Below are positions 1 through 64,000 of a stretch of 64,000 bases of DNA, piece after piece; position 1 is the first letter of the stretch, and each line of letters starts with the position of its first letter. Position numbers and translations under genes: made by a program. Under the pieces are notes generated by a model, which saw only the letters and a program-made list of their open reading frames with translations, searched no databases and was not told where the DNA came from. The stretch covers positions 160,001 through 224,000 of IMG/VR virus record IMGVR_UViG_3300013121_000005; one strand, 5' to 3'. Source of the stretch: a virus (taxonomy: Duplodnaviria > Caudoviricetes).

Positions 1-1
1 G

Positions 2-2686
2 CATTTCCGTGAAGGCGGAGTTGGGATCATCAACGAAGACCAGTTCTCTGGGGTGGTTTCCAGTGAGCCTCTGTACTACGTTGTTACGGCTGTGTACTTT
101 GATCCTGCTACGGGGGAGGAGTTAGAAAGCTCCTACTCTCAGGAGGTTTTGGGGGCCCCCTTGGTCCTGGATACGGCCATCCGAGACCTTCCTGGGCGAA
201 CTCAATTCCAGGTTGTTACTGACTTTGTGCGTGCCGTACAACGGGTTAATGCTGAAATTGCACTCATCCCAGGGTCGACAACACGAGACGTCACCATTGA
301 CCCCTTTAGCTCCGAAGCAGAACGGTTGTACTTTCTCCTAGACTTTGTACACCGTGCACAAAGCTTCTTGACTTTGCTCCAGGTTGATGACGCGAACAAT
401 GATGGTGTCTCAGACCTTGTAGAAGCTAGTGCCTACAAAACGGCTCTTCAAGCAGCTTTGGGGTTTACCTCGACGGCTGCGGTTCAGTCTTTAATTGACT
501 CCGCGTTCGACAAACTCGCGGGGAATGTGAGTAAAGCCAGACTTCCTGGGCGCCCCGCAGTGGGCCAAGCTGTGCTTTACACGGTGACTAAGCCAGTTTT
601 TGACTTGGCGGTCCCTTCGGGTACGATTGTCACTTCGGACGCGGATTCTACTACGGGCACTCCCGCAGTTCGTTTCCGAGTTGGAGGGACGTATGTTCTC
701 CCTGCGGCGAATGCAAGTGCCTACTACAATTTCAACACCAAACGATATGAGTTGGTCGTTGACATTGTGGCAGAAGAGGTAGGGGCTGCGGGTAATAGGC
801 CAGCAGGGCAGATCAAAAATGTCCAAGGAGTCAGTGGCCTTCTTGTGACCAACACAGAGGCTACGGTTTTTGGCAGTGACCGGGAATCGAACGCAGACCT
901 GGCTGCTAGGTCCCTTCTTGGATTCGTCTCTGTCGATACAGGTACGGCAGGAGGGTATGCCTCTACGTCTGCTGAGCAGATTGGAGTACTCAAAGCTAAA
1001 GTTGTCCAGAGTGGCCATCCGTTGATGATGCGGGACTACGACCCTGTTCGGCGTAAGCACATCGGGGGTAAGGTTGATATTTGGGTACAGGGGGTCCGGG
1101 AGCGTCAAGTCACAGAGGTATTCGCATTCACTTTTGAAGTGGCTCGTGACATTCAGTGTGTGATCCTTGATCTAGCCAGTCTGACTTTCCGCGTACAGGA
1201 CAGTCGGGCCACCCCTTCAACTCCAGTCACTGAGATTCTGGATAACTTGAGTCAGGGGTTGGGGGTGCGAAATGTCAGTAAGGGGTTGGACTATATCCTT
1301 ACTGGAGTGCAAATCCTAGACTACCAGACATTCAAGTTAAACCCTGCGATTGCAGGCCAGCCGGTAACACACATTGATGATGTAATCACAGCGGATTACA
1401 GGCTTAGAGTCGTCAATCAATTCAAGTTCACCTTCCAGCCGGTACGTAGAGTTGTATCTGTCGTAGGTGAAGTTTCTGGCGTTTTGAACTCCACTCTTGG
1501 TTACAGCCTGTACAAGACTGCGGACCCGCTTTTGGAAGGGGAGAGCACAATTTCCAGTGACTACTTGGCGATTAATCAAGTCGCTGGGGTGCCTAGCGGA
1601 AATGTCATCTTGGTCAACGCTGAGCCCCACGTTCTTGTAGGGTTCTTCGAGGAACCCCTTTTGAGTGTCGGGGTCAACACGAAAACGATTCGCGTTTTCA
1701 GCCAAAATCGAGCAATCGAGTATGATGGGCCTGAGAAGATCGTCCCTGACTACGAGATTATAGAGGGGACTTCTACGAGTCCTGTCAGGATCGTCCGTAC
1801 AGCTAACTCAGATATCCCTAATGGGGCTACGGTTTCGGTTGACTATGCTCACGATGAGAACTTTACGGTTACCTATGTCATCAATGACCTTCTTCATCAG
1901 CTCCAGCGTACAGTCAATGAGAAGCGTCATGCTACGGCGGATGTCGTAGTCAAGCAGGCCATTCAAAATTCAGCCGAAATCGAGACTACAGCCCAACTTC
2001 TTCCTGGGGCAACTCGGGACAAGGTAGACCCTGACATTAGGTCCAATGTGAGTTTGGATTTGAACCAGCGTCTAATTGGGCAAGGGGTGGCCCAATCGGA
2101 TCTTATCAATGCGATTGACTCCACAAGTGGGGTAGACTTCCAGGTTATCCCACTTGCTAAAATGGCTTACGCGGATGGGGCTCGAAAACTTCGCGAAACC
2201 TTGTCTTCTGCATACCAGCGTTTGCCGTCTCTTGAAATTGGTGGGAATCAGGTGTTCATCCTGACGACTGCTCTTCAGTACCCCACTACAGATGGGGGTG
2301 GACTCCCCACAGAACACAAGGGCGTTTTCCAAGACGACGAAGCTTTTGGTATGGCTTCAAGCCTTGCGACATTGGCTTCTAATCCTCGGCAAGCTTTCAT
2401 CCTTGGTTCGAGCGGGGCTGTCATTACAGGGTACACGGATGCAGCAACTCTACTAGCAAGTGGGTTTTTGACCCCCGAGACGCAGCAGGTGGAGCTGCTG
2501 CGTCGGACAGCAAACCATGTGGTTCTTTCGATTTCTGGTTCCGGCACACCTCCAGACAATCCTACCAACCATGCGTATGCCGTCAGTTATGTAGTTCGAG
2601 GCGATGTAGGGCCGAAGGACCTCACTGCTTCTGAGGTTGAGTTCATCGACCTTGGGAACTTCACAATCACCTTCCGTTCGGGGTGA
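2..2686 (+). CDS. Baseplate wedge protein, baseplate J/gp6-like (5'-truncated by window edge)
   Basis: Frame is open from position 2. Contains the baseplate-J signature AEEVGAAGN...VTNTEATVFGSDRESNADLAAR and a later GKVDIWVQG. Confidence 0.85.
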   Translation, partial: HFREGGVGIINEDQFSGVVSSEPLYYVVTAVYFDPATGEELESSYSQEVLGAPLVLDTAIRDLPGRTQFQVVTDFVRAVQRVNAEIALIPGSTTRDVTIDPFSSEAERLYFLLDFVHRAQSFLTLLQVDDANNDGVSDLVEASAYKTALQAALGFTSTAAVQSLIDSAFDKLAGNVSKARLPGRPAVGQAVLYTVTKPVFDLAVPSGTIVTSDADSTTGTPAVRFRVGGTYVLPAANASAYYNFNTKRYELVVDIVAEEVGAAGNRPAGQIKNVQGVSGLLVTNTEATVFGSDRESNADLAARSLLGFVSVDTGTAGGYASTSAEQIGVLKAKVVQSGHPLMMRDYDPVRRKHIGGKVDIWVQGVRERQVTEVFAFTFEVARDIQCVILDLASLTFRVQDSRATPSTPVTEILDNLSQGLGVRNVSKGLDYILTGVQILDYQTFKLNPAIAGQPVTHIDDVITADYRLRVVNQFKFTFQPVRRVVSVVGEVSGVLNSTLGYSLYKTADPLLEGESTISSDYLAINQVAGVPSGNVILVNAEPHVLVGFFEEPLLSVGVNTKTIRVFSQNRAIEYDGPEKIVPDYEIIEGTSTSPVRIVRTANSDIPNGATVSVDYAHDENFTVTYVINDLLHQLQRTVNEKRHATADVVVKQAIQNSAEIETTAQLLPGATRDKVDPDIRSNVSLDLNQRLIGQGVAQSDLINAIDSTSGVDFQVIPLAKMAYADGARKLRETLSSAYQRLPSLEIGGNQVFILTTALQYPTTDGGGLPTEHKGVFQDDEAFGMASSLATLASNPRQAFILGSSGAVITGYTDAATLLASGFLTPETQQVELLRRTANHVVLSISGSGTPPDNPTNHAYAVSYVVRGDVGPKDLTASEVEFIDLGNFTITFRSG

Positions 2687-2690
2687 GTAG

Positions 2691-3503
2691 ATGGCTCGGT
2701 TTATCCTCGACCCAAAGCGAAGTAACCGAACCTTGCAGCAGCAGGGTAAGGAGTACAATTTTCGGCTTACTCAACGTGCTCAGGCCATTTTCACGAACCT
2801 GTTGAACCTGTTACCGTCGAACTACATTTCAACGGTTCAGGGTCCAAATTACACGAATGAACTCAAAGCTGTAGCTGTTGAATTGGCGAAGTTGGAGCTA
2901 GCCCTAGAGGACGTTGACTCCGACTCTGACTTTAAGACCACTCGCTCTGATTTCCTTTACAGTCTTATTGGCTACTTAGTCTTTTTGAATGGGAAACTCC
3001 CTGAGACAAGCTTTGATGACGTGGAATTCAAGAACTTCCTCTTGAACGTCATTCGGATTTACTTTCAAGGCTCGATCCCATCGAGTATGCGGGATGGGGT
3101 AGCTCTCTTTGTCTCAGAGGGGGTCCAGGTTACGGAGAACTTTCTTCTGGTCCGTGCAGGTGCGTCAGGGTTGGACATCAGTGACCAATTTGGTTTCCAG
3201 ATCGATATTGAGACTCTTGGTCGGTTTCCCCCGGATGTCTTCACTATTGACTCGAATGTTCGACTTGTTCTGGACATCATTCGTCCTGCCCACACGCTCT
3301 TCCGCATTCGGTATGTTTTTCGAGACACCTACACTCCAAACCAGGACCGAGGGGGGAAGATTCTTGATGCTTCTCGCTGGCGGCTCTCGAACTACTACTA
3401 CGAGGATTTTCGAGTCTATCCCGAAGGACTTCGGGATAGAGACCGTCTAGGGGTCAAGGAAACTCGTATCGTTACGGGTGAAGACCATAGCAACGACTTT
3501 TGA
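2691..3503 (+). CDS. Baseplate wedge/tail protein I-like
   Basis: Directly follows the J-like gene. LLPSNY near the N-terminus and IIRPAHTLF motif typical of P2 gpI/Mu gp48-like wedge proteins. Confidence 0.65.
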   Translation: MARFILDPKRSNRTLQQQGKEYNFRLTQRAQAIFTNLLNLLPSNYISTVQGPNYTNELKAVAVELAKLELALEDVDSDSDFKTTRSDFLYSLIGYLVFLNGKLPETSFDDVEFKNFLLNVIRIYFQGSIPSSMRDGVALFVSEGVQVTENFLLVRAGASGLDISDQFGFQIDIETLGRFPPDVFTIDSNVRLVLDIIRPAHTLFRIRYVFRDTYTPNQDRGGKILDASRWRLSNYYYEDFRVYPEGLRDRDRLGVKETRIVTGEDHSNDF

Positions 3504-3544
3504 GGAAACCTTTTATCTCCCACTCCGTTAGGAGGAACCTCTAG

Positions 3545-4078
3545 ATGTTGATCAATGAAGCCATGCGTGGTCCCCGGGCTCAAGCAGTCATTCGCCATGA
3601 GCGCCCCTATGATTATGACGAAAAGACTGGGCTTTGGGTTCGTAAGGTAATTGACGAACAAGAGGCTTGGAACATCGTTACGAACGCAGGTCGTGTACGC
3701 ATCCACACCTATCTATACGGAGCTGGAGTTCAACGTGCTGCCCTTGGCGGCGGGCTGAATTACATCGCTCTCTCAAATGACCCTGCGGCTCCTGCTCAGG
3801 GGGATACCGTGTTGGCAGCCGAGATCACGAATACCCCGGCTACAGCAGGTCTTGAGCGGGCCCTAGCTACAGTGACTCTGCCAGTTGGGGCAGGTACTCA
3901 AACTACCATACAGAAGATTTTCACCTTTACTGGGGTACCAGGGCCTCAGAGTGTCCAGAAGACAGCCCTCTTTGATTTGGCTGTTGCTGGTACGATGGCC
4001 CATGAGATTCAGTTCTCGCCCAGGACGTTGTTTACAAATGATACTTTAACCGTGACTTTTGCGATCTCTTTGTCTTAA
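3545..4078 (+). CDS. Tail-collar/fibre attachment-like protein
   Basis: Strong SD (GGAGG). NIVTNAGR...YIALSND...TVLAAEI...DTLTVTFAI pattern of tail-fibre N-terminal (DUF3751-like) domains. Paralogous to 13740..14387. Confidence 0.6.
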   Translation: MLINEAMRGPRAQAVIRHERPYDYDEKTGLWVRKVIDEQEAWNIVTNAGRVRIHTYLYGAGVQRAALGGGLNYIALSNDPAAPAQGDTVLAAEITNTPATAGLERALATVTLPVGAGTQTTIQKIFTFTGVPGPQSVQKTALFDLAVAGTMAHEIQFSPRTLFTNDTLTVTFAISLS

Positions 4079-4129
4079 CAAGCACTTACGTAACTTGTCC
4101 GGTGGGGCTCGGAGGCAGCGGCATAGGTC

Positions 4130-5293
4130 ATGGCAAATGCGACGTGCCAGTTTACCCAAGGACTTGTCGTAGGGGGGAGTGGTCAATCAGTTTTTGGTTT
4201 CAGCCCAAATTCTGTAGCCACAATGACCGACGATGGGGGCCCAGGGGCAATCTCTTACTTGTGGGAGATCATTTCTTGGCCCTCCCCTTTGGGGGCTCCC
4301 CCAGCTATTACAAACAGTACAAGTCAGGTAGCTACCGTAACTCCGAACTTGGATGGGGTCTATATCGTCAAGCTCACAAGAGTGGACGGTACAGGTACCA
4401 CGACAGACATCAAGTTTTTTGGGGTCCAGGATGAGGACGCCCTGACCCTCCCTTCCGCAGGCCAGACTGGGAATATGACCAACATGTCGGTCAATGCCCA
4501 AAAGTCTGGGTGGAGTGGTAGACAAAACGCTTCAACAAACTTTCAACTCGATGCCTTTCTTCGGTTCCTCAAGGCTAGAGTTGGTAAGTATGTTGGACAT
4601 ACCTACGCTGCTACTCATTCCTCTGGGGTTCCAGTTGTAGTAGTCATCACGGATGGGGCTTCCCAACCGTTCCGTAGTCTTCTCATGACTGGGGCTGGGA
4701 CCTACACGGAAGAGATTGATGTTGCTGCTACGGACGGTAAGAGGTTTCGATGGCGTGTGACGATGACCGCAGGGTGCGGGGACTTCATCATTAAGAATGG
4801 GGTTGGGGGTTCCACCATCCTGACTTTGAATGCCCCTCCAGCTAACACTCTCGTCTATGAGGTGGAAGCAGTTACGAATGGTTCGGCCTGGGCCATTTCT
4901 CGCTCTGGGACTACAGACCCTAAGGTTATCCGCAAAAACCATACTGTTGAGCTTATTGCAGGCAATCGATCAACGGACCAAACCACTTTTACTCGTCTTG
5001 GGACCTCTAGTTTTGATGCCTCTAAGTTCCCGACTTCACAGGTGAAGTTTCAAGCAGAGATCGAAGCTACAGCAGGTAAGACGGCTGAGATTCAACTCTA
5101 TAACCTGACAGATAGCGGGTACATTGGCACCCCGCTTTCGGCGTCAACTCTAACTCCGTCTTTGGTGGAACAAGTCATTACCCTACCGAATGGGCTCAAA
5201 ACCTATGAGGTACACCTTCGTATGACTGTTGCAGGGGGTGCGGGAGATCGTGTGACTTGCACCAATGCTCGAATTGTTTTTGCTTGGGGTTGA
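4130..5293 (+). CDS. Virion structural protein with PKD/Ig-like N-terminal domain
   Basis: SYLWEIISWP...ATVTPNLDGVYIVKLT resembles PKD-type beta sandwiches. G/T-rich, in the tail block. Confidence 0.5.
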   Translation: MANATCQFTQGLVVGGSGQSVFGFSPNSVATMTDDGGPGAISYLWEIISWPSPLGAPPAITNSTSQVATVTPNLDGVYIVKLTRVDGTGTTTDIKFFGVQDEDALTLPSAGQTGNMTNMSVNAQKSGWSGRQNASTNFQLDAFLRFLKARVGKYVGHTYAATHSSGVPVVVVITDGASQPFRSLLMTGAGTYTEEIDVAATDGKRFRWRVTMTAGCGDFIIKNGVGGSTILTLNAPPANTLVYEVEAVTNGSAWAISRSGTTDPKVIRKNHTVELIAGNRSTDQTTFTRLGTSSFDASKFPTSQVKFQAEIEATAGKTAEIQLYNLTDSGYIGTPLSASTLTPSLVEQVITLPNGLKTYEVHLRMTVAGGAGDRVTCTNARIVFAWG

Positions 5294-5317
5294 TGCTCCT
5301 CCTCTAACAGGTGAACG

Positions 5318-6295
5318 ATGGCTCTTCCGGTACTTAGCAAAACGTGGCAATACAACGTCAACCAAGCGATTACGGCTGCTGGGTCGGTTACAGCAACGGG
5401 TCAAGCCATCTTCTTGGCAATCAAAAACACCTTGAAGGGGTTTGGGACGCTCCCTTGGACGGTCCGAGGGTCGAGTGATTCGGTGGCTGCTGGTATGGAT
5501 GCTGTGGATCGTTGGGTAGCGGCTGGTAATTTGGTGGGAGGTAACCCTGCGGTCGCCCATTCCTGGATTGTTCTGCGTCAGACTGGGATCGCAACCAACT
5601 ACGAACTGTGCATTGACCTGACAGATGTGGGCTTCTCCAGTCAGACAATAGTTATCTCACCTTCAGCAGCATTTACAGGGGGTTCGACAACGGACCGTCC
5701 TACTGCGACAGATGAGATTGTGTTAATCAACGGAGGTGCATGCTGGTCTAATCTGGATGCCAACCATGTCATTCATGGTTGGCAATCAACAGACGGACAG
5801 TGTACTCGTCTTGTTGTTTGGCGAGCTTCTACCAATCTTTGCACGTTTCTCATGTTCGACAAGCCTGCGACTTCGGTTACTGGTTGGACAAACCCTAGTT
5901 TGGGCGCGTGGCAGGCTGCTGGGGCAGGCGTACCTAATCTCTATTCGACCTTGGGTCATGCTACTGCCAGCCCGTTTAAGGGTCGAGGATCAACGACTAT
6001 GACCCTCGCATTTACCGGAGAGGGGGCTTACTCGTCCGGTACTTATATGTCTCAGACGACAGATATTGGAACAAATCCGAATGACTTCGACTCGAACTGG
6101 CCCCTCTTTCCAATCGGCCTGTTCTCGACAACGGCAGCTCATCGAGGTCGGCATGGGACGGTCTCAGACCTTTGGTGGAAACCCCAGAGTGTAGGGAATG
6201 CAGGGGATACCTTCCCTAATGATGCGACTCGTCTATTTGTGGCTTTCGGGGATCTTATTTTCCCCTGGAACGGTTCCGTTCCAGTTGTAGCGTGA
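5318..6295 (+). CDS. Putative tail fibre-associated structural protein
   Basis: 325-aa G/T/A/W-rich ORF, co-oriented in the tail block. Confidence 0.5.
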   Translation: MALPVLSKTWQYNVNQAITAAGSVTATGQAIFLAIKNTLKGFGTLPWTVRGSSDSVAAGMDAVDRWVAAGNLVGGNPAVAHSWIVLRQTGIATNYELCIDLTDVGFSSQTIVISPSAAFTGGSTTDRPTATDEIVLINGGACWSNLDANHVIHGWQSTDGQCTRLVVWRASTNLCTFLMFDKPATSVTGWTNPSLGAWQAAGAGVPNLYSTLGHATASPFKGRGSTTMTLAFTGEGAYSSGTYMSQTTDIGTNPNDFDSNWPLFPIGLFSTTAAHRGRHGTVSDLWWKPQSVGNAGDTFPNDATRLFVAFGDLIFPWNGSVPVVA

Positions 6296-6299
6296 TTCC

Positions 6300-6599
6300 A
6301 TGGCGACATTTGATGGCAATGATATGGGAGGGATCATTGGAGGTAACGTACCCTCCAGTGTTTTTAGGCATTACCCTGCTCACAACATGTCCTTACAGCA
6401 ACTCATTGGGACTGCTGTAAGCCCGTCCATCGTAAGTTACTACAAGATGCGGGGAAAGGATGTGGATTGTGGGCCTCTGACCTACAGAACGTGGGTTGTT
6501 TCAGGTGCTCCTGACCCGACTGGGGCTCTGTATGTTGGGGCTAGGTGTGGTGTGACACCTTTCACTGAAGTAGTCATCGCCGAAACGTGGCAAGTGTAG
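6300..6599 (+). CDS. Small hypothetical virion protein
   Basis: 99-aa ORF tightly packed between structural genes. Confidence 0.55.
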   Translation: MATFDGNDMGGIIGGNVPSSVFRHYPAHNMSLQQLIGTAVSPSIVSYYKMRGKDVDCGPLTYRTWVVSGAPDPTGALYVGARCGVTPFTEVVIAETWQV

Positions 6600-6605
6600 T
6601 AGCAC

Positions 6606-9600
6606 ATGTCCTTTGGGAGCAGTCCTTACGGAACAACACCTTACGGTGGAGTAGCCCTAGTTTCTGGGGGGATCACTATTGTCTCGGCTTCGCCTGCGGT
6701 TGGTAGCTCAGGAGCTTCCCCTACAGGTCCGGTTCAATTTACAGTCAATACTCCGGCTGAATTCGACGCCCTCACTCTGACCGTCAGGTTGAATGGGGCT
6801 CAGGTCACAAGGAACTCGGAGTTTCTAGCTGGGTTTGGAGGGACCATTGCGTTCAATGGTCCTGACCTTACTGTCAACATCAGTACCCATCCAGCGTTGC
6901 CAGACGGGAGCCCCATTACGGTAAACATCGAGGTCTATGATCTCGCAGGGACTTTTCAGTCTGCTTCCTATGGGTTTACTACAGGAGGGGCTGCACTTTC
7001 TGGGTCGGAAACTCTCACTCTCACAGAGGACTTCTTTTTAGGGGGATTTGTCAGTCTCCCGGAGACTCTGACTCTTACCGAAGGGTTGTCTCCTTTCGGA
7101 CAAGATTTGGGGGAGACCCTAACTCTCACGGAGAACCCTACCCAAACTAAACAGGGGCTCTTCCTTCAAGGGCTGGAGACGCTTACCTCATCCGAGAGTC
7201 TTCAGGTAGGGGCCCTTCACTTTGAGTTCCTCGACAGTACGACCATTCAAGTCACCTTCCCAGAGGAGTTTTCGCTTAGTGGGGTTGGGGATGCCTGGAA
7301 CTACACGTTTGAAACTGTGGAGGGGTTCCCCCTTACGGTCCTTTCTGCTGTTCCAATTGTGGAAGTCCACCATACAGGCACACAAGGTCAGATAGTTGAG
7401 ACCTTTCCTGGGACCTTCTTTTCGTACACCTTCAATACGGTCACGGATAGCTTTACCCCAGCAGATATCGGAAGGTACTTGTTCATTACGGGGCCCTCCA
7501 ATCCTCCTCTGGTAGGGCCTAACGATCCTTTCCAAATCGTAGGGGTTGCGGGTAGTGTGGCTACCGTAGACCGTCCTATCCCTATGGGGACCTCAGCAAA
7601 TGGGGGGTACGTCCCAGGGTCTGGGTTCACTCCTGGGGCTGGGCAGGTTCAGTGGGCGCACACAACGGGTGCTAAGGGCGCAACTTTGAAGGTCACGGAG
7701 GGGACCGCAGGTAAGGGGTATGTTGGGCGTGTCCGGAATTTGCGGAGGATCAACGGAACCCCCTACTCAGGGTCCCGGGCCTTCACTGCAATCGCCTCAA
7801 AGCCGAAAGTCTCCAGCGTTCAGTTCTTGCCTGAAAATGGAACAGTTACTGTTACTTTTTCTGAGCCGATGCGGATTGACGGGACTCTTCTCTCTCCGAC
7901 TGAGTACACAATCGCGGGACCTACAACAGTTGCGGTTCGGTCTGTATCGGCTATCGACCCTCAGACAGTTGCTCTTACCACGTCTGGGTTTGGTGCCGGG
8001 TCTTACACCCTCACCGTTAATGCTACAGGGACCCCGAAAGATGCGGCTGGGAATCCGACTGACCCGTTGTTCAACCAGGTCATCTTCACGGGTTCTGTCC
8101 CACTAGCAAGCCGTTCCATTTTCACTGACAAGGGACCAATTGCGAAGCCTCCTGTAACACTTCAGAGTGGCACTGGGGCTACAATTCAAACCTACACGAC
8201 TCTAACCTTTGGAGTGACCCAGTTCACTTCCAATGAGGTAGTTCTTCCTGGAGGAGCTTTCAACTCGACCCATGTGGGGCTTCGGTTGGAGCTTGGGGGC
8301 TCGACTATCAACGGAGGGACCTACAAGATTTCTGGGGTGGTCAATGCAACCCGTCTTAGGGTTCAAGCAAGCTTCTCCCTTCCTGACTCGAACAATGGGT
8401 TGATGACTTGGAAGCTCATTGATCCGAGGGTAGGGGAGATTGCTGATGACCCATCGGATGTCGTCGTTCGGGTTAACAACGTTCCAGTTACACCTTTGGC
8501 GGTTATCGGGCTCCTAGGGCAGGTGGTACTCCCATCTACCCCTAATCCTGCTGATGATGTGAAGATTGACTACTCTCATCTTTGTAACCCCACTGTCGAA
8601 ATTCGGCGTCTAAATTCGAGAGAGTTTCGGCTGAATTCGTGGGCTAGCTCAGGGGCAGAGCATAGTTTCAAGTACAACAACGTTACTGTACAGCCTTCGA
8701 CTTTTGTCCCTGATGACATTCAAGCGAGTTTGGTGCAACCTCTCTTTCGAGAACTGCATTACCACGCATACGAACGAGCCTATTCGGTTGCGCTGAACGA
8801 CCCTAACCTGCTTGTTCTGAACACCCCAAGCAATCAAATTGCGTACCCCCCTCTTTCGCGTCAGATTGACTCTACAACGGTCAATTACTCTGCTTCCACC
8901 TTACCAGAGGTGGACCCAGACCCTTGGGTTCGTAAAGGGATGGGGATCGCTTCGGTAGGTGGGGGTACTCTGACGGTTCAGGACAACACTACAGGTCCGC
9001 TTCCTTCAGGTAACCCCCTTTTCTGGACTAAAGACCTTGACCTGACCTTCCCTCATGTGTTTGCAGCCACGTGGCGGATGCAGGTGGTAGCTTCAACCCC
9101 TGTAGGAGTTTTCACAGGAGTTTCGATTGGGTGGTCCAACGACAAGAAAGCTGTAGTTCTGGGCTATCTGAACGACGCTGGGGTCAAAAAAGTAGGCTTC
9201 CTCCGTAAAAACTATGGGAATGACCCCTCTCTCATTGGGGCTTGGATTACGACCCCTCTTGATTGGTCGATTCTCCGCAGTTACCGCTTCTTTCGTAGTC
9301 GGGACGGAGTGGTTAGCCTTTTCGTAGACGGGGAAATCATAGCGAGTTTGCAAGTCGTCGAAGCGGACCTGCCCTACTTGGAAGAGCTGAATGACCCCTT
9401 CCAAGAAATACAGGGAATTTTCTTTGGGTCCTTGAGTCGAGAGGCTAGCAATACCTCTTTGTGGGACTTCATCCGCTACCTAACGTTACCGACCAATCCT
9501 GAGCAGAGTGCCCCAGCTATTTTCGCTGGTTACGAAGGGGATCTTCTTCCTGAAGTCAGCCCAACTCCATGGACTCCTGTGGGGTACCATGGGGAGGAGT

Positions 9601-11972
9601 CCCTTTTGGGGGGCTCTCTCATCCTTGATTCTACCTCGGCGACTACTCAAGCAACTTCGGATGCGATTGGATTGGCTGGGGGAAGCTTTCGAGGATTCAC
9701 AAGAGTCGAACCACTTCTCCCTGTGTCTTCTGATGTGGTACTGGACTGCAACGTCCAACTTCGGACGCTTACCCATGGCATTACTCCTAATGCCACGATG
9801 GTAGCTATCGATGATGGGAACAGGTTAGTTCAACTCTGTTTTTTCCCAATCACAGCCCAGCCTAAGAAGAGCTACCCAGGGCGTACGCTGCCCCAAGATG
9901 CAACCCCTCTTGCTTGGACCCCTCTTGGGAACGGGGCGATGGCTGGGATGGTTGGCCGTACGCTACGGATTACGGATGCCTTGGTGGGGAGTGGGTTAGT
10001 CTACTTCGTGGAGGACCTTGCTCTGTTGGCAAGCCCAGATAGGGTTATTGCACCTACCCTGGATTACTACGGGGAGTTTAAGCTGAAGGTAGTTTCGTAC
10101 GTAAATGATGGCTCCCCGGTGGGGTTCTGCGGGGCAACCTTTGACCTGTTTGATGGCACTCGTTCCATTGGGTTGTTGCTTCGTGAAACTGGGGGTGTAC
10201 GACAGGTTGCCTTCCATTCAGACGGCAACCTTTTGGGGGTAGGCTCGCAATACCCCTTCGAGTGGAACGACGGGCTTTCTCACATCTATCGGGTTGTAAA
10301 GAGTACAATTGGGGATCTTGTCTCTCTCTTCATTGATAACGTTTTGATCGGAACTTACCCCTATTCATCCTTCCTTGTAGATGTGGGGAATCCGACAATT
10401 TCGTTTGGCTCGGCGACAGGATCTAGTGTCACTTCCACGTCCACTGTGGATTGGTACTACGCCAACGTATGGAGGGCTCAGGCAGCAACGGCTCAGCGGT
10501 ACGTCGGTATTTGGAAAGGGTACGACTCAACCTCCCTTGTAGGGTACTACCTGCCTCTGAAAGCCGAGGGGCAAGCAGCGGTAGCAGGCAACTCCCTCAC
10601 GGATTTGACCACGGATTTCCTTGCGGCTGGGGTGGCTGTTGGGGATTTCTTGCTTGTTGATGTTGGGGCGGACAAGGGTACGTACACGATTGCTACGGTT
10701 GGAGCGACCACCCTTACCTTCCTAGAGTCTTTCCCTTTGGCCACTGGGTCGGTGAATTACCGCATTCCAATGCAGGTAGATTGGTCTGTGCCCCATAAGT
10801 ACCGAATCATTCGAGACCCTGGGGGATCAGTGAGCCTCTTCCTAGATGCTGCCACAGCTCCGATTATCCGAATCGATTACAACGAAGTAGCTCTCCCCCC
10901 AAGTACTGTAGGGGTACCGTACCTCCTCCATAATGGCCTTCCTTCCGTGTCGTGGGGGGCGTTCGACCCTACGAATTTGAGCCAAACTGCTTGGGACTTC
11001 GTAAGGTACGGCATCACTCGCTCTCCGACTGAATTGCGGATCGTCCCCCATCACCAAGTTCTAAATCAACGAAATGTGATGGCTTCTCCTGAGCACCTAT
11101 TCAACTTCGCTCCGCATGACCACACTCAGTTTTCGTCTGCTTCAACAGGCATCCCGTATCCGTGGCAGGATTTTGTTGACAACCCTGCCAATGTTGCCTT
11201 CACTCGACTCAATGAAGGAACGCCTCTAGTCCCTTCAACCCAGACGTATGAAGTTCGGAGACCTACCCCGGTTTTTGAGTTCACTTCGGGTCTAAATCGT
11301 CCAGAAGATGTGCTCAACAGTGACGGGGATTTTCTTCTGAATGATGGGTCACAACGTTCTCGAATCATCGTCCCTAACGATGTGTTGTACAATTGTCTTC
11401 AGGTTACAGAAGAACTGGTAGGGGAAGCAGAGCACATTGCTCCGTTCTCGGACGAGGGTAATCCCATAGCCTTGAAACGCCTCAATTGGACCAAAGAGGT
11501 TTGTGGGGTGTATAAGGCAGACACCTTGCCGGAGCTTGACCCTGGCTTCGGGACTTCTTGGGTTTTGGAGTCAGATAGCCCAGGGGATGTTGCAACAACG
11601 GCATTTGCGGGCATTCTGACGTATTCTGTGGGGGCTACCCCAGGGAATAACACTATCTACAGGAACCCGACGCCGCTCACGGACCCTGTTGGGCTCCAGA
11701 CCCGAGTTGACTTTACGCTGAAAGTCTTGAATGATGCGAGTGTGGGACTCGGGGATTCGGGAATTCGCTTTGGGTTCAGCGCTCTTGGGCTTACTGCTGC
11801 CCTTGCATTTGTCACTGCGCCTTCTGGAGACCGTGAGGTGCGTTTGATCGACTTGCAAAGCAATGTCGTTCTTGGGGCAGTTCCTTTCGATTACCTCGAC
11901 GGGGCGTTCCATGTGTACCGCCTCGAAAAGAACGTAACGGCGGCCACATTGGACCTGGTTATTGACCCCTGA
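6606..11972 (+). CDS. Large (1788 aa) multidomain tail/baseplate protein with Ig-like and LamG/ConA-like repeats
   Basis: Ig-like segments (VTVTFSEPM...YTLTVN). Repeated LamG-like strands (DW...YR...G.VSLF.D; WDFIRY/WDFVRY). N-terminal FGSSPYGTTPYGG. Confidence 0.65.
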   Translation: MSFGSSPYGTTPYGGVALVSGGITIVSASPAVGSSGASPTGPVQFTVNTPAEFDALTLTVRLNGAQVTRNSEFLAGFGGTIAFNGPDLTVNISTHPALPDGSPITVNIEVYDLAGTFQSASYGFTTGGAALSGSETLTLTEDFFLGGFVSLPETLTLTEGLSPFGQDLGETLTLTENPTQTKQGLFLQGLETLTSSESLQVGALHFEFLDSTTIQVTFPEEFSLSGVGDAWNYTFETVEGFPLTVLSAVPIVEVHHTGTQGQIVETFPGTFFSYTFNTVTDSFTPADIGRYLFITGPSNPPLVGPNDPFQIVGVAGSVATVDRPIPMGTSANGGYVPGSGFTPGAGQVQWAHTTGAKGATLKVTEGTAGKGYVGRVRNLRRINGTPYSGSRAFTAIASKPKVSSVQFLPENGTVTVTFSEPMRIDGTLLSPTEYTIAGPTTVAVRSVSAIDPQTVALTTSGFGAGSYTLTVNATGTPKDAAGNPTDPLFNQVIFTGSVPLASRSIFTDKGPIAKPPVTLQSGTGATIQTYTTLTFGVTQFTSNEVVLPGGAFNSTHVGLRLELGGSTINGGTYKISGVVNATRLRVQASFSLPDSNNGLMTWKLIDPRVGEIADDPSDVVVRVNNVPVTPLAVIGLLGQVVLPSTPNPADDVKIDYSHLCNPTVEIRRLNSREFRLNSWASSGAEHSFKYNNVTVQPSTFVPDDIQASLVQPLFRELHYHAYERAYSVALNDPNLLVLNTPSNQIAYPPLSRQIDSTTVNYSASTLPEVDPDPWVRKGMGIASVGGGTLTVQDNTTGPLPSGNPLFWTKDLDLTFPHVFAATWRMQVVASTPVGVFTGVSIGWSNDKKAVVLGYLNDAGVKKVGFLRKNYGNDPSLIGAWITTPLDWSILRSYRFFRSRDGVVSLFVDGEIIASLQVVEADLPYLEELNDPFQEIQGIFFGSLSREASNTSLWDFIRYLTLPTNPEQSAPAIFAGYEGDLLPEVSPTPWTPVGYHGEESLLGGSLILDSTSATTQATSDAIGLAGGSFRGFTRVEPLLPVSSDVVLDCNVQLRTLTHGITPNATMVAIDDGNRLVQLCFFPITAQPKKSYPGRTLPQDATPLAWTPLGNGAMAGMVGRTLRITDALVGSGLVYFVEDLALLASPDRVIAPTLDYYGEFKLKVVSYVNDGSPVGFCGATFDLFDGTRSIGLLLRETGGVRQVAFHSDGNLLGVGSQYPFEWNDGLSHIYRVVKSTIGDLVSLFIDNVLIGTYPYSSFLVDVGNPTISFGSATGSSVTSTSTVDWYYANVWRAQAATAQRYVGIWKGYDSTSLVGYYLPLKAEGQAAVAGNSLTDLTTDFLAAGVAVGDFLLVDVGADKGTYTIATVGATTLTFLESFPLATGSVNYRIPMQVDWSVPHKYRIIRDPGGSVSLFLDAATAPIIRIDYNEVALPPSTVGVPYLLHNGLPSVSWGAFDPTNLSQTAWDFVRYGITRSPTELRIVPHHQVLNQRNVMASPEHLFNFAPHDHTQFSSASTGIPYPWQDFVDNPANVAFTRLNEGTPLVPSTQTYEVRRPTPVFEFTSGLNRPEDVLNSDGDFLLNDGSQRSRIIVPNDVLYNCLQVTEELVGEAEHIAPFSDEGNPIALKRLNWTKEVCGVYKADTLPELDPGFGTSWVLESDSPGDVATTAFAGILTYSVGATPGNNTIYRNPTPLTDPVGLQTRVDFTLKVLNDASVGLGDSGIRFGFSALGLTAALAFVTAPSGDREVRLIDLQSNVVLGAVPFDYLDGAFHVYRLEKNVTAATLDLVIDP

Positions 11973-11981
11973 GGCAAGGTT

Positions 11982-13691
11982 ATGGCATTTTTTCAGGTTC
12001 TCGGGGCTCAAGCGATCAATCCGTTTACGGTTGTCGTCACTTTCTCAGAGGCGCCTGACCTTTCCATCCCTGCGACCACAAACCCTGCAAATTACGGGTT
12101 TACGGGGGGTCTTTCCGCTGTTCGGATTCTCGCTGGCCCCACTGCAAATTCCGTAAAGGTCGTCACTACTGGGCACTCGTATGCGCTGTACACCGTAACA
12201 GTGCAGGGAACGGTCCAAAGTGTCCTTGCCTCGACAATTGACCCTGGTGCGAATAGCGCGGGGTTCACAGGTTTCACGTCTTCTCCGAAATTTTCTGTCA
12301 GTGTTCAAAGTTCTACGGTACTGACCCTTCTGTTCAAACAGACTATGTTGGCTAATGGGGACCTTACCAACCCTGCCAGCTATACGCTTCAGGCAGTGAG
12401 TGGGGGTGCTCCGCTCGCCATTCTGTCTGTTACGAAGAACGTCCCAGCGAACCCAACTCACCTGACTCTCAAGTTGTCTGCCCCGCTTCCTTCGGGCATA
12501 CCCTTGACGTTGAGTCTTTCGACTGGGGTAAGGACCTCTGACGGGCGATTGGTCCAACCCAACAATGCAGTCCTATTCTGGCAAAAGCGTCAGAATCGGG
12601 TCTCAGTCCCACTAGCTAAGTTCACAGGGGAAGTTCGAGCCCCTCGTGGGTTGAGATTGGACTTGCAAGAAACTCTTCAACTTGAGGAGTCTTTCGCATC
12701 TGTCCTTGACCCTATTTCGTTCTCAGACCCTCGATTCCCCGAGACATTCCCAGAGGTTTTAGCTCTTGTCGAGTACTTGACGGTTCAGGGTTCAGGCAGC
12801 CCTGCAAAACAGTATGGGGTTTCGATCTCCGAGACACTTCTAACGAATGTTCGTACCTCAACTACATCTCAGCCAGAAATCCGTTCGACCCGAACTATAG
12901 CTCTTGGGGAATCCCTGTTCTTCCAGGAAAGTCTGTCTATTCTACCCGAGCTTCCGAGTGGGTTAGCTCCAGAGATAGCCAAGCTTTTTGGGAAGCCTGA
13001 TGGGCTGGTGTTCTTCTCCCCTTCGCTTAAGCCTGGGGGTGCTCCAACGTCGTCCCTCCAAGTGGATGACGTAAAAGCTTGTACGCAGGCGTACGATGTC
13101 TACCAGTTTCCTCAGCCTATTGACCCTAAACCTCTTTACACGCATGGGGGCGGGCTTACGGCTACCCCTGAGGTCACGACCCTTAACAATGGGGTCCTTT
13201 TCGTTGAGTTCTATCGACTTAAAGAGGCGAAACACAAGCTCCGAGATCGAAAGGATGAGAGTGTTCTCCCTCCTGTAGACGCGGGTGCGACTTTTACGTT
13301 CACAGAGCAAACGTACCCCCCTAATCGAGTCGCCCTTCTCAGTAATCCGGGCTGGAAGCTGTTTGATAACACCGCACCCCCTCCTTACAGGTTTGTCACC
13401 GCAGACAATCTCAATCCAATCCCAGTAGGTTCGGTCACTTACCGCAGACATTTTCAGAATCCTGCTGAAGTTCTACAGGTTACAGAGCAACTCTCAGTGA
13501 TTCTTGCGACAAGTCTTGGGGTTGCGGACACGCTGATTCAAGCAGAAGACTTTGACCTTGTACCTGGGGAACAGGTTGTTCAAGTCAACCTTACTGAGGT
13601 TTTGGGGGTTTCGGAATCCTTGCTTACGAAGGTGGGAGTCAACCTCTCTGAGAGCTTGACCCTTTCGGAAGGGATCTCCGTGGCAGTGTGA
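11982..13691 (+). CDS. Ig-like domain structural protein with ETLxLxE repeats
   Basis: Two N-terminal Ig-like units (VVVTFSEAPD...NPANY; LTLLFKQTM...NPASY) and about 8 E(T/S/V)LxxxE repeats. Confidence 0.6.
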   Translation: MAFFQVLGAQAINPFTVVVTFSEAPDLSIPATTNPANYGFTGGLSAVRILAGPTANSVKVVTTGHSYALYTVTVQGTVQSVLASTIDPGANSAGFTGFTSSPKFSVSVQSSTVLTLLFKQTMLANGDLTNPASYTLQAVSGGAPLAILSVTKNVPANPTHLTLKLSAPLPSGIPLTLSLSTGVRTSDGRLVQPNNAVLFWQKRQNRVSVPLAKFTGEVRAPRGLRLDLQETLQLEESFASVLDPISFSDPRFPETFPEVLALVEYLTVQGSGSPAKQYGVSISETLLTNVRTSTTSQPEIRSTRTIALGESLFFQESLSILPELPSGLAPEIAKLFGKPDGLVFFSPSLKPGGAPTSSLQVDDVKACTQAYDVYQFPQPIDPKPLYTHGGGLTATPEVTTLNNGVLFVEFYRLKEAKHKLRDRKDESVLPPVDAGATFTFTEQTYPPNRVALLSNPGWKLFDNTAPPPYRFVTADNLNPIPVGSVTYRRHFQNPAEVLQVTEQLSVILATSLGVADTLIQAEDFDLVPGEQVVQVNLTEVLGVSESLLTKVGVNLSESLTLSEGISVAV

Positions 13692-13739
13692 CGGTTGTTT
13701 TTATAGCTCTTCCCCCGTGAGTCCCCCTTACTGGAGAAG

Positions 13740-14387
13740 ATGCACATGAGATTGAATGAGGTGCTTGGTCGTGTGACCGCTCAATTCTTCGGAGCCCTTC
13801 GTCCGTGGTATGAAGAGAAGGCCCAAGTTAGGATTCGAGGGGATGTATTTATGACCCTTCGGGATGGTGAGACCCAAGAGGTGCAAGACCATCGAGAAGT
13901 CCGAAACCTCATTGTGAAAGACGCCTCGATCCTTGTAGCTCGTCTGATGAAGAGTAACACGGAGCCTACCAAGGGTATCTTTGCTTTGGCGGTCGGGACT
14001 GGAGATGTAGGGTGGAACCCATTGGCTCCTCCAGCCCCTACCAATACCCAACGGGCGCTTTACAGTGAGTTGACTCGTAAAACGTTCTCGCAAACTCAAT
14101 TCATTGACGCTTCTGGGGTCCCTACCGCAATTCCAACGAATGTGGTCGACTTTTCGACCATCTATACGGAATCTGAAGCTGTAGGGCCTTTGGTCGAAAT
14201 GGGGCTTATTGGGGGCAACATTTCAACCAACTTGGCTGTTAAAAACCCAGTGTCTCCTCCCAATGGCCCCTACAATCCGGCTGTGGACCTGACGACTAAG
14301 GAGACAATGGTAAACTATCTTACGTTTCCAGTCATTTCAAAGCCTGCTACGTCTACGCTAGAGGTTGTTTGGAGGCTCTCCTTCTAA
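13740..14387 (+). CDS. Tail-collar/fibre attachment-like protein (paralogue of 3545..4078)
   Basis: RNLIVKDA...ALAVGTG...QRALYSELTRK...SEAVGPLVEMGL...TFPVISKP...LEVVWRLSF. Confidence 0.65.
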   Translation: MHMRLNEVLGRVTAQFFGALRPWYEEKAQVRIRGDVFMTLRDGETQEVQDHREVRNLIVKDASILVARLMKSNTEPTKGIFALAVGTGDVGWNPLAPPAPTNTQRALYSELTRKTFSQTQFIDASGVPTAIPTNVVDFSTIYTESEAVGPLVEMGLIGGNISTNLAVKNPVSPPNGPYNPAVDLTTKETMVNYLTFPVISKPATSTLEVVWRLSF

Positions 14388-14508
14388 GGGGTTCCCTAAC
14401 AATGATGGAGACTTCCTTGGCGCTATCAGCTATTAGGTGGGGACGGTCAGTGGCCTACGTGGGTTCTCCCGGGTGGGTGGGTAATCGTTCAATCTCGGAG
14501 ATTCACTG

Positions 14509-17121
14509 ATGGGTACGAAAAATTTCGGGGCAGCAGTCAGTGGCTACCTCGATCCTGATGGGAGAAGCTTCGAGAACCCGGTCTTTCAGGCGGGTAAGCC
14601 TGTTCTTGACAAGGAATTAAACCTTGCAGAGGACATTGCAAACACCTTTGGGCTCAGCTTAGCCAGAAGAGTCTATCCTTCTGGGTGGGTTACCAATGAG
14701 CATCTCAACAAGTCAGATCCACTTGCAACCCTCTTTGTTCCTTCCGTTACGGCAAATCTACTGGTTCTTGCGAACTCTCTGACAGCTCTTGTGAATGGCT
14801 GGCCAATTACGGTTGCCTATACAGGTAGCGCTACTCAGAACCAAGTGAGTCTGGGGGCAGGTCCAGTAGGTAATGGGGCTAAACGAACAGACCTCGTAGT
14901 CCTGGAAGTGTGGCGCAGGCTTATTTCCGCCTCCCCTAGCACAGACGGGAAGAGCGTAGGGGGTAGAATTTGGCGGAATGGGAACGTAAAGGTACAGGCA
15001 GCAGATGATGCCCTCCTGAACTTCAGCGATGATATTTTGGATGGTGTAGTTGGATCTGAAACCACTAAACGAGTCCAGATTCAGTACCGTCTCCGAGTCA
15101 TTCAGGGGGTGGACTTGTTTGCTTACCCTCAAGGGGTTGATGACCCCGTGGTGTTCGCGAATTCCATCCCCACGGCTCCAGGAACCCCTGATGGGGTAGC
15201 GACAGCCTTCAATTATAGCAATCAGAGTAGCAACGGAGACCCTGGTCTTTGGCGTGCAGGGGACGGGAACCCAGCGAATGCTTTGGGGACCGTAGATGGC
15301 TACATGTATGCCATCCCATTGGTCGCAGTGTTTCGACGAAACACTTCGGCCTACGACCGAAACCTGAATCACAATGGGGGGGCTGTTAGCCCTGGTCCTA
15401 GTACACGTCCAGATGGGTATCTATCAGATATCTTTGTGCTAAGTGACGTGGCGGATCTTCGAGCGGCAACAAGCCCTAGTTGGGACTACCAGGAAGTTGG
15501 GGAGAAGAGCTTCACCAATCTCTTGGACAACATGTCGAAAACGGAGTGGGAGATTACCTCCCTGGGAGGGGGTGTTGCGGGACATACCCTCTTTTGGGCG
15601 GATGAGATTGGAGTTCTCCCTGGGGATAGTGTCATCACTGGGGATACTCCAGGAGCCGAATTCATCGGTCAGTTCGATTGTTCCCGTAGGTTTTTCTCTG
15701 ACCGGGTGGTCTATGAGGTGCTTACTTACAAGGTAGCCCCAGGAGACCCTTCTGTTTCGACTGCTACCTGGCAGGCAGGGACCGTTGTTACAGTCAATCC
15801 TGCAACCTTGTCCCAATACCCTTTCCCGGGTGCAATTGGATGGATTAGCAGAGCCCCAACTGGAACTAGGATTGCGGATGTTTTGGGTGCTCGTGTTCAA
15901 GGGACAATCATTGGGGATGAGGGGCTTGATGTCGGAGTTCTGCAAGCAGCAACCTCAGGTACGGTGTTCCCCATAAACAACATCCAAGGGTTAGGGGCAT
16001 ACCCTCCAGGGAATGTTGTCTTGACTATGGGGACCCCACCTACAGGAGGGTTGGCGACCGAGCCAATCTACATTGACTTCTTGATTGCATACCCTGCTGG
16101 GCAAGGGCTCACACGAACCCCTACGAACACCTTTTCAGGGACATTCTCGATTAACAACCCTGTAGCTTTGCCCGCAGGTGCTCCAGAATCTTACAGTGCG
16201 ATGCAGACGCAAGCACTCGATTTTGCACATCGTGAGGCACAGCTTCAGTACAAAACAAGTACAATTACGGTCACATTTGCGGCCGACTCGTTCGTCGCAG
16301 GGGCTACTAAGTACATGCTTCCTGAGCGTGTGCTGAACCTTGTTCAAGTACGAGTCAATGGGGCTCCTCTTCCTGGGGTTGGGGGGACCGTAAGTGCGAG
16401 TGGCCGTCTATTGACTCTGGTTGGGGGGTCTACGAATCCGGGCAACCTTGTAAGTGTAGACTATGAGGCGATTCGTCCTATGCCTCAATCCGGCGTCCAG
16501 ATGACGTTGTACTATGAGGCTCGTGCTGCTCAGACAGTACGGTCTTCCCTACTTGGGCTAAGTCAGACGTTCATTCCACGTTGGATTTCACCTTACCTCT
16601 ACACTCTGACTTCGGGATCGGGGTCTCAAGGGGAAAGCTACCCCTTCCCCTATGCTTACGTTCAAACTGGTGGAGTAAAGAAGGCAGTTGGCTCTTTTGC
16701 TGGGGAGCATGAGCTAGATGGGGCCCCCGAAATTTCGATTGCTGACTTCAATGCTTCGACAGGGTATCTCAGAGTGCCTGTTGTTCTTCCCTACACCCCA
16801 GCTCCGGATGCAGTGACGTTTAGTCGCGCCCTTGTAGATGCAGACATCGAGAACCGAACTTTCTTCCCGTCTGTCCCAGCGGGGTATAAGCCTAATGCGT
16901 TCGGTCAGAATCTTTCTGACGAGCGTATCCATAAGGTTATCCTGCCAATGGTCATGGAAGCTGCTGTGGACTCTACAATTGGCCGCAAAGGTTCCCTGTT
17001 CTTGTGTTTGCTAGTCCGATGGGCTGAGTTTGACGCAGAGAATAGCGTCAAGTTTCTTGCTGCTAGCAACACGACAGCAGCAAGCGTGTTCCGTTTGAAC
17101 ATGCTTAATCGGCGTGCGTGA
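14509..17121 (+). CDS. Baseplate/fibre protein with DUF4815-like N-terminus
   Basis: FENPVFQAGKPVLDKELN motif. Extensive similarity to the N-terminal part of 27107..31684. Confidence 0.6.
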   Translation: MGTKNFGAAVSGYLDPDGRSFENPVFQAGKPVLDKELNLAEDIANTFGLSLARRVYPSGWVTNEHLNKSDPLATLFVPSVTANLLVLANSLTALVNGWPITVAYTGSATQNQVSLGAGPVGNGAKRTDLVVLEVWRRLISASPSTDGKSVGGRIWRNGNVKVQAADDALLNFSDDILDGVVGSETTKRVQIQYRLRVIQGVDLFAYPQGVDDPVVFANSIPTAPGTPDGVATAFNYSNQSSNGDPGLWRAGDGNPANALGTVDGYMYAIPLVAVFRRNTSAYDRNLNHNGGAVSPGPSTRPDGYLSDIFVLSDVADLRAATSPSWDYQEVGEKSFTNLLDNMSKTEWEITSLGGGVAGHTLFWADEIGVLPGDSVITGDTPGAEFIGQFDCSRRFFSDRVVYEVLTYKVAPGDPSVSTATWQAGTVVTVNPATLSQYPFPGAIGWISRAPTGTRIADVLGARVQGTIIGDEGLDVGVLQAATSGTVFPINNIQGLGAYPPGNVVLTMGTPPTGGLATEPIYIDFLIAYPAGQGLTRTPTNTFSGTFSINNPVALPAGAPESYSAMQTQALDFAHREAQLQYKTSTITVTFAADSFVAGATKYMLPERVLNLVQVRVNGAPLPGVGGTVSASGRLLTLVGGSTNPGNLVSVDYEAIRPMPQSGVQMTLYYEARAAQTVRSSLLGLSQTFIPRWISPYLYTLTSGSGSQGESYPFPYAYVQTGGVKKAVGSFAGEHELDGAPEISIADFNASTGYLRVPVVLPYTPAPDAVTFSRALVDADIENRTFFPSVPAGYKPNAFGQNLSDERIHKVILPMVMEAAVDSTIGRKGSLFLCLLVRWAEFDAENSVKFLAASNTTAASVFRLNMLNRRA

Positions 17122-17154
17122 GGGCAAGGCTGACTAACCTAAAGGTGCTGTGAG

Positions 17155-19302
17155 ATGCCGTCGAACAAAGATCCATCCGTCGTTCAGCCTGGTCCTGGAA
17201 AGCTTGCTGCTGGTCAAGTACCGGCTAGTGCCCTAGCATTCCCTTTTGCGGGGGCTGGGGATTTAGCGGCTCACATTTCAGACCCAGTGGATGCCCACAT
17301 GAGTGGGGCCATTGGGATCCCTGAGCTGAACCCCATTACAAGTCAGCCCATCTTGTCTTCTGCTGGAGGGCCTTACGATGGGGAGTCCGTGTTTGATGCC
17401 TTGGCACAGCTTGCCGACTTGCTTCCGGTTCGCCCAGACAAGATTGGCTTCAATGGGGTGGTACCCAATTCTGGGGTACCTAATTGGACTGCGGGTCTGA
17501 CGTTTGGAGGGGGCGGGACTGCCATCCATGGAGGGTGGACAGACGGTGGGGGTACAGGCATTGTTACCAAGTACATTGCCCCAGTCGGTGAAATTGGAGT
17601 GCATGGTATTGGCGGCATGGTCTACCCTGCCGATCGAGGAGTCCTTGCGGTCTACGTCACTACCAACGCAGACTTCTTCAATGCAGCCCAGACTACATTG
17701 ATTGGGGCGTTGTGGCTGGGGGTCAACCCACCCCCAGCGGGTATCCCTGGGGCAGCCTTCAATGAAGCAGTCCGTCCTGTGGGGCAAGCCAATTACACGG
17801 CAACTGGGGTAGGTTTGGATAAGATCAGCTTGACAGCTCGACTTCCCTACCTCGCGAATTACCCAGGAGGGGAGTACACCGCATTTACCGTGAACTTCTC
17901 TGCTTACCAACTCGCGAAGTACCTGTTCAACATTACTCTCGCGGCTGGGGATAATGATAGCTATCTGTTAGTGCACTGGAAGGAATCGTACGCCACAACG
18001 CTTGCGTCGATTCAACCTGCAAACCTAACCGCCCTTACGTTGGTTGCGAACAACTGCTATTCGGCGGTTCCCTCGAATCCTACTCAATACGAGGAGGTCA
18101 ACCGGAAGAACATCTTCGTCGATTCGGATTCGGCGACAGGTGCAACTCCAGTATCCATTACAACGACCCCTGGTGGTAACCTGACTACGGGTAGGGTCTC
18201 TGGCATCGACTTCTACTCGTCTACAGCGCTCACGTTTAATATCTTGGCGACAGCAAACAACTTGTTTGCCAATGCTTATCGAACGAATGCCGTGGCCTCA
18301 GTTAGCGTCCCGGCAGGGTTTACCTCTGCAACAGACCCGGTTCAGGTTGATATGTCTGACTTTGGGGGGAGTCTGACAGGGTACCCGTTGTATGACGCGG
18401 GCACTCCCCACATTTTCAACAACGTGGGGCCAACCCCCTTCTCATTGGTGTCCCCTCCAGTTCCAGCTACCGTGGCTCGGTACTCTCATGCGACAGAGCC
18501 CATTAGTTTCGTAGCCCTTGCTAACCCAGTGTTTCCTTACGCAGCCGTTAGGTTGCTTTGGTACCCGACCTTTGGGGCTCCAGCAACGCAAACGGCTTCG
18601 GATCAGTACCTTTTCAATTCGATTGGGAACGCCAATAATTCTGGGACTTTGGAGCCTTTCAATTCGGAGCAGTATCGGTACGTCTCGAACTATGCCGCAG
18701 GTGTGGCTGCGGTCCCGATCATTCCTGCTGGGCCCAACATTTACGCTTCGGCTACCCAGTTGGTTTCCAACGACGGGAACCTCCAAGTTCATCAAGGGAG
18801 ACTGATCTACCCCACCTACAACCATTCGGCAGCTCCTTGGCAGCCTCAGACGGTGGGTGGGGATTATGCAGCCGTCCTAGCTGGAGACGGTGCAAATCAC
18901 TTGCGTCGGTACGTTCGAGCTTTCAATACTGGGATTGCTCGAAACACTGGGCAGTTGAGGATCACTGGATTGGCATTCTCAACTTTTGACGCAGGACTTA
19001 ACCCCATTGACCCGGCTGAAATCACGGATCACCCTGGAGGGGCGATTGTTCAGATCAAAGTCCCAGGTGCAACAGGGTGGCTTGATCTTGGTCGAGCAGA
19101 TGGTGTCCCGGACCTTACTAAAGCTCTTGACTTCCGTGGGTGTAGGACAGGGATTGCGGGGGATGTGTACTCTTTTGACACAGGAGCCTTCACTTCGGAC
19201 AACGGAAGCGGAGCCTTCTTGTTGTTCGTTCGTGTGACGTTCATCAAGAATGGGGCTGGGCAACTGCTTAGCGTCCAAGAGATTGAATGGCTACCCCCGT
19301 GA
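17155..19302 (+). CDS. Virion structural protein (715 aa)
   Basis: LAAHISDPVDAHMSGAI motif common in phage fibre proteins. G/A/T/P-rich, in the structural block. Confidence 0.55.
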   Translation: MPSNKDPSVVQPGPGKLAAGQVPASALAFPFAGAGDLAAHISDPVDAHMSGAIGIPELNPITSQPILSSAGGPYDGESVFDALAQLADLLPVRPDKIGFNGVVPNSGVPNWTAGLTFGGGGTAIHGGWTDGGGTGIVTKYIAPVGEIGVHGIGGMVYPADRGVLAVYVTTNADFFNAAQTTLIGALWLGVNPPPAGIPGAAFNEAVRPVGQANYTATGVGLDKISLTARLPYLANYPGGEYTAFTVNFSAYQLAKYLFNITLAAGDNDSYLLVHWKESYATTLASIQPANLTALTLVANNCYSAVPSNPTQYEEVNRKNIFVDSDSATGATPVSITTTPGGNLTTGRVSGIDFYSSTALTFNILATANNLFANAYRTNAVASVSVPAGFTSATDPVQVDMSDFGGSLTGYPLYDAGTPHIFNNVGPTPFSLVSPPVPATVARYSHATEPISFVALANPVFPYAAVRLLWYPTFGAPATQTASDQYLFNSIGNANNSGTLEPFNSEQYRYVSNYAAGVAAVPIIPAGPNIYASATQLVSNDGNLQVHQGRLIYPTYNHSAAPWQPQTVGGDYAAVLAGDGANHLRRYVRAFNTGIARNTGQLRITGLAFSTFDAGLNPIDPAEITDHPGGAIVQIKVPGATGWLDLGRADGVPDLTKALDFRGCRTGIAGDVYSFDTGAFTSDNGSGAFLLFVRVTFIKNGAGQLLSVQEIEWLPP

Positions 19303-19356
19303 TGAGTCTGGGTCAGAACCCTTTTATGCTTTTCTCCTAGCGCAGGGAAACAATCT

Positions 19357-22300
19357 ATGGCTGGTACGTACACTCCCACCGGCAACACCTACTCGAACTT
19401 GACCCGATTGGAGCTAGAGCAGCTCCGTAAATCGGACTTCACGGCGGGAGGTAAGGGTCTAACCATTGGTGATGCTGATGGCACCGTAGGTGCCGGATCA
19501 ATCAATGCAGAGCCTTACTTCACTGGGCCTCTGCTTACTCTCAATGATGTCTACTCAGTAACCCTACCTGGTTTCCCAGCTAAGGGTTTGCTGGGAGGGG
19601 GCACCACTCCTATTGGGGTTACATCGCGAACCGTCAAGTGGTATGGCCCAACCTACATTGCAACTGGTACGACAGGGTTTGCTTCGGCACCTGCGGTTTG
19701 GACGGACGCCTCTGCAAATTTCGCGGGGAGTGGTGTTCTTGCTGGGGACATCCTCCTGATTAAGGAAACCCTTGGGGGTGATAGCAACAGTTTTGCTGTT
19801 GCTACCATCAATGCAGTTGCTCCGACGACACTTGGTTTGACTGGGATTAATAACCCTACCTGGGTCCCGACAACACAGCTTGATCCTACGATTGGTACAA
19901 ATTTCCAGTACCTTATCGTTCGTCCAAACGTCACCCAGCTCTTCGCTGTTCCTGGGTCAGGTCCTCTCGGTCGAGAGCAGTCGTTTTTGATGGTTACCCC
20001 ATCTTCGACGCTTCATGCAAACCCTGCCCCTACACTGAACCAGATCAACGCAGACCGCATTCGTAATCTGGCTTCTCCAGTTTTCAACAACGATTCTTCA
20101 GTAGACCGTGCGGATGCAGTCTTTGCTGCCCCTGCTCCTCGTACCCCTCTTAATACTGTTGGGTATCGTGTTGTGCTCTACAAGAGCAACAACACGGGTA
20201 CTGGACCAGATTTGTCTCAACCGATTGCTTCGTCTGCCCCTGTAATCGACAACCTGATTCCGGCTGATGACCAGCGTGTGACAATTGACTACAAGGCAGG
20301 CATTGTCCGTCTTTCTTGTGCCCCCCGAGCGGGAGACGACATCAAGCCTGTTGGAGGTAACCAGGGAGTTAACCCCGTTACGGGTCGTCTTCAACTCTAC
20401 GCAGTATTCTGGGGGGTAGACCAGACTTACACGGGAAAGTCGGCGGCTCATCTCTACAATGTTCGTAGTACAGATGCGGTAGCTAAAGACCCTGGAGTTG
20501 TTGTCTTTGACAACACGCATAATGGGTACTTTGTGGGATCGACGATCTCCCCGAACAACCTGTTCTTGAGGTCTCAGAGTGTAGTCGATGACCCCAATGA
20601 CCCCAATGTGAAGGCTGACCTAGGGGTGATCCTAGCAGCAGGAACGGAGAAATTCCGAGGGTTCCGGTTTCGTCAAACCTACTCGAACATCCCAAGAATG
20701 GTTGTTCGTGAGCGTTTGGACCTGGTAGCTGACTCGTTCCGAGATGCGGCGGAAGTCGCAGTGGGGGACAAGTCTGCTTTCTCCGTTGGAGGAGGTACTG
20801 CTCCAGCTCAACTTCAGGGCGCGGACTATGCCCCACTCAACGCGACTAGCAAGGGTTTTCGTGCAGGGGACTATGCCCTCACGATGGCCCTTAAAGCAGC
20901 CGCTACAGAGGGTTACGGCACTGTTCACCTTCGTAAGGGCAAGCACCTAGTCTATCGCCCCCTCTATGTCCCCCCTGGGGTTACGGTAAAGGGAGAAGGC
21001 ACCTCTACCCAGGTAGCCTCTCACTTCTCCCAAGCTTTGGGGGCATGGTCCCCAGTTTTCCGATTCGCGCCCAACACATCGTGGGGCGTCTATGACATGG
21101 ACTGGAACGAGTATGACTCGTCCTGGAACCCTCAGACGATTTTCAATTGGGCTGGGCTTACTCGTCTAGAGGGCATGGATGTTGTCTGGAACCCAACTCG
21201 ACGGGTTTGGGGTATTGTGCATGCCGACTTGTTGAACAACGAAATTTGGTTCAACGAGATCAAACCTGATGGGTCGCGTCTTATTGCGGGTTCTGGGTTT
21301 GCGGTAAAGAACAATGTCACCCCACTGTTCTCGAATACCTCCCCAAATTCCGCAGACCACACTCCAGCCCACTACCCTCGAATTGATTACCAGCAATTCC
21401 ACGACGAATACGTGGTCACTTGGGTTCAGGAAGGTGGTGCGGGGCCAGCGGGCAACGCGAAGATCCAAATTGTTACGGCTACAGCAAATGCTGGGGTTGT
21501 AACCTATGCTCGAAAGTTTTCCCCTGCAATCGATGTGACGAGTGCTCTAGGGGTCACCTACACGGATCATCCTTCTGTTGCAGTAGATAACTCGCAAACG
21601 AACTCTGGGGCGTACTACAAGATTGGGTTCTCTTGTTCAGCGGGGGCTTCCACAACCGCTGCCAATCTGAGTTGGGCTCGTTGGGTTTTGCGATCTGACA
21701 CGGGGGCGTCGATTCTTGCAGCTTCTACAGCGATCTCTGCCTACGGAGTAGTCTCGTCGACAGACGTCTCTTCTTCGGGGGAGTCTGGGATCTTCTTGTT
21801 TGCGTGCTCGCAACGGCACCACAAGTTGATTCACGGCACAGATGGGACGATGGCTGCTGGCCAGCTCACGGATGGCGTCATTTTGGACTTTGCGGCTCTA
21901 GGGGTGGAAGCCGGATCGAAGTTCCTGTACATGGCCGGGGGTATTGCTGGGGATCGGGGTCGAGATGGAATCGTTAGGTCCCTTCCGGCTGTAGGGACTC
22001 TATCTCTCCATGTGAATGACCGTGACCAAGGAGGAGGTTCCTGGGCAAACACTGCGGGTATTACCTCGTACTACATCGCACCCTTGTCTGCCTTGTATGT
22101 GGCTAGGTACGATAATACGGCCCACTCGACCCCGACCCTTTTGGCGGGATCGGTTGATACTACAGTAGACCAGTACAAGGTTGCCCAGAGAGAGCCAGAC
22201 TTCGTTCGGCTTTCACGTGGGGATGGCAAGTGGATTGTAATCTATCAGTCGTTTGATACGACTGGATTTCTTGCGACTACAACTGTCCCGAACTGGGATG

Positions 22301-25300
22301 GAGCGATCAATTCCAACTTCCAAGACTACAATACAGCTACCTACAGCAAGCTTGGAGACCAGACCCCTCAGCGCTTGCACCTAGCAACCTGTTTTACGTT
22401 GGTTGGGGAGTACGGGCAGCCTCTTGGGGGGACTCTAGATAGCTTGGCGGTCGCGGGGAGCGACGACTTCTACTCACGGGCTGGGTGGCACGCAGGGACG
22501 GTTCAGACTTCTTTGGGGGGTCGTATTGTCCCAACCCCAAATAACAACGCAATCACTCAGTTTAATCCGCGTGGCGGATACTGGGAGATGGAAATCGCAG
22601 CTCGAAACTACTGCATCCCTTGGACGGAGACCTCTTCCCCTTCGCTCATCCCAGATGTTACCTGGTCAGGCAAGGATTGGACGATTGTTAGCCCTTCGGT
22701 TAATCGGATCAAGTCCAACACTGGAACCTATAAGTTGGCTGCGGGGCCAGTCCATTGTTTGGTTGACCCAACGATGGTATTTGGTACGGGGGCCAAGAAC
22801 TCCATCACGGACGATGGGTCGTACCACCCGCCTACAATCGTAGCCCCTGGAGATTACCTCCACTTCCCTACACTTGCAGTGTACGTTCAGGTCACTGGGG
22901 TCAGTTCCGAACATGTGCTCATCCTTGCAAATGCTCCTGCGGGGGCTGTGGATGGGACCACCTATCAGTGGAGCCTAGTGCGAGCGGACTCCACAACAGG
23001 AGCAACTCAGGCAGGTATTAAGAACCCTGGGTTCCGGGTTAGCTCTCGTGGGGATGTTCTAGTATCTACGAACTTCTTCACGTTCGCGGATGAGTTGGCG
23101 GATAGCACGTCGATCTCAACACAGACCCTCCGGAGGCAGGAGACCCTTTACCGAAGGGGTTTGTTTGGGGACTACAACGTTCCTACTCTTTACAGTTTTG
23201 GGACGGAGTACGAATTCGGACCTCCCCTTCCGGTGAACACTTGGCAGGACGTTTTCCCAACCTCTCGATTGGAGTTGAATCTCTTCTATCGTGGGGTTGC
23301 AGTGGGTCGTCCTAAGGGGTTCAGTGAGTTACTTTCTCAAGAAACCCCTATGTGTGCTATCGCATGGGGTGAGAACCTTTACGGGTTTGCAGACCGCGTA
23401 GTGGCTGGAAGTACAGGCGCTCCTGGGAACTTCATCAACCAGACCATGTTCTACCGTCAGAGTTTTGGCCCTTGGGATGCAGGGGTGAAGGACCTGGCCA
23501 TTCAAGGTCCAAAGGCAGGCCCAGGTAAGCTCCAGGTACTGTCCCATCAGCACGTGTACACAAAGCACGGGCTTGGAAGGTCGGGCGGGGCTTGTTTTGG
23601 TACAGATGGTTATCGGAATGTCTTTGCCTATCTTGGGTGGGACCGATTTGCCACTCAGTTCCACCCACTCCATGCGGACTCCTACCTCTTGGGGGTGAAC
23701 TCGGTCTACACGAGTGCAGACTCTCGTGAGTCTTTGGTGATTCGAGAAGGGCGTGCCATTGGTCAAATCTCTTCGGATTTGAATCCAGCCGGGTCAGGTA
23801 ACCGAAACTTCCATCGGCCTTGCCTATTGGAAAACCTCAATGGATCTGGAGCTAAGGTTCTATGGGATGGCCAGAACTTTGTGGCCTTCATGGGAACCAT
23901 GTCTATTGTGGGGACCGTTGCGGGAGGGTCGGGGACTCGTTCGTTCCTAACCCCTGGGTTTAATCCTCGACTCCGTGGTATCGTTACCATGTACCGTCTC
24001 ACGGGGGGTGAGCATACCCAGCACGTCCCAGAGCAATTCGCAGGTCAGCATGTAACTGACCCAAACAGCGCAGGCCCTGCATTTCGAGCAGGAGGGGCTC
24101 AAGCGGTAGCTTCCACAGTGTTCTCTTGTGGAGCTGCTGGTGATGCAGACCTTCGAGAGGCTCTCAAATTCGATGTGGCCTTCTCTGGGAAGAATTTCTG
24201 CGTTGTGTGGTCGATTGGCTACAATGCTTCTGACGATTCTGCCGTAGACGTTGTAACGGGAGGGTGTATGCTGGGGTACAGCATTTTCCCTTCAGCCGCA
24301 AATACGCCACCTTCAAACCTTGAGGGTGGGTTCTATGGGTATGGTGTACAATCCTATACCGTTGATGTCTTGACTTCGGTGGAGAGCTACGACTCCAAGT
24401 TTGCTCTGATTCATCCCCAAGTAATTTGGGATGGTCAGAGGTTTGTGATCGTGTTCAATCACTACGAAGACGACACCCTTTTGACGATTCGGTCGACCGT
24501 AAAGGCTTTGACGGTTCCAGAAGATGGTCCGTCGAATAACCTGGCCATCAAGTCTATTGGAGCCGACAACGTTTACACGGATAGCGGCGGGGTACTCGAA
24601 AAGAAGCTTGGGTTCGTGATCAACGGGGAGATCGACCTGTCTCAAACAGGTTCGATTGTGTATGGGTACAAGCCTCAACCCGGGGATATCTTGTGCATCA
24701 ACCGAACCAGTGACCTTACAACTCCTGCTAGTGCTGTGGACATTGCAGGGTGGTATACCATCGTTGACTACAATCCAAAAACTCGTCGAGTTGCGGTTGG
24801 TCGAGACTTGACGGCTTTTGCCGGTAACACAGTTTACGGTGTGATCTTTGGAGGGGGTGCTGCGTCAGGGACAGCTTTTGGGGCTCCCTTCATGACGAAT
24901 GCTGGGACAAGCTATACCTCTGGTGTAGATGCCCCCTCGATTGGGCCTTCAAGCTTTGCTGGTGCTCTAACACGGCAAGGAGACATGCTCTTCTCAGCGG
25001 AGGGCCCTAACGACCTTCAAGCTATCTGGGGACTCGTTTACGACCCTCAAGAGAACGTCTACGTAGTCATGTACCAGGACACGAAAAATCATGTGTACCT
25101 GGCAAAGTTTGGGCTCGCTAGCGAAATGAAGCTGAGCGAGCCGGTTAGACTTTTCATCTATCCCCCGTTGGTTGCTACTTTGGCTTTCAATGGCAACTCC
25201 TACTTTGTGGCGGGGGGATCTAAGGATCGGTTGGAGGTTTACGAATTCTCCAGAAATTTCAAGCCCTTGTATGACACTGCGGCAGTTGTGTCTCTCACTT

Positions 25301-26397
25301 CGTCAGGTATCCTGGGTAACGGCATTGGTCAGATGCCTGGTCCAGGTTATGGGGCTAATGGGGCTGGGCATACTGGAGCCTATGGGGAGGTTACAAACCT
25401 CAAGGCTCACTGGAACGCTCGCCTTGGACGTTGGGCTCTTGCCGTAAGCTGGATTACGGATACCACGACTTACGAGTACCCCTACGATAACCTGCCAGTT
25501 GTGCAGAAACGCCTTTCTGCTTCGGCTATTGCAGGGTATGCGGATCGTACAATCACCAATGCTCCTGCTGCCTACCACGGGCAACGTGAGATTTGGCTTT
25601 ACGAGGGGGTTGTTGCAGATGCCATTGCTGGGGCGCAGACTTACACGGTCCCTGACAATTGGACTCTGGAGGACCTAGGTAAGGACTACACGGCTCTTGG
25701 GGTTTCCGCTTCTACTGATTGGCTACAAACCGTAGACACTACAGACCCCTTGTTGATCAAGCGAAGAAGAGTGCAGGTAGTGTCCCCCGGGGGCAATACG
25801 GCTCGTCTAAAGTACGATTACCCTATCTGGCGGACCCCTCAAGCATTCTATATTACAGCAGGTTCTGCCTACAAGGTTATTCGACCTGAAATCTATGCCA
25901 TCTTCAACACGAAGGACCATCTGACAGGTCCTTCTACTCGAACGGTTTTCGAGCCAGATGGGCATGTGACCCGTAACCTTGATCTTGTAGCTAACAAGGT
26001 AGATGTCTATATCTACCCCCTGTATCGTGAGGATGTCTTCCTGTTGACCTTCTCTTCTGGGGCTTCTGCGGTCCATGTGAAGGACGCGGATGGAGTCACT
26101 CTTGAAGACGTGACTATTTCGGGTACAGTTGAGGTGTCTGAGGAGTACTTGAATATGACCCGTATGGTCCACAAAACCGGAGGGGTCGAGGTTGGAGAAG
26201 TTACGGGTAACCAGACTATTGGTAACCTGGTCAAGCGAATTCCACGTCCTAAGGTTGGGGTGCAGCTTTCAACCCCAGCGGGGAAGGTAGACACAATCAC
26301 CTTCTCAAACGTCAAATCTTCGGCTTTGGTGCCTTACGGGTACACCTCGACTGGGGCAAATAGACTACTACGAGACAGTGCGAACCGGAGGAAGTGA
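19357..26397 (+). CDS. Giant (2346 aa) tail spike/adhesin with beta-helix entry motif and propeller-like repeats
   Basis: ALKAAATEGYGTVHLRKGKHLVYRPLYVPPGVTVKGEG is the typical start of pectin-lyase-fold tailspikes. Repeated xxWxGxxFxVxW strands follow. Confidence 0.6.
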   Translation: MAGTYTPTGNTYSNLTRLELEQLRKSDFTAGGKGLTIGDADGTVGAGSINAEPYFTGPLLTLNDVYSVTLPGFPAKGLLGGGTTPIGVTSRTVKWYGPTYIATGTTGFASAPAVWTDASANFAGSGVLAGDILLIKETLGGDSNSFAVATINAVAPTTLGLTGINNPTWVPTTQLDPTIGTNFQYLIVRPNVTQLFAVPGSGPLGREQSFLMVTPSSTLHANPAPTLNQINADRIRNLASPVFNNDSSVDRADAVFAAPAPRTPLNTVGYRVVLYKSNNTGTGPDLSQPIASSAPVIDNLIPADDQRVTIDYKAGIVRLSCAPRAGDDIKPVGGNQGVNPVTGRLQLYAVFWGVDQTYTGKSAAHLYNVRSTDAVAKDPGVVVFDNTHNGYFVGSTISPNNLFLRSQSVVDDPNDPNVKADLGVILAAGTEKFRGFRFRQTYSNIPRMVVRERLDLVADSFRDAAEVAVGDKSAFSVGGGTAPAQLQGADYAPLNATSKGFRAGDYALTMALKAAATEGYGTVHLRKGKHLVYRPLYVPPGVTVKGEGTSTQVASHFSQALGAWSPVFRFAPNTSWGVYDMDWNEYDSSWNPQTIFNWAGLTRLEGMDVVWNPTRRVWGIVHADLLNNEIWFNEIKPDGSRLIAGSGFAVKNNVTPLFSNTSPNSADHTPAHYPRIDYQQFHDEYVVTWVQEGGAGPAGNAKIQIVTATANAGVVTYARKFSPAIDVTSALGVTYTDHPSVAVDNSQTNSGAYYKIGFSCSAGASTTAANLSWARWVLRSDTGASILAASTAISAYGVVSSTDVSSSGESGIFLFACSQRHHKLIHGTDGTMAAGQLTDGVILDFAALGVEAGSKFLYMAGGIAGDRGRDGIVRSLPAVGTLSLHVNDRDQGGGSWANTAGITSYYIAPLSALYVARYDNTAHSTPTLLAGSVDTTVDQYKVAQREPDFVRLSRGDGKWIVIYQSFDTTGFLATTTVPNWDGAINSNFQDYNTATYSKLGDQTPQRLHLATCFTLVGEYGQPLGGTLDSLAVAGSDDFYSRAGWHAGTVQTSLGGRIVPTPNNNAITQFNPRGGYWEMEIAARNYCIPWTETSSPSLIPDVTWSGKDWTIVSPSVNRIKSNTGTYKLAAGPVHCLVDPTMVFGTGAKNSITDDGSYHPPTIVAPGDYLHFPTLAVYVQVTGVSSEHVLILANAPAGAVDGTTYQWSLVRADSTTGATQAGIKNPGFRVSSRGDVLVSTNFFTFADELADSTSISTQTLRRQETLYRRGLFGDYNVPTLYSFGTEYEFGPPLPVNTWQDVFPTSRLELNLFYRGVAVGRPKGFSELLSQETPMCAIAWGENLYGFADRVVAGSTGAPGNFINQTMFYRQSFGPWDAGVKDLAIQGPKAGPGKLQVLSHQHVYTKHGLGRSGGACFGTDGYRNVFAYLGWDRFATQFHPLHADSYLLGVNSVYTSADSRESLVIREGRAIGQISSDLNPAGSGNRNFHRPCLLENLNGSGAKVLWDGQNFVAFMGTMSIVGTVAGGSGTRSFLTPGFNPRLRGIVTMYRLTGGEHTQHVPEQFAGQHVTDPNSAGPAFRAGGAQAVASTVFSCGAAGDADLREALKFDVAFSGKNFCVVWSIGYNASDDSAVDVVTGGCMLGYSIFPSAANTPPSNLEGGFYGYGVQSYTVDVLTSVESYDSKFALIHPQVIWDGQRFVIVFNHYEDDTLLTIRSTVKALTVPEDGPSNNLAIKSIGADNVYTDSGGVLEKKLGFVINGEIDLSQTGSIVYGYKPQPGDILCINRTSDLTTPASAVDIAGWYTIVDYNPKTRRVAVGRDLTAFAGNTVYGVIFGGGAASGTAFGAPFMTNAGTSYTSGVDAPSIGPSSFAGALTRQGDMLFSAEGPNDLQAIWGLVYDPQENVYVVMYQDTKNHVYLAKFGLASEMKLSEPVRLFIYPPLVATLAFNGNSYFVAGGSKDRLEVYEFSRNFKPLYDTAAVVSLTSSGILGNGIGQMPGPGYGANGAGHTGAYGEVTNLKAHWNARLGRWALAVSWITDTTTYEYPYDNLPVVQKRLSASAIAGYADRTITNAPAAYHGQREIWLYEGVVADAIAGAQTYTVPDNWTLEDLGKDYTALGVSASTDWLQTVDTTDPLLIKRRRVQVVSPGGNTARLKYDYPIWRTPQAFYITAGSAYKVIRPEIYAIFNTKDHLTGPSTRTVFEPDGHVTRNLDLVANKVDVYIYPLYREDVFLLTFSSGASAVHVKDADGVTLEDVTISGTVEVSEEYLNMTRMVHKTGGVEVGEVTGNQTIGNLVKRIPRPKVGVQLSTPAGKVDTITFSNVKSSALVPYGYTSTGANRLLRDSANRRK

Positions 26398-26406
26398 GAA
26401 GAGCCC

Positions 26407-27063
26407 ATGTCGACCCACTACCTTGTCAGCCTGTTCGACAATCAAATCAATGGGGTTATCGTGCCTTCAGCAGCACCCCCCATGTCTACCACTACGGGTA
26501 ACTATGTCGTTCGAGTGCCCGATGATGTACCAGTCAAGAACCCAACCAATCTAGCAGACTTGCTGACTAAGAAATACGCTGGTATTCTTGGGACGCACGG
26601 GCTTTTCACTCAGATCGCCTATGATGATATGCTAGATTCCCTTGGGACTAACTTTGTACTTAGTCGTGGGATTACGGCAGGGGACAAAGGGGTCATTGGG
26701 ATTTACCCTACCAATGCAGGCTGGATCCCTCTGTACCAAAGTACCCCTTTGGGGGTTGTTTGGGGAGGGGCTCCTCCTGGCCCTCCTCAAGCTCTTGTTA
26801 CTTATGAGCTTTTTGAGTATGTAGACACGGATGACAAGAATCTCACTTACGTTCGCAAGTACCGGGAGGTTCCTGTTGACGTGGATGTTCTTGTTGAGGT
26901 AAGTTTCAATGGTGGGGCTACATTTGTCCCTACCACGGATAAGGCTCTCGTGTCGATTCCACTCGCCGCAAGAGGCGTTTCAATTGTGCTTCGGTTTACG
27001 CGGACAACCTCGATCGCCTCTAGGGGTCGGGTGCTAATTGGGTCTTGGGCGGTCCTTTTCTAA
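26407..27063 (+). CDS. Virion structural protein
   Basis: VEVSFNGGATF (BNR-like hairpin). Lies between two fibre genes. Confidence 0.5.
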   Translation: MSTHYLVSLFDNQINGVIVPSAAPPMSTTTGNYVVRVPDDVPVKNPTNLADLLTKKYAGILGTHGLFTQIAYDDMLDSLGTNFVLSRGITAGDKGVIGIYPTNAGWIPLYQSTPLGVVWGGAPPGPPQALVTYELFEYVDTDDKNLTYVRKYREVPVDVDVLVEVSFNGGATFVPTTDKALVSIPLAARGVSIVLRFTRTTSIASRGRVLIGSWAVLF

Positions 27064-27077
27064 AAGGCACAGTGCCG

Positions 27078-27090
27078 GATTCTTTTGATA
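27078..27090 (+). promoter_or_regulatory. GATTCTTTTGATA motif (candidate late promoter)
   Basis: Identical to 59324-59336. Weaker versions at 3509, 13697, 19319, 44378 and 58079. Confidence 0.55.
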
Positions 27091-27106
27091 CGTAAAGGGT
27101 TCAGTG

Positions 27107-30100
27107 ATGGACAACTACGGCACTGGCGTTTCTCGTGTGCTTGACCCTAAGCAAACGGCGTTCATTGAAGTTATTTGGCAGCAAGGTAAGCCTCCCCTCG
27201 ATGCGGAGCTGAACTTGCTTCAGCAGCTCCAGACTGATTGGAGACAACAGCTTATCCTTCGAGGAACCCCCTCTGGATTTCTCGGGAACGAAACAAACCC
27301 GTCGAAGGACTTTGTAACCAATCTGAACTGGTCGAACTGGTTCCAGTTTGGTCGTCAACGGTCGGGTGAGAAGCAGTCCATTATGTGGGCTGTAGTCAAT
27401 GGTTGGCTCATTCCCGTGACAGGGACACGTACAGGGACACCTCCAGGGTCCCCCAACAATACGGATACCTGGAACAAGATTGCGCTTGATCCCCCTCCTT
27501 CCAACAGCGGTGACTTCCGCGCAGACTTTGTGTTCCTTGAGGTGTGGCAAGCCCGAGTACCCTCAAACCCTTCTGCACTCAACAAGCCTTCTACGTCTGC
27601 GGTTTACCGCTATGGGAACGTAGAAGGGGGCTATAGCTACCTCGCAGATGACCTCAAGGACCCTGCTATTGGGGTTGAGACTACCCAACGAGTACAGGTT
27701 CAGTACCGAATTCGAGTGGTAAAGGGCCTCATTGGTCTTGCTACATACCCAGATGGGTTCGATCCCTCTATCGTGAAAGCACGTGGTGCGGCTGCGGCAG
27801 ACACAGCATACACCTTCACGAATATGCGAACGGAACTAGGGGATCCTGGCCTTTGGCGTGCAGGGGATGGTACGGCTAACTCCCTTGGGACCGTTGACGG
27901 GTACTGCTATGCTGTTCCGATCTCGGTTGTATTCCGACGGAATTCTGTAGCCTGGTCGGGGGACCCTTCGCAGAATCTTAACGGAGCTTTCAATCGCAAT
28001 CCGACGGCTACCGATCGAACTGGAGTCAAGACGTTTTCGACTGTTCCGGCTCTAGCTTCTGCGTTGACCTCTGTAGCAACCTCGTTGTCTATCGTTTCTG
28101 CTTCTAACATCCCTCTTCCTACAAATCCTTCCACTCCGGTCCTCCTTCAGATCGGGGATGAGCTGCTGACGTACACAGCAATCACTGGGACGACTTTGAC
28201 GGGTCTTGTTCGAGGGGTGAATGGGTCGGCGGCCGAGGCTCACCCAGCGGGTAGGACAATCAAGGTCCTTTCTGGGCGCCCAGATGGTCTGTTCTCAGAC
28301 CAAATTGCTGCGACAGATGTGTTGGACCTACGGCACGTTGTGAGCCCCAATGGGTTTGACTACCACACGTTGTTGGAGTCTAACCTGGACAAGCTGCTCA
28401 GGGGTCAGCTCCGAGCTAACTGGAAGCGTTCGGGTGGTGGGCCCCAAGGTCCCTTCTTGTTCTATGAGGACAAAATTTCAGCAGCAGCAGCAGGTCTGGG
28501 GGTAACGAAGGTTGATGCCCCGGACAACATCCGGCTGATCTTTTCTGACTCCGCTGTCCAACAAAAAGTGGAAGTGCTCTGCACTCCATTCTCGGCACCT
28601 GTTGTAATCCCAGCTATTCAACCGGTGGGCACTGCCTGGTCTCTTGCAATTAATGCTCAGACCACTCGTCAACGCACTGGGAATCAGTGGGATACAGAGC
28701 TGGCAACGGGAGACGGTCTTGGGGACCGCATCAAGATTCCTGTTGCGCAGTTTAAGAGTACGGTGCCTGGGGCAGATGCTGACCAGATTCGTATCCTAAA
28801 CGAGGTTCCTGCTTTCGGAGCTGCGGGGTCAACCGCAGGAGGTACAACGTTCACCGACACTTCTGTGAACTTCGCTACGGCAGGGGTTCTACCTGGAGAC
28901 ACGTTGGTCATTTTCCAGGGCGCAAACATGGGGTCCTACCCTGTTGTTAGCGTTGCAACTCAGTCGGTTACGATCTCTGGGGCTCTTACCGCAGGGGCTG
29001 GGATCACTTACGAAGTTCGACGGGGTATTGGGTCCATTCAAGTTCGCATTGATGGCTTTGATGACCCTCTTCCTCAACACCGCTTCCGGGTTACCCCTCT
29101 CAACCCTACTTCAAGTGATGACCTCGTTATTGAGTTTACTGGGGCTGGGGTACCTTTCCCGACCCCTAAGACTCTCTACATCACTACTCACATCCAGTAT
29201 GGTGCAGGTCGAGGTCTTTCTCACCGTCCAGATTCTCTGCACAACATTTCTCTGGTGAACCCCAATGCGGATTTGCTTGTTCGTCAAAGCGGGGTGCCAG
29301 CTACAAACTTCCCCTTGAGTACAGGGTGGGCTCTACTTTGGAGCAAGTACCGCAACACTGTGTACAAGGGGATGCTACCTGTCACAGCCGCATCCTACGC
29401 AGACCTTGGGAACAAAACCGTTATCCTGACTCCCTTCCGTCGCGTATCCTACCCAGCTACCCCTATTGGCGTTCGTACCCAGGATGGGTCTAGTACCAAC
29501 CGTTATTCTGCTGCGGTCAGTACCGGTACAGGTACGGGTTCCTCGAACGGCACCACCACGTTTACCGATGGGGGTGCAACGTTTGCTGCGAATGGGGTGG
29601 TTGCTGGGGATGTCCTCGAAATCAATTCTGGGCTTGCTGTAGGTAGGTACCGAGTTGTTTCTGCGGCAGTTACAACCCTCGTGGTGGACAGGGCAATCCC
29701 TACGGCAGCCGGGATTACCTACAGTGTCCACCACACGCAGGGCCTCATGCCCCTCAACAAGCGTAACGGGGTAACTGCTAAGTGGGCAACGACAGACCCA
29801 TTGGGGCTCTTTTCTGGGTCTACCGACCCAGATGTGAACCGCAAAAACTTCTTCGTGAGCTTGCCTCGACACTTGGTCCCTGGATGGGGTGAGGTCCATG
29901 CTCCCGTTTTGGCTAGCAATGGGGCTATATTTCATCGCGGCGTGAACTTTATGCTTCAAGCCCGGGAGGGGTTGAACACAAACGTTACAGACGCCGACCA
30001 TTGCCGACAGTACATCAACTACACGTCGAACGTTCCACTTTCGTACGCTTCGATGTCGACAGGGAACTTCTCTGGTCTCACCATTGTACCCGCAACCTAC

Positions 30101-31684
30101 AACTCAACTTTTTCCTTTGGCGGAGTTACTCACGCTGGGGCTAAGTTTTTCACGGACCAGCGGGGGTTGGGTCGACAAGGTATCGAGTTGCCTCCTTTCT
30201 ATGGGATTGCTCGACTTTGGGCGGTCTACGAAGCGAGCGACTACAAGGCAAATGGCTCGTCTGTCAACCCTTCAACCCGTGAGGCTATTGGGGCTGGTGC
30301 GGTAAACCTGCTTCGCACCAACTTTCAAGGGCCAGTTTTCTGGGTAGAGATTGATGATGATGGAGACTCTACATTCATTTTGAATGCAGAGGCTCTTGAC
30401 CTCACCAAGTCCCCTGTCCCTATCCCAAGCTTTACCTCGAAGCACTATGTTGTTGAAGCTTCGGTCTTCGGCTTCGACCGAGACGCATTCGACACGTCTA
30501 AGCCATTCCGTCTAGTACTCTCCAGGGACCGTACAGCGGCGAATACTGGGGTTCGGGCAACCAACACAGATGCCGCTATTTTCGGCCCTGTGTCTGTTGT
30601 TCCGGGGCCAATGACAGCCTCGGATAATGCTCTGGTCAACTTTTCACGGACCCCCTATGGGGGTGACCCTTGGGGTAGTCAGACAAATTACGTAGACCAT
30701 GGGTACAATCCAGGTTCTCTAACCACTTCGGTGGCCTACCAACTGGTATCCTCTACGCTAAACGAAGCTAGTTTGACTAGACCAAATCAGAAACCTCTAG
30801 AGGTCCTGGCTTCCATTGGATTTATCACAAGCCTTGGAACGGGTAGGTTCTCCGGGGATGTGGTGCCTCCAAATAGCTATGACTTCCGGAATGTCGGGTA
30901 TGAGGACCTAACCGTATACCCTCCTGCCAGCGGAGTATCTCCTCGCCCCAAGGTTTTGATGGGTGCGCTTACCCCTCCAGCCATTCGTCGGTTTCAGGGT
31001 AGCTATGCGCTGGATGTAAACCCTGAGTATGTGGGTGCGACTGATCGACTTCCTCTGGGTGCCTTGTGGCGAGACAAGGACTTCCGTGGGGATCTCTTCG
31101 CCAACAGCAACCGGACAGCATTACTCTACACGAACTCTACAGGTGCTGGTAACTTCGGTTCGAGCATGGCGCGAACGAAGCTTCTGGAACAGGATGAGGT
31201 TCCTCTTCTACCAGCTAACGTAGCTTCGGGTCAGGCAGGGGATATCATCGTCCAGGTGGACGGTGAGCAAGGTAATTACGCTCTACTCACCAACTTCCGT
31301 ACCTTCCGTGGTGGGTCTGCCTTTACTGGAGGTGGAGACCGTCCTGGCGGGGAGGTGGTTACGGTTCTAGATTCGCTCAATGAGGCAGGTCAAGTCCTTG
31401 TGGGACGTGCCTACCTTGTACGGAACAGCGTTACCTCGGTTGGGGCAAATGAGGCATCAGCAGGTGATGAGCTGATGCTTGCAGTCATCACCTCTAGATT
31501 GTATTCCGCCCCCGTTGAACCTCCTATTGCACAATCTGCTGTAGCAAGTATTGGGACCAACGGATCGTCAGAGGGGTACGCGGCAGCAGACTTGTATCGG
31601 ATTGAGGGTCATCCCCTTGTGATGAACAACATCAAGTACACAGTTGACCCTTCCACCATCAACCTACCAAAGAAGACGACCTAA
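27107..31684 (+). CDS. Large baseplate/fibre protein with DUF4815-like N-terminus (paralogue of 14509..17121)
   Basis: FIEVIWQQGKPPLDAELN, ETTQRVQVQYRIRV and GDPGLWRAGDG...LGTVDGY are shared with 14509..17121. LLQIGDELLTYT...RGVNGSAAEAH module. GTG 27104 is an alternative start. Confidence 0.65.
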   Translation: MDNYGTGVSRVLDPKQTAFIEVIWQQGKPPLDAELNLLQQLQTDWRQQLILRGTPSGFLGNETNPSKDFVTNLNWSNWFQFGRQRSGEKQSIMWAVVNGWLIPVTGTRTGTPPGSPNNTDTWNKIALDPPPSNSGDFRADFVFLEVWQARVPSNPSALNKPSTSAVYRYGNVEGGYSYLADDLKDPAIGVETTQRVQVQYRIRVVKGLIGLATYPDGFDPSIVKARGAAAADTAYTFTNMRTELGDPGLWRAGDGTANSLGTVDGYCYAVPISVVFRRNSVAWSGDPSQNLNGAFNRNPTATDRTGVKTFSTVPALASALTSVATSLSIVSASNIPLPTNPSTPVLLQIGDELLTYTAITGTTLTGLVRGVNGSAAEAHPAGRTIKVLSGRPDGLFSDQIAATDVLDLRHVVSPNGFDYHTLLESNLDKLLRGQLRANWKRSGGGPQGPFLFYEDKISAAAAGLGVTKVDAPDNIRLIFSDSAVQQKVEVLCTPFSAPVVIPAIQPVGTAWSLAINAQTTRQRTGNQWDTELATGDGLGDRIKIPVAQFKSTVPGADADQIRILNEVPAFGAAGSTAGGTTFTDTSVNFATAGVLPGDTLVIFQGANMGSYPVVSVATQSVTISGALTAGAGITYEVRRGIGSIQVRIDGFDDPLPQHRFRVTPLNPTSSDDLVIEFTGAGVPFPTPKTLYITTHIQYGAGRGLSHRPDSLHNISLVNPNADLLVRQSGVPATNFPLSTGWALLWSKYRNTVYKGMLPVTAASYADLGNKTVILTPFRRVSYPATPIGVRTQDGSSTNRYSAAVSTGTGTGSSNGTTTFTDGGATFAANGVVAGDVLEINSGLAVGRYRVVSAAVTTLVVDRAIPTAAGITYSVHHTQGLMPLNKRNGVTAKWATTDPLGLFSGSTDPDVNRKNFFVSLPRHLVPGWGEVHAPVLASNGAIFHRGVNFMLQAREGLNTNVTDADHCRQYINYTSNVPLSYASMSTGNFSGLTIVPATYNSTFSFGGVTHAGAKFFTDQRGLGRQGIELPPFYGIARLWAVYEASDYKANGSSVNPSTREAIGAGAVNLLRTNFQGPVFWVEIDDDGDSTFILNAEALDLTKSPVPIPSFTSKHYVVEASVFGFDRDAFDTSKPFRLVLSRDRTAANTGVRATNTDAAIFGPVSVVPGPMTASDNALVNFSRTPYGGDPWGSQTNYVDHGYNPGSLTTSVAYQLVSSTLNEASLTRPNQKPLEVLASIGFITSLGTGRFSGDVVPPNSYDFRNVGYEDLTVYPPASGVSPRPKVLMGALTPPAIRRFQGSYALDVNPEYVGATDRLPLGALWRDKDFRGDLFANSNRTALLYTNSTGAGNFGSSMARTKLLEQDEVPLLPANVASGQAGDIIVQVDGEQGNYALLTNFRTFRGGSAFTGGGDRPGGEVVTVLDSLNEAGQVLVGRAYLVRNSVTSVGANEASAGDELMLAVITSRLYSAPVEPPIAQSAVASIGTNGSSEGYAAADLYRIEGHPLVMNNIKYTVDPSTINLPKKTT

Positions 31685-31685
31685 A

Positions 31686-32060
31686 ATGGCTCGTGGTGTT
31701 CTTACCCTCTACGAAGTGCCCGCTGAGGTGCGTGCGAAAGGAGCGGCTCAAGCCCGTCAACAGCTCCACACGCTTTTATCTAACCCTCACTTGACTGAAG
31801 CTCAACGAGAAGACCTTCGTGCTCGTTTAGCTTGGGTTACGAAGTGGGAGACAGCTAATGTAGGGGATTTGCTACCTCCTCCTTCGTCCCCTCCTGAAGA
31901 CTCTTTCACGACGGAACCTTCGCAAGAGGTTCCAAGCCCTACCCCAACTCATCATCAAGTTGAAGTCCTAGAGACCCTACAAGTCGACGAGGTTCCAAGC
32001 CCTACCCCAACTCATCATCAAGTTGAAGTCCTAGAGACCCTGCAAGTCGACGAGGCTTGA
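31686..32060 (+). CDS. Small protein with duplicated C-terminal EVPSPTPTHHQVEVLETLQVD
   Basis: ATG at 31686, 1 nt after the previous stop, is preferred to the track's TTG 31644. Confidence 0.6.
   Translation: MARGVLTLYEVPAEVRAKGAAQARQQLHTLLSNPHLTEAQREDLRARLAWVTKWETANVGDLLPPPSSPPEDSFTTEPSQEVPSPTPTHHQVEVLETLQVDEVPSPTPTHHQVEVLETLQVDEA
31926..32055 (+). repeat. 63-bp tandem duplication (2 copies, 1 synonymous mismatch)
   Basis: gaggttccaagccctaccccaactcatcatcaagttgaagtcctagagaccct(a/g)caagtcgac at 31926 and 31989. Confidence 0.95.
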
Positions 32061-32076
32061 GCACGGAGCAGTAGTC

Positions 32077-32511
32077 ATGGATAAGATTTTCGATTCTTTT
32101 GTGAATGCTCAAACCTTGATCCTGTGTCTTGCGATCTACCTGATGACGTTTGTCATCCGAAAAGTGGTCGAAGGGTTCTGGAAGGGGGCCAAAAGCAATC
32201 GTCTTTGGCGAGAAGTATGGTTGCCCATTGGGCCGGTGGCTAACGGAGCCTTCATTGGTGTAGTTGCCAAAACGTTTGTTTGGCCAGACTTTGTGGGCAC
32301 CTCACTTGCTGGGCGCATCATGTACGGTGCGATTTGTGGAGTGTTCTCTGCTCTCGTTTACGGGCGTGTACGTTCTTTCGTTCAGAGTGCCCCCTCTAAG
32401 AAGAAGGGTGCCTCAGAACCTCCTTCTCCTTTGATGCCTTCGGATCCCCCTTCTCCTTTGATGCCTTCGGATCCCCCTTCCTCTGTAGATGAGAAGAACC
32501 CGGAGGGTTGA
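32077..32511 (+). CDS. Putative holin (3 TM segments)
   Basis: Three hydrophobic stretches, a charged Pro-rich C-tail, and position right after the tail block. Confidence 0.55.
   Translation: MDKIFDSFVNAQTLILCLAIYLMTFVIRKVVEGFWKGAKSNRLWREVWLPIGPVANGAFIGVVAKTFVWPDFVGTSLAGRIMYGAICGVFSALVYGRVRSFVQSAPSKKKGASEPPSPLMPSDPPSPLMPSDPPSSVDEKNPEG
32422..32480 (+). repeat. 27-bp tandem duplication (PSPLMPSDP)
   Basis: ccttctcctttgatgccttcggatccc x2. Confidence 0.9.
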
Positions 32512-33053
32512 GCGTGAGTACAGAGCCATCCCAATCTTTCTGGGCGCGTACATGGGCTTCGGCCAAGACCGTGTTTAATTGGGTTGGCTCGAAGATTCTT
32601 GGCCCAGTCCTTGCGGTTCTCCTTGTCCTTGTGGCCGTTCTTCTAGTTTCAATGGGCTTTAAGGAACTCCAGATTGGAGGTCTCTTAGGTAAGCTCTTCG
32701 GGAAGAAGGATGAGGGGAAGCGAGTCCTTGACGTGGCCAATTCGGTCGACCCTGATCGTGTTGGTCCGGATGGGAAGCTGATCCAACCTGAGCAACCAGA
32801 CTCTACGGGGCAAACCCAAGCCGTTGTCGTTCCCATTCAAGAGCCAGGTCTGTTTTCGGACCCTAAAAAAGTAATCTATGTCCCCCCTGGTGAAACGAAA
32901 CCCATAGAGGTAGTGCTTCCTGACGGGGTAACCAACAAGGATGTGGCTCAAGTTGTGGTGGTCAAACCAGACGTAGTAGTCGTGACCGTGAAGGACAACT
33001 CCGGGATCGACGCGAAAAAGGTGGACGACTTGCTCAAGAAGTATGGGCCATGA
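32508..33053 (+). CDS. Single-pass membrane protein (i-spanin-like position)
   Basis: ILGPVLAVLLVLVAVLLVSMGF TM segment. Start overlaps the holin stop. Confidence 0.5.
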   Translation: MSVSTEPSQSFWARTWASAKTVFNWVGSKILGPVLAVLLVLVAVLLVSMGFKELQIGGLLGKLFGKKDEGKRVLDVANSVDPDRVGPDGKLIQPEQPDSTGQTQAVVVPIQEPGLFSDPKKVIYVPPGETKPIEVVLPDGVTNKDVAQVVVVKPDVVVVTVKDNSGIDAKKVDDLLKKYGP

Positions 33054-33083
33054 GGCCATGAGGATTGAAGAAGGGGAAGTCCA

Positions 33084-33965
33084 ATGCCCATAACACCGAA
33101 GAAGGCCAGTCTTGTCGATCAATTCATCGCTGCCAAGGTGAAGGATCGGTACACAATGGCCAAGGAAGCTGATGTGAATGACTATTCTAGCTCACTCCGC
33201 CTACTGAAGGCAGCGGATGCAGAGATTGCTAGTTTACTTACATTGACTCACAAGTATGAGTCTGCTGCCAAGAAGGCTTTTGACGACTTTGAGGAGGCTG
33301 CTACTGAGACCCTCCCTAGGGAGCTGGAAAAGATTGGGGTCCCCTCCAAAAACCTTCAGCGTTACTTTACTCAGATAGCCAATCTGCTCCAAACAGTAAA
33401 AAAGGGGCACCCTCTTCGAGCCTTCAGCTTCAAGAGTGAGTCTCCTGTCGCTAAGGTCCAAAAGGTCCTAGCAACCATTGGTAAGGCGATCTTGAAGGAA
33501 AGTGGGGCGGGGGCAGCAATAGTCAAGCCTGCTTTGGCCACTCACATATTCCAGAAGAGCATTTCTTCTCCCCTTGGACGCCTTAAGGACATTTGTGCTG
33601 ATTGGTATGCAGCAGTCCTAGAGGCTTCGAGTATTATCGAGAAGAGCGTTACCAAGGGTTCCATTTCGGAGGAACCTCATCGGATTGGTTTCGGGGATGA
33701 CGCTGAGTTCGACAGGTATGCTAAAGCTCAGCGGGAATTCGCTGCGGAGGCGAAAGACTTGTCTGACTTGCTCCGACACTGCGCTATTGGGTTGCCGTTG
33801 GCATCTTCTGGATTTGAGGATTGTGAGGATGTTGGTCTTTGTCTCAAGACAATGGCGAAAACGAGTTCGGATTTGATCCAGACTCACCTGGATTTCGGAA
33901 AGCGGTGGGGAGATTACCGAGCGAAGCTCCAGGATAGACAAGAGGGGCAATCGTCTCTATTCTAA
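33084..33965 (+). CDS. Helical hypothetical protein with N-terminal KKA...IAAKVKDRY...KEA tag-like motif
   Basis: 293-aa ORF with SD. N-terminus resembles the motif shared by the 54-64 kb proteins. Confidence 0.65.
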   Translation: MPITPKKASLVDQFIAAKVKDRYTMAKEADVNDYSSSLRLLKAADAEIASLLTLTHKYESAAKKAFDDFEEAATETLPRELEKIGVPSKNLQRYFTQIANLLQTVKKGHPLRAFSFKSESPVAKVQKVLATIGKAILKESGAGAAIVKPALATHIFQKSISSPLGRLKDICADWYAAVLEASSIIEKSVTKGSISEEPHRIGFGDDAEFDRYAKAQREFAAEAKDLSDLLRHCAIGLPLASSGFEDCEDVGLCLKTMAKTSSDLIQTHLDFGKRWGDYRAKLQDRQEGQSSLF

Positions 33966-33975
33966 GGGGACACTT

Positions 33976-34587
33976 ATGCTTTTCCGGGCTCTCCTTGTTT
34001 CACTTCTTACATTTGTACCTCCTTCTTTGCCTGCCTATGCGTGCGAGGGGGGTGCTAAGTGTATCCCCCCTGAGGACCTGGAGGTTTTCGTCAAGCTTCT
34101 GAGGGAAAAGAAGTGCCTTCAGGATGAAAAGCCGGTCTACCAGATCGATCCTATCGTGATCACCACGGATGTGGATGGTCGTGTGTACTACTCAGGCGCT
34201 ATGCCTAAACCGTACACAATCCAAATGCGGTGGTGTAACTATGATGTGCAGGCCCAGGGTATCTTAGATGTGCAAGTGGCTAAGCGAGTGCCCCCTGAGT
34301 GGGGGTTTCGCTTTCGCCTCAAATTTTACGGGGGCTTTCTCTTTACAGATGCCTTCGAGAAGTACAATGACAAGTATGACCCGAGCCGAGCTGTAGACGC
34401 GGGACTTCAAGCGGACTTCTTTCACTGGCGGTCTGTCAACTTCAACGTAGGGGCTGGATTTCGGTCCGCTCAGGTCAGTGTAGGGGTTGATCTGACCAAA
34501 AACTTTGGAGTGTTCGGAGGTTATGCCTTCTCTTTTTGGTCGCTTAGGCATAACCCTCAGGTGGGGCTGTACTTTTCTTTCTGGTAG
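33976..34587 (+). CDS. Secreted protein with C-terminal outer-membrane-type amphipathic beta strands
   Basis: Signal peptide (MLFRALLVSLLTFVPPSLPAYA). Alternating hydrophobic strands, ending QVGLYFSFW like an OMP beta-signal. Confidence 0.6.
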   Translation: MLFRALLVSLLTFVPPSLPAYACEGGAKCIPPEDLEVFVKLLREKKCLQDEKPVYQIDPIVITTDVDGRVYYSGAMPKPYTIQMRWCNYDVQAQGILDVQVAKRVPPEWGFRFRLKFYGGFLFTDAFEKYNDKYDPSRAVDAGLQADFFHWRSVNFNVGAGFRSAQVSVGVDLTKNFGVFGGYAFSFWSLRHNPQVGLYFSFW

Positions 34588-34630
34588 AGGTTGAAGGATT
34601 GGGGGGTCGTTCGTTGAGTAGTCAGAGCTT

Positions 34631-34865
34631 AGTTAGGTTTTGGACGGGCAGGCCATCCGCCAACCCCTAACTTCTAGGTCTTGGGGTGGCTTCCAAGCAC
34701 TAGAACCCTTGACTGGAGTAGCTACCAGTTGAGGACATCCGGGTGAGACCGGATAGTCCCGGGTATACCGCAGGGCCAGAAGGGTCCTGACGGGTGACCG
34801 GAAACAGACAAATGCTCCCGTGGCGGTGGGCCCAAAAGGGGCAGGATCGAGACCTGCCGGGAGCC
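34631..34865 (+). ncRNA. Candidate structured ncRNA (about 235 nt): five hairpins followed by a tRNA-like element
   Basis: Stems: AGTTAGG/CCTAACT (34631-34672), TCTAG..CTTGGGG/TTCCAAG..CTAGA (34673-34704), CCTTGACTGG/CCAGTTGAGG (34707-34734), ATCCGG/CCGGAT (34737-34754), CCGG..CAGGGCC/GGTCCTG..CCGG (34759-34801). Then GCTCCCG/CGGGAGC acceptor plus GCAGG-ATCGAGA-CCTGC T arm, and a T-tract. Confidence 0.6.
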
Positions 34866-34893
34866 TCTTTTTATGTATGCGCGACCCCGCTTT

Positions 34894-34899
34894 GGTGTA
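34894..34899 (+). promoter_or_regulatory. GGTGTA motif (candidate middle/replication-gene promoter)
   Basis: TTTGGTGTATAGT with a 13-nt spacer to an SD-less ATG. The hexamer recurs at 38087, 45020, 45737, 49674 and 55719. Confidence 0.55.
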
Positions 34900-34912
34900 T
34901 AGTTTCCCCCTC

Positions 34913-37900
34913 ATGAGTGAGGATCGAGCCAAGCAAATCTACGAGCATCTTCTTAAGGTTCGGGCCTCGAAGACTCTAGAGTTGAAACCGACCCCGATGT
35001 TCCGCCAGGAGATCGTGGGCCTAGATGGGCAGCCTCAACCCTTCCGGCTTCGGTATTACCAGGCGCAGGGCATCTACCACCTGCTCCTAGTTAACCGGAT
35101 GGTTCTTGGTGACGGCACCGGTTTGGGCAAGTGTGAGGTTCGGGGTACGATGATCCTTTCTTCGGAAGGGCTTGTGCCGATCGAGTCCTTTGCGCCGACA
35201 TCCTTCGACACTGGCCGACCAGAAGAGGGCTTCTATGACCTTGATCGTGAGGTCTCCGTCTGGACAGGCCGACGAATGGCGCCGGTCTCTCGTTTCTACT
35301 GGAGTGGAAAGAAGCCGACGAACAAGCTCACGACTCGGAATGGTTACCAAATCGAGGGATCGCTTGTTCACCCCGTGCGTGTTCGTGATGAGCACGGAGA
35401 ACACTGGAAAGAACTTAGCACCGTCCGGGAAGGGGACTTCCTCTGTGTGGATCGGTCTGAAGCCCCTTTCCCAGAGCGTGAACCTGCGATCACATTCGAC
35501 ACCTCAACGCTGGCTGCAAATGCGAGGGCGTACCAGTACCCAACGTCCTTGACCCCGGAGTTGGCGACACTCCTTGGTTACATCGTCGCGGAGGGCCACG
35601 CCCGGAAGTATGGGGTTACCGTCACCCAGTTTCGTGACTTGAACCCAGAGCCGCATGATGAAATCCGCAGGCTATTTCAAGGCGTCTTCGGGTGGGAAGG
35701 TAATTTCAACGACCTTGACCATGACACAGCAATCAAGGTGTCGAGTATCGGCATCCGGGAATTCCTTCGAGCCGTGGGGATTGGAGACGAGCTTTCGCGC
35801 GGTAAGTGTGTGCCGGAAGTCATATTCCGTGGGACTCGTGAGTCCATTCGTGGGTTCCTGTCGGCTCTCATTGAAGCGGAGGGGTCTGTCGCAGAGGGTG
35901 GGGTTGAGTTCTCGTCAGCTTCAGCAACCCTCGCCCGACAAGTACAACTTCTTCTGCTTCGCTTTGGGGTGGTCTCTGCACTGTCAGAGAAGCGTATCAA
36001 GGGCAACGACCACATTTACTGGCGTCTAACCTTCTTCAGCGACTCCGCACGCATCTTTCATGATCAGATCGGATTCCGATCTGATCGGAAGACAGAGGCC
36101 CTTCGGAATAGTTTTTCGACTACTTCCAATCCGAACAAGGATCTTATCCCTCATGCGGCGGGCCCCGTGGGTGCCCTCAAGGCTCGGATCTTGGAAGCCA
36201 CCTCGCGTTCGGGGGCAAATGAGAACCGTAAGGGTTCAGGGATCAAGCAGTTCGGAGAGACTTTCCAGAGTACCTTGAAGCACATTTTGAATGGATATCG
36301 AAACCCGAGCTATGCGTGGCTTGGAAAGCTTCTAGAAGTTGCATATGCTGTTGGGGTTTCGGCGACGCCAGAATATGCAGCGGTTCTCGCTTTGACTGAA
36401 CGTCGTTTTTTCTACGACCCAGTGGTGAAGGTCGAGCGAGGCGAAGCCGAGGTGATGGACATCGAGGTCGACGATCCCGAGCATTGCTACATTGCGAATG
36501 GGCTTCTTAGCCACAACACTCTCCAGGCCATTGGGGCACTCTGCTACCTCTGGGAGCGTGACCCCGAGATCAAGCCGATCGTTGTATGCCCCAAGAGCGC
36601 CATTAGGCAGTGGGCATCCGAGGTCGAGAAATTCACTCACGGGGTTCAGACCTTTGTGGTCTCAGGGTCCCAGGAACAGCGAAAGGCCACCTACAAAACT
36701 TGGGCGTCGGCCCCTTCTGGGCCTAACGACCCCAAGTCGATCCTGATCGTCAACTACCACCTTCTCGTCCGGGACTGGGACCATGGGATTGTCAAGCACG
36801 CCCCACCCGAAGGCGCCAAGCATGGCACTCAACCAGTCGCAGGTCGAGGGCTTCTAGACGAACTAACTTTTCGGCTTCCCAAGGTCGTTACCATCTTCGA
36901 CGAGGCGACGGCCTTCAAGAACCCAAGCACGAAAACCCACCAGACGTGCCGGTTCCTCTCGGAGCGGTCGAAACGATGTTGGGGGCTCACGGCGACCCTC
37001 TTGAAAAACAGCCTCATCGAGGGGTTCGGCATCTACAAGGTCATCCGCCCCGAGACCTTCGGCTCCAAGACCGCCTTCCTGAACTCGTACTGCGTCACCG
37101 AGCTTCAGCGGGTGAAAGGTGGGGCCAAGGTGCCCATCATCGTCGGGTACCGGAACCTTTCCGACTTCCGGGCAACCATCGACAAGTTCTTCTATGGGCG
37201 GCCCAAGCACCTTGTGAGTGACGAGCTGCCAGCTCTTACCACAAGGGAGGTCCTTTGCGAGCTGACCCCAGCCGAGGATCGGAAGTACGCGGAAGCTCTC
37301 AACGGCATCCTGGAGGTTGGGAGTGGCGACCTGAAAGACTACCGTGAGACAAAAGAGCTAACGAGTCTTATCTACTGTCAGGAGGTCGTCGATTCGATAG
37401 CCCTTCTTGGATTTGACGAAGAAGGTCTTGAGGGCTCTTTTTCCGGCAAGAGCGCAAAAGAGCAGGCTCTTTTGGATTTGGTCTCGGAAGAATTCGCGGA
37501 TGAAAAGGTTATCGTATACACTCGATTTGAGAAGCTCGTAACTAGACTGCAAAAGCTGCTAGCGGCGGAGCGTATCAAGAGCGTGCGCATCACGGGTAAG
37601 GAAAAAGACCACGAACGAAAGAAGAATCAGGACGCCTTCCAGAATCTCGAAAGCAATGTCAAGGTGGTATTCATCACGGACGCTGGATCAGAGGCTATTA
37701 ACCTCCAAGCGGCAGTGGGGATGATCTTCTTTGATTCGCCATGGTCTTGGGGGCATTACGTTCAACTCATTGGGCGTATGATTCGGATTGGGTCGCCTCA
37801 TCAAAATGTACTCGCTGTCCATCTTATTGCGGAGCGCCCAAACAAGGATAGCTCCAAACGAGAGACCATTGACCATAAGGTCATCAAGAAGCTTCGGAAG

Positions 37901-38020
37901 AAAAAGGGGCTCATTGACCAGGTTATCGGGGAAGCAGCCGTTGGGGCTCTCAAGTTTGAGCGGTCTGAAAGTGACCTTCGGGATCTCTTCACGTCCTTGC
38001 GCGAGGACGTGAAGAAGTAA
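34913..38020 (+). CDS. SNF2-family helicase/ATPase with intein
   Basis: LRYYQ, GDGTGLGK|T, IVVCPKS..QW..E, IFDEAT, GLTAT, KVIVYT, AGSEAINLQ, QLIGRMIRIG. ATG 34913 is preferred to GTG 34820, which runs through the structured RNA. Confidence 0.9.
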   Translation: MSEDRAKQIYEHLLKVRASKTLELKPTPMFRQEIVGLDGQPQPFRLRYYQAQGIYHLLLVNRMVLGDGTGLGKCEVRGTMILSSEGLVPIESFAPTSFDTGRPEEGFYDLDREVSVWTGRRMAPVSRFYWSGKKPTNKLTTRNGYQIEGSLVHPVRVRDEHGEHWKELSTVREGDFLCVDRSEAPFPEREPAITFDTSTLAANARAYQYPTSLTPELATLLGYIVAEGHARKYGVTVTQFRDLNPEPHDEIRRLFQGVFGWEGNFNDLDHDTAIKVSSIGIREFLRAVGIGDELSRGKCVPEVIFRGTRESIRGFLSALIEAEGSVAEGGVEFSSASATLARQVQLLLLRFGVVSALSEKRIKGNDHIYWRLTFFSDSARIFHDQIGFRSDRKTEALRNSFSTTSNPNKDLIPHAAGPVGALKARILEATSRSGANENRKGSGIKQFGETFQSTLKHILNGYRNPSYAWLGKLLEVAYAVGVSATPEYAAVLALTERRFFYDPVVKVERGEAEVMDIEVDDPEHCYIANGLLSHNTLQAIGALCYLWERDPEIKPIVVCPKSAIRQWASEVEKFTHGVQTFVVSGSQEQRKATYKTWASAPSGPNDPKSILIVNYHLLVRDWDHGIVKHAPPEGAKHGTQPVAGRGLLDELTFRLPKVVTIFDEATAFKNPSTKTHQTCRFLSERSKRCWGLTATLLKNSLIEGFGIYKVIRPETFGSKTAFLNSYCVTELQRVKGGAKVPIIVGYRNLSDFRATIDKFFYGRPKHLVSDELPALTTREVLCELTPAEDRKYAEALNGILEVGSGDLKDYRETKELTSLIYCQEVVDSIALLGFDEEGLEGSFSGKSAKEQALLDLVSEEFADEKVIVYTRFEKLVTRLQKLLAAERIKSVRITGKEKDHERKKNQDAFQNLESNVKVVFITDAGSEAINLQAAVGMIFFDSPWSWGHYVQLIGRMIRIGSPHQNVLAVHLIAERPNKDSSKRETIDHKVIKKLRKKKGLIDQVIGEAAVGALKFERSESDLRDLFTSLREDVKK
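35132..36517 (+). mobile_element. Intein with LAGLIDADG homing endonuclease (462 aa) in the SNF2 Walker A
   Basis: Begins with C after GLGK, ends ANGLLSHN followed by T. LLGYIVAEG and FLSALIEAEG endonuclease motifs. Confidence 0.93.
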
Positions 38021-38109
38021 GCCCCCGTAAGTCTTCGGTCTTCTTCTGAGGGGGTAGTAGTTAGTCTGGGTCGGGTTAGGCCCCCTGGTGTATATTGGTC
38101 TCTCCTACT

Positions 38110-39009
38110 ATGCAGCAAGCAGAGAACCAACCTCCTTGCCCCAACTGCTCAAAGTGTGGTGGCTCTGGGTTCACCATGAAGGACGATACGACCCAGATAG
38201 AGTGTGAGAATCTCTTCTGGCGTCGAGTTGGACTCAAGCTTGGAGTGGAGATCGCAACGGCACGCCCGCTATCTGGCACGCCTCTTTTTGATTCCTCTGT
38301 AGATCCCCCTGTCGACAGAACTCAGCGAAATGTCTTTCTTCATGGGCATTGGGATGACCTCTTGGCACACCTCAAATGTGCCTTCATCCGTAAATACCAC
38401 ATGACAGGTAGGGTTGAGGCGTTTTCCTTTCAGATCGTCACGGATGAACGTCTGAAAAACGTATACCTGTCCAATGAAGCTTACTCCACAAAGCAGCGGA
38501 AGAAGAGAGATGAAGGGGAGACCTTCAACGCCCTTTCAGACCTCATCGGGAATTTTTACCAGCTAGTGGTCATTCGGCTTGGCTTTCTTGGATACAAGAA
38601 TGTGGCTATGCCGGGGATCCTCAAGGAAGCTCTTCTCCTTCGCCAAGGGATGAACTTACCCGTATGGTTGGTGGAAGAACCTGAAAGCCCATTTGGGCCT
38701 GGGCATTTCTCGTGGAGTTTGGAGGTTAATGAGTACGTGGGTAGACGTTTTGAAAACCTAGACTTGACTCAACCCCGAGATTCTTCCTCTCAGCCCCAAT
38801 ACCGAGGGGTAGAAGGGGCTTCGCCTTTTCAGAATGAACCTGGAATGGCCCTAGATTCGGAAGAGATTCTCCCTTCTAAGCCTTCCCCTAAGCCTAAGTC
38901 TCCTCCCCCCTCTGAAGCTGAAGCTGTTGTGTTCGACAACGACCCAATCCTTATGGGCAATGGGAAGAAGAACTACAAGAAGGGTTCACGTCGAGGGGGT
39001 AGTGAATGA
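38110..39009 (+). CDS. Degenerate DnaC-like helicase loader (N-terminal Cys cluster, no Walker A)
   Basis: CPNCSKCGGSG...IEC Zn motif. NVFLHG lacks the following GKT. Overlaps the DnaB start (ATGA). Confidence 0.5.
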   Translation: MQQAENQPPCPNCSKCGGSGFTMKDDTTQIECENLFWRRVGLKLGVEIATARPLSGTPLFDSSVDPPVDRTQRNVFLHGHWDDLLAHLKCAFIRKYHMTGRVEAFSFQIVTDERLKNVYLSNEAYSTKQRKKRDEGETFNALSDLIGNFYQLVVIRLGFLGYKNVAMPGILKEALLLRQGMNLPVWLVEEPESPFGPGHFSWSLEVNEYVGRRFENLDLTQPRDSSSQPQYRGVEGASPFQNEPGMALDSEEILPSKPSPKPKSPPPSEAEAVVFDNDPILMGNGKKNYKKGSRRGGSE

Positions 39010-40469
39010 AGGGCCTTCTTCGTAGCGTAATCGACATCAATGATGGGATCTCTCAAGAGAACCTCATTGCCAACTTCCAAAAGCTCATGGCGTCCCGAAT
39101 TGAGTGGGCGCAACCGGCTGACCAAAGGATCTACAATTACATCCTTGCTTACTTCCAGCAGCGGTTAGAAATCCCAGCCCGGCAGACTCTTGTAGATTAC
39201 TTTGAGGCCAAACGGGATCAGGAGGTAATCGAGAGAATCAAGGACCTTGATGGGGTCCAAGCGTACCTACGGACGAATTACGCTCATCTTCTCTCAGTTA
39301 CGATAGAGGAGCAGAACAAGGTCAAGGCTATTACTCTCCTAAAGGAAGCTCAGGAGATCATTGCCAGGGGTCTGGTTTTCGATAAGGAAAAGAAACAAGG
39401 GCTTCGGGACGGAATCCTCCACTTTACCCAACAAGCTCATAGGCTTATCACCCCAGAGCATAGCTCTCGTATTCAAGGTAACATCCGTGAAGATGGCCAA
39501 GAAGTCTGGGATTCCTATGCGGAGGCTAAAGCTAACAAGGGTCTTGCTTGGGGTAAGTTTTGCGGCCTTAACGAAATCGATAGGGTCGTCAGGGGCATCA
39601 AAAAAGGGGAGCTTTGGCTTCACGCAGCCTACACGGGCGAGCTGAAGACCACGTTCGCTCTCAACTGGGCTTACAACCTCGTCACACGCTACCGGTCGAA
39701 TGTCTACTACGTCACCCTGGAGATGCCATACGAGCAGGTCCGGGCGATGATCTACGCCATGCATTCGTCGAACCCTCGTTTCCAAGTAATGGGGTTTCAA
39801 GCTCTTGACTATGAGAAAATCAAGTCAGGCACGCTTACTAAGGAAGAAGAGACCTTCTACCAGCTTGTTATCGACGACTTCGCCAACAACGACGAGTATG
39901 GGTCGTTTGATGTTTGGGGCCCAGATGATGATGTAACGACTGACGACATCAAAATGCAAGCTGAGCTGGCCCACCAGAAAAGTGAAGTGGACCTTTTGGT
40001 CATCGACCACGGTGGCCTAGTCGAGCCTCGACGCAAGAAGCGCTCGAAGGACTACGTGATCGAGTTGAACTCGGTCCTTCGCGATTCAAAGAAGATAGCT
40101 CTGCACTTCAACCGGGGGCAGAAGGTGCCTGTCCTTTTGCTTTTCCAGATCAACCGTGATGGGAAAGATGCTGCGGATAAAGCTGAAGGTCGGTATAAGC
40201 TCCGGGCCTTGTCCTACGCAAACGAGGCTGAACGTTCTGCGGATATGGTCACGACAACCTACTTGAATGATGAGCACAGAAACGCAGGGACTACCTTCTT
40301 TGACTGCTTGAAACGTCGAGACGGACCTAGGTTTGACCCCTTCATTGCTGGAGTTAACTGGACTTGCCGTCGCATTTACAACCGAGAACGGTTTACTGCG
40401 GATAGGGGGATGAGCCTTGATACAGAGCGGGATATCTCCAACACCATTTCGGGGATGTTCTCGATATGA
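39006..40469 (+). CDS. dnaB: Replicative DNA helicase, DnaB-like
   Basis: GIKKGEL, AYTGELKTT (variant Walker A), YVTLEM, LLVIDH, LLFQINR, NEAERSAD, LKRRDG. Confidence 0.85.
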   Translation: MKGLLRSVIDINDGISQENLIANFQKLMASRIEWAQPADQRIYNYILAYFQQRLEIPARQTLVDYFEAKRDQEVIERIKDLDGVQAYLRTNYAHLLSVTIEEQNKVKAITLLKEAQEIIARGLVFDKEKKQGLRDGILHFTQQAHRLITPEHSSRIQGNIREDGQEVWDSYAEAKANKGLAWGKFCGLNEIDRVVRGIKKGELWLHAAYTGELKTTFALNWAYNLVTRYRSNVYYVTLEMPYEQVRAMIYAMHSSNPRFQVMGFQALDYEKIKSGTLTKEEETFYQLVIDDFANNDEYGSFDVWGPDDDVTTDDIKMQAELAHQKSEVDLLVIDHGGLVEPRRKKRSKDYVIELNSVLRDSKKIALHFNRGQKVPVLLLFQINRDGKDAADKAEGRYKLRALSYANEAERSADMVTTTYLNDEHRNAGTTFFDCLKRRDGPRFDPFIAGVNWTCRRIYNRERFTADRGMSLDTERDISNTISGMFSI

Positions 40470-40499
40470 GCATGTACCCACTCGCTTTGACCGGTTGGG

Positions 40500-41147
40500 A
40501 TGATGACAACACCTCGAAATAGCTTCCGAGAAGCTCTTCAAGAAGCTCAACAAAATGAGGTCTACAAGGAATGGGTCCGACAAAGAGCTGACACGCTTCG
40601 GAGCCGAGTAACAGTTTACGATGTGCTTCGGCATTTTGGCGTCCCCTTGAAGTATGCAGGGGACTCGAATGAGGAGCAAATATCCTGCCCTTTCCATGGG
40701 CAGGATGCTTCTCCCTCAGCCCGAGTTTATCCGGAGAGTGCGCGCTCTGCGAGTCACGTTTGGTGTTTCGTGTGTCAGGAACGCTGGGACATCTTCTCGT
40801 TGTGGAAGAAGTTTCAAGCTCAAGACGATCTGCGTTTTACTCAGGTTCTCTTTGGACTAGAGAGGGCGTTTGGCATCCTCACGCCAGAGGCCCCAGAGAT
40901 GAGTCGGGAGGTCAAGTCAAGAGGCCCGACCGAAGAGGAGCAGGAGGTGCTTCAGCTTCTAGAGGTTTGCGAGCGGCGTCTGCGCCAGGCTAAGCCCTTC
41001 TGTGAAATGGTAAGCTTTTTAAGGATGAGTCAAGTTCTTGACGCCTTGCATTACAAGGTCTCAACAAGAGACCTTGCACCAGCTACCGCTAAAGGGGTGT
41101 CCAAAGCCCTTCTTGACAAGATAGGAGAGAAAATTCGCAGTGCCTAG
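40500..41147 (+). CDS. Stand-alone CHC2 zinc-finger (primase ZBD) protein
   Basis: ISCPFHGQDASPS...VWCFVC. No TOPRIM domain is visible. Confidence 0.8.
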   Translation: MMTTPRNSFREALQEAQQNEVYKEWVRQRADTLRSRVTVYDVLRHFGVPLKYAGDSNEEQISCPFHGQDASPSARVYPESARSASHVWCFVCQERWDIFSLWKKFQAQDDLRFTQVLFGLERAFGILTPEAPEMSREVKSRGPTEEEQEVLQLLEVCERRLRQAKPFCEMVSFLRMSQVLDALHYKVSTRDLAPATAKGVSKALLDKIGEKIRSA

Positions 41148-41607
41148 ACAGCTCAAGCTTCGGACAAATGAGCTTGGGGATCTCAACCTGTTCTTGATTT
41201 ACCAGTACGGGGATACCTGGGAGGAATCGTGGAAGGCAGCCCAGAACTTACCGCTTACCGCCCTTTTTACGGTAGTTACCAAAGAACTGATGACCCATGC
41301 TCTTGCAGGTTGGACAGCCCCTTTGGTGAAAGCGCTCGGAATCCCGCCTGAGGGCGCTATCCGAAAACTGTCTGTCCAGAATCAAACTTGTGAGCGTAAG
41401 GCCCTATGCCCCTTTTTCCAACGTAAGGAATGTCTTCCTACGTCCCCCAAGATGCCTTGGTGTTTCGAGCCAGGGGGGATTGAAGACCCTAATTCGAGGG
41501 GTCTTGCTGTAGAAGTTATTCGCTTATGGCGCTTAGGGACTCATATCATTGTGGTAGTTCAACCTCTAGAAGATGGAGCCTTACATGTCGGACCCATTCG
41601 CGAGTGA
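41140..41607 (+). CDS. Hypothetical protein with Cys cluster
   Basis: CERKALC...EC...WCF. AGGAG SD, overlapping neighbours. Confidence 0.65.
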   Translation: MPRQLKLRTNELGDLNLFLIYQYGDTWEESWKAAQNLPLTALFTVVTKELMTHALAGWTAPLVKALGIPPEGAIRKLSVQNQTCERKALCPFFQRKECLPTSPKMPWCFEPGGIEDPNSRGLAVEVIRLWRLGTHIIVVVQPLEDGALHVGPIRE

Positions 41608-44377
41608 TGACCTTGCTAGTTTCATGGCAGAGGTGCAGCAGCAACGAGATGTGCCTGACATCACGCTCCCTTGGATGAGGTACCATGAGTTTGAGCGAGT
41701 CCAAAGCATTGAGCAGCTTAACGAAATTGTAGATGCGGCCATCAAAGCTGGGCATTGTGCCTTGGACTTAGAAGGACATGGGTTAGACTCCCGCATCTAC
41801 TACAAGAAGCTTGACGAGCTTCAAGCCCCCTACGAAATCTGGTGGGACGAAGCAAACCCGCCTGAGCGAGTCCCTCAGACGGTTCACAAGATCGTTGGGT
41901 ATTGCCTTTCCTATGACGGGAAGAAGGGGTGGTATGCTCCCATCCGGCACACAGCAGAGGATTCTCCGAACCTCAATGTTGTCGAAGCTGGGAAGGCTAT
42001 TACACGCCTTTGCCGTGCAGCCATCCCCGAGCTGACTGAGGAGGGGATGCAGACAGACCCTATTGCGAGTTCGTCTATCAAGAAACCTGGGATTAAGCTG
42101 TACTTCTGGAATGCCAAGTTTGACCAGGAATTCTTGTTCCCTGTCACTGGCATCGATTTCTGGCACCCTGACTCCTATGAGGATGGGATGCTCCTGTACT
42201 TTTGTCGGTACACCAACGACAAGAATGTAGGTCTCAAAGCTAAGTCCAAGAAGGAGTTGTTTATCAAAGACGCGCAAGGAGAGGCTATCAAGGAAAACAA
42301 CGTCCCTATTCCGTACGAAATGATCGAGCTGAAGCAGTTGTTCATTCGAGGGCGAAAGATCGACTTTGCTAGCCTTCATCCCGATGAACCCGGGGTTCTT
42401 AAGTACGCTTGTTCTGATGCTATCTGCACATTTCTGCACTGTGTTCGACCCGAACTTGTGGCTATGACCAAGGACCCTCAATATGCGGGTACCTATCGGT
42501 TGGAGAAACAGGCGGCTCAAGCACTTCGCGCAATGGAACGCAATCGGGTCAAGCTAGACCTTCCTTACATTCGTTCCTTGTTCAAGGAAGCTCTAAAAGA
42601 GGCTAATCAATATCGTGAAGAGATTGTGGCTTTGGCAGCACTCCATGGGTACCCAGGGTTTGACCCTAACTCGACAATGCAGCTTTCAGCCTTCCTTTTC
42701 AAAGACCCAAATGGGCTCAACATTCATCCTAAGCCCGCGACCAATGAAGCATCCGGGCAGTACAAGACTGATGCAGATACCCTGGAGAAGCTCATCGAGG
42801 AGCACCCGGAGATCAACCCGATTCTCCTGAAGATCGTCAAGTACCGCCAAGTTGAGAAGGTCATCGGGACCTACCTCGAATCCATGGTGGCTAACTGCGA
42901 CCACAATGACGAAGCTCGGGTGCAGTTCAAGCAGCACGGGGCTGCGACGGGCCGCATCTCGGCTCCTGCGGGCGACCCTGAGCACGGGTTCGGTGGCTTC
43001 CCGCCTCACGGGATCCCGAGCACCTACGACGACAAGAAGCCGAAGGTGGCAACCTCCCTCCGGCAGGCGTTCATCGCTCGCCCTGGGTTCACGATGGTGA
43101 AGGTCGACTTTGCGGGCGAAGAGCTTCGGATCGTCACCAACCTCTCCAAGGAGCCAGTCTGGGTCAAGGAGTTCTTGGAGGGTTCGGGCGACCTACACAG
43201 CATCACGGCCCGAGCCTTCTTCAACAAGCAGGACATCACCAAGCAGGAGCGCCAGCAGGGGAAGATCGCGAACTTCTCCCTCGTGTACGGTGGTGGGGTC
43301 CAGGCCATCATGCGAGCAACGGGCTGCAACCAGCATGAGGCAGCCCGAAGGAAGGCCAACTTCGACAAGACCCTTCCGACCTTCGCCAGTTGGGTGAAGA
43401 GCCAGAAAGCGCTCGTCCATAAGCACAAGGGCATCTTCACGCCATTTCGTCGTTGGATCGCTATCCCAGAGGTGGACTCCCTAGACAAGGCTCTTGTAGG
43501 GGCGGCTGAACGATGGTCTATCAACTATCCGATCCAAGGTGCGGGTGCCGACATCATGAAGATGGCGCTCGTCCTACTTCACAAGGAATTCCACAAGCTT
43601 GGGTGGTACGCCAAGGACCTCATCCGGATGCTTCTGACCGTCCACGACGAGATCGTGTTCGAGATCAAGCACGAGCTGGTACCGGAAGCCATGCCGGTCA
43701 TCGAGCGGCTCATGACGGAGCCCGGGCGGATGGCTCGGTGGCAGGTTCCCCTCTTGGTCGAGCCCCTCATCGACTCCTCTTGGGACGCCAAGTACGACTA
43801 CCACAAGATCCTCCACGGGGAGTTCAAGCCCCCGAAGGAAGGGGATAAGCCTCCGAAGGGGGTGGAAGTCCGAGTCGGAAACTACATCTTCCACAAGGTT
43901 CCCCCGTGGCTGGAGGGCATCGTCATCCCCGACTGGCAGCGAGAGGGTTGGGACCCAAACGCCAAGCAACAGCAGAAGCTTGGAAAGGCATCTTCGGAAC
44001 CTTCCTCCAGCCCAACTCAGGCAGCCCCAGCCTCAGAAGCTTCAACTCAGGCTCAGGCAGCCCCAGCCTCAGAAGCTTCAAAGGCAGCCGCACCTTCAAC
44101 TCAGGCAGCCTCAGTCTCACCTCAGGCAGCCCCACCGTCACCGACGCCTAAGCCTGACAAGAAGGAAGTTGAAACCTTTACATATGGGCTCTATCTTACA
44201 ACAGAAGCTACTATTCGGCAGGTTGCAGCTATTTGCATCTCCCTTGTAGGGGTAGGAAAAGGTAAAGTGCTACATCTAGTAGACTCGAAAACAGGTGAGA
44301 CCCTGATTGACCCGGCTATGGGCATCCAAGTAGACCCGGAAGAATTCGATCGTAAGATGCGAGAGGCCAACCTGTAG
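41585..44377 (+). CDS. polA: DNA polymerase family A with 3'-5' exonuclease
   Basis: ExoI LDLEG, ExoII NAKFD, ExoIII YACSDA. ATGRIS, motif A DFAGEELR, motif B KIANFSLVYG, NYPIQG, motif C TVHDE. ATG 41585 has a GGAG SD (41573 is an alternative). Confidence 0.93.
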   Translation: MSDPFASDDLASFMAEVQQQRDVPDITLPWMRYHEFERVQSIEQLNEIVDAAIKAGHCALDLEGHGLDSRIYYKKLDELQAPYEIWWDEANPPERVPQTVHKIVGYCLSYDGKKGWYAPIRHTAEDSPNLNVVEAGKAITRLCRAAIPELTEEGMQTDPIASSSIKKPGIKLYFWNAKFDQEFLFPVTGIDFWHPDSYEDGMLLYFCRYTNDKNVGLKAKSKKELFIKDAQGEAIKENNVPIPYEMIELKQLFIRGRKIDFASLHPDEPGVLKYACSDAICTFLHCVRPELVAMTKDPQYAGTYRLEKQAAQALRAMERNRVKLDLPYIRSLFKEALKEANQYREEIVALAALHGYPGFDPNSTMQLSAFLFKDPNGLNIHPKPATNEASGQYKTDADTLEKLIEEHPEINPILLKIVKYRQVEKVIGTYLESMVANCDHNDEARVQFKQHGAATGRISAPAGDPEHGFGGFPPHGIPSTYDDKKPKVATSLRQAFIARPGFTMVKVDFAGEELRIVTNLSKEPVWVKEFLEGSGDLHSITARAFFNKQDITKQERQQGKIANFSLVYGGGVQAIMRATGCNQHEAARRKANFDKTLPTFASWVKSQKALVHKHKGIFTPFRRWIAIPEVDSLDKALVGAAERWSINYPIQGAGADIMKMALVLLHKEFHKLGWYAKDLIRMLLTVHDEIVFEIKHELVPEAMPVIERLMTEPGRMARWQVPLLVEPLIDSSWDAKYDYHKILHGEFKPPKEGDKPPKGVEVRVGNYIFHKVPPWLEGIVIPDWQREGWDPNAKQQQKLGKASSEPSSSPTQAAPASEASTQAQAAPASEASKAAAPSTQAASVSPQAAPPSPTPKPDKKEVETFTYGLYLTTEATIRQVAAICISLVGVGKGKVLHLVDSKTGETLIDPAMGIQVDPEEFDRKMREANL
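44015..44110 (+). repeat. Low-complexity QAAPASEAS tandem repeats in the PolA C-terminal linker
   Basis: caggcagccccagcctcagaagcttca x2 plus degenerate copies. Confidence 0.85.
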
Positions 44378-44401
44378 TTCGTTTATGGGCGAGTCTAGTA
44401 G

Positions 44402-45031
44402 ATGTCGGTAGTACGTAAGGATTGTCTGAAGGAGTGTAACGAGCACAGTGTGCCGTTAGACCAATTCCAAGAGCAGTTTTGCTCTCATTGCGTTCAGCCT
44501 GAATGTACCCGTAGTCAGTACGGGACCTTCAAGTTTGATCGTCGTGTAGCTACTTGGAAGGAAAGGCTTTTCACTAAGGTCCCGCTTATGGACCCAAAGG
44601 ACCCTAGGTTCCCTGAAATTTCAGGGAAGCAGTTCAAGATGATGGTGCCTACTTCTAGGTTACCAGAGGTAGGGAACTGGGTTGAACCCTCCTCACTTTC
44701 TTCTGAGGGTTTGCCTAAGGTAGGGGAAAAGACGACAGAGCCGTCTTTTGAACCTCTTCCTCCCGAACCTCCCCCCAAGGAGGAGCTTCTTCCTCCCGAA
44801 CCTCCCCCCAAGGAGGAGGTTCGGGAGGGCCGACCTGGCAATGCTGGTAGTTACCATCGTGCGGCAACGCTCAATACTAGGGGGCAGAGCGGGAAAGTTC
44901 TACAAGGAGCCCCACCTCCTCAGGACCCTTGGAAAGAGCACCCCGCCCCTAAAATGAAGGCCCAGGGCGAGACAATCGTAAAACGAGGTGCTACAATCCG
45001 GCTTGGGGGTGGTGGGAACGGTGTAGAGTAG
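44402..45031 (+). CDS. Hypothetical protein with N-terminal Cys cluster and Pro-rich linker
   Basis: CLKEC...FCSHCVQPECTRS. LPPEPPPKEE duplicated at 44756-44818. Confidence 0.7.
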   Translation: MSVVRKDCLKECNEHSVPLDQFQEQFCSHCVQPECTRSQYGTFKFDRRVATWKERLFTKVPLMDPKDPRFPEISGKQFKMMVPTSRLPEVGNWVEPSSLSSEGLPKVGEKTTEPSFEPLPPEPPPKEELLPPEPPPKEEVREGRPGNAGSYHRAATLNTRGQSGKVLQGAPPPQDPWKEHPAPKMKAQGETIVKRGATIRLGGGGNGVE

Positions 45032-45066
45032 ACCAACCCAACATCTTAGGGGCGTAGGAGAAGACA

Positions 45067-45243
45067 ATGGAATTCAAGGTCACGATTAGTATGGATGGTA
45101 AAACGGTGGTAGAGGTGATCAATCGTAACGAGCACCTCTGCACGGACGTTTACAAGGTAACCAATCGCTTGGGGCGGCAAATTTCCGATGAGGAGTTGCC
45201 GGACTGTGCTTCTCCAACTGTCCACGAAATTTCCCGAACGTAG
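45067..45243 (+). CDS. DUF2997-like small protein (58 aa, missing from the ORF track)
   Basis: AGGAG SD. MEFKVTISMDGKTVVEVINRNEHLCTDVYKVTNRLGRQISDEELPDCASPTVHEISRT; the I..DG...VEV.....C pattern and its position next to DUF1257 fit. Confidence 0.7.
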   Translation: MEFKVTISMDGKTVVEVINRNEHLCTDVYKVTNRLGRQISDEELPDCASPTVHEISRT

Positions 45244-45284
45244 TCCGTTGCTCTCTGCTGCAACGAGAAAGAACATACATCATC

Positions 45285-45617
45285 ATGTCTCACCGAGTTA
45301 CTATCGAAACCCAAATGAAAGATGCTTCGGTCCTCAAGAAGACTCTGGAGGAATCTGGTATCGCGTTCTCGCAGAGCGGGGCCATCTTCAATCTCTCCTC
45401 TGGAGACTTCAAGGGGGCAAGCGTCAACGTGAGTACCGGAACCATCACGTCGGGTGACGTGGACTACTTCAAGGTGGATGCTTCCAAGTTGGGTCTTTTG
45501 CGACAGAAGTACGCAGAGACCCTGTACAAGGAGGAAGCGTTCAAAGAGGGGATCCTTGTCGAAAGCCGAACGGTGGAGAAAGACGGCTCAATCACCCTCA
45601 TGTGCCGAATGGCTTAG
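45285..45617 (+). CDS. DUF1257/Ycf35-like protein
   Basis: MSH...IETQMKD..VLKKTLEE.G N-terminus and L.QKYA...G......DGSI.L C-terminus. Confidence 0.75.
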   Translation: MSHRVTIETQMKDASVLKKTLEESGIAFSQSGAIFNLSSGDFKGASVNVSTGTITSGDVDYFKVDASKLGLLRQKYAETLYKEEAFKEGILVESRTVEKDGSITLMCRMA

Positions 45618-45640
45618 CGCCATCTTCTAACTCCGGGTTC

Positions 45641-45678
45641 AAGCAGAAAGGCTCACGAAAGTGGGCCTTTCTGCTTTT
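45641..45678 (+). terminator. Rho-independent terminator
   Basis: AAGCAGAAAGGCTCAC-GAAA-GTGGGCCTTTCTGCTT-TT. Confidence 0.85.
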
Positions 45679-45786
45679 AGGGGGCTTGCCCTTTTGTGCT
45701 TGCCCTCAAGTTTTTCATTCTCTCCGCTTGAGTTTTGGTGTAAGAGTTGTTGAAAGCTGTTTCCGAGAAACTATGAAGGGGCTGAC

Positions 45787-47346
45787 ATGTTGAGTCCAGA
45801 GTTTGTGAATCTCTTGCGTGCATATACGCGCGTGATCTACTACGTCACTCCTGAAGAGGATGTGTTCCTCCGCGATTTTCATGAGATGATGGTTAAGCAC
45901 GAAGCTCGCACGTGGGTCTTTGTAGGGACCAATGGGCTTATGCCCATTGCAAAGCTACGGAATGACTGGTCTACTAGGGCGCATCATGTAGAATCGCCCA
46001 ACAACATCCATGACGCACTCATTCGGATGTACCAGGATAGCTCGGTTGATGATGAGCTGTTCTACATCATTACGGATCCAGACCGGTGGTTGAAGGATGA
46101 CCACGTTGTACGGAGAATTCTGAACATTGTCCACCAGCTCCATCAAGAGCCGACCAATGTCAAGTCGTTGATTTTCGTTGGTCCCCGTCTGGTGATTCCT
46201 GAGAAGCTTCAGCCCTACGTCAACGTGGTCCATGACCCTGGGATGACGAGTGTTGAAATTAACGAGCTGGTAGCTCGGGTTGCCACGCTACTGAAGACCC
46301 CTACCCCTAAGGGGGATGTGTCCAAGGATTACCGGGGGCTGAATCGTTACCAAGTCGAGGAAGCTACCTTTCTGTCGGTCGCCATGACTCGGAAGGAGAA
46401 TAGGCGAGTCGATTTGGGAATCATCCAGAAGTACCGAAGGGGTCAACTCCAAAAGACAGGTTTGCTCCAGTACGTGAATCATGACGTTACCTTCGACCAA
46501 ATTGGGGGTGCTGACCGATTCAAAACTTGGGCGAAGCAAACCGCAGCTTGTTGGACCCCTGAGGGTCAAGCTTTCGGCTTGTCTCCCCCCCGAGGTGTAC
46601 TCCTCGTTGGGGTGTACGGCTGCGGTAAGTCGATCTGTGCCAAAGCTTTGGCGAAGGAATGGGACCTGCCGCTGGTCCAATTTGAGATGGGACGGTTGCG
46701 GTCGTCTGGGGTAGGGGATTCCGAAAACAACCTGTACCGAGCTTTGAGCCTCGTGGAAAGTGCGGCTCCTTGCATCATGTGGGTGGACGAAGCGGAGAAA
46801 AGTCTTTCTGGAGGTGAGTCCTCCGCACAATCTGATGCAGGCACCACCTCACGGTTGCTTGGGATCCTGTCCACCTGGGCTCAGGAATCAAAGGCCCCCG
46901 TCTGTATCGTCCTGACGGCTAACAGCCTGGATACCTTGCCAGTCGAAATGGTCAACCGGATGCCTCAAAGGTTCTTTTTCGATCTCCCGAACGAGGAGAA
47001 CCGTATCGACATCCTCAAGATCCACGCCAAGAAGGCTGGGCAGGATGTGTCTTCCTTCAATCTCGTGGACTTGGCTGAAAAGGCTAAGAATCTGGTGGGG
47101 CGAGAGATTGAACAGGCAATCACTGAGGCTATGGTCAGGTCCTTCCATGCCAAGAAGAAAGGTTTGGATGAAACCTTGTTGGGGGAGGTACTGACTCGGA
47201 AGCCTCGCATCATTCGGACCATGACGGATGAGATTAATCGGGTTCTCGTCTGGGTTGGTTACGACCCGGATGCAGACGATGGTATTCGAGCCCATCTGGC
47301 ATCGAGTAACCGAAGTGAGCAATTCCTTTCGATCACAGCAGGGTAA
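45787..47346 (+). CDS. Ycf46-like AAA+ ATPase
   Basis: Degenerate N-terminal AAA module (IYYVTPEE), TFDQIGG, PRGVLLVGVYGCGKS, GVGDSE, APCIMWVDEAEK, TAN, FFDLP. Confidence 0.85.
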   Translation: MLSPEFVNLLRAYTRVIYYVTPEEDVFLRDFHEMMVKHEARTWVFVGTNGLMPIAKLRNDWSTRAHHVESPNNIHDALIRMYQDSSVDDELFYIITDPDRWLKDDHVVRRILNIVHQLHQEPTNVKSLIFVGPRLVIPEKLQPYVNVVHDPGMTSVEINELVARVATLLKTPTPKGDVSKDYRGLNRYQVEEATFLSVAMTRKENRRVDLGIIQKYRRGQLQKTGLLQYVNHDVTFDQIGGADRFKTWAKQTAACWTPEGQAFGLSPPRGVLLVGVYGCGKSICAKALAKEWDLPLVQFEMGRLRSSGVGDSENNLYRALSLVESAAPCIMWVDEAEKSLSGGESSAQSDAGTTSRLLGILSTWAQESKAPVCIVLTANSLDTLPVEMVNRMPQRFFFDLPNEENRIDILKIHAKKAGQDVSSFNLVDLAEKAKNLVGREIEQAITEAMVRSFHAKKKGLDETLLGEVLTRKPRIIRTMTDEINRVLVWVGYDPDADDGIRAHLASSNRSEQFLSITAG

Positions 47347-47362
47347 GGAAAATAAGGACAGA

Positions 47363-47397
47363 AAAGGCGCAAGGGGTTACTCTCCCCTTGCGCCTTT
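47363..47397 (+). terminator. Rho-independent terminator
   Basis: AAAGGCGCAAGGGG-TTACTCT-CCCCTTGCGCCTTT. Confidence 0.8.
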
Positions 47398-47423
47398 CGT
47401 CTTAGTGCAGGAGAGTCTTTCCT

Positions 47424-48602
47424 ATGGAAGAACGCAGTCTTGTAAAGGTAGACCTAGAGATCCAATCAGACGCTCAACCTGAGCCTGGTCTTCTTCGGCT
47501 CGCTCGACACGTAGTTCAACGGAATCCTGATGTGTCGCAGCTTTTTGTAGCGGCTAAGCAGCAGTCACAGCCCACGTCTTGGCTACAGGAACAACTCCAG
47601 ATAGAGTTGAACAAGATTTTCATCGGGGAAGAAGCGAACGTCCGAGAGGTATCTAGGTATCTATCGGATGAGTACTTCCAGATTGGAGATGGGATCCTCC
47701 TCATTTCGTCTGATACTGGACGGGCTATTGCCAAGTTGACAGATGAAGACTTCTATCAGCCTTCTCCAGTACCTCGTGAGGGGTCCTCGAAGATGGCTAC
47801 GCCTGGGCTGCGGATTCGTCCAGAGCTTGAGGGGTTTATTGTCCAGTGGACCTTTGATCGGAGTAAGGAAAAGGAGAATGTAGAAGCGCTCCGTATGCGT
47901 AACTCTGCTCCAACTGTACTCCTGCAAGAGGAGGGGGATAATCGCCTACACTTTACGACCCTTGCTGGTCGACGGGCATTGGTCAATCAAGTCAGAGAAA
48001 GCCTTCCGAACCTATCGCTGACCACCAAAGCTTTCCCGTTCTTCGACTTCCTCTTTACCTGGGGGGTGCCGTCAGACACCTCGAAATTCGAGGCTGTCCC
48101 AATCCAGGTGTACTCTTCTTTCAGGGTCTCACTGCATGACCCTCTGACAAGGAATATTCAGCACTCTATCGAGAAAATGTTACTCTCTACGATTCCTGTG
48201 GGGTGGGTGCGACAGCTCCTAACCGAAATCTTGAGAGCTGCTTTGAAATCGGGTAGGGCTGTCACTTCTGGTACTTTTGATGAGTTTGTTCAAGGTCGAG
48301 ACTTTGGGGTTTGGGTTGTCCCAACCAACCTGTACCTTGAACTTCAACGTCGAGGGTCCCCCACGTACATTGCGGCTCACGAAGCAGCAGAGGGGCATGC
48401 CCTGTATCTGTCTTACCGTGATGCGGTAGTTGGGCACCTAGCCAACTTGAAGTTTGATTGCTCTAGTCGGGAGCTGTTCGACAGGTGGACCCTTGACTCG
48501 AAAATGGAGGGTACCCTTTGGATCGACTGGTCAAAGATAGAGGTCTTTGCCCTAGAAGGGGTAATCCCAACTGGAATAAGCATCGAACCTAAACCCCTTT
48601 GA
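47424..48602 (+). CDS. Hypothetical protein (392 aa)
   Basis: AGGAG SD, long ORF, no confident family. Confidence 0.7.
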   Translation: MEERSLVKVDLEIQSDAQPEPGLLRLARHVVQRNPDVSQLFVAAKQQSQPTSWLQEQLQIELNKIFIGEEANVREVSRYLSDEYFQIGDGILLISSDTGRAIAKLTDEDFYQPSPVPREGSSKMATPGLRIRPELEGFIVQWTFDRSKEKENVEALRMRNSAPTVLLQEEGDNRLHFTTLAGRRALVNQVRESLPNLSLTTKAFPFFDFLFTWGVPSDTSKFEAVPIQVYSSFRVSLHDPLTRNIQHSIEKMLLSTIPVGWVRQLLTEILRAALKSGRAVTSGTFDEFVQGRDFGVWVVPTNLYLELQRRGSPTYIAAHEAAEGHALYLSYRDAVVGHLANLKFDCSSRELFDRWTLDSKMEGTLWIDWSKIEVFALEGVIPTGISIEPKPL

Positions 48603-48608
48603 GGTCCC

Positions 48609-48845
48609 ATGTTCTACTCGTTTGTGGTTCAATGTAAGGAAGAAATCGTAATCCCAGAGTACCTAGTCACTCTGGATCAAGGTGTAAACGTATTCAATGT
48701 AGTCGTGAAGGATCTTGATGGCTTTCTACGACAGCTTCAAGAGGCTGGGGTGATGGTCCAACAAGTCCACCGGCTTGAAGAGGAAGCGTTTCACCGGCTT
48801 GAAGAGGAAACGCCTGAATATAGGTTGCCCGATGGGACTTCGTAA
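48609..48845 (+). CDS. Small hypothetical protein
   Basis: GAGG SD. Internal HRLEEE duplication. Confidence 0.6.
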   Translation: MFYSFVVQCKEEIVIPEYLVTLDQGVNVFNVVVKDLDGFLRQLQEAGVMVQQVHRLEEEAFHRLEEETPEYRLPDGTS

Positions 48846-49095
48846 GCGTAAGAATGACTTGATCATGGTGCTTCGGGCACATGAAGTTGCAAAAGTACTT
48901 ACCCCTGCCCAAGTAGCTACCTTTAGGGATATGTACTCTCGTGCTCGTACCGAATCAGAGCAAGATGAAGTACGTAAGGTAGTACAGAATTTTGTGGATG
49001 ATACAGGGGCTGATCGCTTTTCTAGGCTTCTCCGAAAGTCACGCCAAGATGAAGATGACGATGAGATTGTGATTCCGCCTCATGCCCGCCCCTAA
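48832..49095 (+). CDS. Small hypothetical protein
   Basis: ATG 48832 overlaps the previous gene end. Helical, with an acidic tail. Confidence 0.55.
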   Translation: MGLRKRKNDLIMVLRAHEVAKVLTPAQVATFRDMYSRARTESEQDEVRKVVQNFVDDTGADRFSRLLRKSRQDEDDDEIVIPPHARP

Positions 49096-49110
49096 GAAAG
49101 AAGAGCCTCG

Positions 49111-49680
49111 ATGCCATCTAGAAAACGACTACTCCTCGATGTAGATGAGGTCCTTGCTGAGTTCCAAGTCTCAACTTTTCAAGTCGTCTATAGGCTATTC
49201 GGGAGAAAGCTGACTCCCCATGACTATGACACTTGGGACATTTTCTCCGCCTTCACGGCGGAAGAGAAGAGGGTCCTTTTCGAGGAGTTGGAGAAACCCG
49301 GCTTCTGTCAAAGTATTTCGCCTACCCCAGGGTCCCATGAGGCTGTCCGTGAGCTTCGGAAAATCGTAGATGTGTATCCCGTAACTTTCCCCTTCCATAG
49401 CCCGACTTGGGTCTATGAGCGTAACGTTTGGCTACAGGATCACTACGGATTTACGAAACAGGAGATCGTCTATACGGGGTCGAAGTTCCTAGTCACTGGG
49501 GACGCCCTCCTAGACGACAACCCAAGCCATGTGACTGCGTGGATGGGAGAGCATCCCCACGGGGTAGGGATGCTTTGGCATATCCCCAACACGCGAAATA
49601 TGGGGTACGGAGACCTTCGGGTCCATACGTGGGAAGAGGTCCTTCGCAGGGTTGAGGCTTTGGTTTCGCGGGCGGTGTAG
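49111..49680 (+). CDS. 5'(3')-deoxyribonucleotidase (NT5C, HAD family)
   Basis: LLLDVDEVLAEF motif I, PGF...PG..EAV, K..V.GDALLDDNP motif IV. Confidence 0.85.
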   Translation: MPSRKRLLLDVDEVLAEFQVSTFQVVYRLFGRKLTPHDYDTWDIFSAFTAEEKRVLFEELEKPGFCQSISPTPGSHEAVRELRKIVDVYPVTFPFHSPTWVYERNVWLQDHYGFTKQEIVYTGSKFLVTGDALLDDNPSHVTAWMGEHPHGVGMLWHIPNTRNMGYGDLRVHTWEEVLRRVEALVSRAV

Positions 49681-49710
49681 TCTGTCTCTCTAGTACCCCT
49701 GGAGTAACTC

Positions 49711-50361
49711 ATGTTCAAAACTGGCAGCCCTAACCTCAACAAGCTTCTTCCGAACGGTGGGTTTCCTACGGGTGGGTTGTCTCTTATCACTTCAGACGAG
49801 CTTAAAGACGAAGACAATGATGTAAACCTATCCCTCTTGTTGTTGTCCGTCGCCAAATGTGCGGGTAGGAAACAAGTACACGTTCACTACCTTGATTGCT
49901 TGCGCCTATACGAAAAGAGTAGGGCAACCAAGGGTATCCCTAACCTCCAAATGTATTGGCCTGAGTCCCTTGATGATTGCTTGGACTTAGCACTTGCCGC
50001 TGTAGAAACTGTAGGAAATAGCGTAAACCTTGTGGTTCTTGATTCCCCTAATGCTCTACCCGCTAAGCGAGGTCGAATCGTTTCCCTCGTGGGGAAGGCT
50101 ACTAACTGGTTAGCAAAGACCAAATCCTTGCTCAGTAGGTACCCTAAAACTGGGGTTGTCATTGGGCTGGGCCCCATTGGGGACTACAATCACCTCATTG
50201 AGAATGAGGCGATTGTAGCACTTTCGTTGAGTGCGGGGGGCCACATTAGAGTGCATAAGCCCAAACAAGGGGTGTGTCGTATCCTGGCAACAGAACGTGG
50301 TCTCAAGGACCTTTTGATTGAGCCAACTCCCATTGCCCGAAGTCGGTATGACCTGATTTAG
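49711..50361 (+). CDS. Inactive RecA-superfamily protein
   Basis: KTGSPNLNKLLPNGGFPTG and VNLVVLDS (Walker B region), but Walker A is replaced by an acidic stretch. Confidence 0.6.
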   Translation: MFKTGSPNLNKLLPNGGFPTGGLSLITSDELKDEDNDVNLSLLLLSVAKCAGRKQVHVHYLDCLRLYEKSRATKGIPNLQMYWPESLDDCLDLALAAVETVGNSVNLVVLDSPNALPAKRGRIVSLVGKATNWLAKTKSLLSRYPKTGVVIGLGPIGDYNHLIENEAIVALSLSAGGHIRVHKPKQGVCRILATERGLKDLLIEPTPIARSRYDLI

Positions 50362-50367
50362 GTCCTA

Positions 50368-50823
50368 ATGACTGTCCTAATGACTGCCCTACCCTTCAGT
50401 ATGACTTGGGGTCCGGTCCTGCTTACGACCGTCATGTTGGAAAAGGCAACTAAGGATGCTTTAAGTCTAGAAGGGTGTGTCATTGTTATTGGCTGTACTA
50501 GAGCCCACTCTAACGAGTTAGGTCACCAACTTACAGCTAAGTTACTTGAGGTTCCTGGTACTCAAATACTCAGTCGAGGGTGCAGTGGGGGAGATATTCT
50601 TTTTAACTCAGCCAGTAAGAAGGAAGGAGAGATTTGGGTTGTCACTGACTACTCCACCTTCTTTGGGAAAGAAGAGACTTGGGTTACCTCTGAGTACCTT
50701 CAGAAAAAAGTCCGAGGGCGAAAGCTAGCCTCGCTATTCCTTCTTAGCGGTTCGTCTGGGTGGAGGAGAGGGTGTCCTCAACCCCCTCCCAAAACACGGT
50801 ATGAGCTTCTCTTAGGCACCTAG
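50368..50823 (+). CDS. Hypothetical protein
   Basis: Packed ORF. The start region carries a 12-bp duplication gtcctaatgact x2. Confidence 0.55.
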   Translation: MTVLMTALPFSMTWGPVLLTTVMLEKATKDALSLEGCVIVIGCTRAHSNELGHQLTAKLLEVPGTQILSRGCSGGDILFNSASKKEGEIWVVTDYSTFFGKEETWVTSEYLQKKVRGRKLASLFLLSGSSGWRRGCPQPPPKTRYELLLGT

Positions 50824-50840
50824 ACGGAGGGGTCGGAAAG

Positions 50841-51344
50841 TTGAAGTCAAAACCTAGGGTCATTGTAGCAACCAGTTCAACTGGGCTCATTGGGATTAAT
50901 GGTCGACTTCCTTGGGTTAAGCCTGCGGATCTCAAACGTTTTAAGCGGGTTACGATGGGAGGGGTACTCATTGTAGGTCGTACTACTTGGGAGTCCATTG
51001 GGCGGCCTCTTCCTGGGCGTAAGACCTTTGTTCTGACTCGATCCGAAACCAAGTGGGAAGGGGTAGAGGTCTTTCGGACTTTACCTGAAGCAATCGAAGC
51101 TGCCGGAGAGGGTACCCCTGTTTGGATTGCGGGGGGGACTTCGGTCTATGCTGAGGGGCTCTCCTTTTGCGATGAGTTGGACATCACCGTGGTGAGAGAC
51201 CCCAAAGTTCCTATCTGGGGTCGAAGCCTTGCTACAATCGATTGGTACCAGAATGGACAAGTCGCCGGATTCACGCTTCGCCACGAGGAAGTGAATCCGG
51301 AGGACCCTACTCTCACCCACCAGACTTTCACACGAGACCAATGA
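50841..51344 (+). CDS. folA: Dihydrofolate reductase
   Basis: IVA....LIG..G.LPW..PADLKRFK..T.G...IVGRTTWESIGRPLPGR, and VWIAGG. Confidence 0.92.
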   Translation: MKSKPRVIVATSSTGLIGINGRLPWVKPADLKRFKRVTMGGVLIVGRTTWESIGRPLPGRKTFVLTRSETKWEGVEVFRTLPEAIEAAGEGTPVWIAGGTSVYAEGLSFCDELDITVVRDPKVPIWGRSLATIDWYQNGQVAGFTLRHEEVNPEDPTLTHQTFTRDQ

Positions 51345-51709
51345 TTCGCTTTGCTATCCAAGCTTGTGACGAGGAAGTTGAGTTTCATCTTGCTGATGTG
51401 GTCCTTCAAGCTTCTTCGCAACTTAAGCTGAAGTTCAAGCACCTAGGGGTGGTGGACTGGATCACCATAGGGACCTCTAAATTTCTAGTGTTTCAGTCTG
51501 ATATGACCCAGGCTGATCAGCTCTTGGACCTCATCTTTCAAAACGGCCGAGCTGTTGTAAGAAGGACCTTAACGGGGTTTCAAGTTCGGATGCTGAATAA
51601 CCGAACAGGCTCTGTACCGACGTATGTGATGCAAAACACACGTAAAACAGGGCAGTTCTTTCGAGGCACCTTAGACCCCCATTGGGAGCGTCAGTTCAAG
51701 AGGAACTGA
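51341..51709 (+). CDS. Hypothetical protein
   Basis: ATGA overlap with the DHFR stop. Confidence 0.6.
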   Translation: MIRFAIQACDEEVEFHLADVVLQASSQLKLKFKHLGVVDWITIGTSKFLVFQSDMTQADQLLDLIFQNGRAVVRRTLTGFQVRMLNNRTGSVPTYVMQNTRKTGQFFRGTLDPHWERQFKRN

Positions 51710-51755
51710 GAAGGTTCCTATACGTCTACCTTGGGTAGACGAGGGACCTCTTCTC

Positions 51756-53486
51756 ATGTTCTTGATGTTGGCAGCTAGTAAGACGGCAGGGAAACGAAAA
51801 GTCCCTATCGATGCGTCTCTAGATGAGGTGGTTGAGATCGACGAAGGTCTTAGGGATCTGGAGTCGGCCGCCGCTTTGGCACGTCAAGGACGTGCTAGTC
51901 CGTACTGGCCTAAGATTCGGGAACGACTACTTCAGTACTCCTCTTCGGATAATGTAGATGAAGCAATCCGAGAGTGGGCAGATGAAGGTAACCCTTTTGT
52001 CTCGCATGGTACATGTGAGCTATGTGACAAGAACCCAATCAAATTCCACTTCCCCATTAAGAACCGGGTAACAGGAAAGTCTCTGGTCGTTGGGAGTGAG
52101 TGTGTGCTCAACTATCTGCTGATCAATGGGTATGAGTCCATTGAAGCACTCCGTAAGCGGCTTGTGGCTCAACGCAACATCTTGAAGAAGCAGGAGAAGG
52201 GGGAAGCTTCTCTTGACCAGGTTAGCGCTGTGAATGAAGCTTTCTCGACAGAGAAAGAAATTCGCGACCGTATCGGCGTAGTAGCTGGCGCAGGGCAGGA
52301 TTTCAACGTCCGGGAGTACTACCAGACTCTCTGGGAGGTGATCTCCATTGGCAATGCCTTGAAGATCACTTCTTCAGCATTTGAGTCAGCTCGGGAAGCC
52401 CATCGAGCTTGTCGATCGTTGATGAAGTTCATGGAGTCTACCCGGAAGCGTCAGAAAGGTTTCCAAGGGTTTGGGTTGGCAAGCCTTGTTTCGACGGTCA
52501 TGAGGCAACGAGAGCCTACCGGACGTCTTACCTCGCTTGTAACTTTACGCCGACATCTGAACACACTCTTTCAGTCAGGGTTACCTGCGGATGTCATCTC
52601 TCGGGCTTGGGGGGCCATCCGAGACAGCAAGGAGGACCTCCTGGAGGAGGTCACGAAGAAGTGCGATCTGGGTAAGGCCAACCTCTTGGCTAGGTATAAG
52701 TCTGAGCTAAGCTTGGCTAAGCCTTACAGTCATCTCAACTTCATTCTGACTCAGGGTCTAATTGCTCAGCGTAGAGAGTTTGACGCTCAGGTAGCCAAAA
52801 TTGAAAGAGCCCTACAATCGGAGGACTTTCTCGACCAGTTGAAGAATGACCGGGAGGGCTCTGGGGTTGCGAAGCTTCTCAACCTTACCTTCTACCCAGA
52901 TTTGGGGAACTCCGATGGATCGTTGGAAGCAGCCGCTTACAACATTGGTCGTTTTCTCAGCCTCATCAGTGGGGGCTACACGGGTAGCGTAACCAAGGCA
53001 GTGGTGGAAGCGTTCCAAGCGGATCGGATTCGAGATTTGCCTGGGATTCGAGTTGCCCTTTTGCGAGCCGCAGACGATGGGATCGTAGATGCAGACATAC
53101 TGGGAGAACGAACCCTCGTTGAGTTTGAAAAGCTAGTTCGAGCTAAAGACCCAAGAGTCGTTGACTTGCTCTATGCGGAAGTCGATGACTTTAAGGCTCT
53201 AGCTAAGGCGGTAGGCACTTACAAAGTGTACGAGGTCATGAGTGATGACTTCGGGTTTGATGTGTCGAAGGCTTACAAACTCTACTCCAAGGACAATGAC
53301 TTCGAGTACAACTTCTGTTTGGACATTCTCGCTCGATGGAAGCAAAACCGGGGCAGTTTCTCTCTATCCCCAGCCCAGATGGAGAACTTCAAACGACAGT
53401 TGGTGATGAAGGGTCGAATTGGAGAGGTGCCCAATTCGATGTGGGATGCACTTAGGAGTGAGCTTACGGCTCACTTTAAGGGTTGA
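51756..53486 (+). CDS. Hypothetical protein with CxxC...VGSEC zinc motif and helical body
   Basis: TCELCDKNPIKFHFPIKNRVTGKSLVVGSECV. N-terminal ASKTA. Confidence 0.7.
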   Translation: MFLMLAASKTAGKRKVPIDASLDEVVEIDEGLRDLESAAALARQGRASPYWPKIRERLLQYSSSDNVDEAIREWADEGNPFVSHGTCELCDKNPIKFHFPIKNRVTGKSLVVGSECVLNYLLINGYESIEALRKRLVAQRNILKKQEKGEASLDQVSAVNEAFSTEKEIRDRIGVVAGAGQDFNVREYYQTLWEVISIGNALKITSSAFESAREAHRACRSLMKFMESTRKRQKGFQGFGLASLVSTVMRQREPTGRLTSLVTLRRHLNTLFQSGLPADVISRAWGAIRDSKEDLLEEVTKKCDLGKANLLARYKSELSLAKPYSHLNFILTQGLIAQRREFDAQVAKIERALQSEDFLDQLKNDREGSGVAKLLNLTFYPDLGNSDGSLEAAAYNIGRFLSLISGGYTGSVTKAVVEAFQADRIRDLPGIRVALLRAADDGIVDADILGERTLVEFEKLVRAKDPRVVDLLYAEVDDFKALAKAVGTYKVYEVMSDDFGFDVSKAYKLYSKDNDFEYNFCLDILARWKQNRGSFSLSPAQMENFKRQLVMKGRIGEVPNSMWDALRSELTAHFKG

Positions 53487-53490
53487 GTAG

Positions 53491-54231
53491 ATGAAGCTAG
53501 CTGCTGTCCAATTCGCCCCGGGCTTCAAAGAGATTGCTCGGAATACTAGCCGAATAGTTGAGCTTGCAACAAGAGCTGCAATGCAAGGGGCAAAATTGAT
53601 TGTCTTCCCTGAATTGGCCACTACAGGCTATTCGTTCATGGGTCCAGAGGAGGCAGCCCCATTTGCAGAGACCATTGGGGACTTTTCCAAGGGGAGTCAA
53701 TACTCTTTGCTCAGAGTCGCCGAGACCTTCAACGTAGCCATTGTGTGGGGCTTGGTCGGGAAGTCTGGGAACGGGTCACTTTACAACACTCAGATGTACG
53801 TAGATCCGAATGGTAGGTATGAGTCCTACTTCAAGATCAATCTATGGGGCAATGACTTTCTCTGGGCTTCAGAGGGAAGGGCTAACCCGCCAATCGTGCA
53901 TTGTGAAGTAACCAAGAAAAAGGTGGGGTTGCTCATTTGTCGAGACGTTCGGGACAAAGCAAGCGACGACTGGAAAAACTTCTACTCTCCAGGGGATGCA
54001 GATATTGTAGCCTTCTCCTCCAATTGGGGGGATGGTGGTTTCCCGGCAGTTTCTTGGGTGGACTTTGCTAAAGAGAACCGTACGGTTCTCGTCGTAGCTA
54101 ACCGCTACGGTCAAGAAACTTGTAATAACTTTGGCGAGGGTGGCGTGTGTGTCATTGAGCCCAAGGGTAAAGTCCATTGCCAAGGGCTTCAGTGGAATCA
54201 AGATTGCATTGTGTATGCGGAGACACCATGA
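53491..54231 (+). CDS. Nitrilase/carbon-nitrogen hydrolase superfamily amidase
   Basis: MKLAAVQF, LIVFPELATTGY (Glu), YFKINL (Lys), GLLICRD (Cys), ANRYG. Confidence 0.9.
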   Translation: MKLAAVQFAPGFKEIARNTSRIVELATRAAMQGAKLIVFPELATTGYSFMGPEEAAPFAETIGDFSKGSQYSLLRVAETFNVAIVWGLVGKSGNGSLYNTQMYVDPNGRYESYFKINLWGNDFLWASEGRANPPIVHCEVTKKKVGLLICRDVRDKASDDWKNFYSPGDADIVAFSSNWGDGGFPAVSWVDFAKENRTVLVVANRYGQETCNNFGEGGVCVIEPKGKVHCQGLQWNQDCIVYAETP

Positions 54232-54731
54232 GTAACCTTGTTCAGCGAGTTGTATCAAGATTTTCAAGAAGGTTGGCTGCTGCCTCCCCTCATGTGTGTT
54301 GGTACCGAGTAACCAAGTATAAGGGGGGTAATCGCTCAGTACTTGTATCGGTAGTAGCGGCTTGGAAGCCTACTTCTGACATCCCTATCAGAAAAGAGAC
54401 CCACAACAATTGGCTATCAGTGGAGTACTATGATGTCCCTGACGAGTTTTTCCAGCAGGTTGAGCGGGATTGCCGTCAGATTTCTGCGAAGGCCAAAGCA
54501 CTCGTGGAGGGGCTAGGGCTCAAGCTGCGGGAAAATCGGATGGAACCTCTCAAGAAGTGGGTAGAGAAATCTGTGAATTCCCTTACAGGTGACTATGTGA
54601 ACTTCTTCTGGTTGTCCGTTGAGGTCCCATTTGGGGCAGGTCAGAAGCAGAAGATCGAGGCTGTCACGTCAGCATTCGCAGAGCTGTCATCAGGTTTCTC
54701 TAATGTGATGCAAATTGAGCTAGAGAAGTGA
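54228..54731 (+). CDS. Hypothetical protein with N-terminal LVQRVVSRF tag
   Basis: ATGA overlap with the nitrilase stop and a GGAG SD. Confidence 0.7.
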   Translation: MSNLVQRVVSRFSRRLAAASPHVCWYRVTKYKGGNRSVLVSVVAAWKPTSDIPIRKETHNNWLSVEYYDVPDEFFQQVERDCRQISAKAKALVEGLGLKLRENRMEPLKKWVEKSVNSLTGDYVNFFWLSVEVPFGAGQKQKIEAVTSAFAELSSGFSNVMQIELEK

Positions 54732-54732
54732 T

Positions 54733-55725
54733 ATGGTGCCGCTCAAGGACCTAACGTTAGCGAAACGGGTAGCCTTCTTCTATCAAGATCGAATGGCTCG
54801 TCGGATCGCGGCTAGATTCTTGTTCTCAGCAAGTTTGTTGGACGGTCTGGTTCACCGGATGGATTCCTTGTTTGCGAACTATACGAACAAGGGAGCGGCT
54901 GAAGCAGCTAAGTGGTTCGAGGCGAATTTCCGTTTTGACATGTCCAAAACACCGCAAGGGCAGAAGGACCTCAAAAACAAGGCAGCCAAGTTCCATTGGT
55001 TTTTGCGGTCAGCGGCAGGTCTTGAGGCGTATGGTAAGGATGACCCAAACAATGAAGAGGGTTGGTCCCGAGCAGGCAAGGAAGCAGCTCGTATTTGGGA
55101 GCACGAGATCAAACCCTTGGTTGGGGATCTCGTAAGATACTTTACCGACGAAGGGGGTAAAATCGTCCCCAAGGAAGTGAAGGTTGGGGGAAACACCTAC
55201 CTCAACCTCGTCGGGTTCGACCAGAAGAAGCTGGGGCACTACGTTACGACGCTGGAGAGCCTCTGGGACGACCTGAAGGGTTGGCGCCGGAAAGCCCTTT
55301 CGGGGGGCCTCAAGGTCGTCTTGGCGAGCCCCAAGGAGTTTCATGGTACCGTGGGGGGCAAGTACAAGTCGTCGGAAGACCTCCTTCTCGTTCGTGCAAC
55401 CCCCCATGTTCTTAAACGAACGCAAGGTACCTACGGCGCCCTTGATTACATCCTCATCCATGAGCTAGGGCATCGCTACGAACGAAAGCAGAATCTTCCC
55501 GAGGACTTCGACAAATCCTACTGGTGGACCAGTACGTACAGCCGTAAAGAAGGGGAGAGCTTTGCAGAGCTGTTCGCTCTCGGGCACTTCAAGATCAAGG
55601 GGCAAGGCGCTGAAGCGACACAGGACCGTTTCGAGAAGCTCATGGCTGGACACGACAACATACCTCGGCCCGAATTGCCGGAGCATCTGCAAAAAGTCGT
55701 CCAATCAAAAGCTGGGGTGGTGTAG
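54733..55725 (+). CDS. Zincin-like metallopeptidase (HELGH...ESFAELF)
   Basis: ILIHELGHRYE and STYSRKEGESFAELFA. N-terminal LAKRVAFFY and MARRIAARF. Confidence 0.75.
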   Translation: MVPLKDLTLAKRVAFFYQDRMARRIAARFLFSASLLDGLVHRMDSLFANYTNKGAAEAAKWFEANFRFDMSKTPQGQKDLKNKAAKFHWFLRSAAGLEAYGKDDPNNEEGWSRAGKEAARIWEHEIKPLVGDLVRYFTDEGGKIVPKEVKVGGNTYLNLVGFDQKKLGHYVTTLESLWDDLKGWRRKALSGGLKVVLASPKEFHGTVGGKYKSSEDLLLVRATPHVLKRTQGTYGALDYILIHELGHRYERKQNLPEDFDKSYWWTSTYSRKEGESFAELFALGHFKIKGQGAEATQDRFEKLMAGHDNIPRPELPEHLQKVVQSKAGVV

Positions 55726-55734
55726 TTGTAGAGT

Positions 55735-58077
55735 ATGAGCGTTCCCATCTGCTGCGGTTTTTGTAAGCGTCCTCGAAACGAGGTGAAGAACCTCATTGCG
55801 GCAAACCCCGATGATGGGCCTTTCATCTGTAACCGGTGCATCGAGACGGCTTTTAAGGAGCTAGAAGCTGGCGCTAAGCGAGTAGAAGGGCTTGGGCAGA
55901 AAAAGGAAGAGCCCCAACTCCGTGCTCCGAAAGAAATCAAGGCGTACCTCGATGATTTCGTGATCGGTCAGGACAAGGCCAAGCGAGCGATTGCGACAGC
56001 GGTTTACAATCACTTCAAGCGCCGAAAGTTGAAGGACGCAAAGCCGGAGATCGAAGTCAACGGCAAGAGAGAAGAGGTGGAGGTAGACAAGGCGAACATC
56101 CTTCTCCTTGGTCCCTCAGGTTGTCATCGTAAAGGCCAGCTTGTCCTGATGTACGATGGTACCTTCAAGGCTGTTGAAGATATCCAGATCGGCGACCTTC
56201 TCATGGGGCCGGACAGTACGCCCCGATCGGTGCTGGAGCTGCACCGGGGCGTGGAGAACATGGTCGAGGTCATCCCATTCAAAGGAGAACCGTGGGTGGT
56301 TAACGAGGGGCACATTCTCACGATTGTCCGGACAGCCTACAACGGGGGTTCCGGGTACCGCTCCGTCAACGAAGTTAAGGATGTGGCTTTGCGTGAATAC
56401 CTTGCTTGGTCCCGTACGCAGAAGGCTTGCCACAAGCTCTTCCGTGTTCCGGTAGACTTCAAGCCTATCGGGCCATTGCCGCTCGATCCGTACTTCCTTG
56501 GAGTGCTCCTCGGGGACGGCTCTCTTGCCGTATCTCCTCGTGTGACGACGGAAGACCCTGAGATTCTTCGTGAGTTGGAAGACCAGGCAAGTCGATTTGA
56601 ACTTCAAGTGGTGAAGTACCAATACGACGCAAACAAGTGCCCTTCCTACGCCCTCACCTCTGGTAAGCGTGGCGGGAGTGCAGGCGAGGATCGGGTGAAC
56701 CCCATTGCGATGCGCCTGGCTCAGCTCGACTTGCTCAATGTGGTCGGAGAGGAGAAGTTCATCCCCCACGTCTACAAAACAGCCTCACGCGAACACCGTT
56801 TGGCGATTATGGCAGGGCTCCTCGATACAGACGGGTCCTTAGATGAGGCGGGGGTGGGTTTCGACTTCGTGAACAAGTCAAAGCAGCTCGTTGAAGACCT
56901 GGCCTTTATCGCACGTAGTCTTGGTTTCGCTGCGTATCCCCAAGCATGCAAGAAAGGGTGCCAGACCGGCGCCGAGGGCATGTACTACCGGATGTTCATC
57001 TCGGGTGACGTATCGAAGATCCCAGTACGCATTCCTCGAAAGAAGGCTCCTGTCCGGGAATCTTCTAAGGATGTTCTTCGGACGGGATTTAAGACTCGCC
57101 CACTGCCCCCCGAGGAGTATTTTGGATTCGTTCTCGACAGGGATCATCGTTACCTACTCGATGACTTTACGGTGACCCACAACACAGGTAAGACCCACAT
57201 TGCCCGTACGATCGCTCGCTTGCTGAATGTGCCCTTTTTCATCGGGGATGCAACTCGATTGACTCAGGCAGGGTACGTAGGGGATGACGTAGAAACCCTT
57301 CTTCAAGGTCTTGTGCAAAACGCAGGGGGGGACGTGGAGCGCGCCCAATGGGGCATCGTGTTCCTCGATGAGGTAGACAAGATCGCTCGCTCAGGGGGTC
57401 GCGATCGGGCAGGGTACCGAGACGTGACAGGTGAGGGAGTCCAACAGTCTCTCCTAAAGCTCCTCGAAGGTTCGAGGGTCAATGTCCCACGGGCCGGTAA
57501 GGCTGGGATGATGACTGCTTACGATGCAGTGGACACCACAAACATCCTCTTTATCTGCGCTGGTTCTTTCGCTGGGATTGAGCCAATCGTAGAAAAGCGA
57601 GTCAACAGCAAGGCTTCTCTTGGTTTCGGCTCGGCCTCTAGGGAGAAGTTCGACCCTACACAGACGTACTTGTCAGTGACCCCAGATGACTTGTTGAACT
57701 TCGGGATCATTCCTGAAATGCTTGGGCGCCTTCAAGTGGTTACCACTACGGTGGAGTTGGGGGAGGATGACCTGGTACGTGTGCTTCTTGAGCCTCGAAA
57801 CAGCATTGTCAAGCAATTTCAAGCGCTTTTCCAGCAGGATGGGATCTCTTTGGATTTTGAACCCGATGCGCTCCGAGCCGTAGCCAGGGCAGCGAAGAAA
57901 CGGAACACAGGAGCTAGGGCTCTACGGTCCATTGTAGAGGCAGCCCTGGAACAGCTCATGTTCGAGTTACCAGGAGACAAGCGAGTCCGACGAGTGTTGG
58001 TAACAGAGCAGACCATCGATACTGGAGTGGCTGTTTTGACCATGGCGGAGGAAGCTGAACATAGCCAAGAGGCATGA
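55735..58077 (+). CDS. clpX: ClpX AAA+ unfoldase with intein
   Basis: C4 zinc domain CGFC...ICNRC, VIGQDKAK, AVYNHFKR, KANILLLGPSG|TGKT, LTQAGYVGDDVE, DEVDK, RDVTGEGVQQ, LGF loop, TGARALRS. Confidence 0.93.
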   Translation: MSVPICCGFCKRPRNEVKNLIAANPDDGPFICNRCIETAFKELEAGAKRVEGLGQKKEEPQLRAPKEIKAYLDDFVIGQDKAKRAIATAVYNHFKRRKLKDAKPEIEVNGKREEVEVDKANILLLGPSGCHRKGQLVLMYDGTFKAVEDIQIGDLLMGPDSTPRSVLELHRGVENMVEVIPFKGEPWVVNEGHILTIVRTAYNGGSGYRSVNEVKDVALREYLAWSRTQKACHKLFRVPVDFKPIGPLPLDPYFLGVLLGDGSLAVSPRVTTEDPEILRELEDQASRFELQVVKYQYDANKCPSYALTSGKRGGSAGEDRVNPIAMRLAQLDLLNVVGEEKFIPHVYKTASREHRLAIMAGLLDTDGSLDEAGVGFDFVNKSKQLVEDLAFIARSLGFAAYPQACKKGCQTGAEGMYYRMFISGDVSKIPVRIPRKKAPVRESSKDVLRTGFKTRPLPPEEYFGFVLDRDHRYLLDDFTVTHNTGKTHIARTIARLLNVPFFIGDATRLTQAGYVGDDVETLLQGLVQNAGGDVERAQWGIVFLDEVDKIARSGGRDRAGYRDVTGEGVQQSLLKLLEGSRVNVPRAGKAGMMTAYDAVDTTNILFICAGSFAGIEPIVEKRVNSKASLGFGSASREKFDPTQTYLSVTPDDLLNFGIIPEMLGRLQVVTTTVELGEDDLVRVLLEPRNSIVKQFQALFQQDGISLDFEPDALRAVARAAKKRNTGARALRSIVEAALEQLMFELPGDKRVRRVLVTEQTIDTGVAVLTMAEEAEHSQEA
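56122..57183 (+). mobile_element. Intein with LAGLIDADG endonuclease (354 aa) in the ClpX Walker A
   Basis: CHRKGQLVLMYDG...LMGPDSTPR N-terminus, FLGVLLGDG and MAGLLDTDG motifs. Ends FTVTHN followed by T. Confidence 0.93.
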
Positions 58078-58104
58078 TGATCTGTTGATGATGAAGGTCC
58101 TGTG

Positions 58105-59316
58105 ATGGACCTTCATCTTATCCGGAATATCATTGCTAGGTTTAGGATCTCCAAGTCTATGGGAGATCCTAAGGAATTGGTACACGAGTATGAGCAAATG
58201 CTCAACAAGTTTACCCTTCCGGAAGACCAGGTAGCTTCGGCCAAAGCTGTGATGCAAAGGCTGATTTCCAATGGGCTGGGACAAGCGCAAGGTATCACCG
58301 ACCCAGGGTTTGATGCTGCTCACACTACATCCCTGCTAGCTAGTGTGAAGATTGAGCGAGGTTGGCCCTACGTTTACGACCCTGGCAGCAAGCTGTTTCT
58401 GGCTCTACTACAGTCCTATACGTTACCTGCGCCGCTTCGGAAAAAGATTGAGATTGCGTCTCGGCTATACCTAAAGGGTATGCGCCCAAGGTACAAAGCA
58501 AAAAGGCCCGGCCCAGAAAGGGACCTGGAATACCTCCTCTCCTATGAGAAAGTCATGGGGGTATGGCGAGAGCACCTTGCTTACGCTAAAGAGGCCATTG
58601 CTAAGGGCAAAGAGCACGCAACGGAAGGCGAAGGGGCCACAAAGCTCAATGTAGGGCCGTTTACCGTTGTCAACACGGGAGGTTTCTCTGAAGAGCAGAT
58701 GGGCTCGGTTGTTGAGGTTGTCAGGAAGGCTCATAGCCTTTTGCAAAGCTCAGGCTTCAATGAAGTGTGTTACGGTGAAATTCAAGTCACCAACACAATT
58801 CACAAGGGGTCAGTCTGGGCTTTCTACATGGTCACTAAGGACGAGTTGTTTGTTCGAGCCAACCTCAAACCCACCGTCGACATAGTTCACAACGTCCTGC
58901 ATGAATTAGGGCATCGCTACGAGCACAAGTTCCTCAAGGGGGGTGAAGCCCCCCTTTGGAGGCTCTACCATACGATGGAGTCTCAAGAGAGAACAAGTCT
59001 TAAGGATGCCAAATTTCCTGACCCTGGTACAACCTTGGTAAACAAGGGTCGTACCTTCATTGTCACCCATACTACTGCGGACTTCCGTAATGGATACGTA
59101 GTCCACCTCAAGATGGAAGGTGGGACTGCGAAGGTACCCCTAAGCTCGTTTTGGGCTCTCAAAGGTGAGAATCTCAAGGACCCAAGTCTTGGGTTTGTTA
59201 CCCCTTACGCGAAAAAGAGCCCTAACGAGAACTTTGCGGAGATGTTTGCCTTCTATTGTATGGGCAAACTGTCAGGGTCGCAGAAGGAAGCCTTTGAGCA
59301 AGCTATTGCGAAGTAG
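58105..59316 (+). CDS. Zincin-like metallopeptidase (paralogue of 54733..55725)
   Basis: VLHELGHRYE and TPYAKKSPNENFAEMFA. N-terminal LIRNIIARF. Confidence 0.75.
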   Translation: MDLHLIRNIIARFRISKSMGDPKELVHEYEQMLNKFTLPEDQVASAKAVMQRLISNGLGQAQGITDPGFDAAHTTSLLASVKIERGWPYVYDPGSKLFLALLQSYTLPAPLRKKIEIASRLYLKGMRPRYKAKRPGPERDLEYLLSYEKVMGVWREHLAYAKEAIAKGKEHATEGEGATKLNVGPFTVVNTGGFSEEQMGSVVEVVRKAHSLLQSSGFNEVCYGEIQVTNTIHKGSVWAFYMVTKDELFVRANLKPTVDIVHNVLHELGHRYEHKFLKGGEAPLWRLYHTMESQERTSLKDAKFPDPGTTLVNKGRTFIVTHTTADFRNGYVVHLKMEGGTAKVPLSSFWALKGENLKDPSLGFVTPYAKKSPNENFAEMFAFYCMGKLSGSQKEAFEQAIAK

Positions 59317-59323
59317 AGGGTTA

Positions 59324-59336
59324 GATTCTTTTGATA
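59324..59336 (+). promoter_or_regulatory. GATTCTTTTGATA motif (candidate late promoter)
   Basis: An identical 13-mer occurs at 27078-27090. Both copies have a 16-nt spacer to an ATG. Confidence 0.55.
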
Positions 59337-59352
59337 GGGAGGTCTGAGAGAG

Positions 59353-60678
59353 ATGCTGACTCCCAACCCCCCTCAAGTTGGTTCCAATCGAGAAACCTTT
59401 AAAGAGCGTTATGCTCGGTTGCTTCTCTCAATGTCTCTTCAGGAGGCCAAAGATATCCTAGGGTTCCCCCCTGGATACTCTCCGAGCCCTGACGAGATTG
59501 CCAAGGCTTATCGACGCAAGGCTTTGGAGAACCATCCGGATCGTGGGGGCAGTCACGAAAAGATGGTGGAGGTCAATGTCGCCAAGGACCTTCTGGAGGG
59601 TAAGGGGCGTGCAACTTGGACCCCTGAGCCTGCACCTCGTCGAGAGCGACCAAAGCCAACTCCAGTTGAATACGACGCAACCCTAAAAGGGGCCTCGTTT
59701 GAGGCCGCATGGGGTTCCGCAGGTGTCCCAGCCTCGGTAGAGTGGAAGTTTGTGAGCATCCCTGAGTGGTATTGGCCTAGCTCGAATCACCCAGGTCATC
59801 GAGTCTGGTGCCTCTATGGCCAGAACGAGCAGAAGCACGTCTTCCTTGCCTTCAAGGAGCGCGGAGAGAGTGCCGGGGGCGTCTGGCTGGATGACCAGGG
59901 GAAGCAGGCACCCCCTGGGACCGGCAAGTTCACGAAGATCGAGCAGGACTGGCAGTCGAGCCTCATCGAGATCCCGATCGCTCAGAACGTCGCCAAGATC
60001 GCGCCCAAGTACCTGAAAGAGGTTGGGACGGCGTGGGCGGATGGGGCCAAGCCGAAGCCCCCAAGGAAGTTTGTTGCGTGGCCCGGTGGTAAGCCAACAG
60101 AACAGATTATCAGCAAGATTCCCCGTTCAGGTGGAGCCGCTCTAAAGGACATCCTCGTGGGCACTGGCCTTCTGACGGACGAGGACCCCGCAGTGGCAGG
60201 CCGCAAGAGCGTGGTGGAAATCTTCACGAAGTACAGCAAAGAACGCTTCGAGCGGGCGAAGAAGTTGAAGGCCGAGGGTAAGCTCAAGGGGCTCAACAAT
60301 GCCCACCAGTACGACTTCTTCGTCCGGGTCAATGGGAAGACCGAGAAGCTCGAAGACGACACTATTTCCAAGATGGAGCGGTCCTTCATCCCATGGGTTC
60401 TAAGCTGGGAGATCAGCGAAGGGGCCCCGAAAAATCTCACCCGGATGCGAGGAGGTCGGCTCAAGTACGGCCCAGCAGACGCTATTCGGGAACTAGCTAA
60501 TTGCCTTACGACAGAACCCTCTTGGCTTCATATCGCTCTAGAGAAAGCTATCGAGGAGTATGAGGTCCCAGCTAAGGTGGCATACAGGGAACCTCTTCGA
60601 GCCTTTCATGACGCTCTGATCACCCGCAACGTGGTTGCGCGAGTTCTCTCGACCCGCAAGAGCAAGGTGAAGGTATAG
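59353..60678 (+). CDS. J-domain (DnaJ-type) protein
   Basis: EAKDILGF...EIAKAYRRKALENHPDRGGSHEKMVEVNVAKDLL with an intact HPD. C-terminal ALITRNVVARV. Confidence 0.85.
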   Translation: MLTPNPPQVGSNRETFKERYARLLLSMSLQEAKDILGFPPGYSPSPDEIAKAYRRKALENHPDRGGSHEKMVEVNVAKDLLEGKGRATWTPEPAPRRERPKPTPVEYDATLKGASFEAAWGSAGVPASVEWKFVSIPEWYWPSSNHPGHRVWCLYGQNEQKHVFLAFKERGESAGGVWLDDQGKQAPPGTGKFTKIEQDWQSSLIEIPIAQNVAKIAPKYLKEVGTAWADGAKPKPPRKFVAWPGGKPTEQIISKIPRSGGAALKDILVGTGLLTDEDPAVAGRKSVVEIFTKYSKERFERAKKLKAEGKLKGLNNAHQYDFFVRVNGKTEKLEDDTISKMERSFIPWVLSWEISEGAPKNLTRMRGGRLKYGPADAIRELANCLTTEPSWLHIALEKAIEEYEVPAKVAYREPLRAFHDALITRNVVARVLSTRKSKVKV

Positions 60679-60679
60679 G

Positions 60680-62101
60680 ATGGCTTCGCCAGTCAGGAGC
60701 AGAGATTTGCTTCGGGATTATGCCCGTACCTTAGTAGCTCTGGAGTTCTCAACCCCAGAGGCTCTTAAGGAGTACCTTCACGATCATCCGAAAGCTGACA
60801 AGAGCAAGCACACGGTCAAAAAGGATGAGGAAGGTCATCACGAAGAGGAGCCCAAGAAGAGTTGGAAGGAACGGCTCAAGGGTCTCAGTGAGAAAGCTTC
60901 GAGCCTTGTCCGAAATGCCCCCAAGGCAGTCAAGCAATTTATCGAGGATGATTCATTCCGTCGAAAGACGCTTATGGAGGCTCACAAAGCCCTAACTGAG
61001 GCGCCAGAGAAGATTGCGAAGAATGCCCTCAATACAGTCAAGCACGAAGTCAAAGAGTTCAAAGAGGCTGGACAAGGCATCGCCGCTGTGATGAGGGGGC
61101 AGAAGATGACCCCTCATCAAAAGAAAGCGCTTAAAACCGTAGCAACCCACATGGCAATTAGTGTTACTGCGGCGGCTTTGACGGCCTCAGGGCCTCTTGC
61201 TGCTGCGGGTATGGTGGGTAAGGGTCTCGTAAAACACACAGCTATGAAAGCTGTCTCCAATTTGCTTGGTCACACCCATATCCTCGAAGAGCTTGGGCAT
61301 ATTGGGCATGGCGTGAAGCACCTTATGGAGAAGCTTGCTGTAGAGGGTAAAGAGGCTGATCCAGAGGAAGTCCTTGGCAACCTTGTGCTAGCTGCTGTCG
61401 CCAAGGAACTTAAGGGTCTCAGTGACGAGGACATCAAGAAAGCTCTAGAGGGTGTGGAGGAGAAGACCATGGAGGAGAAGAGTATGGAGAAGAGTATGGA
61501 GAAGAAGGCTTCTCCTCTTCAAGAGTTCAAGGATGCTCTGATTGTCCGAAATGTCACAGCTCGATTCATGACTCGTGGGATGGAGCACCCATCGGAGGAA
61601 GCTAAGAAGAAGTACCTCCATGAGCACCCTGGGGCAGACCCCAAGAACCACAAGGTCAAGAAGAACCCAGATAGCACTGCTTCAAGTGGGATTGGCTCAG
61701 AGTCTACAAAGGCAGACTCTAGGTCGAAAGACCTTACAAAGAACCTCGACAGTATGAAGGCCCTCAAGCGCAAGGTAGACAATGCAGAGCCTTCCGCGAA
61801 GAAGAAGTTCGACCAAACCTACACCAAACTGTATGAGGGTGGGGAATCGTCAGCAAAAGCTGCTGAGAGGTTGGTCAAGAAGTTCGAGGATGATGACAGG
61901 AAAGATGTCCAAATCGCGGTTGAGCTTCTTTCAGACTCAGTGCGCCAATGGGAGCGTAACAAGTTTGATCACCATAAGCAGACTGCGGAGTTTACCCACA
62001 CCCACGAAAAACTTCGTCAAGCTGAACAAACCTTTGGCTACGCTATGAAGGTCAATGACTATATTGAGCTGCTTAACAAGACTCTCCAGGGAGATCGGTA
62101 A
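60680..62101 (+). CDS. Modular protein with two YLH(D/E)HP modules and an internal LIVRNVTARF tag
   Basis: Modules at 60743 and 61583. Hydrophobic Ala/Gly helix in the first half. Confidence 0.75.
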   Translation: MASPVRSRDLLRDYARTLVALEFSTPEALKEYLHDHPKADKSKHTVKKDEEGHHEEEPKKSWKERLKGLSEKASSLVRNAPKAVKQFIEDDSFRRKTLMEAHKALTEAPEKIAKNALNTVKHEVKEFKEAGQGIAAVMRGQKMTPHQKKALKTVATHMAISVTAAALTASGPLAAAGMVGKGLVKHTAMKAVSNLLGHTHILEELGHIGHGVKHLMEKLAVEGKEADPEEVLGNLVLAAVAKELKGLSDEDIKKALEGVEEKTMEEKSMEKSMEKKASPLQEFKDALIVRNVTARFMTRGMEHPSEEAKKKYLHEHPGADPKNHKVKKNPDSTASSGIGSESTKADSRSKDLTKNLDSMKALKRKVDNAEPSAKKKFDQTYTKLYEGGESSAKAAERLVKKFEDDDRKDVQIAVELLSDSVRQWERNKFDHHKQTAEFTHTHEKLRQAEQTFGYAMKVNDYIELLNKTLQGDR

Positions 62102-63717
62102 TGCCTGCTAAAGTCGATGAGTTGTTCAAGGAAGTCAAGAAAGACAACCCGTCGTACACAGATGAGCGGGCGTGGGCAACGGCTTGGTCGATCTACTGCA
62201 AGCATGTAGAGCCTGGATCAGACCATTGCTCTCGGCCTCCTAGCGAGTACTTGAAGGGCAAGAATGCGGCTGGGGCTTTTGCTAGGGCTTTGCTGGCTCG
62301 TGAGTTTGCAACTCCTGAAGCTCTGAAGGAGTACCTTCATGAGCACCCAAAGGCAGATAAGAGCAAGCACACTGTCAAAAAAGAGGAGGAGGGCAAAGGG
62401 GGTAAGAAAGAAGAGCCCAAAGCCCCAGCTAAGCCAAAAGGTCTCGATTTCGGAGACACCTCGAAGCTAGGTAAAGATGTTACCCAACCTGTCAAAGACC
62501 CTGATAAGCTGTTTGAAGAAGCTGCGAAAGCCCATGACCATCAGCTAGATTGGCTAAATCGAGGGAAAGGTCTTGACAAGGCGATTGGGGGCAAAGTCAT
62601 TCGTGCGGACAAGGGCGACACGATTGACTTTGATAAACCAGGGCCGATCATCCTCATTGGCCCGATGAAGAAGCAGGATCGTTCCAAAGAGAAGGTCGAA
62701 GCTGACTTTGGAGGGGACTGGTCTCGTCTGGGGGATATTGTCCGAGCGTCCGTGGCAGTAGACTCTTTCGATCAAGTGGAAGAGGTTCTAGCCCAACTAA
62801 AGAAGACTGGTTTGAAGCTCGCTCGTCAACCTAAGGATCGTTTTGACACTCCAACAAGCGCAGGTTACCGCGACGTAATGATCAATGTCGTGTACCCTAA
62901 TGGGCATGTGGGAGAGCTTCAACTCCACCTCAAGGGGGTCCTCAAGGCGAAGGATGCAGGGCACAAGTTCTACGAGGAAGTTCGCTCCATTGAGGGGAAG
63001 GCCAAGAAGGAAGGGCGAGATACCCTTACGGAGGAAGAACTCAAGGTCATCACGGAGGCTAACGACAAGATGAAAGCTCTCTACGATGAAGCTTGGGCTT
63101 CAGCTTCTAAGGCTAAGGGCAAGGGCAGCAAGGGTAGGAAAACCAAAGAAGCTGCATCCGGACCCACAAAGTATGACTACAATGGGCTACCTGCATATTG
63201 GGACAAAAATCGGTTCCCAATGGTCGTAACCCCTAAGGGCGAGAAGCCAATCTACGATATCGAGAAGTTCTTCCGAGAAGCAGATGAGGTTACGGAAGCG
63301 GAGTTCAAAGCTCTCAAAGATCGTAGTAAGCCAGAGAAGAAGTCCCCTGCTGGGAAGAAGAAGAGTGCAGTTATGAATGCCCTGATGGCTCGTAAAGTGG
63401 TGGCTCGGTTCTTGGCAGCGGATAGCCATAATCCAGACCCACTTTCTTTCAATGCTTTCCTTTCGGAGTTTAGGCAAGGAGAGAAGTCAGGCAAGGACTT
63501 GGCTTCAGCAGAAGATGCTGAAGCCAAGCTAGAGCTAGCTCAAGAGAAGGTATCTCAGGCTGCTACGGATCTACTTGAGCTTGCTCGACGCATCGACGCG
63601 ATTGCTCAACGAGGCCCTCTTGGGGTAAACGAAACGAAGCTCTCCGCTAAGTTGAGTGGAATCCTGTCTACACTCTTTTACCAGGCAGGAGTTGCTAAGG
63701 GACTTGGAAAGGCATGA
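62101..63717 (+). CDS. Multidomain protein: ChaB-like N-terminus, YLHEHP module, RelA/SpoT-like nucleotidyltransferase
   Basis: KKDNPSYTDERAWATAWSIY; KKQDRSKEK, LGDIVRAS, GYRDV, GELQLH, GHKFYE; LMARKVVARF. Confidence 0.75.
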   Translation: MPAKVDELFKEVKKDNPSYTDERAWATAWSIYCKHVEPGSDHCSRPPSEYLKGKNAAGAFARALLAREFATPEALKEYLHEHPKADKSKHTVKKEEEGKGGKKEEPKAPAKPKGLDFGDTSKLGKDVTQPVKDPDKLFEEAAKAHDHQLDWLNRGKGLDKAIGGKVIRADKGDTIDFDKPGPIILIGPMKKQDRSKEKVEADFGGDWSRLGDIVRASVAVDSFDQVEEVLAQLKKTGLKLARQPKDRFDTPTSAGYRDVMINVVYPNGHVGELQLHLKGVLKAKDAGHKFYEEVRSIEGKAKKEGRDTLTEEELKVITEANDKMKALYDEAWASASKAKGKGSKGRKTKEAASGPTKYDYNGLPAYWDKNRFPMVVTPKGEKPIYDIEKFFREADEVTEAEFKALKDRSKPEKKSPAGKKKSAVMNALMARKVVARFLAADSHNPDPLSFNAFLSEFRQGEKSGKDLASAEDAEAKLELAQEKVSQAATDLLELARRIDAIAQRGPLGVNETKLSAKLSGILSTLFYQAGVAKGLGKA

Positions 63718-63980
63718 GTCTTTCCCTCATCCGCCAAGTAGTTCGTCGGTTCATGGCGTTCAAGTACGAACCCAAGGAGACGAAGCAACACAAGGTAGAA
63801 AGGCTCTCCAAAGCTATTCGGGAAGAGACTGGAATTTCTCGGGGGCAAGCAGAAGCTATTGCTGATGCTTACATACGTGGACGAGAGATCGAACGATTAG
63901 CTATCCAGAAGGGTTGGCCCCTTGCGGATGGGATTGTGACCGGTCCTGATGGGGCGTTTGAACTGTCTAAGTCACTTTGA
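63714..63980 (+). CDS. Small protein with N-terminal LIRQVVRRF tag
   Basis: ATGA overlap with the previous stop. Confidence 0.7.
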   Translation: MSLSLIRQVVRRFMAFKYEPKETKQHKVERLSKAIREETGISRGQAEAIADAYIRGREIERLAIQKGWPLADGIVTGPDGAFELSKSL

Positions 63981-64000
63981 ACCAGAAAGACATGAATATG

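Follow-up and report, generated by a model that had tools for sequence, protein, structure and literature searches.

A 363-kb record of an uncultured phage (IMGVR_UViG_3300013121_000005) encodes about 20 proteins, mostly unrelated to one another, that carry the same nine-residue tag, [LIM]-[IVA]-x-[RNQK]-[VI]-[AV]-x-R-[FY], often with L-x-A after it. Judged from the sequences, the tag is an addition to otherwise unrelated enzymes, and comparison of the proteins supports its being a portable docking (address) label that can stand at the N-terminus, at the C-terminus or at a module junction and be exchanged among these places. The best reading of its function, which we hold tentatively, is that it loads its bearers into the phage head, with clipping. 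The window analysed here is a stretch of 64,000 nucleotides (positions 160,001 to 224,000 of the record), and its genes are named by their start positions in it. Between 54.2 and 64 kb of the window there are 7 tag copies in 7 of 8 genes, the sole gene without one being that of ClpX (Table 1).

All the copies that the original prediction had listed in the window are present in their places. That the motif exceeds background was also borne out by a proteome-wide regular-expression count: the strict expression has 19 matches in the whole record, whereas 200 shuffled proteomes average 0.66 (maximum 3). As had been claimed, the replication genes and ClpX gene of the window contain no strict match. 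A looser pattern confined to the first 35 residues yields 17 copies in this genome (0.5 expected) and 11 in the relative G002 (0.67 expected). Genome-wide, approximately 16 copies are N-terminal, 3-9 residues past the start Met, and these lie on approximately 13 unrelated families, between which no similarity could be detected beyond the tag. The tagged set includes topoisomerase IB, an HD/CCA-adding enzyme, two LF/PPEP-like zincins, two J-domain proteins and the protein of the portal-adjacent gene. The bodies, called largely unrelated in the original prediction, are so for the ~13 families and not for all bearers. Five or six tagged proteins are zincin paralogues, 54733 and 58105 among them, and two are J-domain paralogues (59353 and a protein encoded at genome position 225709), while 60680 and 62101 have a second leader in common.

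Selection acts on the tag as a peptide, because all six Arg codons are in use at the invariant Arg (position 8). Identical residues are encoded by the same codon in only 32% of cases. The scrambled codons rule out a DNA or RNA motif. A Tat signal is ruled out as well, there being no hydrophobic stretch of 12-20 residues after the tag. Positions 5 (Val/Ile) and 9 (Phe/Tyr) are constrained as well. The helical hydrophobic moment of the tags is 0.46 (shuffled tags: 0.34), a fold model places a helix at residues 3-14 with pLDDT <50, and the residues after the tag are polar or rich in Pro, Gly and Lys. The tag is probably a short amphipathic segment on a short tether, and probably helical. No common promoter-like word was seen by eye upstream of the tagged and head genes.

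Table 1. Tagged genes of the window and the ClpX gene among them (window coordinates)
Gene	Strand	Product	Tag
33084..33965	+	293-aa	weak tag-like copy, nt 33126-33152, PSSM score ~10; K-K-A-S before the copy
54228..54731	+	167-aa, family unassigned	N-terminal, residues 4-12, nt 54237-54263
54733..55725	+	330-aa zincin-like, H-E-x-x-H; paralogue of 58105	double: weak copy nt 54757-54783, strong copy nt 54793-54819
55735..58077	+	ClpX: zinc-ribbon and AAA+ domains, Hint/LAGLIDADG intein inside	untagged
58105..59316	+	403-aa; gluzincin domain at ~residues 163-403	N-terminal, nt 58117-58143
59353..60678	+	441-aa J-domain protein	full tag at C-terminal end, nt 60619-60645
60680..62101	+	473-aa, two modules	at residue 288, nt 61541-61567
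62101..63717	+	538-aa	internal, at residue 429, nt 63385-63411
63714..63980	+	88-aa	N-terminal, nt 63726-63752

The focal cluster is co-oriented and tightly packed, with the ATG of 54228 overlapping the stop of the CN-hydrolase gene and the ATG of 63714 overlapping the stop of the gene before it. It belongs to an operon behind replication, nucleotide-metabolism, DHFR and nitrilase genes, away from the late genes. In 58105 the linker region between tag and gluzincin domain is poorly modelled. The J-domain protein 59353 has a decayed tag remnant at its N-terminus, and its C-terminal tag ends in V. Gene 60680 encodes module A (residues 41-263) behind a decayed tag and a Y-L-H-x-H-P-x-A-D leader; at the junction K-K-A-S (nt 61502-61513), the tag and the second leader follow one another, and then module B begins. 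The 62101 protein consists of a small N-terminal domain, a decayed tag with leader (~60-97), a RelA/SpoT-like region, the internal tag, before which an in-frame Met still stands, and a C-terminal module. The three non-N-terminal copies, in consecutive genes, have a [DN]-A-L pre-motif in common. Proteins 60680 and 62101, proposed to be polyproteins, are fusions of modules that the predicted proteins of relatives have singly or in different combinations. A search with the leader (tag plus Y-L-H-x-H-P-x-A-D motif) matched only two outside proteins.

In related huge phages, orthologues of the tagged proteins have kept the tag, moved it between termini, or let one copy decay while another is held. 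The double tag of 54733 is kept in its G002 orthologue. Topoisomerase IB resembles a solved bacterial enzyme only from residue 25 on, and its clearly resolved orthologues (54-67% identity) all have the tag; the G001 enzyme has N-terminal and C-terminal copies. J-protein orthologues carry the tag at opposite ends: in the G002 orthologue of 59353 tag-like repeats stand in tandem at the N-terminus (one regex match), and the C-terminus is without a tag. The idea of a portable label therefore holds up, on ~13 unrelated families, conservation in orthologues and movement among N-terminus, C-terminus and module junctions. Both cultured relatives that were found, Tunturi_5 and phage G, lack the tag. 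Four tag-bearing genomes have 51 proteins in common that are missing from tagless Tunturi_5, too many to single out a reader of the tag.

The bodies that could be assigned are diverse. Proteins 54733 and 58105 had been called peptidases, and both their residues and their predicted fold are those of gluzincins resembling M34. H266, E267, H270 and E375/E379 are invariant in 7 members of the family. The best match in a fold search is anthrax lethal factor (1yqy; Z 10.4, 158 residues, rmsd 3.5), followed by the M34 peptidases PPEP-2 and PPEP-3 (Z 9.0 and 8.7). By sequence, the family profile found no relative in the PDB, and the Pfam Peptidase_Mx1 match to the zincin bodies is below cut-off. The two proteins are therefore predicted, from the modelled fold, to be LF/PPEP-like gluzincin metallopeptidases. 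Distant high-GC homologues of 58105 (L027, L028) have only degenerate tags, in sequences where ORF calling is unreliable. The RelA/SpoT match of 62101 is sub-threshold (PF04607, E 0.025, 15.3 bits against a cut-off of 27).

Possible cleavage sites lie beside many tags. The original prediction had the tag frequently flanked by K-x-A. Over whole tagged proteins K-x-A is not in excess (52 observed, 64.7 expected), but directly upstream of non-N-terminal tags the claim survives: K-x-A abuts 8 of 16 such tags (1.57 expected, p ~5e-5). Within 20 residues on either side of tags the count is 8 vs 4.1. The K-T-A at the N-terminus of 51756, cited as a further flank, adjoins no tag. After N-terminal tags A-[ST] occurs within 8 residues in 11 of 30 cases (1.78 expected; untagged N-termini: 7%). 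These A-[ST] and K-x-A statistics were devised after inspection of the data, and their replication in the hold-out genomes G003 and G005 is weak: A-[ST] follows N-terminal tags in 4/15 cases there (p ~0.02), and a second candidate-site count is 2/6 (0.37 expected). For the full [KR]-x-A-[ST] motif there is no excess after N-terminal tags (1 observed, 0.5 expected), and no cleavage motif was found at a fixed distance from the tag. Linkers rich in Ala, Ser and Thr could mimic such a signal. At the level of sequence, the K-x-A and A-[ST] near tags echo K-T-A-[ST] sites of the scaffold, which are conserved in three genomes.

The head module contains a tagged protein of its own. The gene between portal and prohead protease encodes a 962-aa post-portal protein that bears a K-T-A-S site as well as a tag; that it is a head protein is presumed from gene order alone. 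It has no significant Pfam family, 50,697 phage records contain no match to it, the Atlas gave no usable neighbour, and a Mu-F domain was not detected in it. The G002 post-portal protein has, exactly at the K-T-A-S junction, an insertion that corresponds to residues 41-296 of window gene 60680 (64% identity). In tag-bearing genomes the prohead protease is extended C-terminally by ~280 aa (here residues 286-568 of the product of the gene at genome positions 92958-94664); tagless Tunturi_5 and phage G lack this extension. The protease matches only a PHROG head-maturation-protease family, and by sequence it has no relative in the PDB. The assemblin Pfam model has no match in the record, which is uninformative as control genomes equally have none. 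The coat, of HK97 fold, is the only shell encoded by the phage; a microcompartment shell gene (BMC-H, PF00936) was not found beyond a 13.7-bit sub-threshold match. The C-terminus of the major capsid protein reads L-T-R-[LMI]-V-[VI]-[TS]-R-[FVL] throughout the tag clade, almost the tag consensus, and tagless relatives end differently. When the coat (42-row alignment) was modelled in complex with residues 1-36 of the tagged protein closest to the consensus, ipSAE was 0.00; this prediction, run without controls, speaks neither for nor against contact.

Head loading with clipping is the best reading because the 60680 cargo module sits in the G002 post-portal protein at a K-T-A-S site. The evidence is circumstantial and comprises this insertion, the tag on the post-portal protein and the cleavage-like small-residue sites. 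One common receptor would read the tag, and this receptor would be part of the assembling head: the scaffold core, the C-terminal extension of the protease, or the coat. The LF/PPEP-like zincins, J-domain proteins, RelA/SpoT-like protein, topoisomerase IB, HD/CCA-adding enzyme and post-portal protein would thereby co-assemble into the prohead. The prohead protease would then cut A↓S-type sites resembling the scaffold K-T-A-[ST], after N-terminal tags and immediately before internal or C-terminal ones, so as to release the cargo or separate fused modules. The tagged proteins might, in a further step, enter the host along with the DNA. The placing of the focal cluster with non-late genes and the tagless state of both cultured relatives count against head loading. 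A more specific version is a long shot: the cargo tag would imitate the C-terminal peptide of the coat and engage the same assembly partner (scaffold or protease extension), with A↓S clip sites in both directions releasing the cargo. As the coat C-terminus nearly matches the tag consensus and that of tagless relatives does not, the enzymes may enter the prohead by presenting a copy of the terminal strand of the coat.

Several other readers of the tag can be considered. Docking onto something other than the head (a structure that the phage builds inside the cell, such as a filament of the conserved actin-like protein or a factory for replication or translation, or else a single host target) is unlikely, though the likeliest of these. 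Topoisomerase IB, the CCA-adding enzyme, the J-proteins and the zincins could all work in the cytoplasm, the position of the cluster outside the late genes would fit, an actin-like protein (56-74% identity) is among the 51 clade-shared proteins absent from Tunturi_5, and the tags that stand two or three in tandem hint at avid binding to some multivalent lattice, whatever its kind. However, no candidate structure was identified, and such docking leaves unexplained both the cleavage-like sites beside tags and the exchange of a cargo module with the post-portal protein. The tag could instead tether its bearers to ClpX (of phage or host) or to another chaperone hub, as the tail of SspB does, for timed unfolding, degradation or remodelling of ~20 proteins. 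A zinc-ribbon ClpX gene stands mid-cluster, tagged genes flank ClpX also in G001, G002 and G003, two J-domain proteins are tagged, and a tether would allow the tag at either terminus. The C-terminal tail of SspB ends in L-R-V-V-K, resembling the tag core, but this likeness amounts to four residues. Most tagged genes are distant from ClpX and lie on both strands, and ClpP was not found in the record. Co-occurrence of tag and zinc-ribbon ClpX holds in G000-G003 and fails in LR745208 (485 kb), which has divergent tags on orthologues and no match to the ClpX zinc-ribbon or AAA+ domains, and in phage G, which has ClpX without tag enrichment. We consider the tether improbable.

A membrane-binding amphipathic helix, holding the bearers at the host inner membrane, would account for the raised hydrophobic moment, the modelled helix, the basic residues on one face and the terminal position. 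It is very improbable: positions 5, 8 and 9 are far more constrained than lipid binding needs, 9-12 residues with ~5 hydrophobic positions make a short anchor, and topoisomerase and tRNA nucleotidyltransferase have no evident need of a membrane. Likewise very improbable is the absence of a common reader, with the leader arising from paralogue descent and recombination or from a requirement of translation initiation. The zincin and J-domain paralogues among the bearers and the [DN]-A-L pre-motif, which suggests copying, point that way. Against it stand the ~13 families without detectable similarity beyond the tag, the scrambled codons with all six Arg codons, which exclude an RNA or DNA signal, the functional-looking tags at C-termini and junctions, and the orthologues that lose one copy and hold another.

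If the tag is a head-loading label, the phages of a widespread soil and freshwater clade pack a varied set of enzymes in advance, to be delivered along with the DNA; the coat-protein family of this clade counts >1,700 members in public data. The set would comprise LF/PPEP-like zincins, J-domain co-chaperones, an alarmone-synthetase-like protein, a topoisomerase and a tRNA-repair enzyme. A nine-residue label that works at either terminus would offer an easy way to load foreign proteins into large capsids, and its sequence would allow injected phage effectors to be predicted straight from metagenomes. Should something other than the head read the tag, it still marks out ~20 proteins with one common partner.

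The nearest known counterpart of head loading is the capsid targeting sequence (CTS) of T4, found on the internal proteins IPI-III and Alt (Mullaney and Black 1996, reviewed in PMC9026906). The 10 N-terminal residues of IPIII direct foreign proteins into the head and are afterwards removed by cleavage (PMC9026906). Like the tag, the CTS is an N-terminal peptide of ~10 residues on otherwise unrelated proteins; its portability to foreign proteins and its association with prohead-protease sites and polymorphic cargo sets add to the likeness. The two have no sequence similarity, however, and the tag is also found at C-termini and junctions. In T4, L/I-x-E comes immediately after the CTS, whereas the tag has no strictly placed cleavage motif. 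The protease here is of the phage G type with A↓S-like candidate sites, unlike that of T4, and packaging is putative. Encapsulin cargo-loading peptides and microcompartment encapsulation peptides, which the tag may resemble, are short, amphipathic, terminal (at either end), flexibly tethered and attached to unrelated enzymes, which they dock on the inside of a protein shell; that of encapsulins has the HK97 fold, like the phage coat. Here the capsid is the only shell, with no microcompartment shell gene, and the consensus differs from known loading peptides. The maturation sites of herpesvirus assemblin and prohead proteases, (V/L/I)-x-A↓S, have Ala at P1 and Ser/Thr at P1', as do the candidate sites here. 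The latter are conserved in the scaffold and lie at module junctions, but their cleavage is presumed. Finally, MuF-type head proteins resemble the post-portal protein in being large, encoded directly after the portal gene and equipped with a module that varies among relatives. In MuF-type proteins this is a C-terminal toxin domain, whereas the variable module of the G002 post-portal protein is an internal insertion at a K-T-A-S-type junction.

The original prediction had described a short amphipathic tag shared by proteins with largely unrelated bodies, and this observation is confirmed and extended. All listed copies were found on re-examination. The strict pattern matches 19 times in the open reading frames of the genome, whereas shuffled proteomes (n=200) average 0.66 matches and never exceed 3. 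Seven matches are spread over seven of the eight genes of the focal cluster at 54.2-64 kb, the ClpX gene being the sole one without. The weakest listed copies (the first in gene 54733 and that in the distant gene 33084) have a position-matrix score of about 10, a level at which 31 matches are observed versus 6.6 in shuffles. Outside the cluster at least 12 more copies occur on both strands, nearly all 3-9 residues past the start codon. A looser pattern finds 17 copies within the first 35 residues in this genome (0.5 expected).

The tag columns contain L/I/M, I/A/V, any residue, R/N/K/Q, V/I, A/V, A/T/S/R, an invariant R and F/Y; Leu frequently follows, and Ala three residues further on. The helical hydrophobic moment is 0.46 (0.34 in shuffled tags), and the fold model of gene 58105 is helical at residues 3-14 with low confidence. 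Since all six codons (CGG, AGG, CGA, CGC, AGA, CGT) are in use for the invariant Arg and only 32% of identical tag residues share a codon, an RNA or DNA signal as the basis of the tag is excluded. Selection acts on the tag at the peptide level. Literature searches found no description of the motif.

The source is a single IMG/VR virus record of 363,484 bp (53% G+C, completeness estimate 76%). The window opens with 34 kb that include at least one baseplate-type gene, and 34.8-53.5 kb encodes an SNF2 helicase, DnaB helicase, primase, DNA polymerase A, an AAA protein, DHFR and CN-hydrolase. The focal cluster follows the CN-hydrolase region; its eight genes are tightly packed, overlap in part and share the strand of that region.

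Coordinates of the tag-bearing genes, head proteins and accompanying features
Feature	Location	Description
SNF2-family helicase	window 34820-38020	intein (Intein_splicing + LAGLIDADG_3)
Two untagged neighbours	window 49711-50361, 50368-50823	C-terminal P-x-[TS]-R-Y-[DE]-L-[IL]
54228	window, from 54228	tagged; 167 aa, family unknown
54733, 58105	window, from 54733 and 58105	tagged; paralogous zincins
ClpX	window 55735-58077	AAA+ domain split near Walker A region by ~350-residue intein (Hint + LAGLIDADG)
59353	window, from 59353	tagged; J-domain protein
60680, 62101	window, from 60680 and 62101	tagged; multi-module proteins
Second leader	window 60773-60799, 61613-61639, 62332-62358	three copies in this genome, in 60680 and 62101
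63714	window, from 63714	tagged; 88 aa
Head module	genome 79-98 kb	in order: large terminase, tagged topoIB, portal, 962-aa protein, 594-aa protein, prohead protease, Gln-rich scaffold, likely decoration protein (assigned by position only), coat
Large terminase	L026:3359-6718 (genome 79359-82718)	1,119 aa; probably holds an intein (LAGLIDADG-like block visible in G001 orthologue)
Prohead protease	L026:16958-18664 (genome 92958-94664)	clade-specific C-terminal extension of ~280 residues
Coat (major capsid protein)	L025:1333-2205 (genome 96778-97650)	Bacillus phage G type
Protein with internal junction	genome 122742-124835	K-K-T-A-S at residue 442, then Y-S-Y-D-R; aligns with a relative's separate gene starting M-S-Y-D-Y-D-R
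58-codon reading frame	L014 (genome about 348674-348805, minus strand)	good tag at its start (M-T-T-S-I-E-K-R-V-A-T-R-Y); possibly a very small protein with a tag, or else a truncated gene
Prohead protease of G002	G002 204280-207222	985-aa frame; ~400-aa insert between two halves of the protease domain, may be another intein

Elsewhere in the genome the tag is carried by an HD plus CCA-adding enzyme, a topoisomerase IB (topoIB), a second J-domain protein and three further zincin paralogues, as well as by several proteins without a known family. Some bearers (zincins, J-domain proteins) are paralogous, but "largely unrelated" is a fair description because about 13 independent families remain after tag-masked all-against-all BLAST. 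Seven zincin family members all have H-E-x-x-H and a Glu downstream of it; the best fold match is anthrax lethal factor (Z 10.4, rmsd 3.5, 158 residues), followed by Pro-Pro endopeptidases (Z 9.0 and 8.7). The RelA/SpoT match in 62101 is sub-threshold (E 0.025). The topoIB tag is an add-on to the enzyme fold, as similarity to the solved Deinococcus enzyme starts only at residue 25. The C-terminal motif of the two untagged neighbours ends 13 proteins genome-wide, none of which (0/13) bears the N-type tag.

Ten topoIB-bearing IMG/VR relatives were found, and their clearly resolved orthologues retain the N-terminal tag at 54-67% identity. A degenerate DNA pattern of the tag core is enriched in 5/5 related genomes (7-14 matches per genome versus 4-6 for the reversed pattern), with many matches N-terminal. 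The whole-genome scan of G002 gave 11 N-proximal copies (0.67 expected), and the orthologues in uncultured LR745208 retain divergent tags. Genome scans of Tunturi_5 and phage G gave no tag enrichment; therefore no tag bearer was found among cultured phages that have a virion proteome.

Gene 59353 has a decayed N-terminal tag remnant and a full tag at the C-terminus. Its G002 orthologue (74% identity over the last conserved domain) has N-terminal tandem tag-like repeats (one regex match) and ends before any C-terminal tag. TopoIB is tagged at both termini in G001 and internally, downstream of a fused extra domain, in LR745208; two more relatives have long fused reading frames at this gene. An in-frame Met still lies at the usual distance upstream of the internal tag of 62101, and the 60680 junction repeats that protein's own N-terminus (A-S-P, tag and leader in order). 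These features point to 60680 and 62101 being fusions of formerly separate, individually tagged genes. P0005, an outside homologue of 62101, opens with a double tag and a Y-L-H-x-H-P-x-A-D leader. This second common leader (about 25 residues, core Y-L-H-x-H-P-x-A-D-x-x-x-H-x-V) is His/Asp-rich, starts 3-8 residues past the tag or decayed tag and has no family match; it is also present in the outside protein P0006 and one G003 protein.

[quoted passage not shown] Taken globally, K-x-A in tagged proteins is not enriched (52 observed, 64.7 expected from composition). In tests designed post hoc, once the data had been viewed, K-x-A was found in the 12 residues directly upstream of 8/16 non-N-terminal tags (1.57 expected, p about 5e-5), mostly adjoining the tag in the register K-x-A-x, and A-[ST] within the 8 residues after 11/30 N-terminal tags (1.78 expected, p about 6e-7; 7% of untagged N-termini show it). 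The candidate cut site thus lies on that side of a terminal tag which faces the protein body, where a load-then-clip design would need it. Replication in the hold-out genomes G003 and G005 was only modest (A-[ST] 4/15, p about 0.02; upstream K-x-A 2/6, 0.37 expected), and behind N-terminal tags the complete [KR]-x-A-[ST] motif shows no enrichment. K-T-A-[ST] occurs 12 times genome-wide (about 3.4 expected), and two such sites in the scaffold are kept in three genomes. The Y-S-Y-D-R-type sequence is a second N-terminal leader type found behind a K-T-A-S junction.

In the 962-aa post-portal protein the tag lies at residue 70, and a K-T-A-S sequence at residue 710. Its G002 orthologue carries an insertion exactly at the K-T-A-S junction, 64-70% identical to residues 41-296 of 60680, and in G003 the same module sits behind a canonical N-terminal tag. 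This focal-cluster cargo module thus alternates between a free-standing tagged gene and part of a head-module protein.

There is good support for the tag being a portable docking label that a single partner reads. The phage ClpX, encoded inside the tagged cluster, is an attractive reader by position, but LR745208 has tags without ClpX, phage G has ClpX without tags, and no ClpP was found in the record. The ClpX orthologues in G001 and G002 have no intein. The best single reading, put forward tentatively, is that the assembling head acts as this partner and that the cargo is clipped by the protease; its evidence consists of the order of genes, the exchange of one module and site statistics devised post hoc. 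The C-terminal extension of the protease, another candidate reader, is present in G000, G001 and G002, diverged in LR745208 and absent in Tunturi_5 and phage G, a correlation with the tag over six genomes only.

The coat has more than 1,700 homologues in public data and is 83% identical to that of LR745208. Its last nine residues are tag-like in the tag-bearing clade: 120 close homologues most often end in L-T-R-L-V-V-T-R-F, and the terminus of the G001 coat matches the strict pattern. This resemblance may be mimicry, common origin or chance. The coats of cultured Tunturiibacter phage Tunturi_5 (47% identity) and phage G (gp27, 37%) have endings that differ from the tag.
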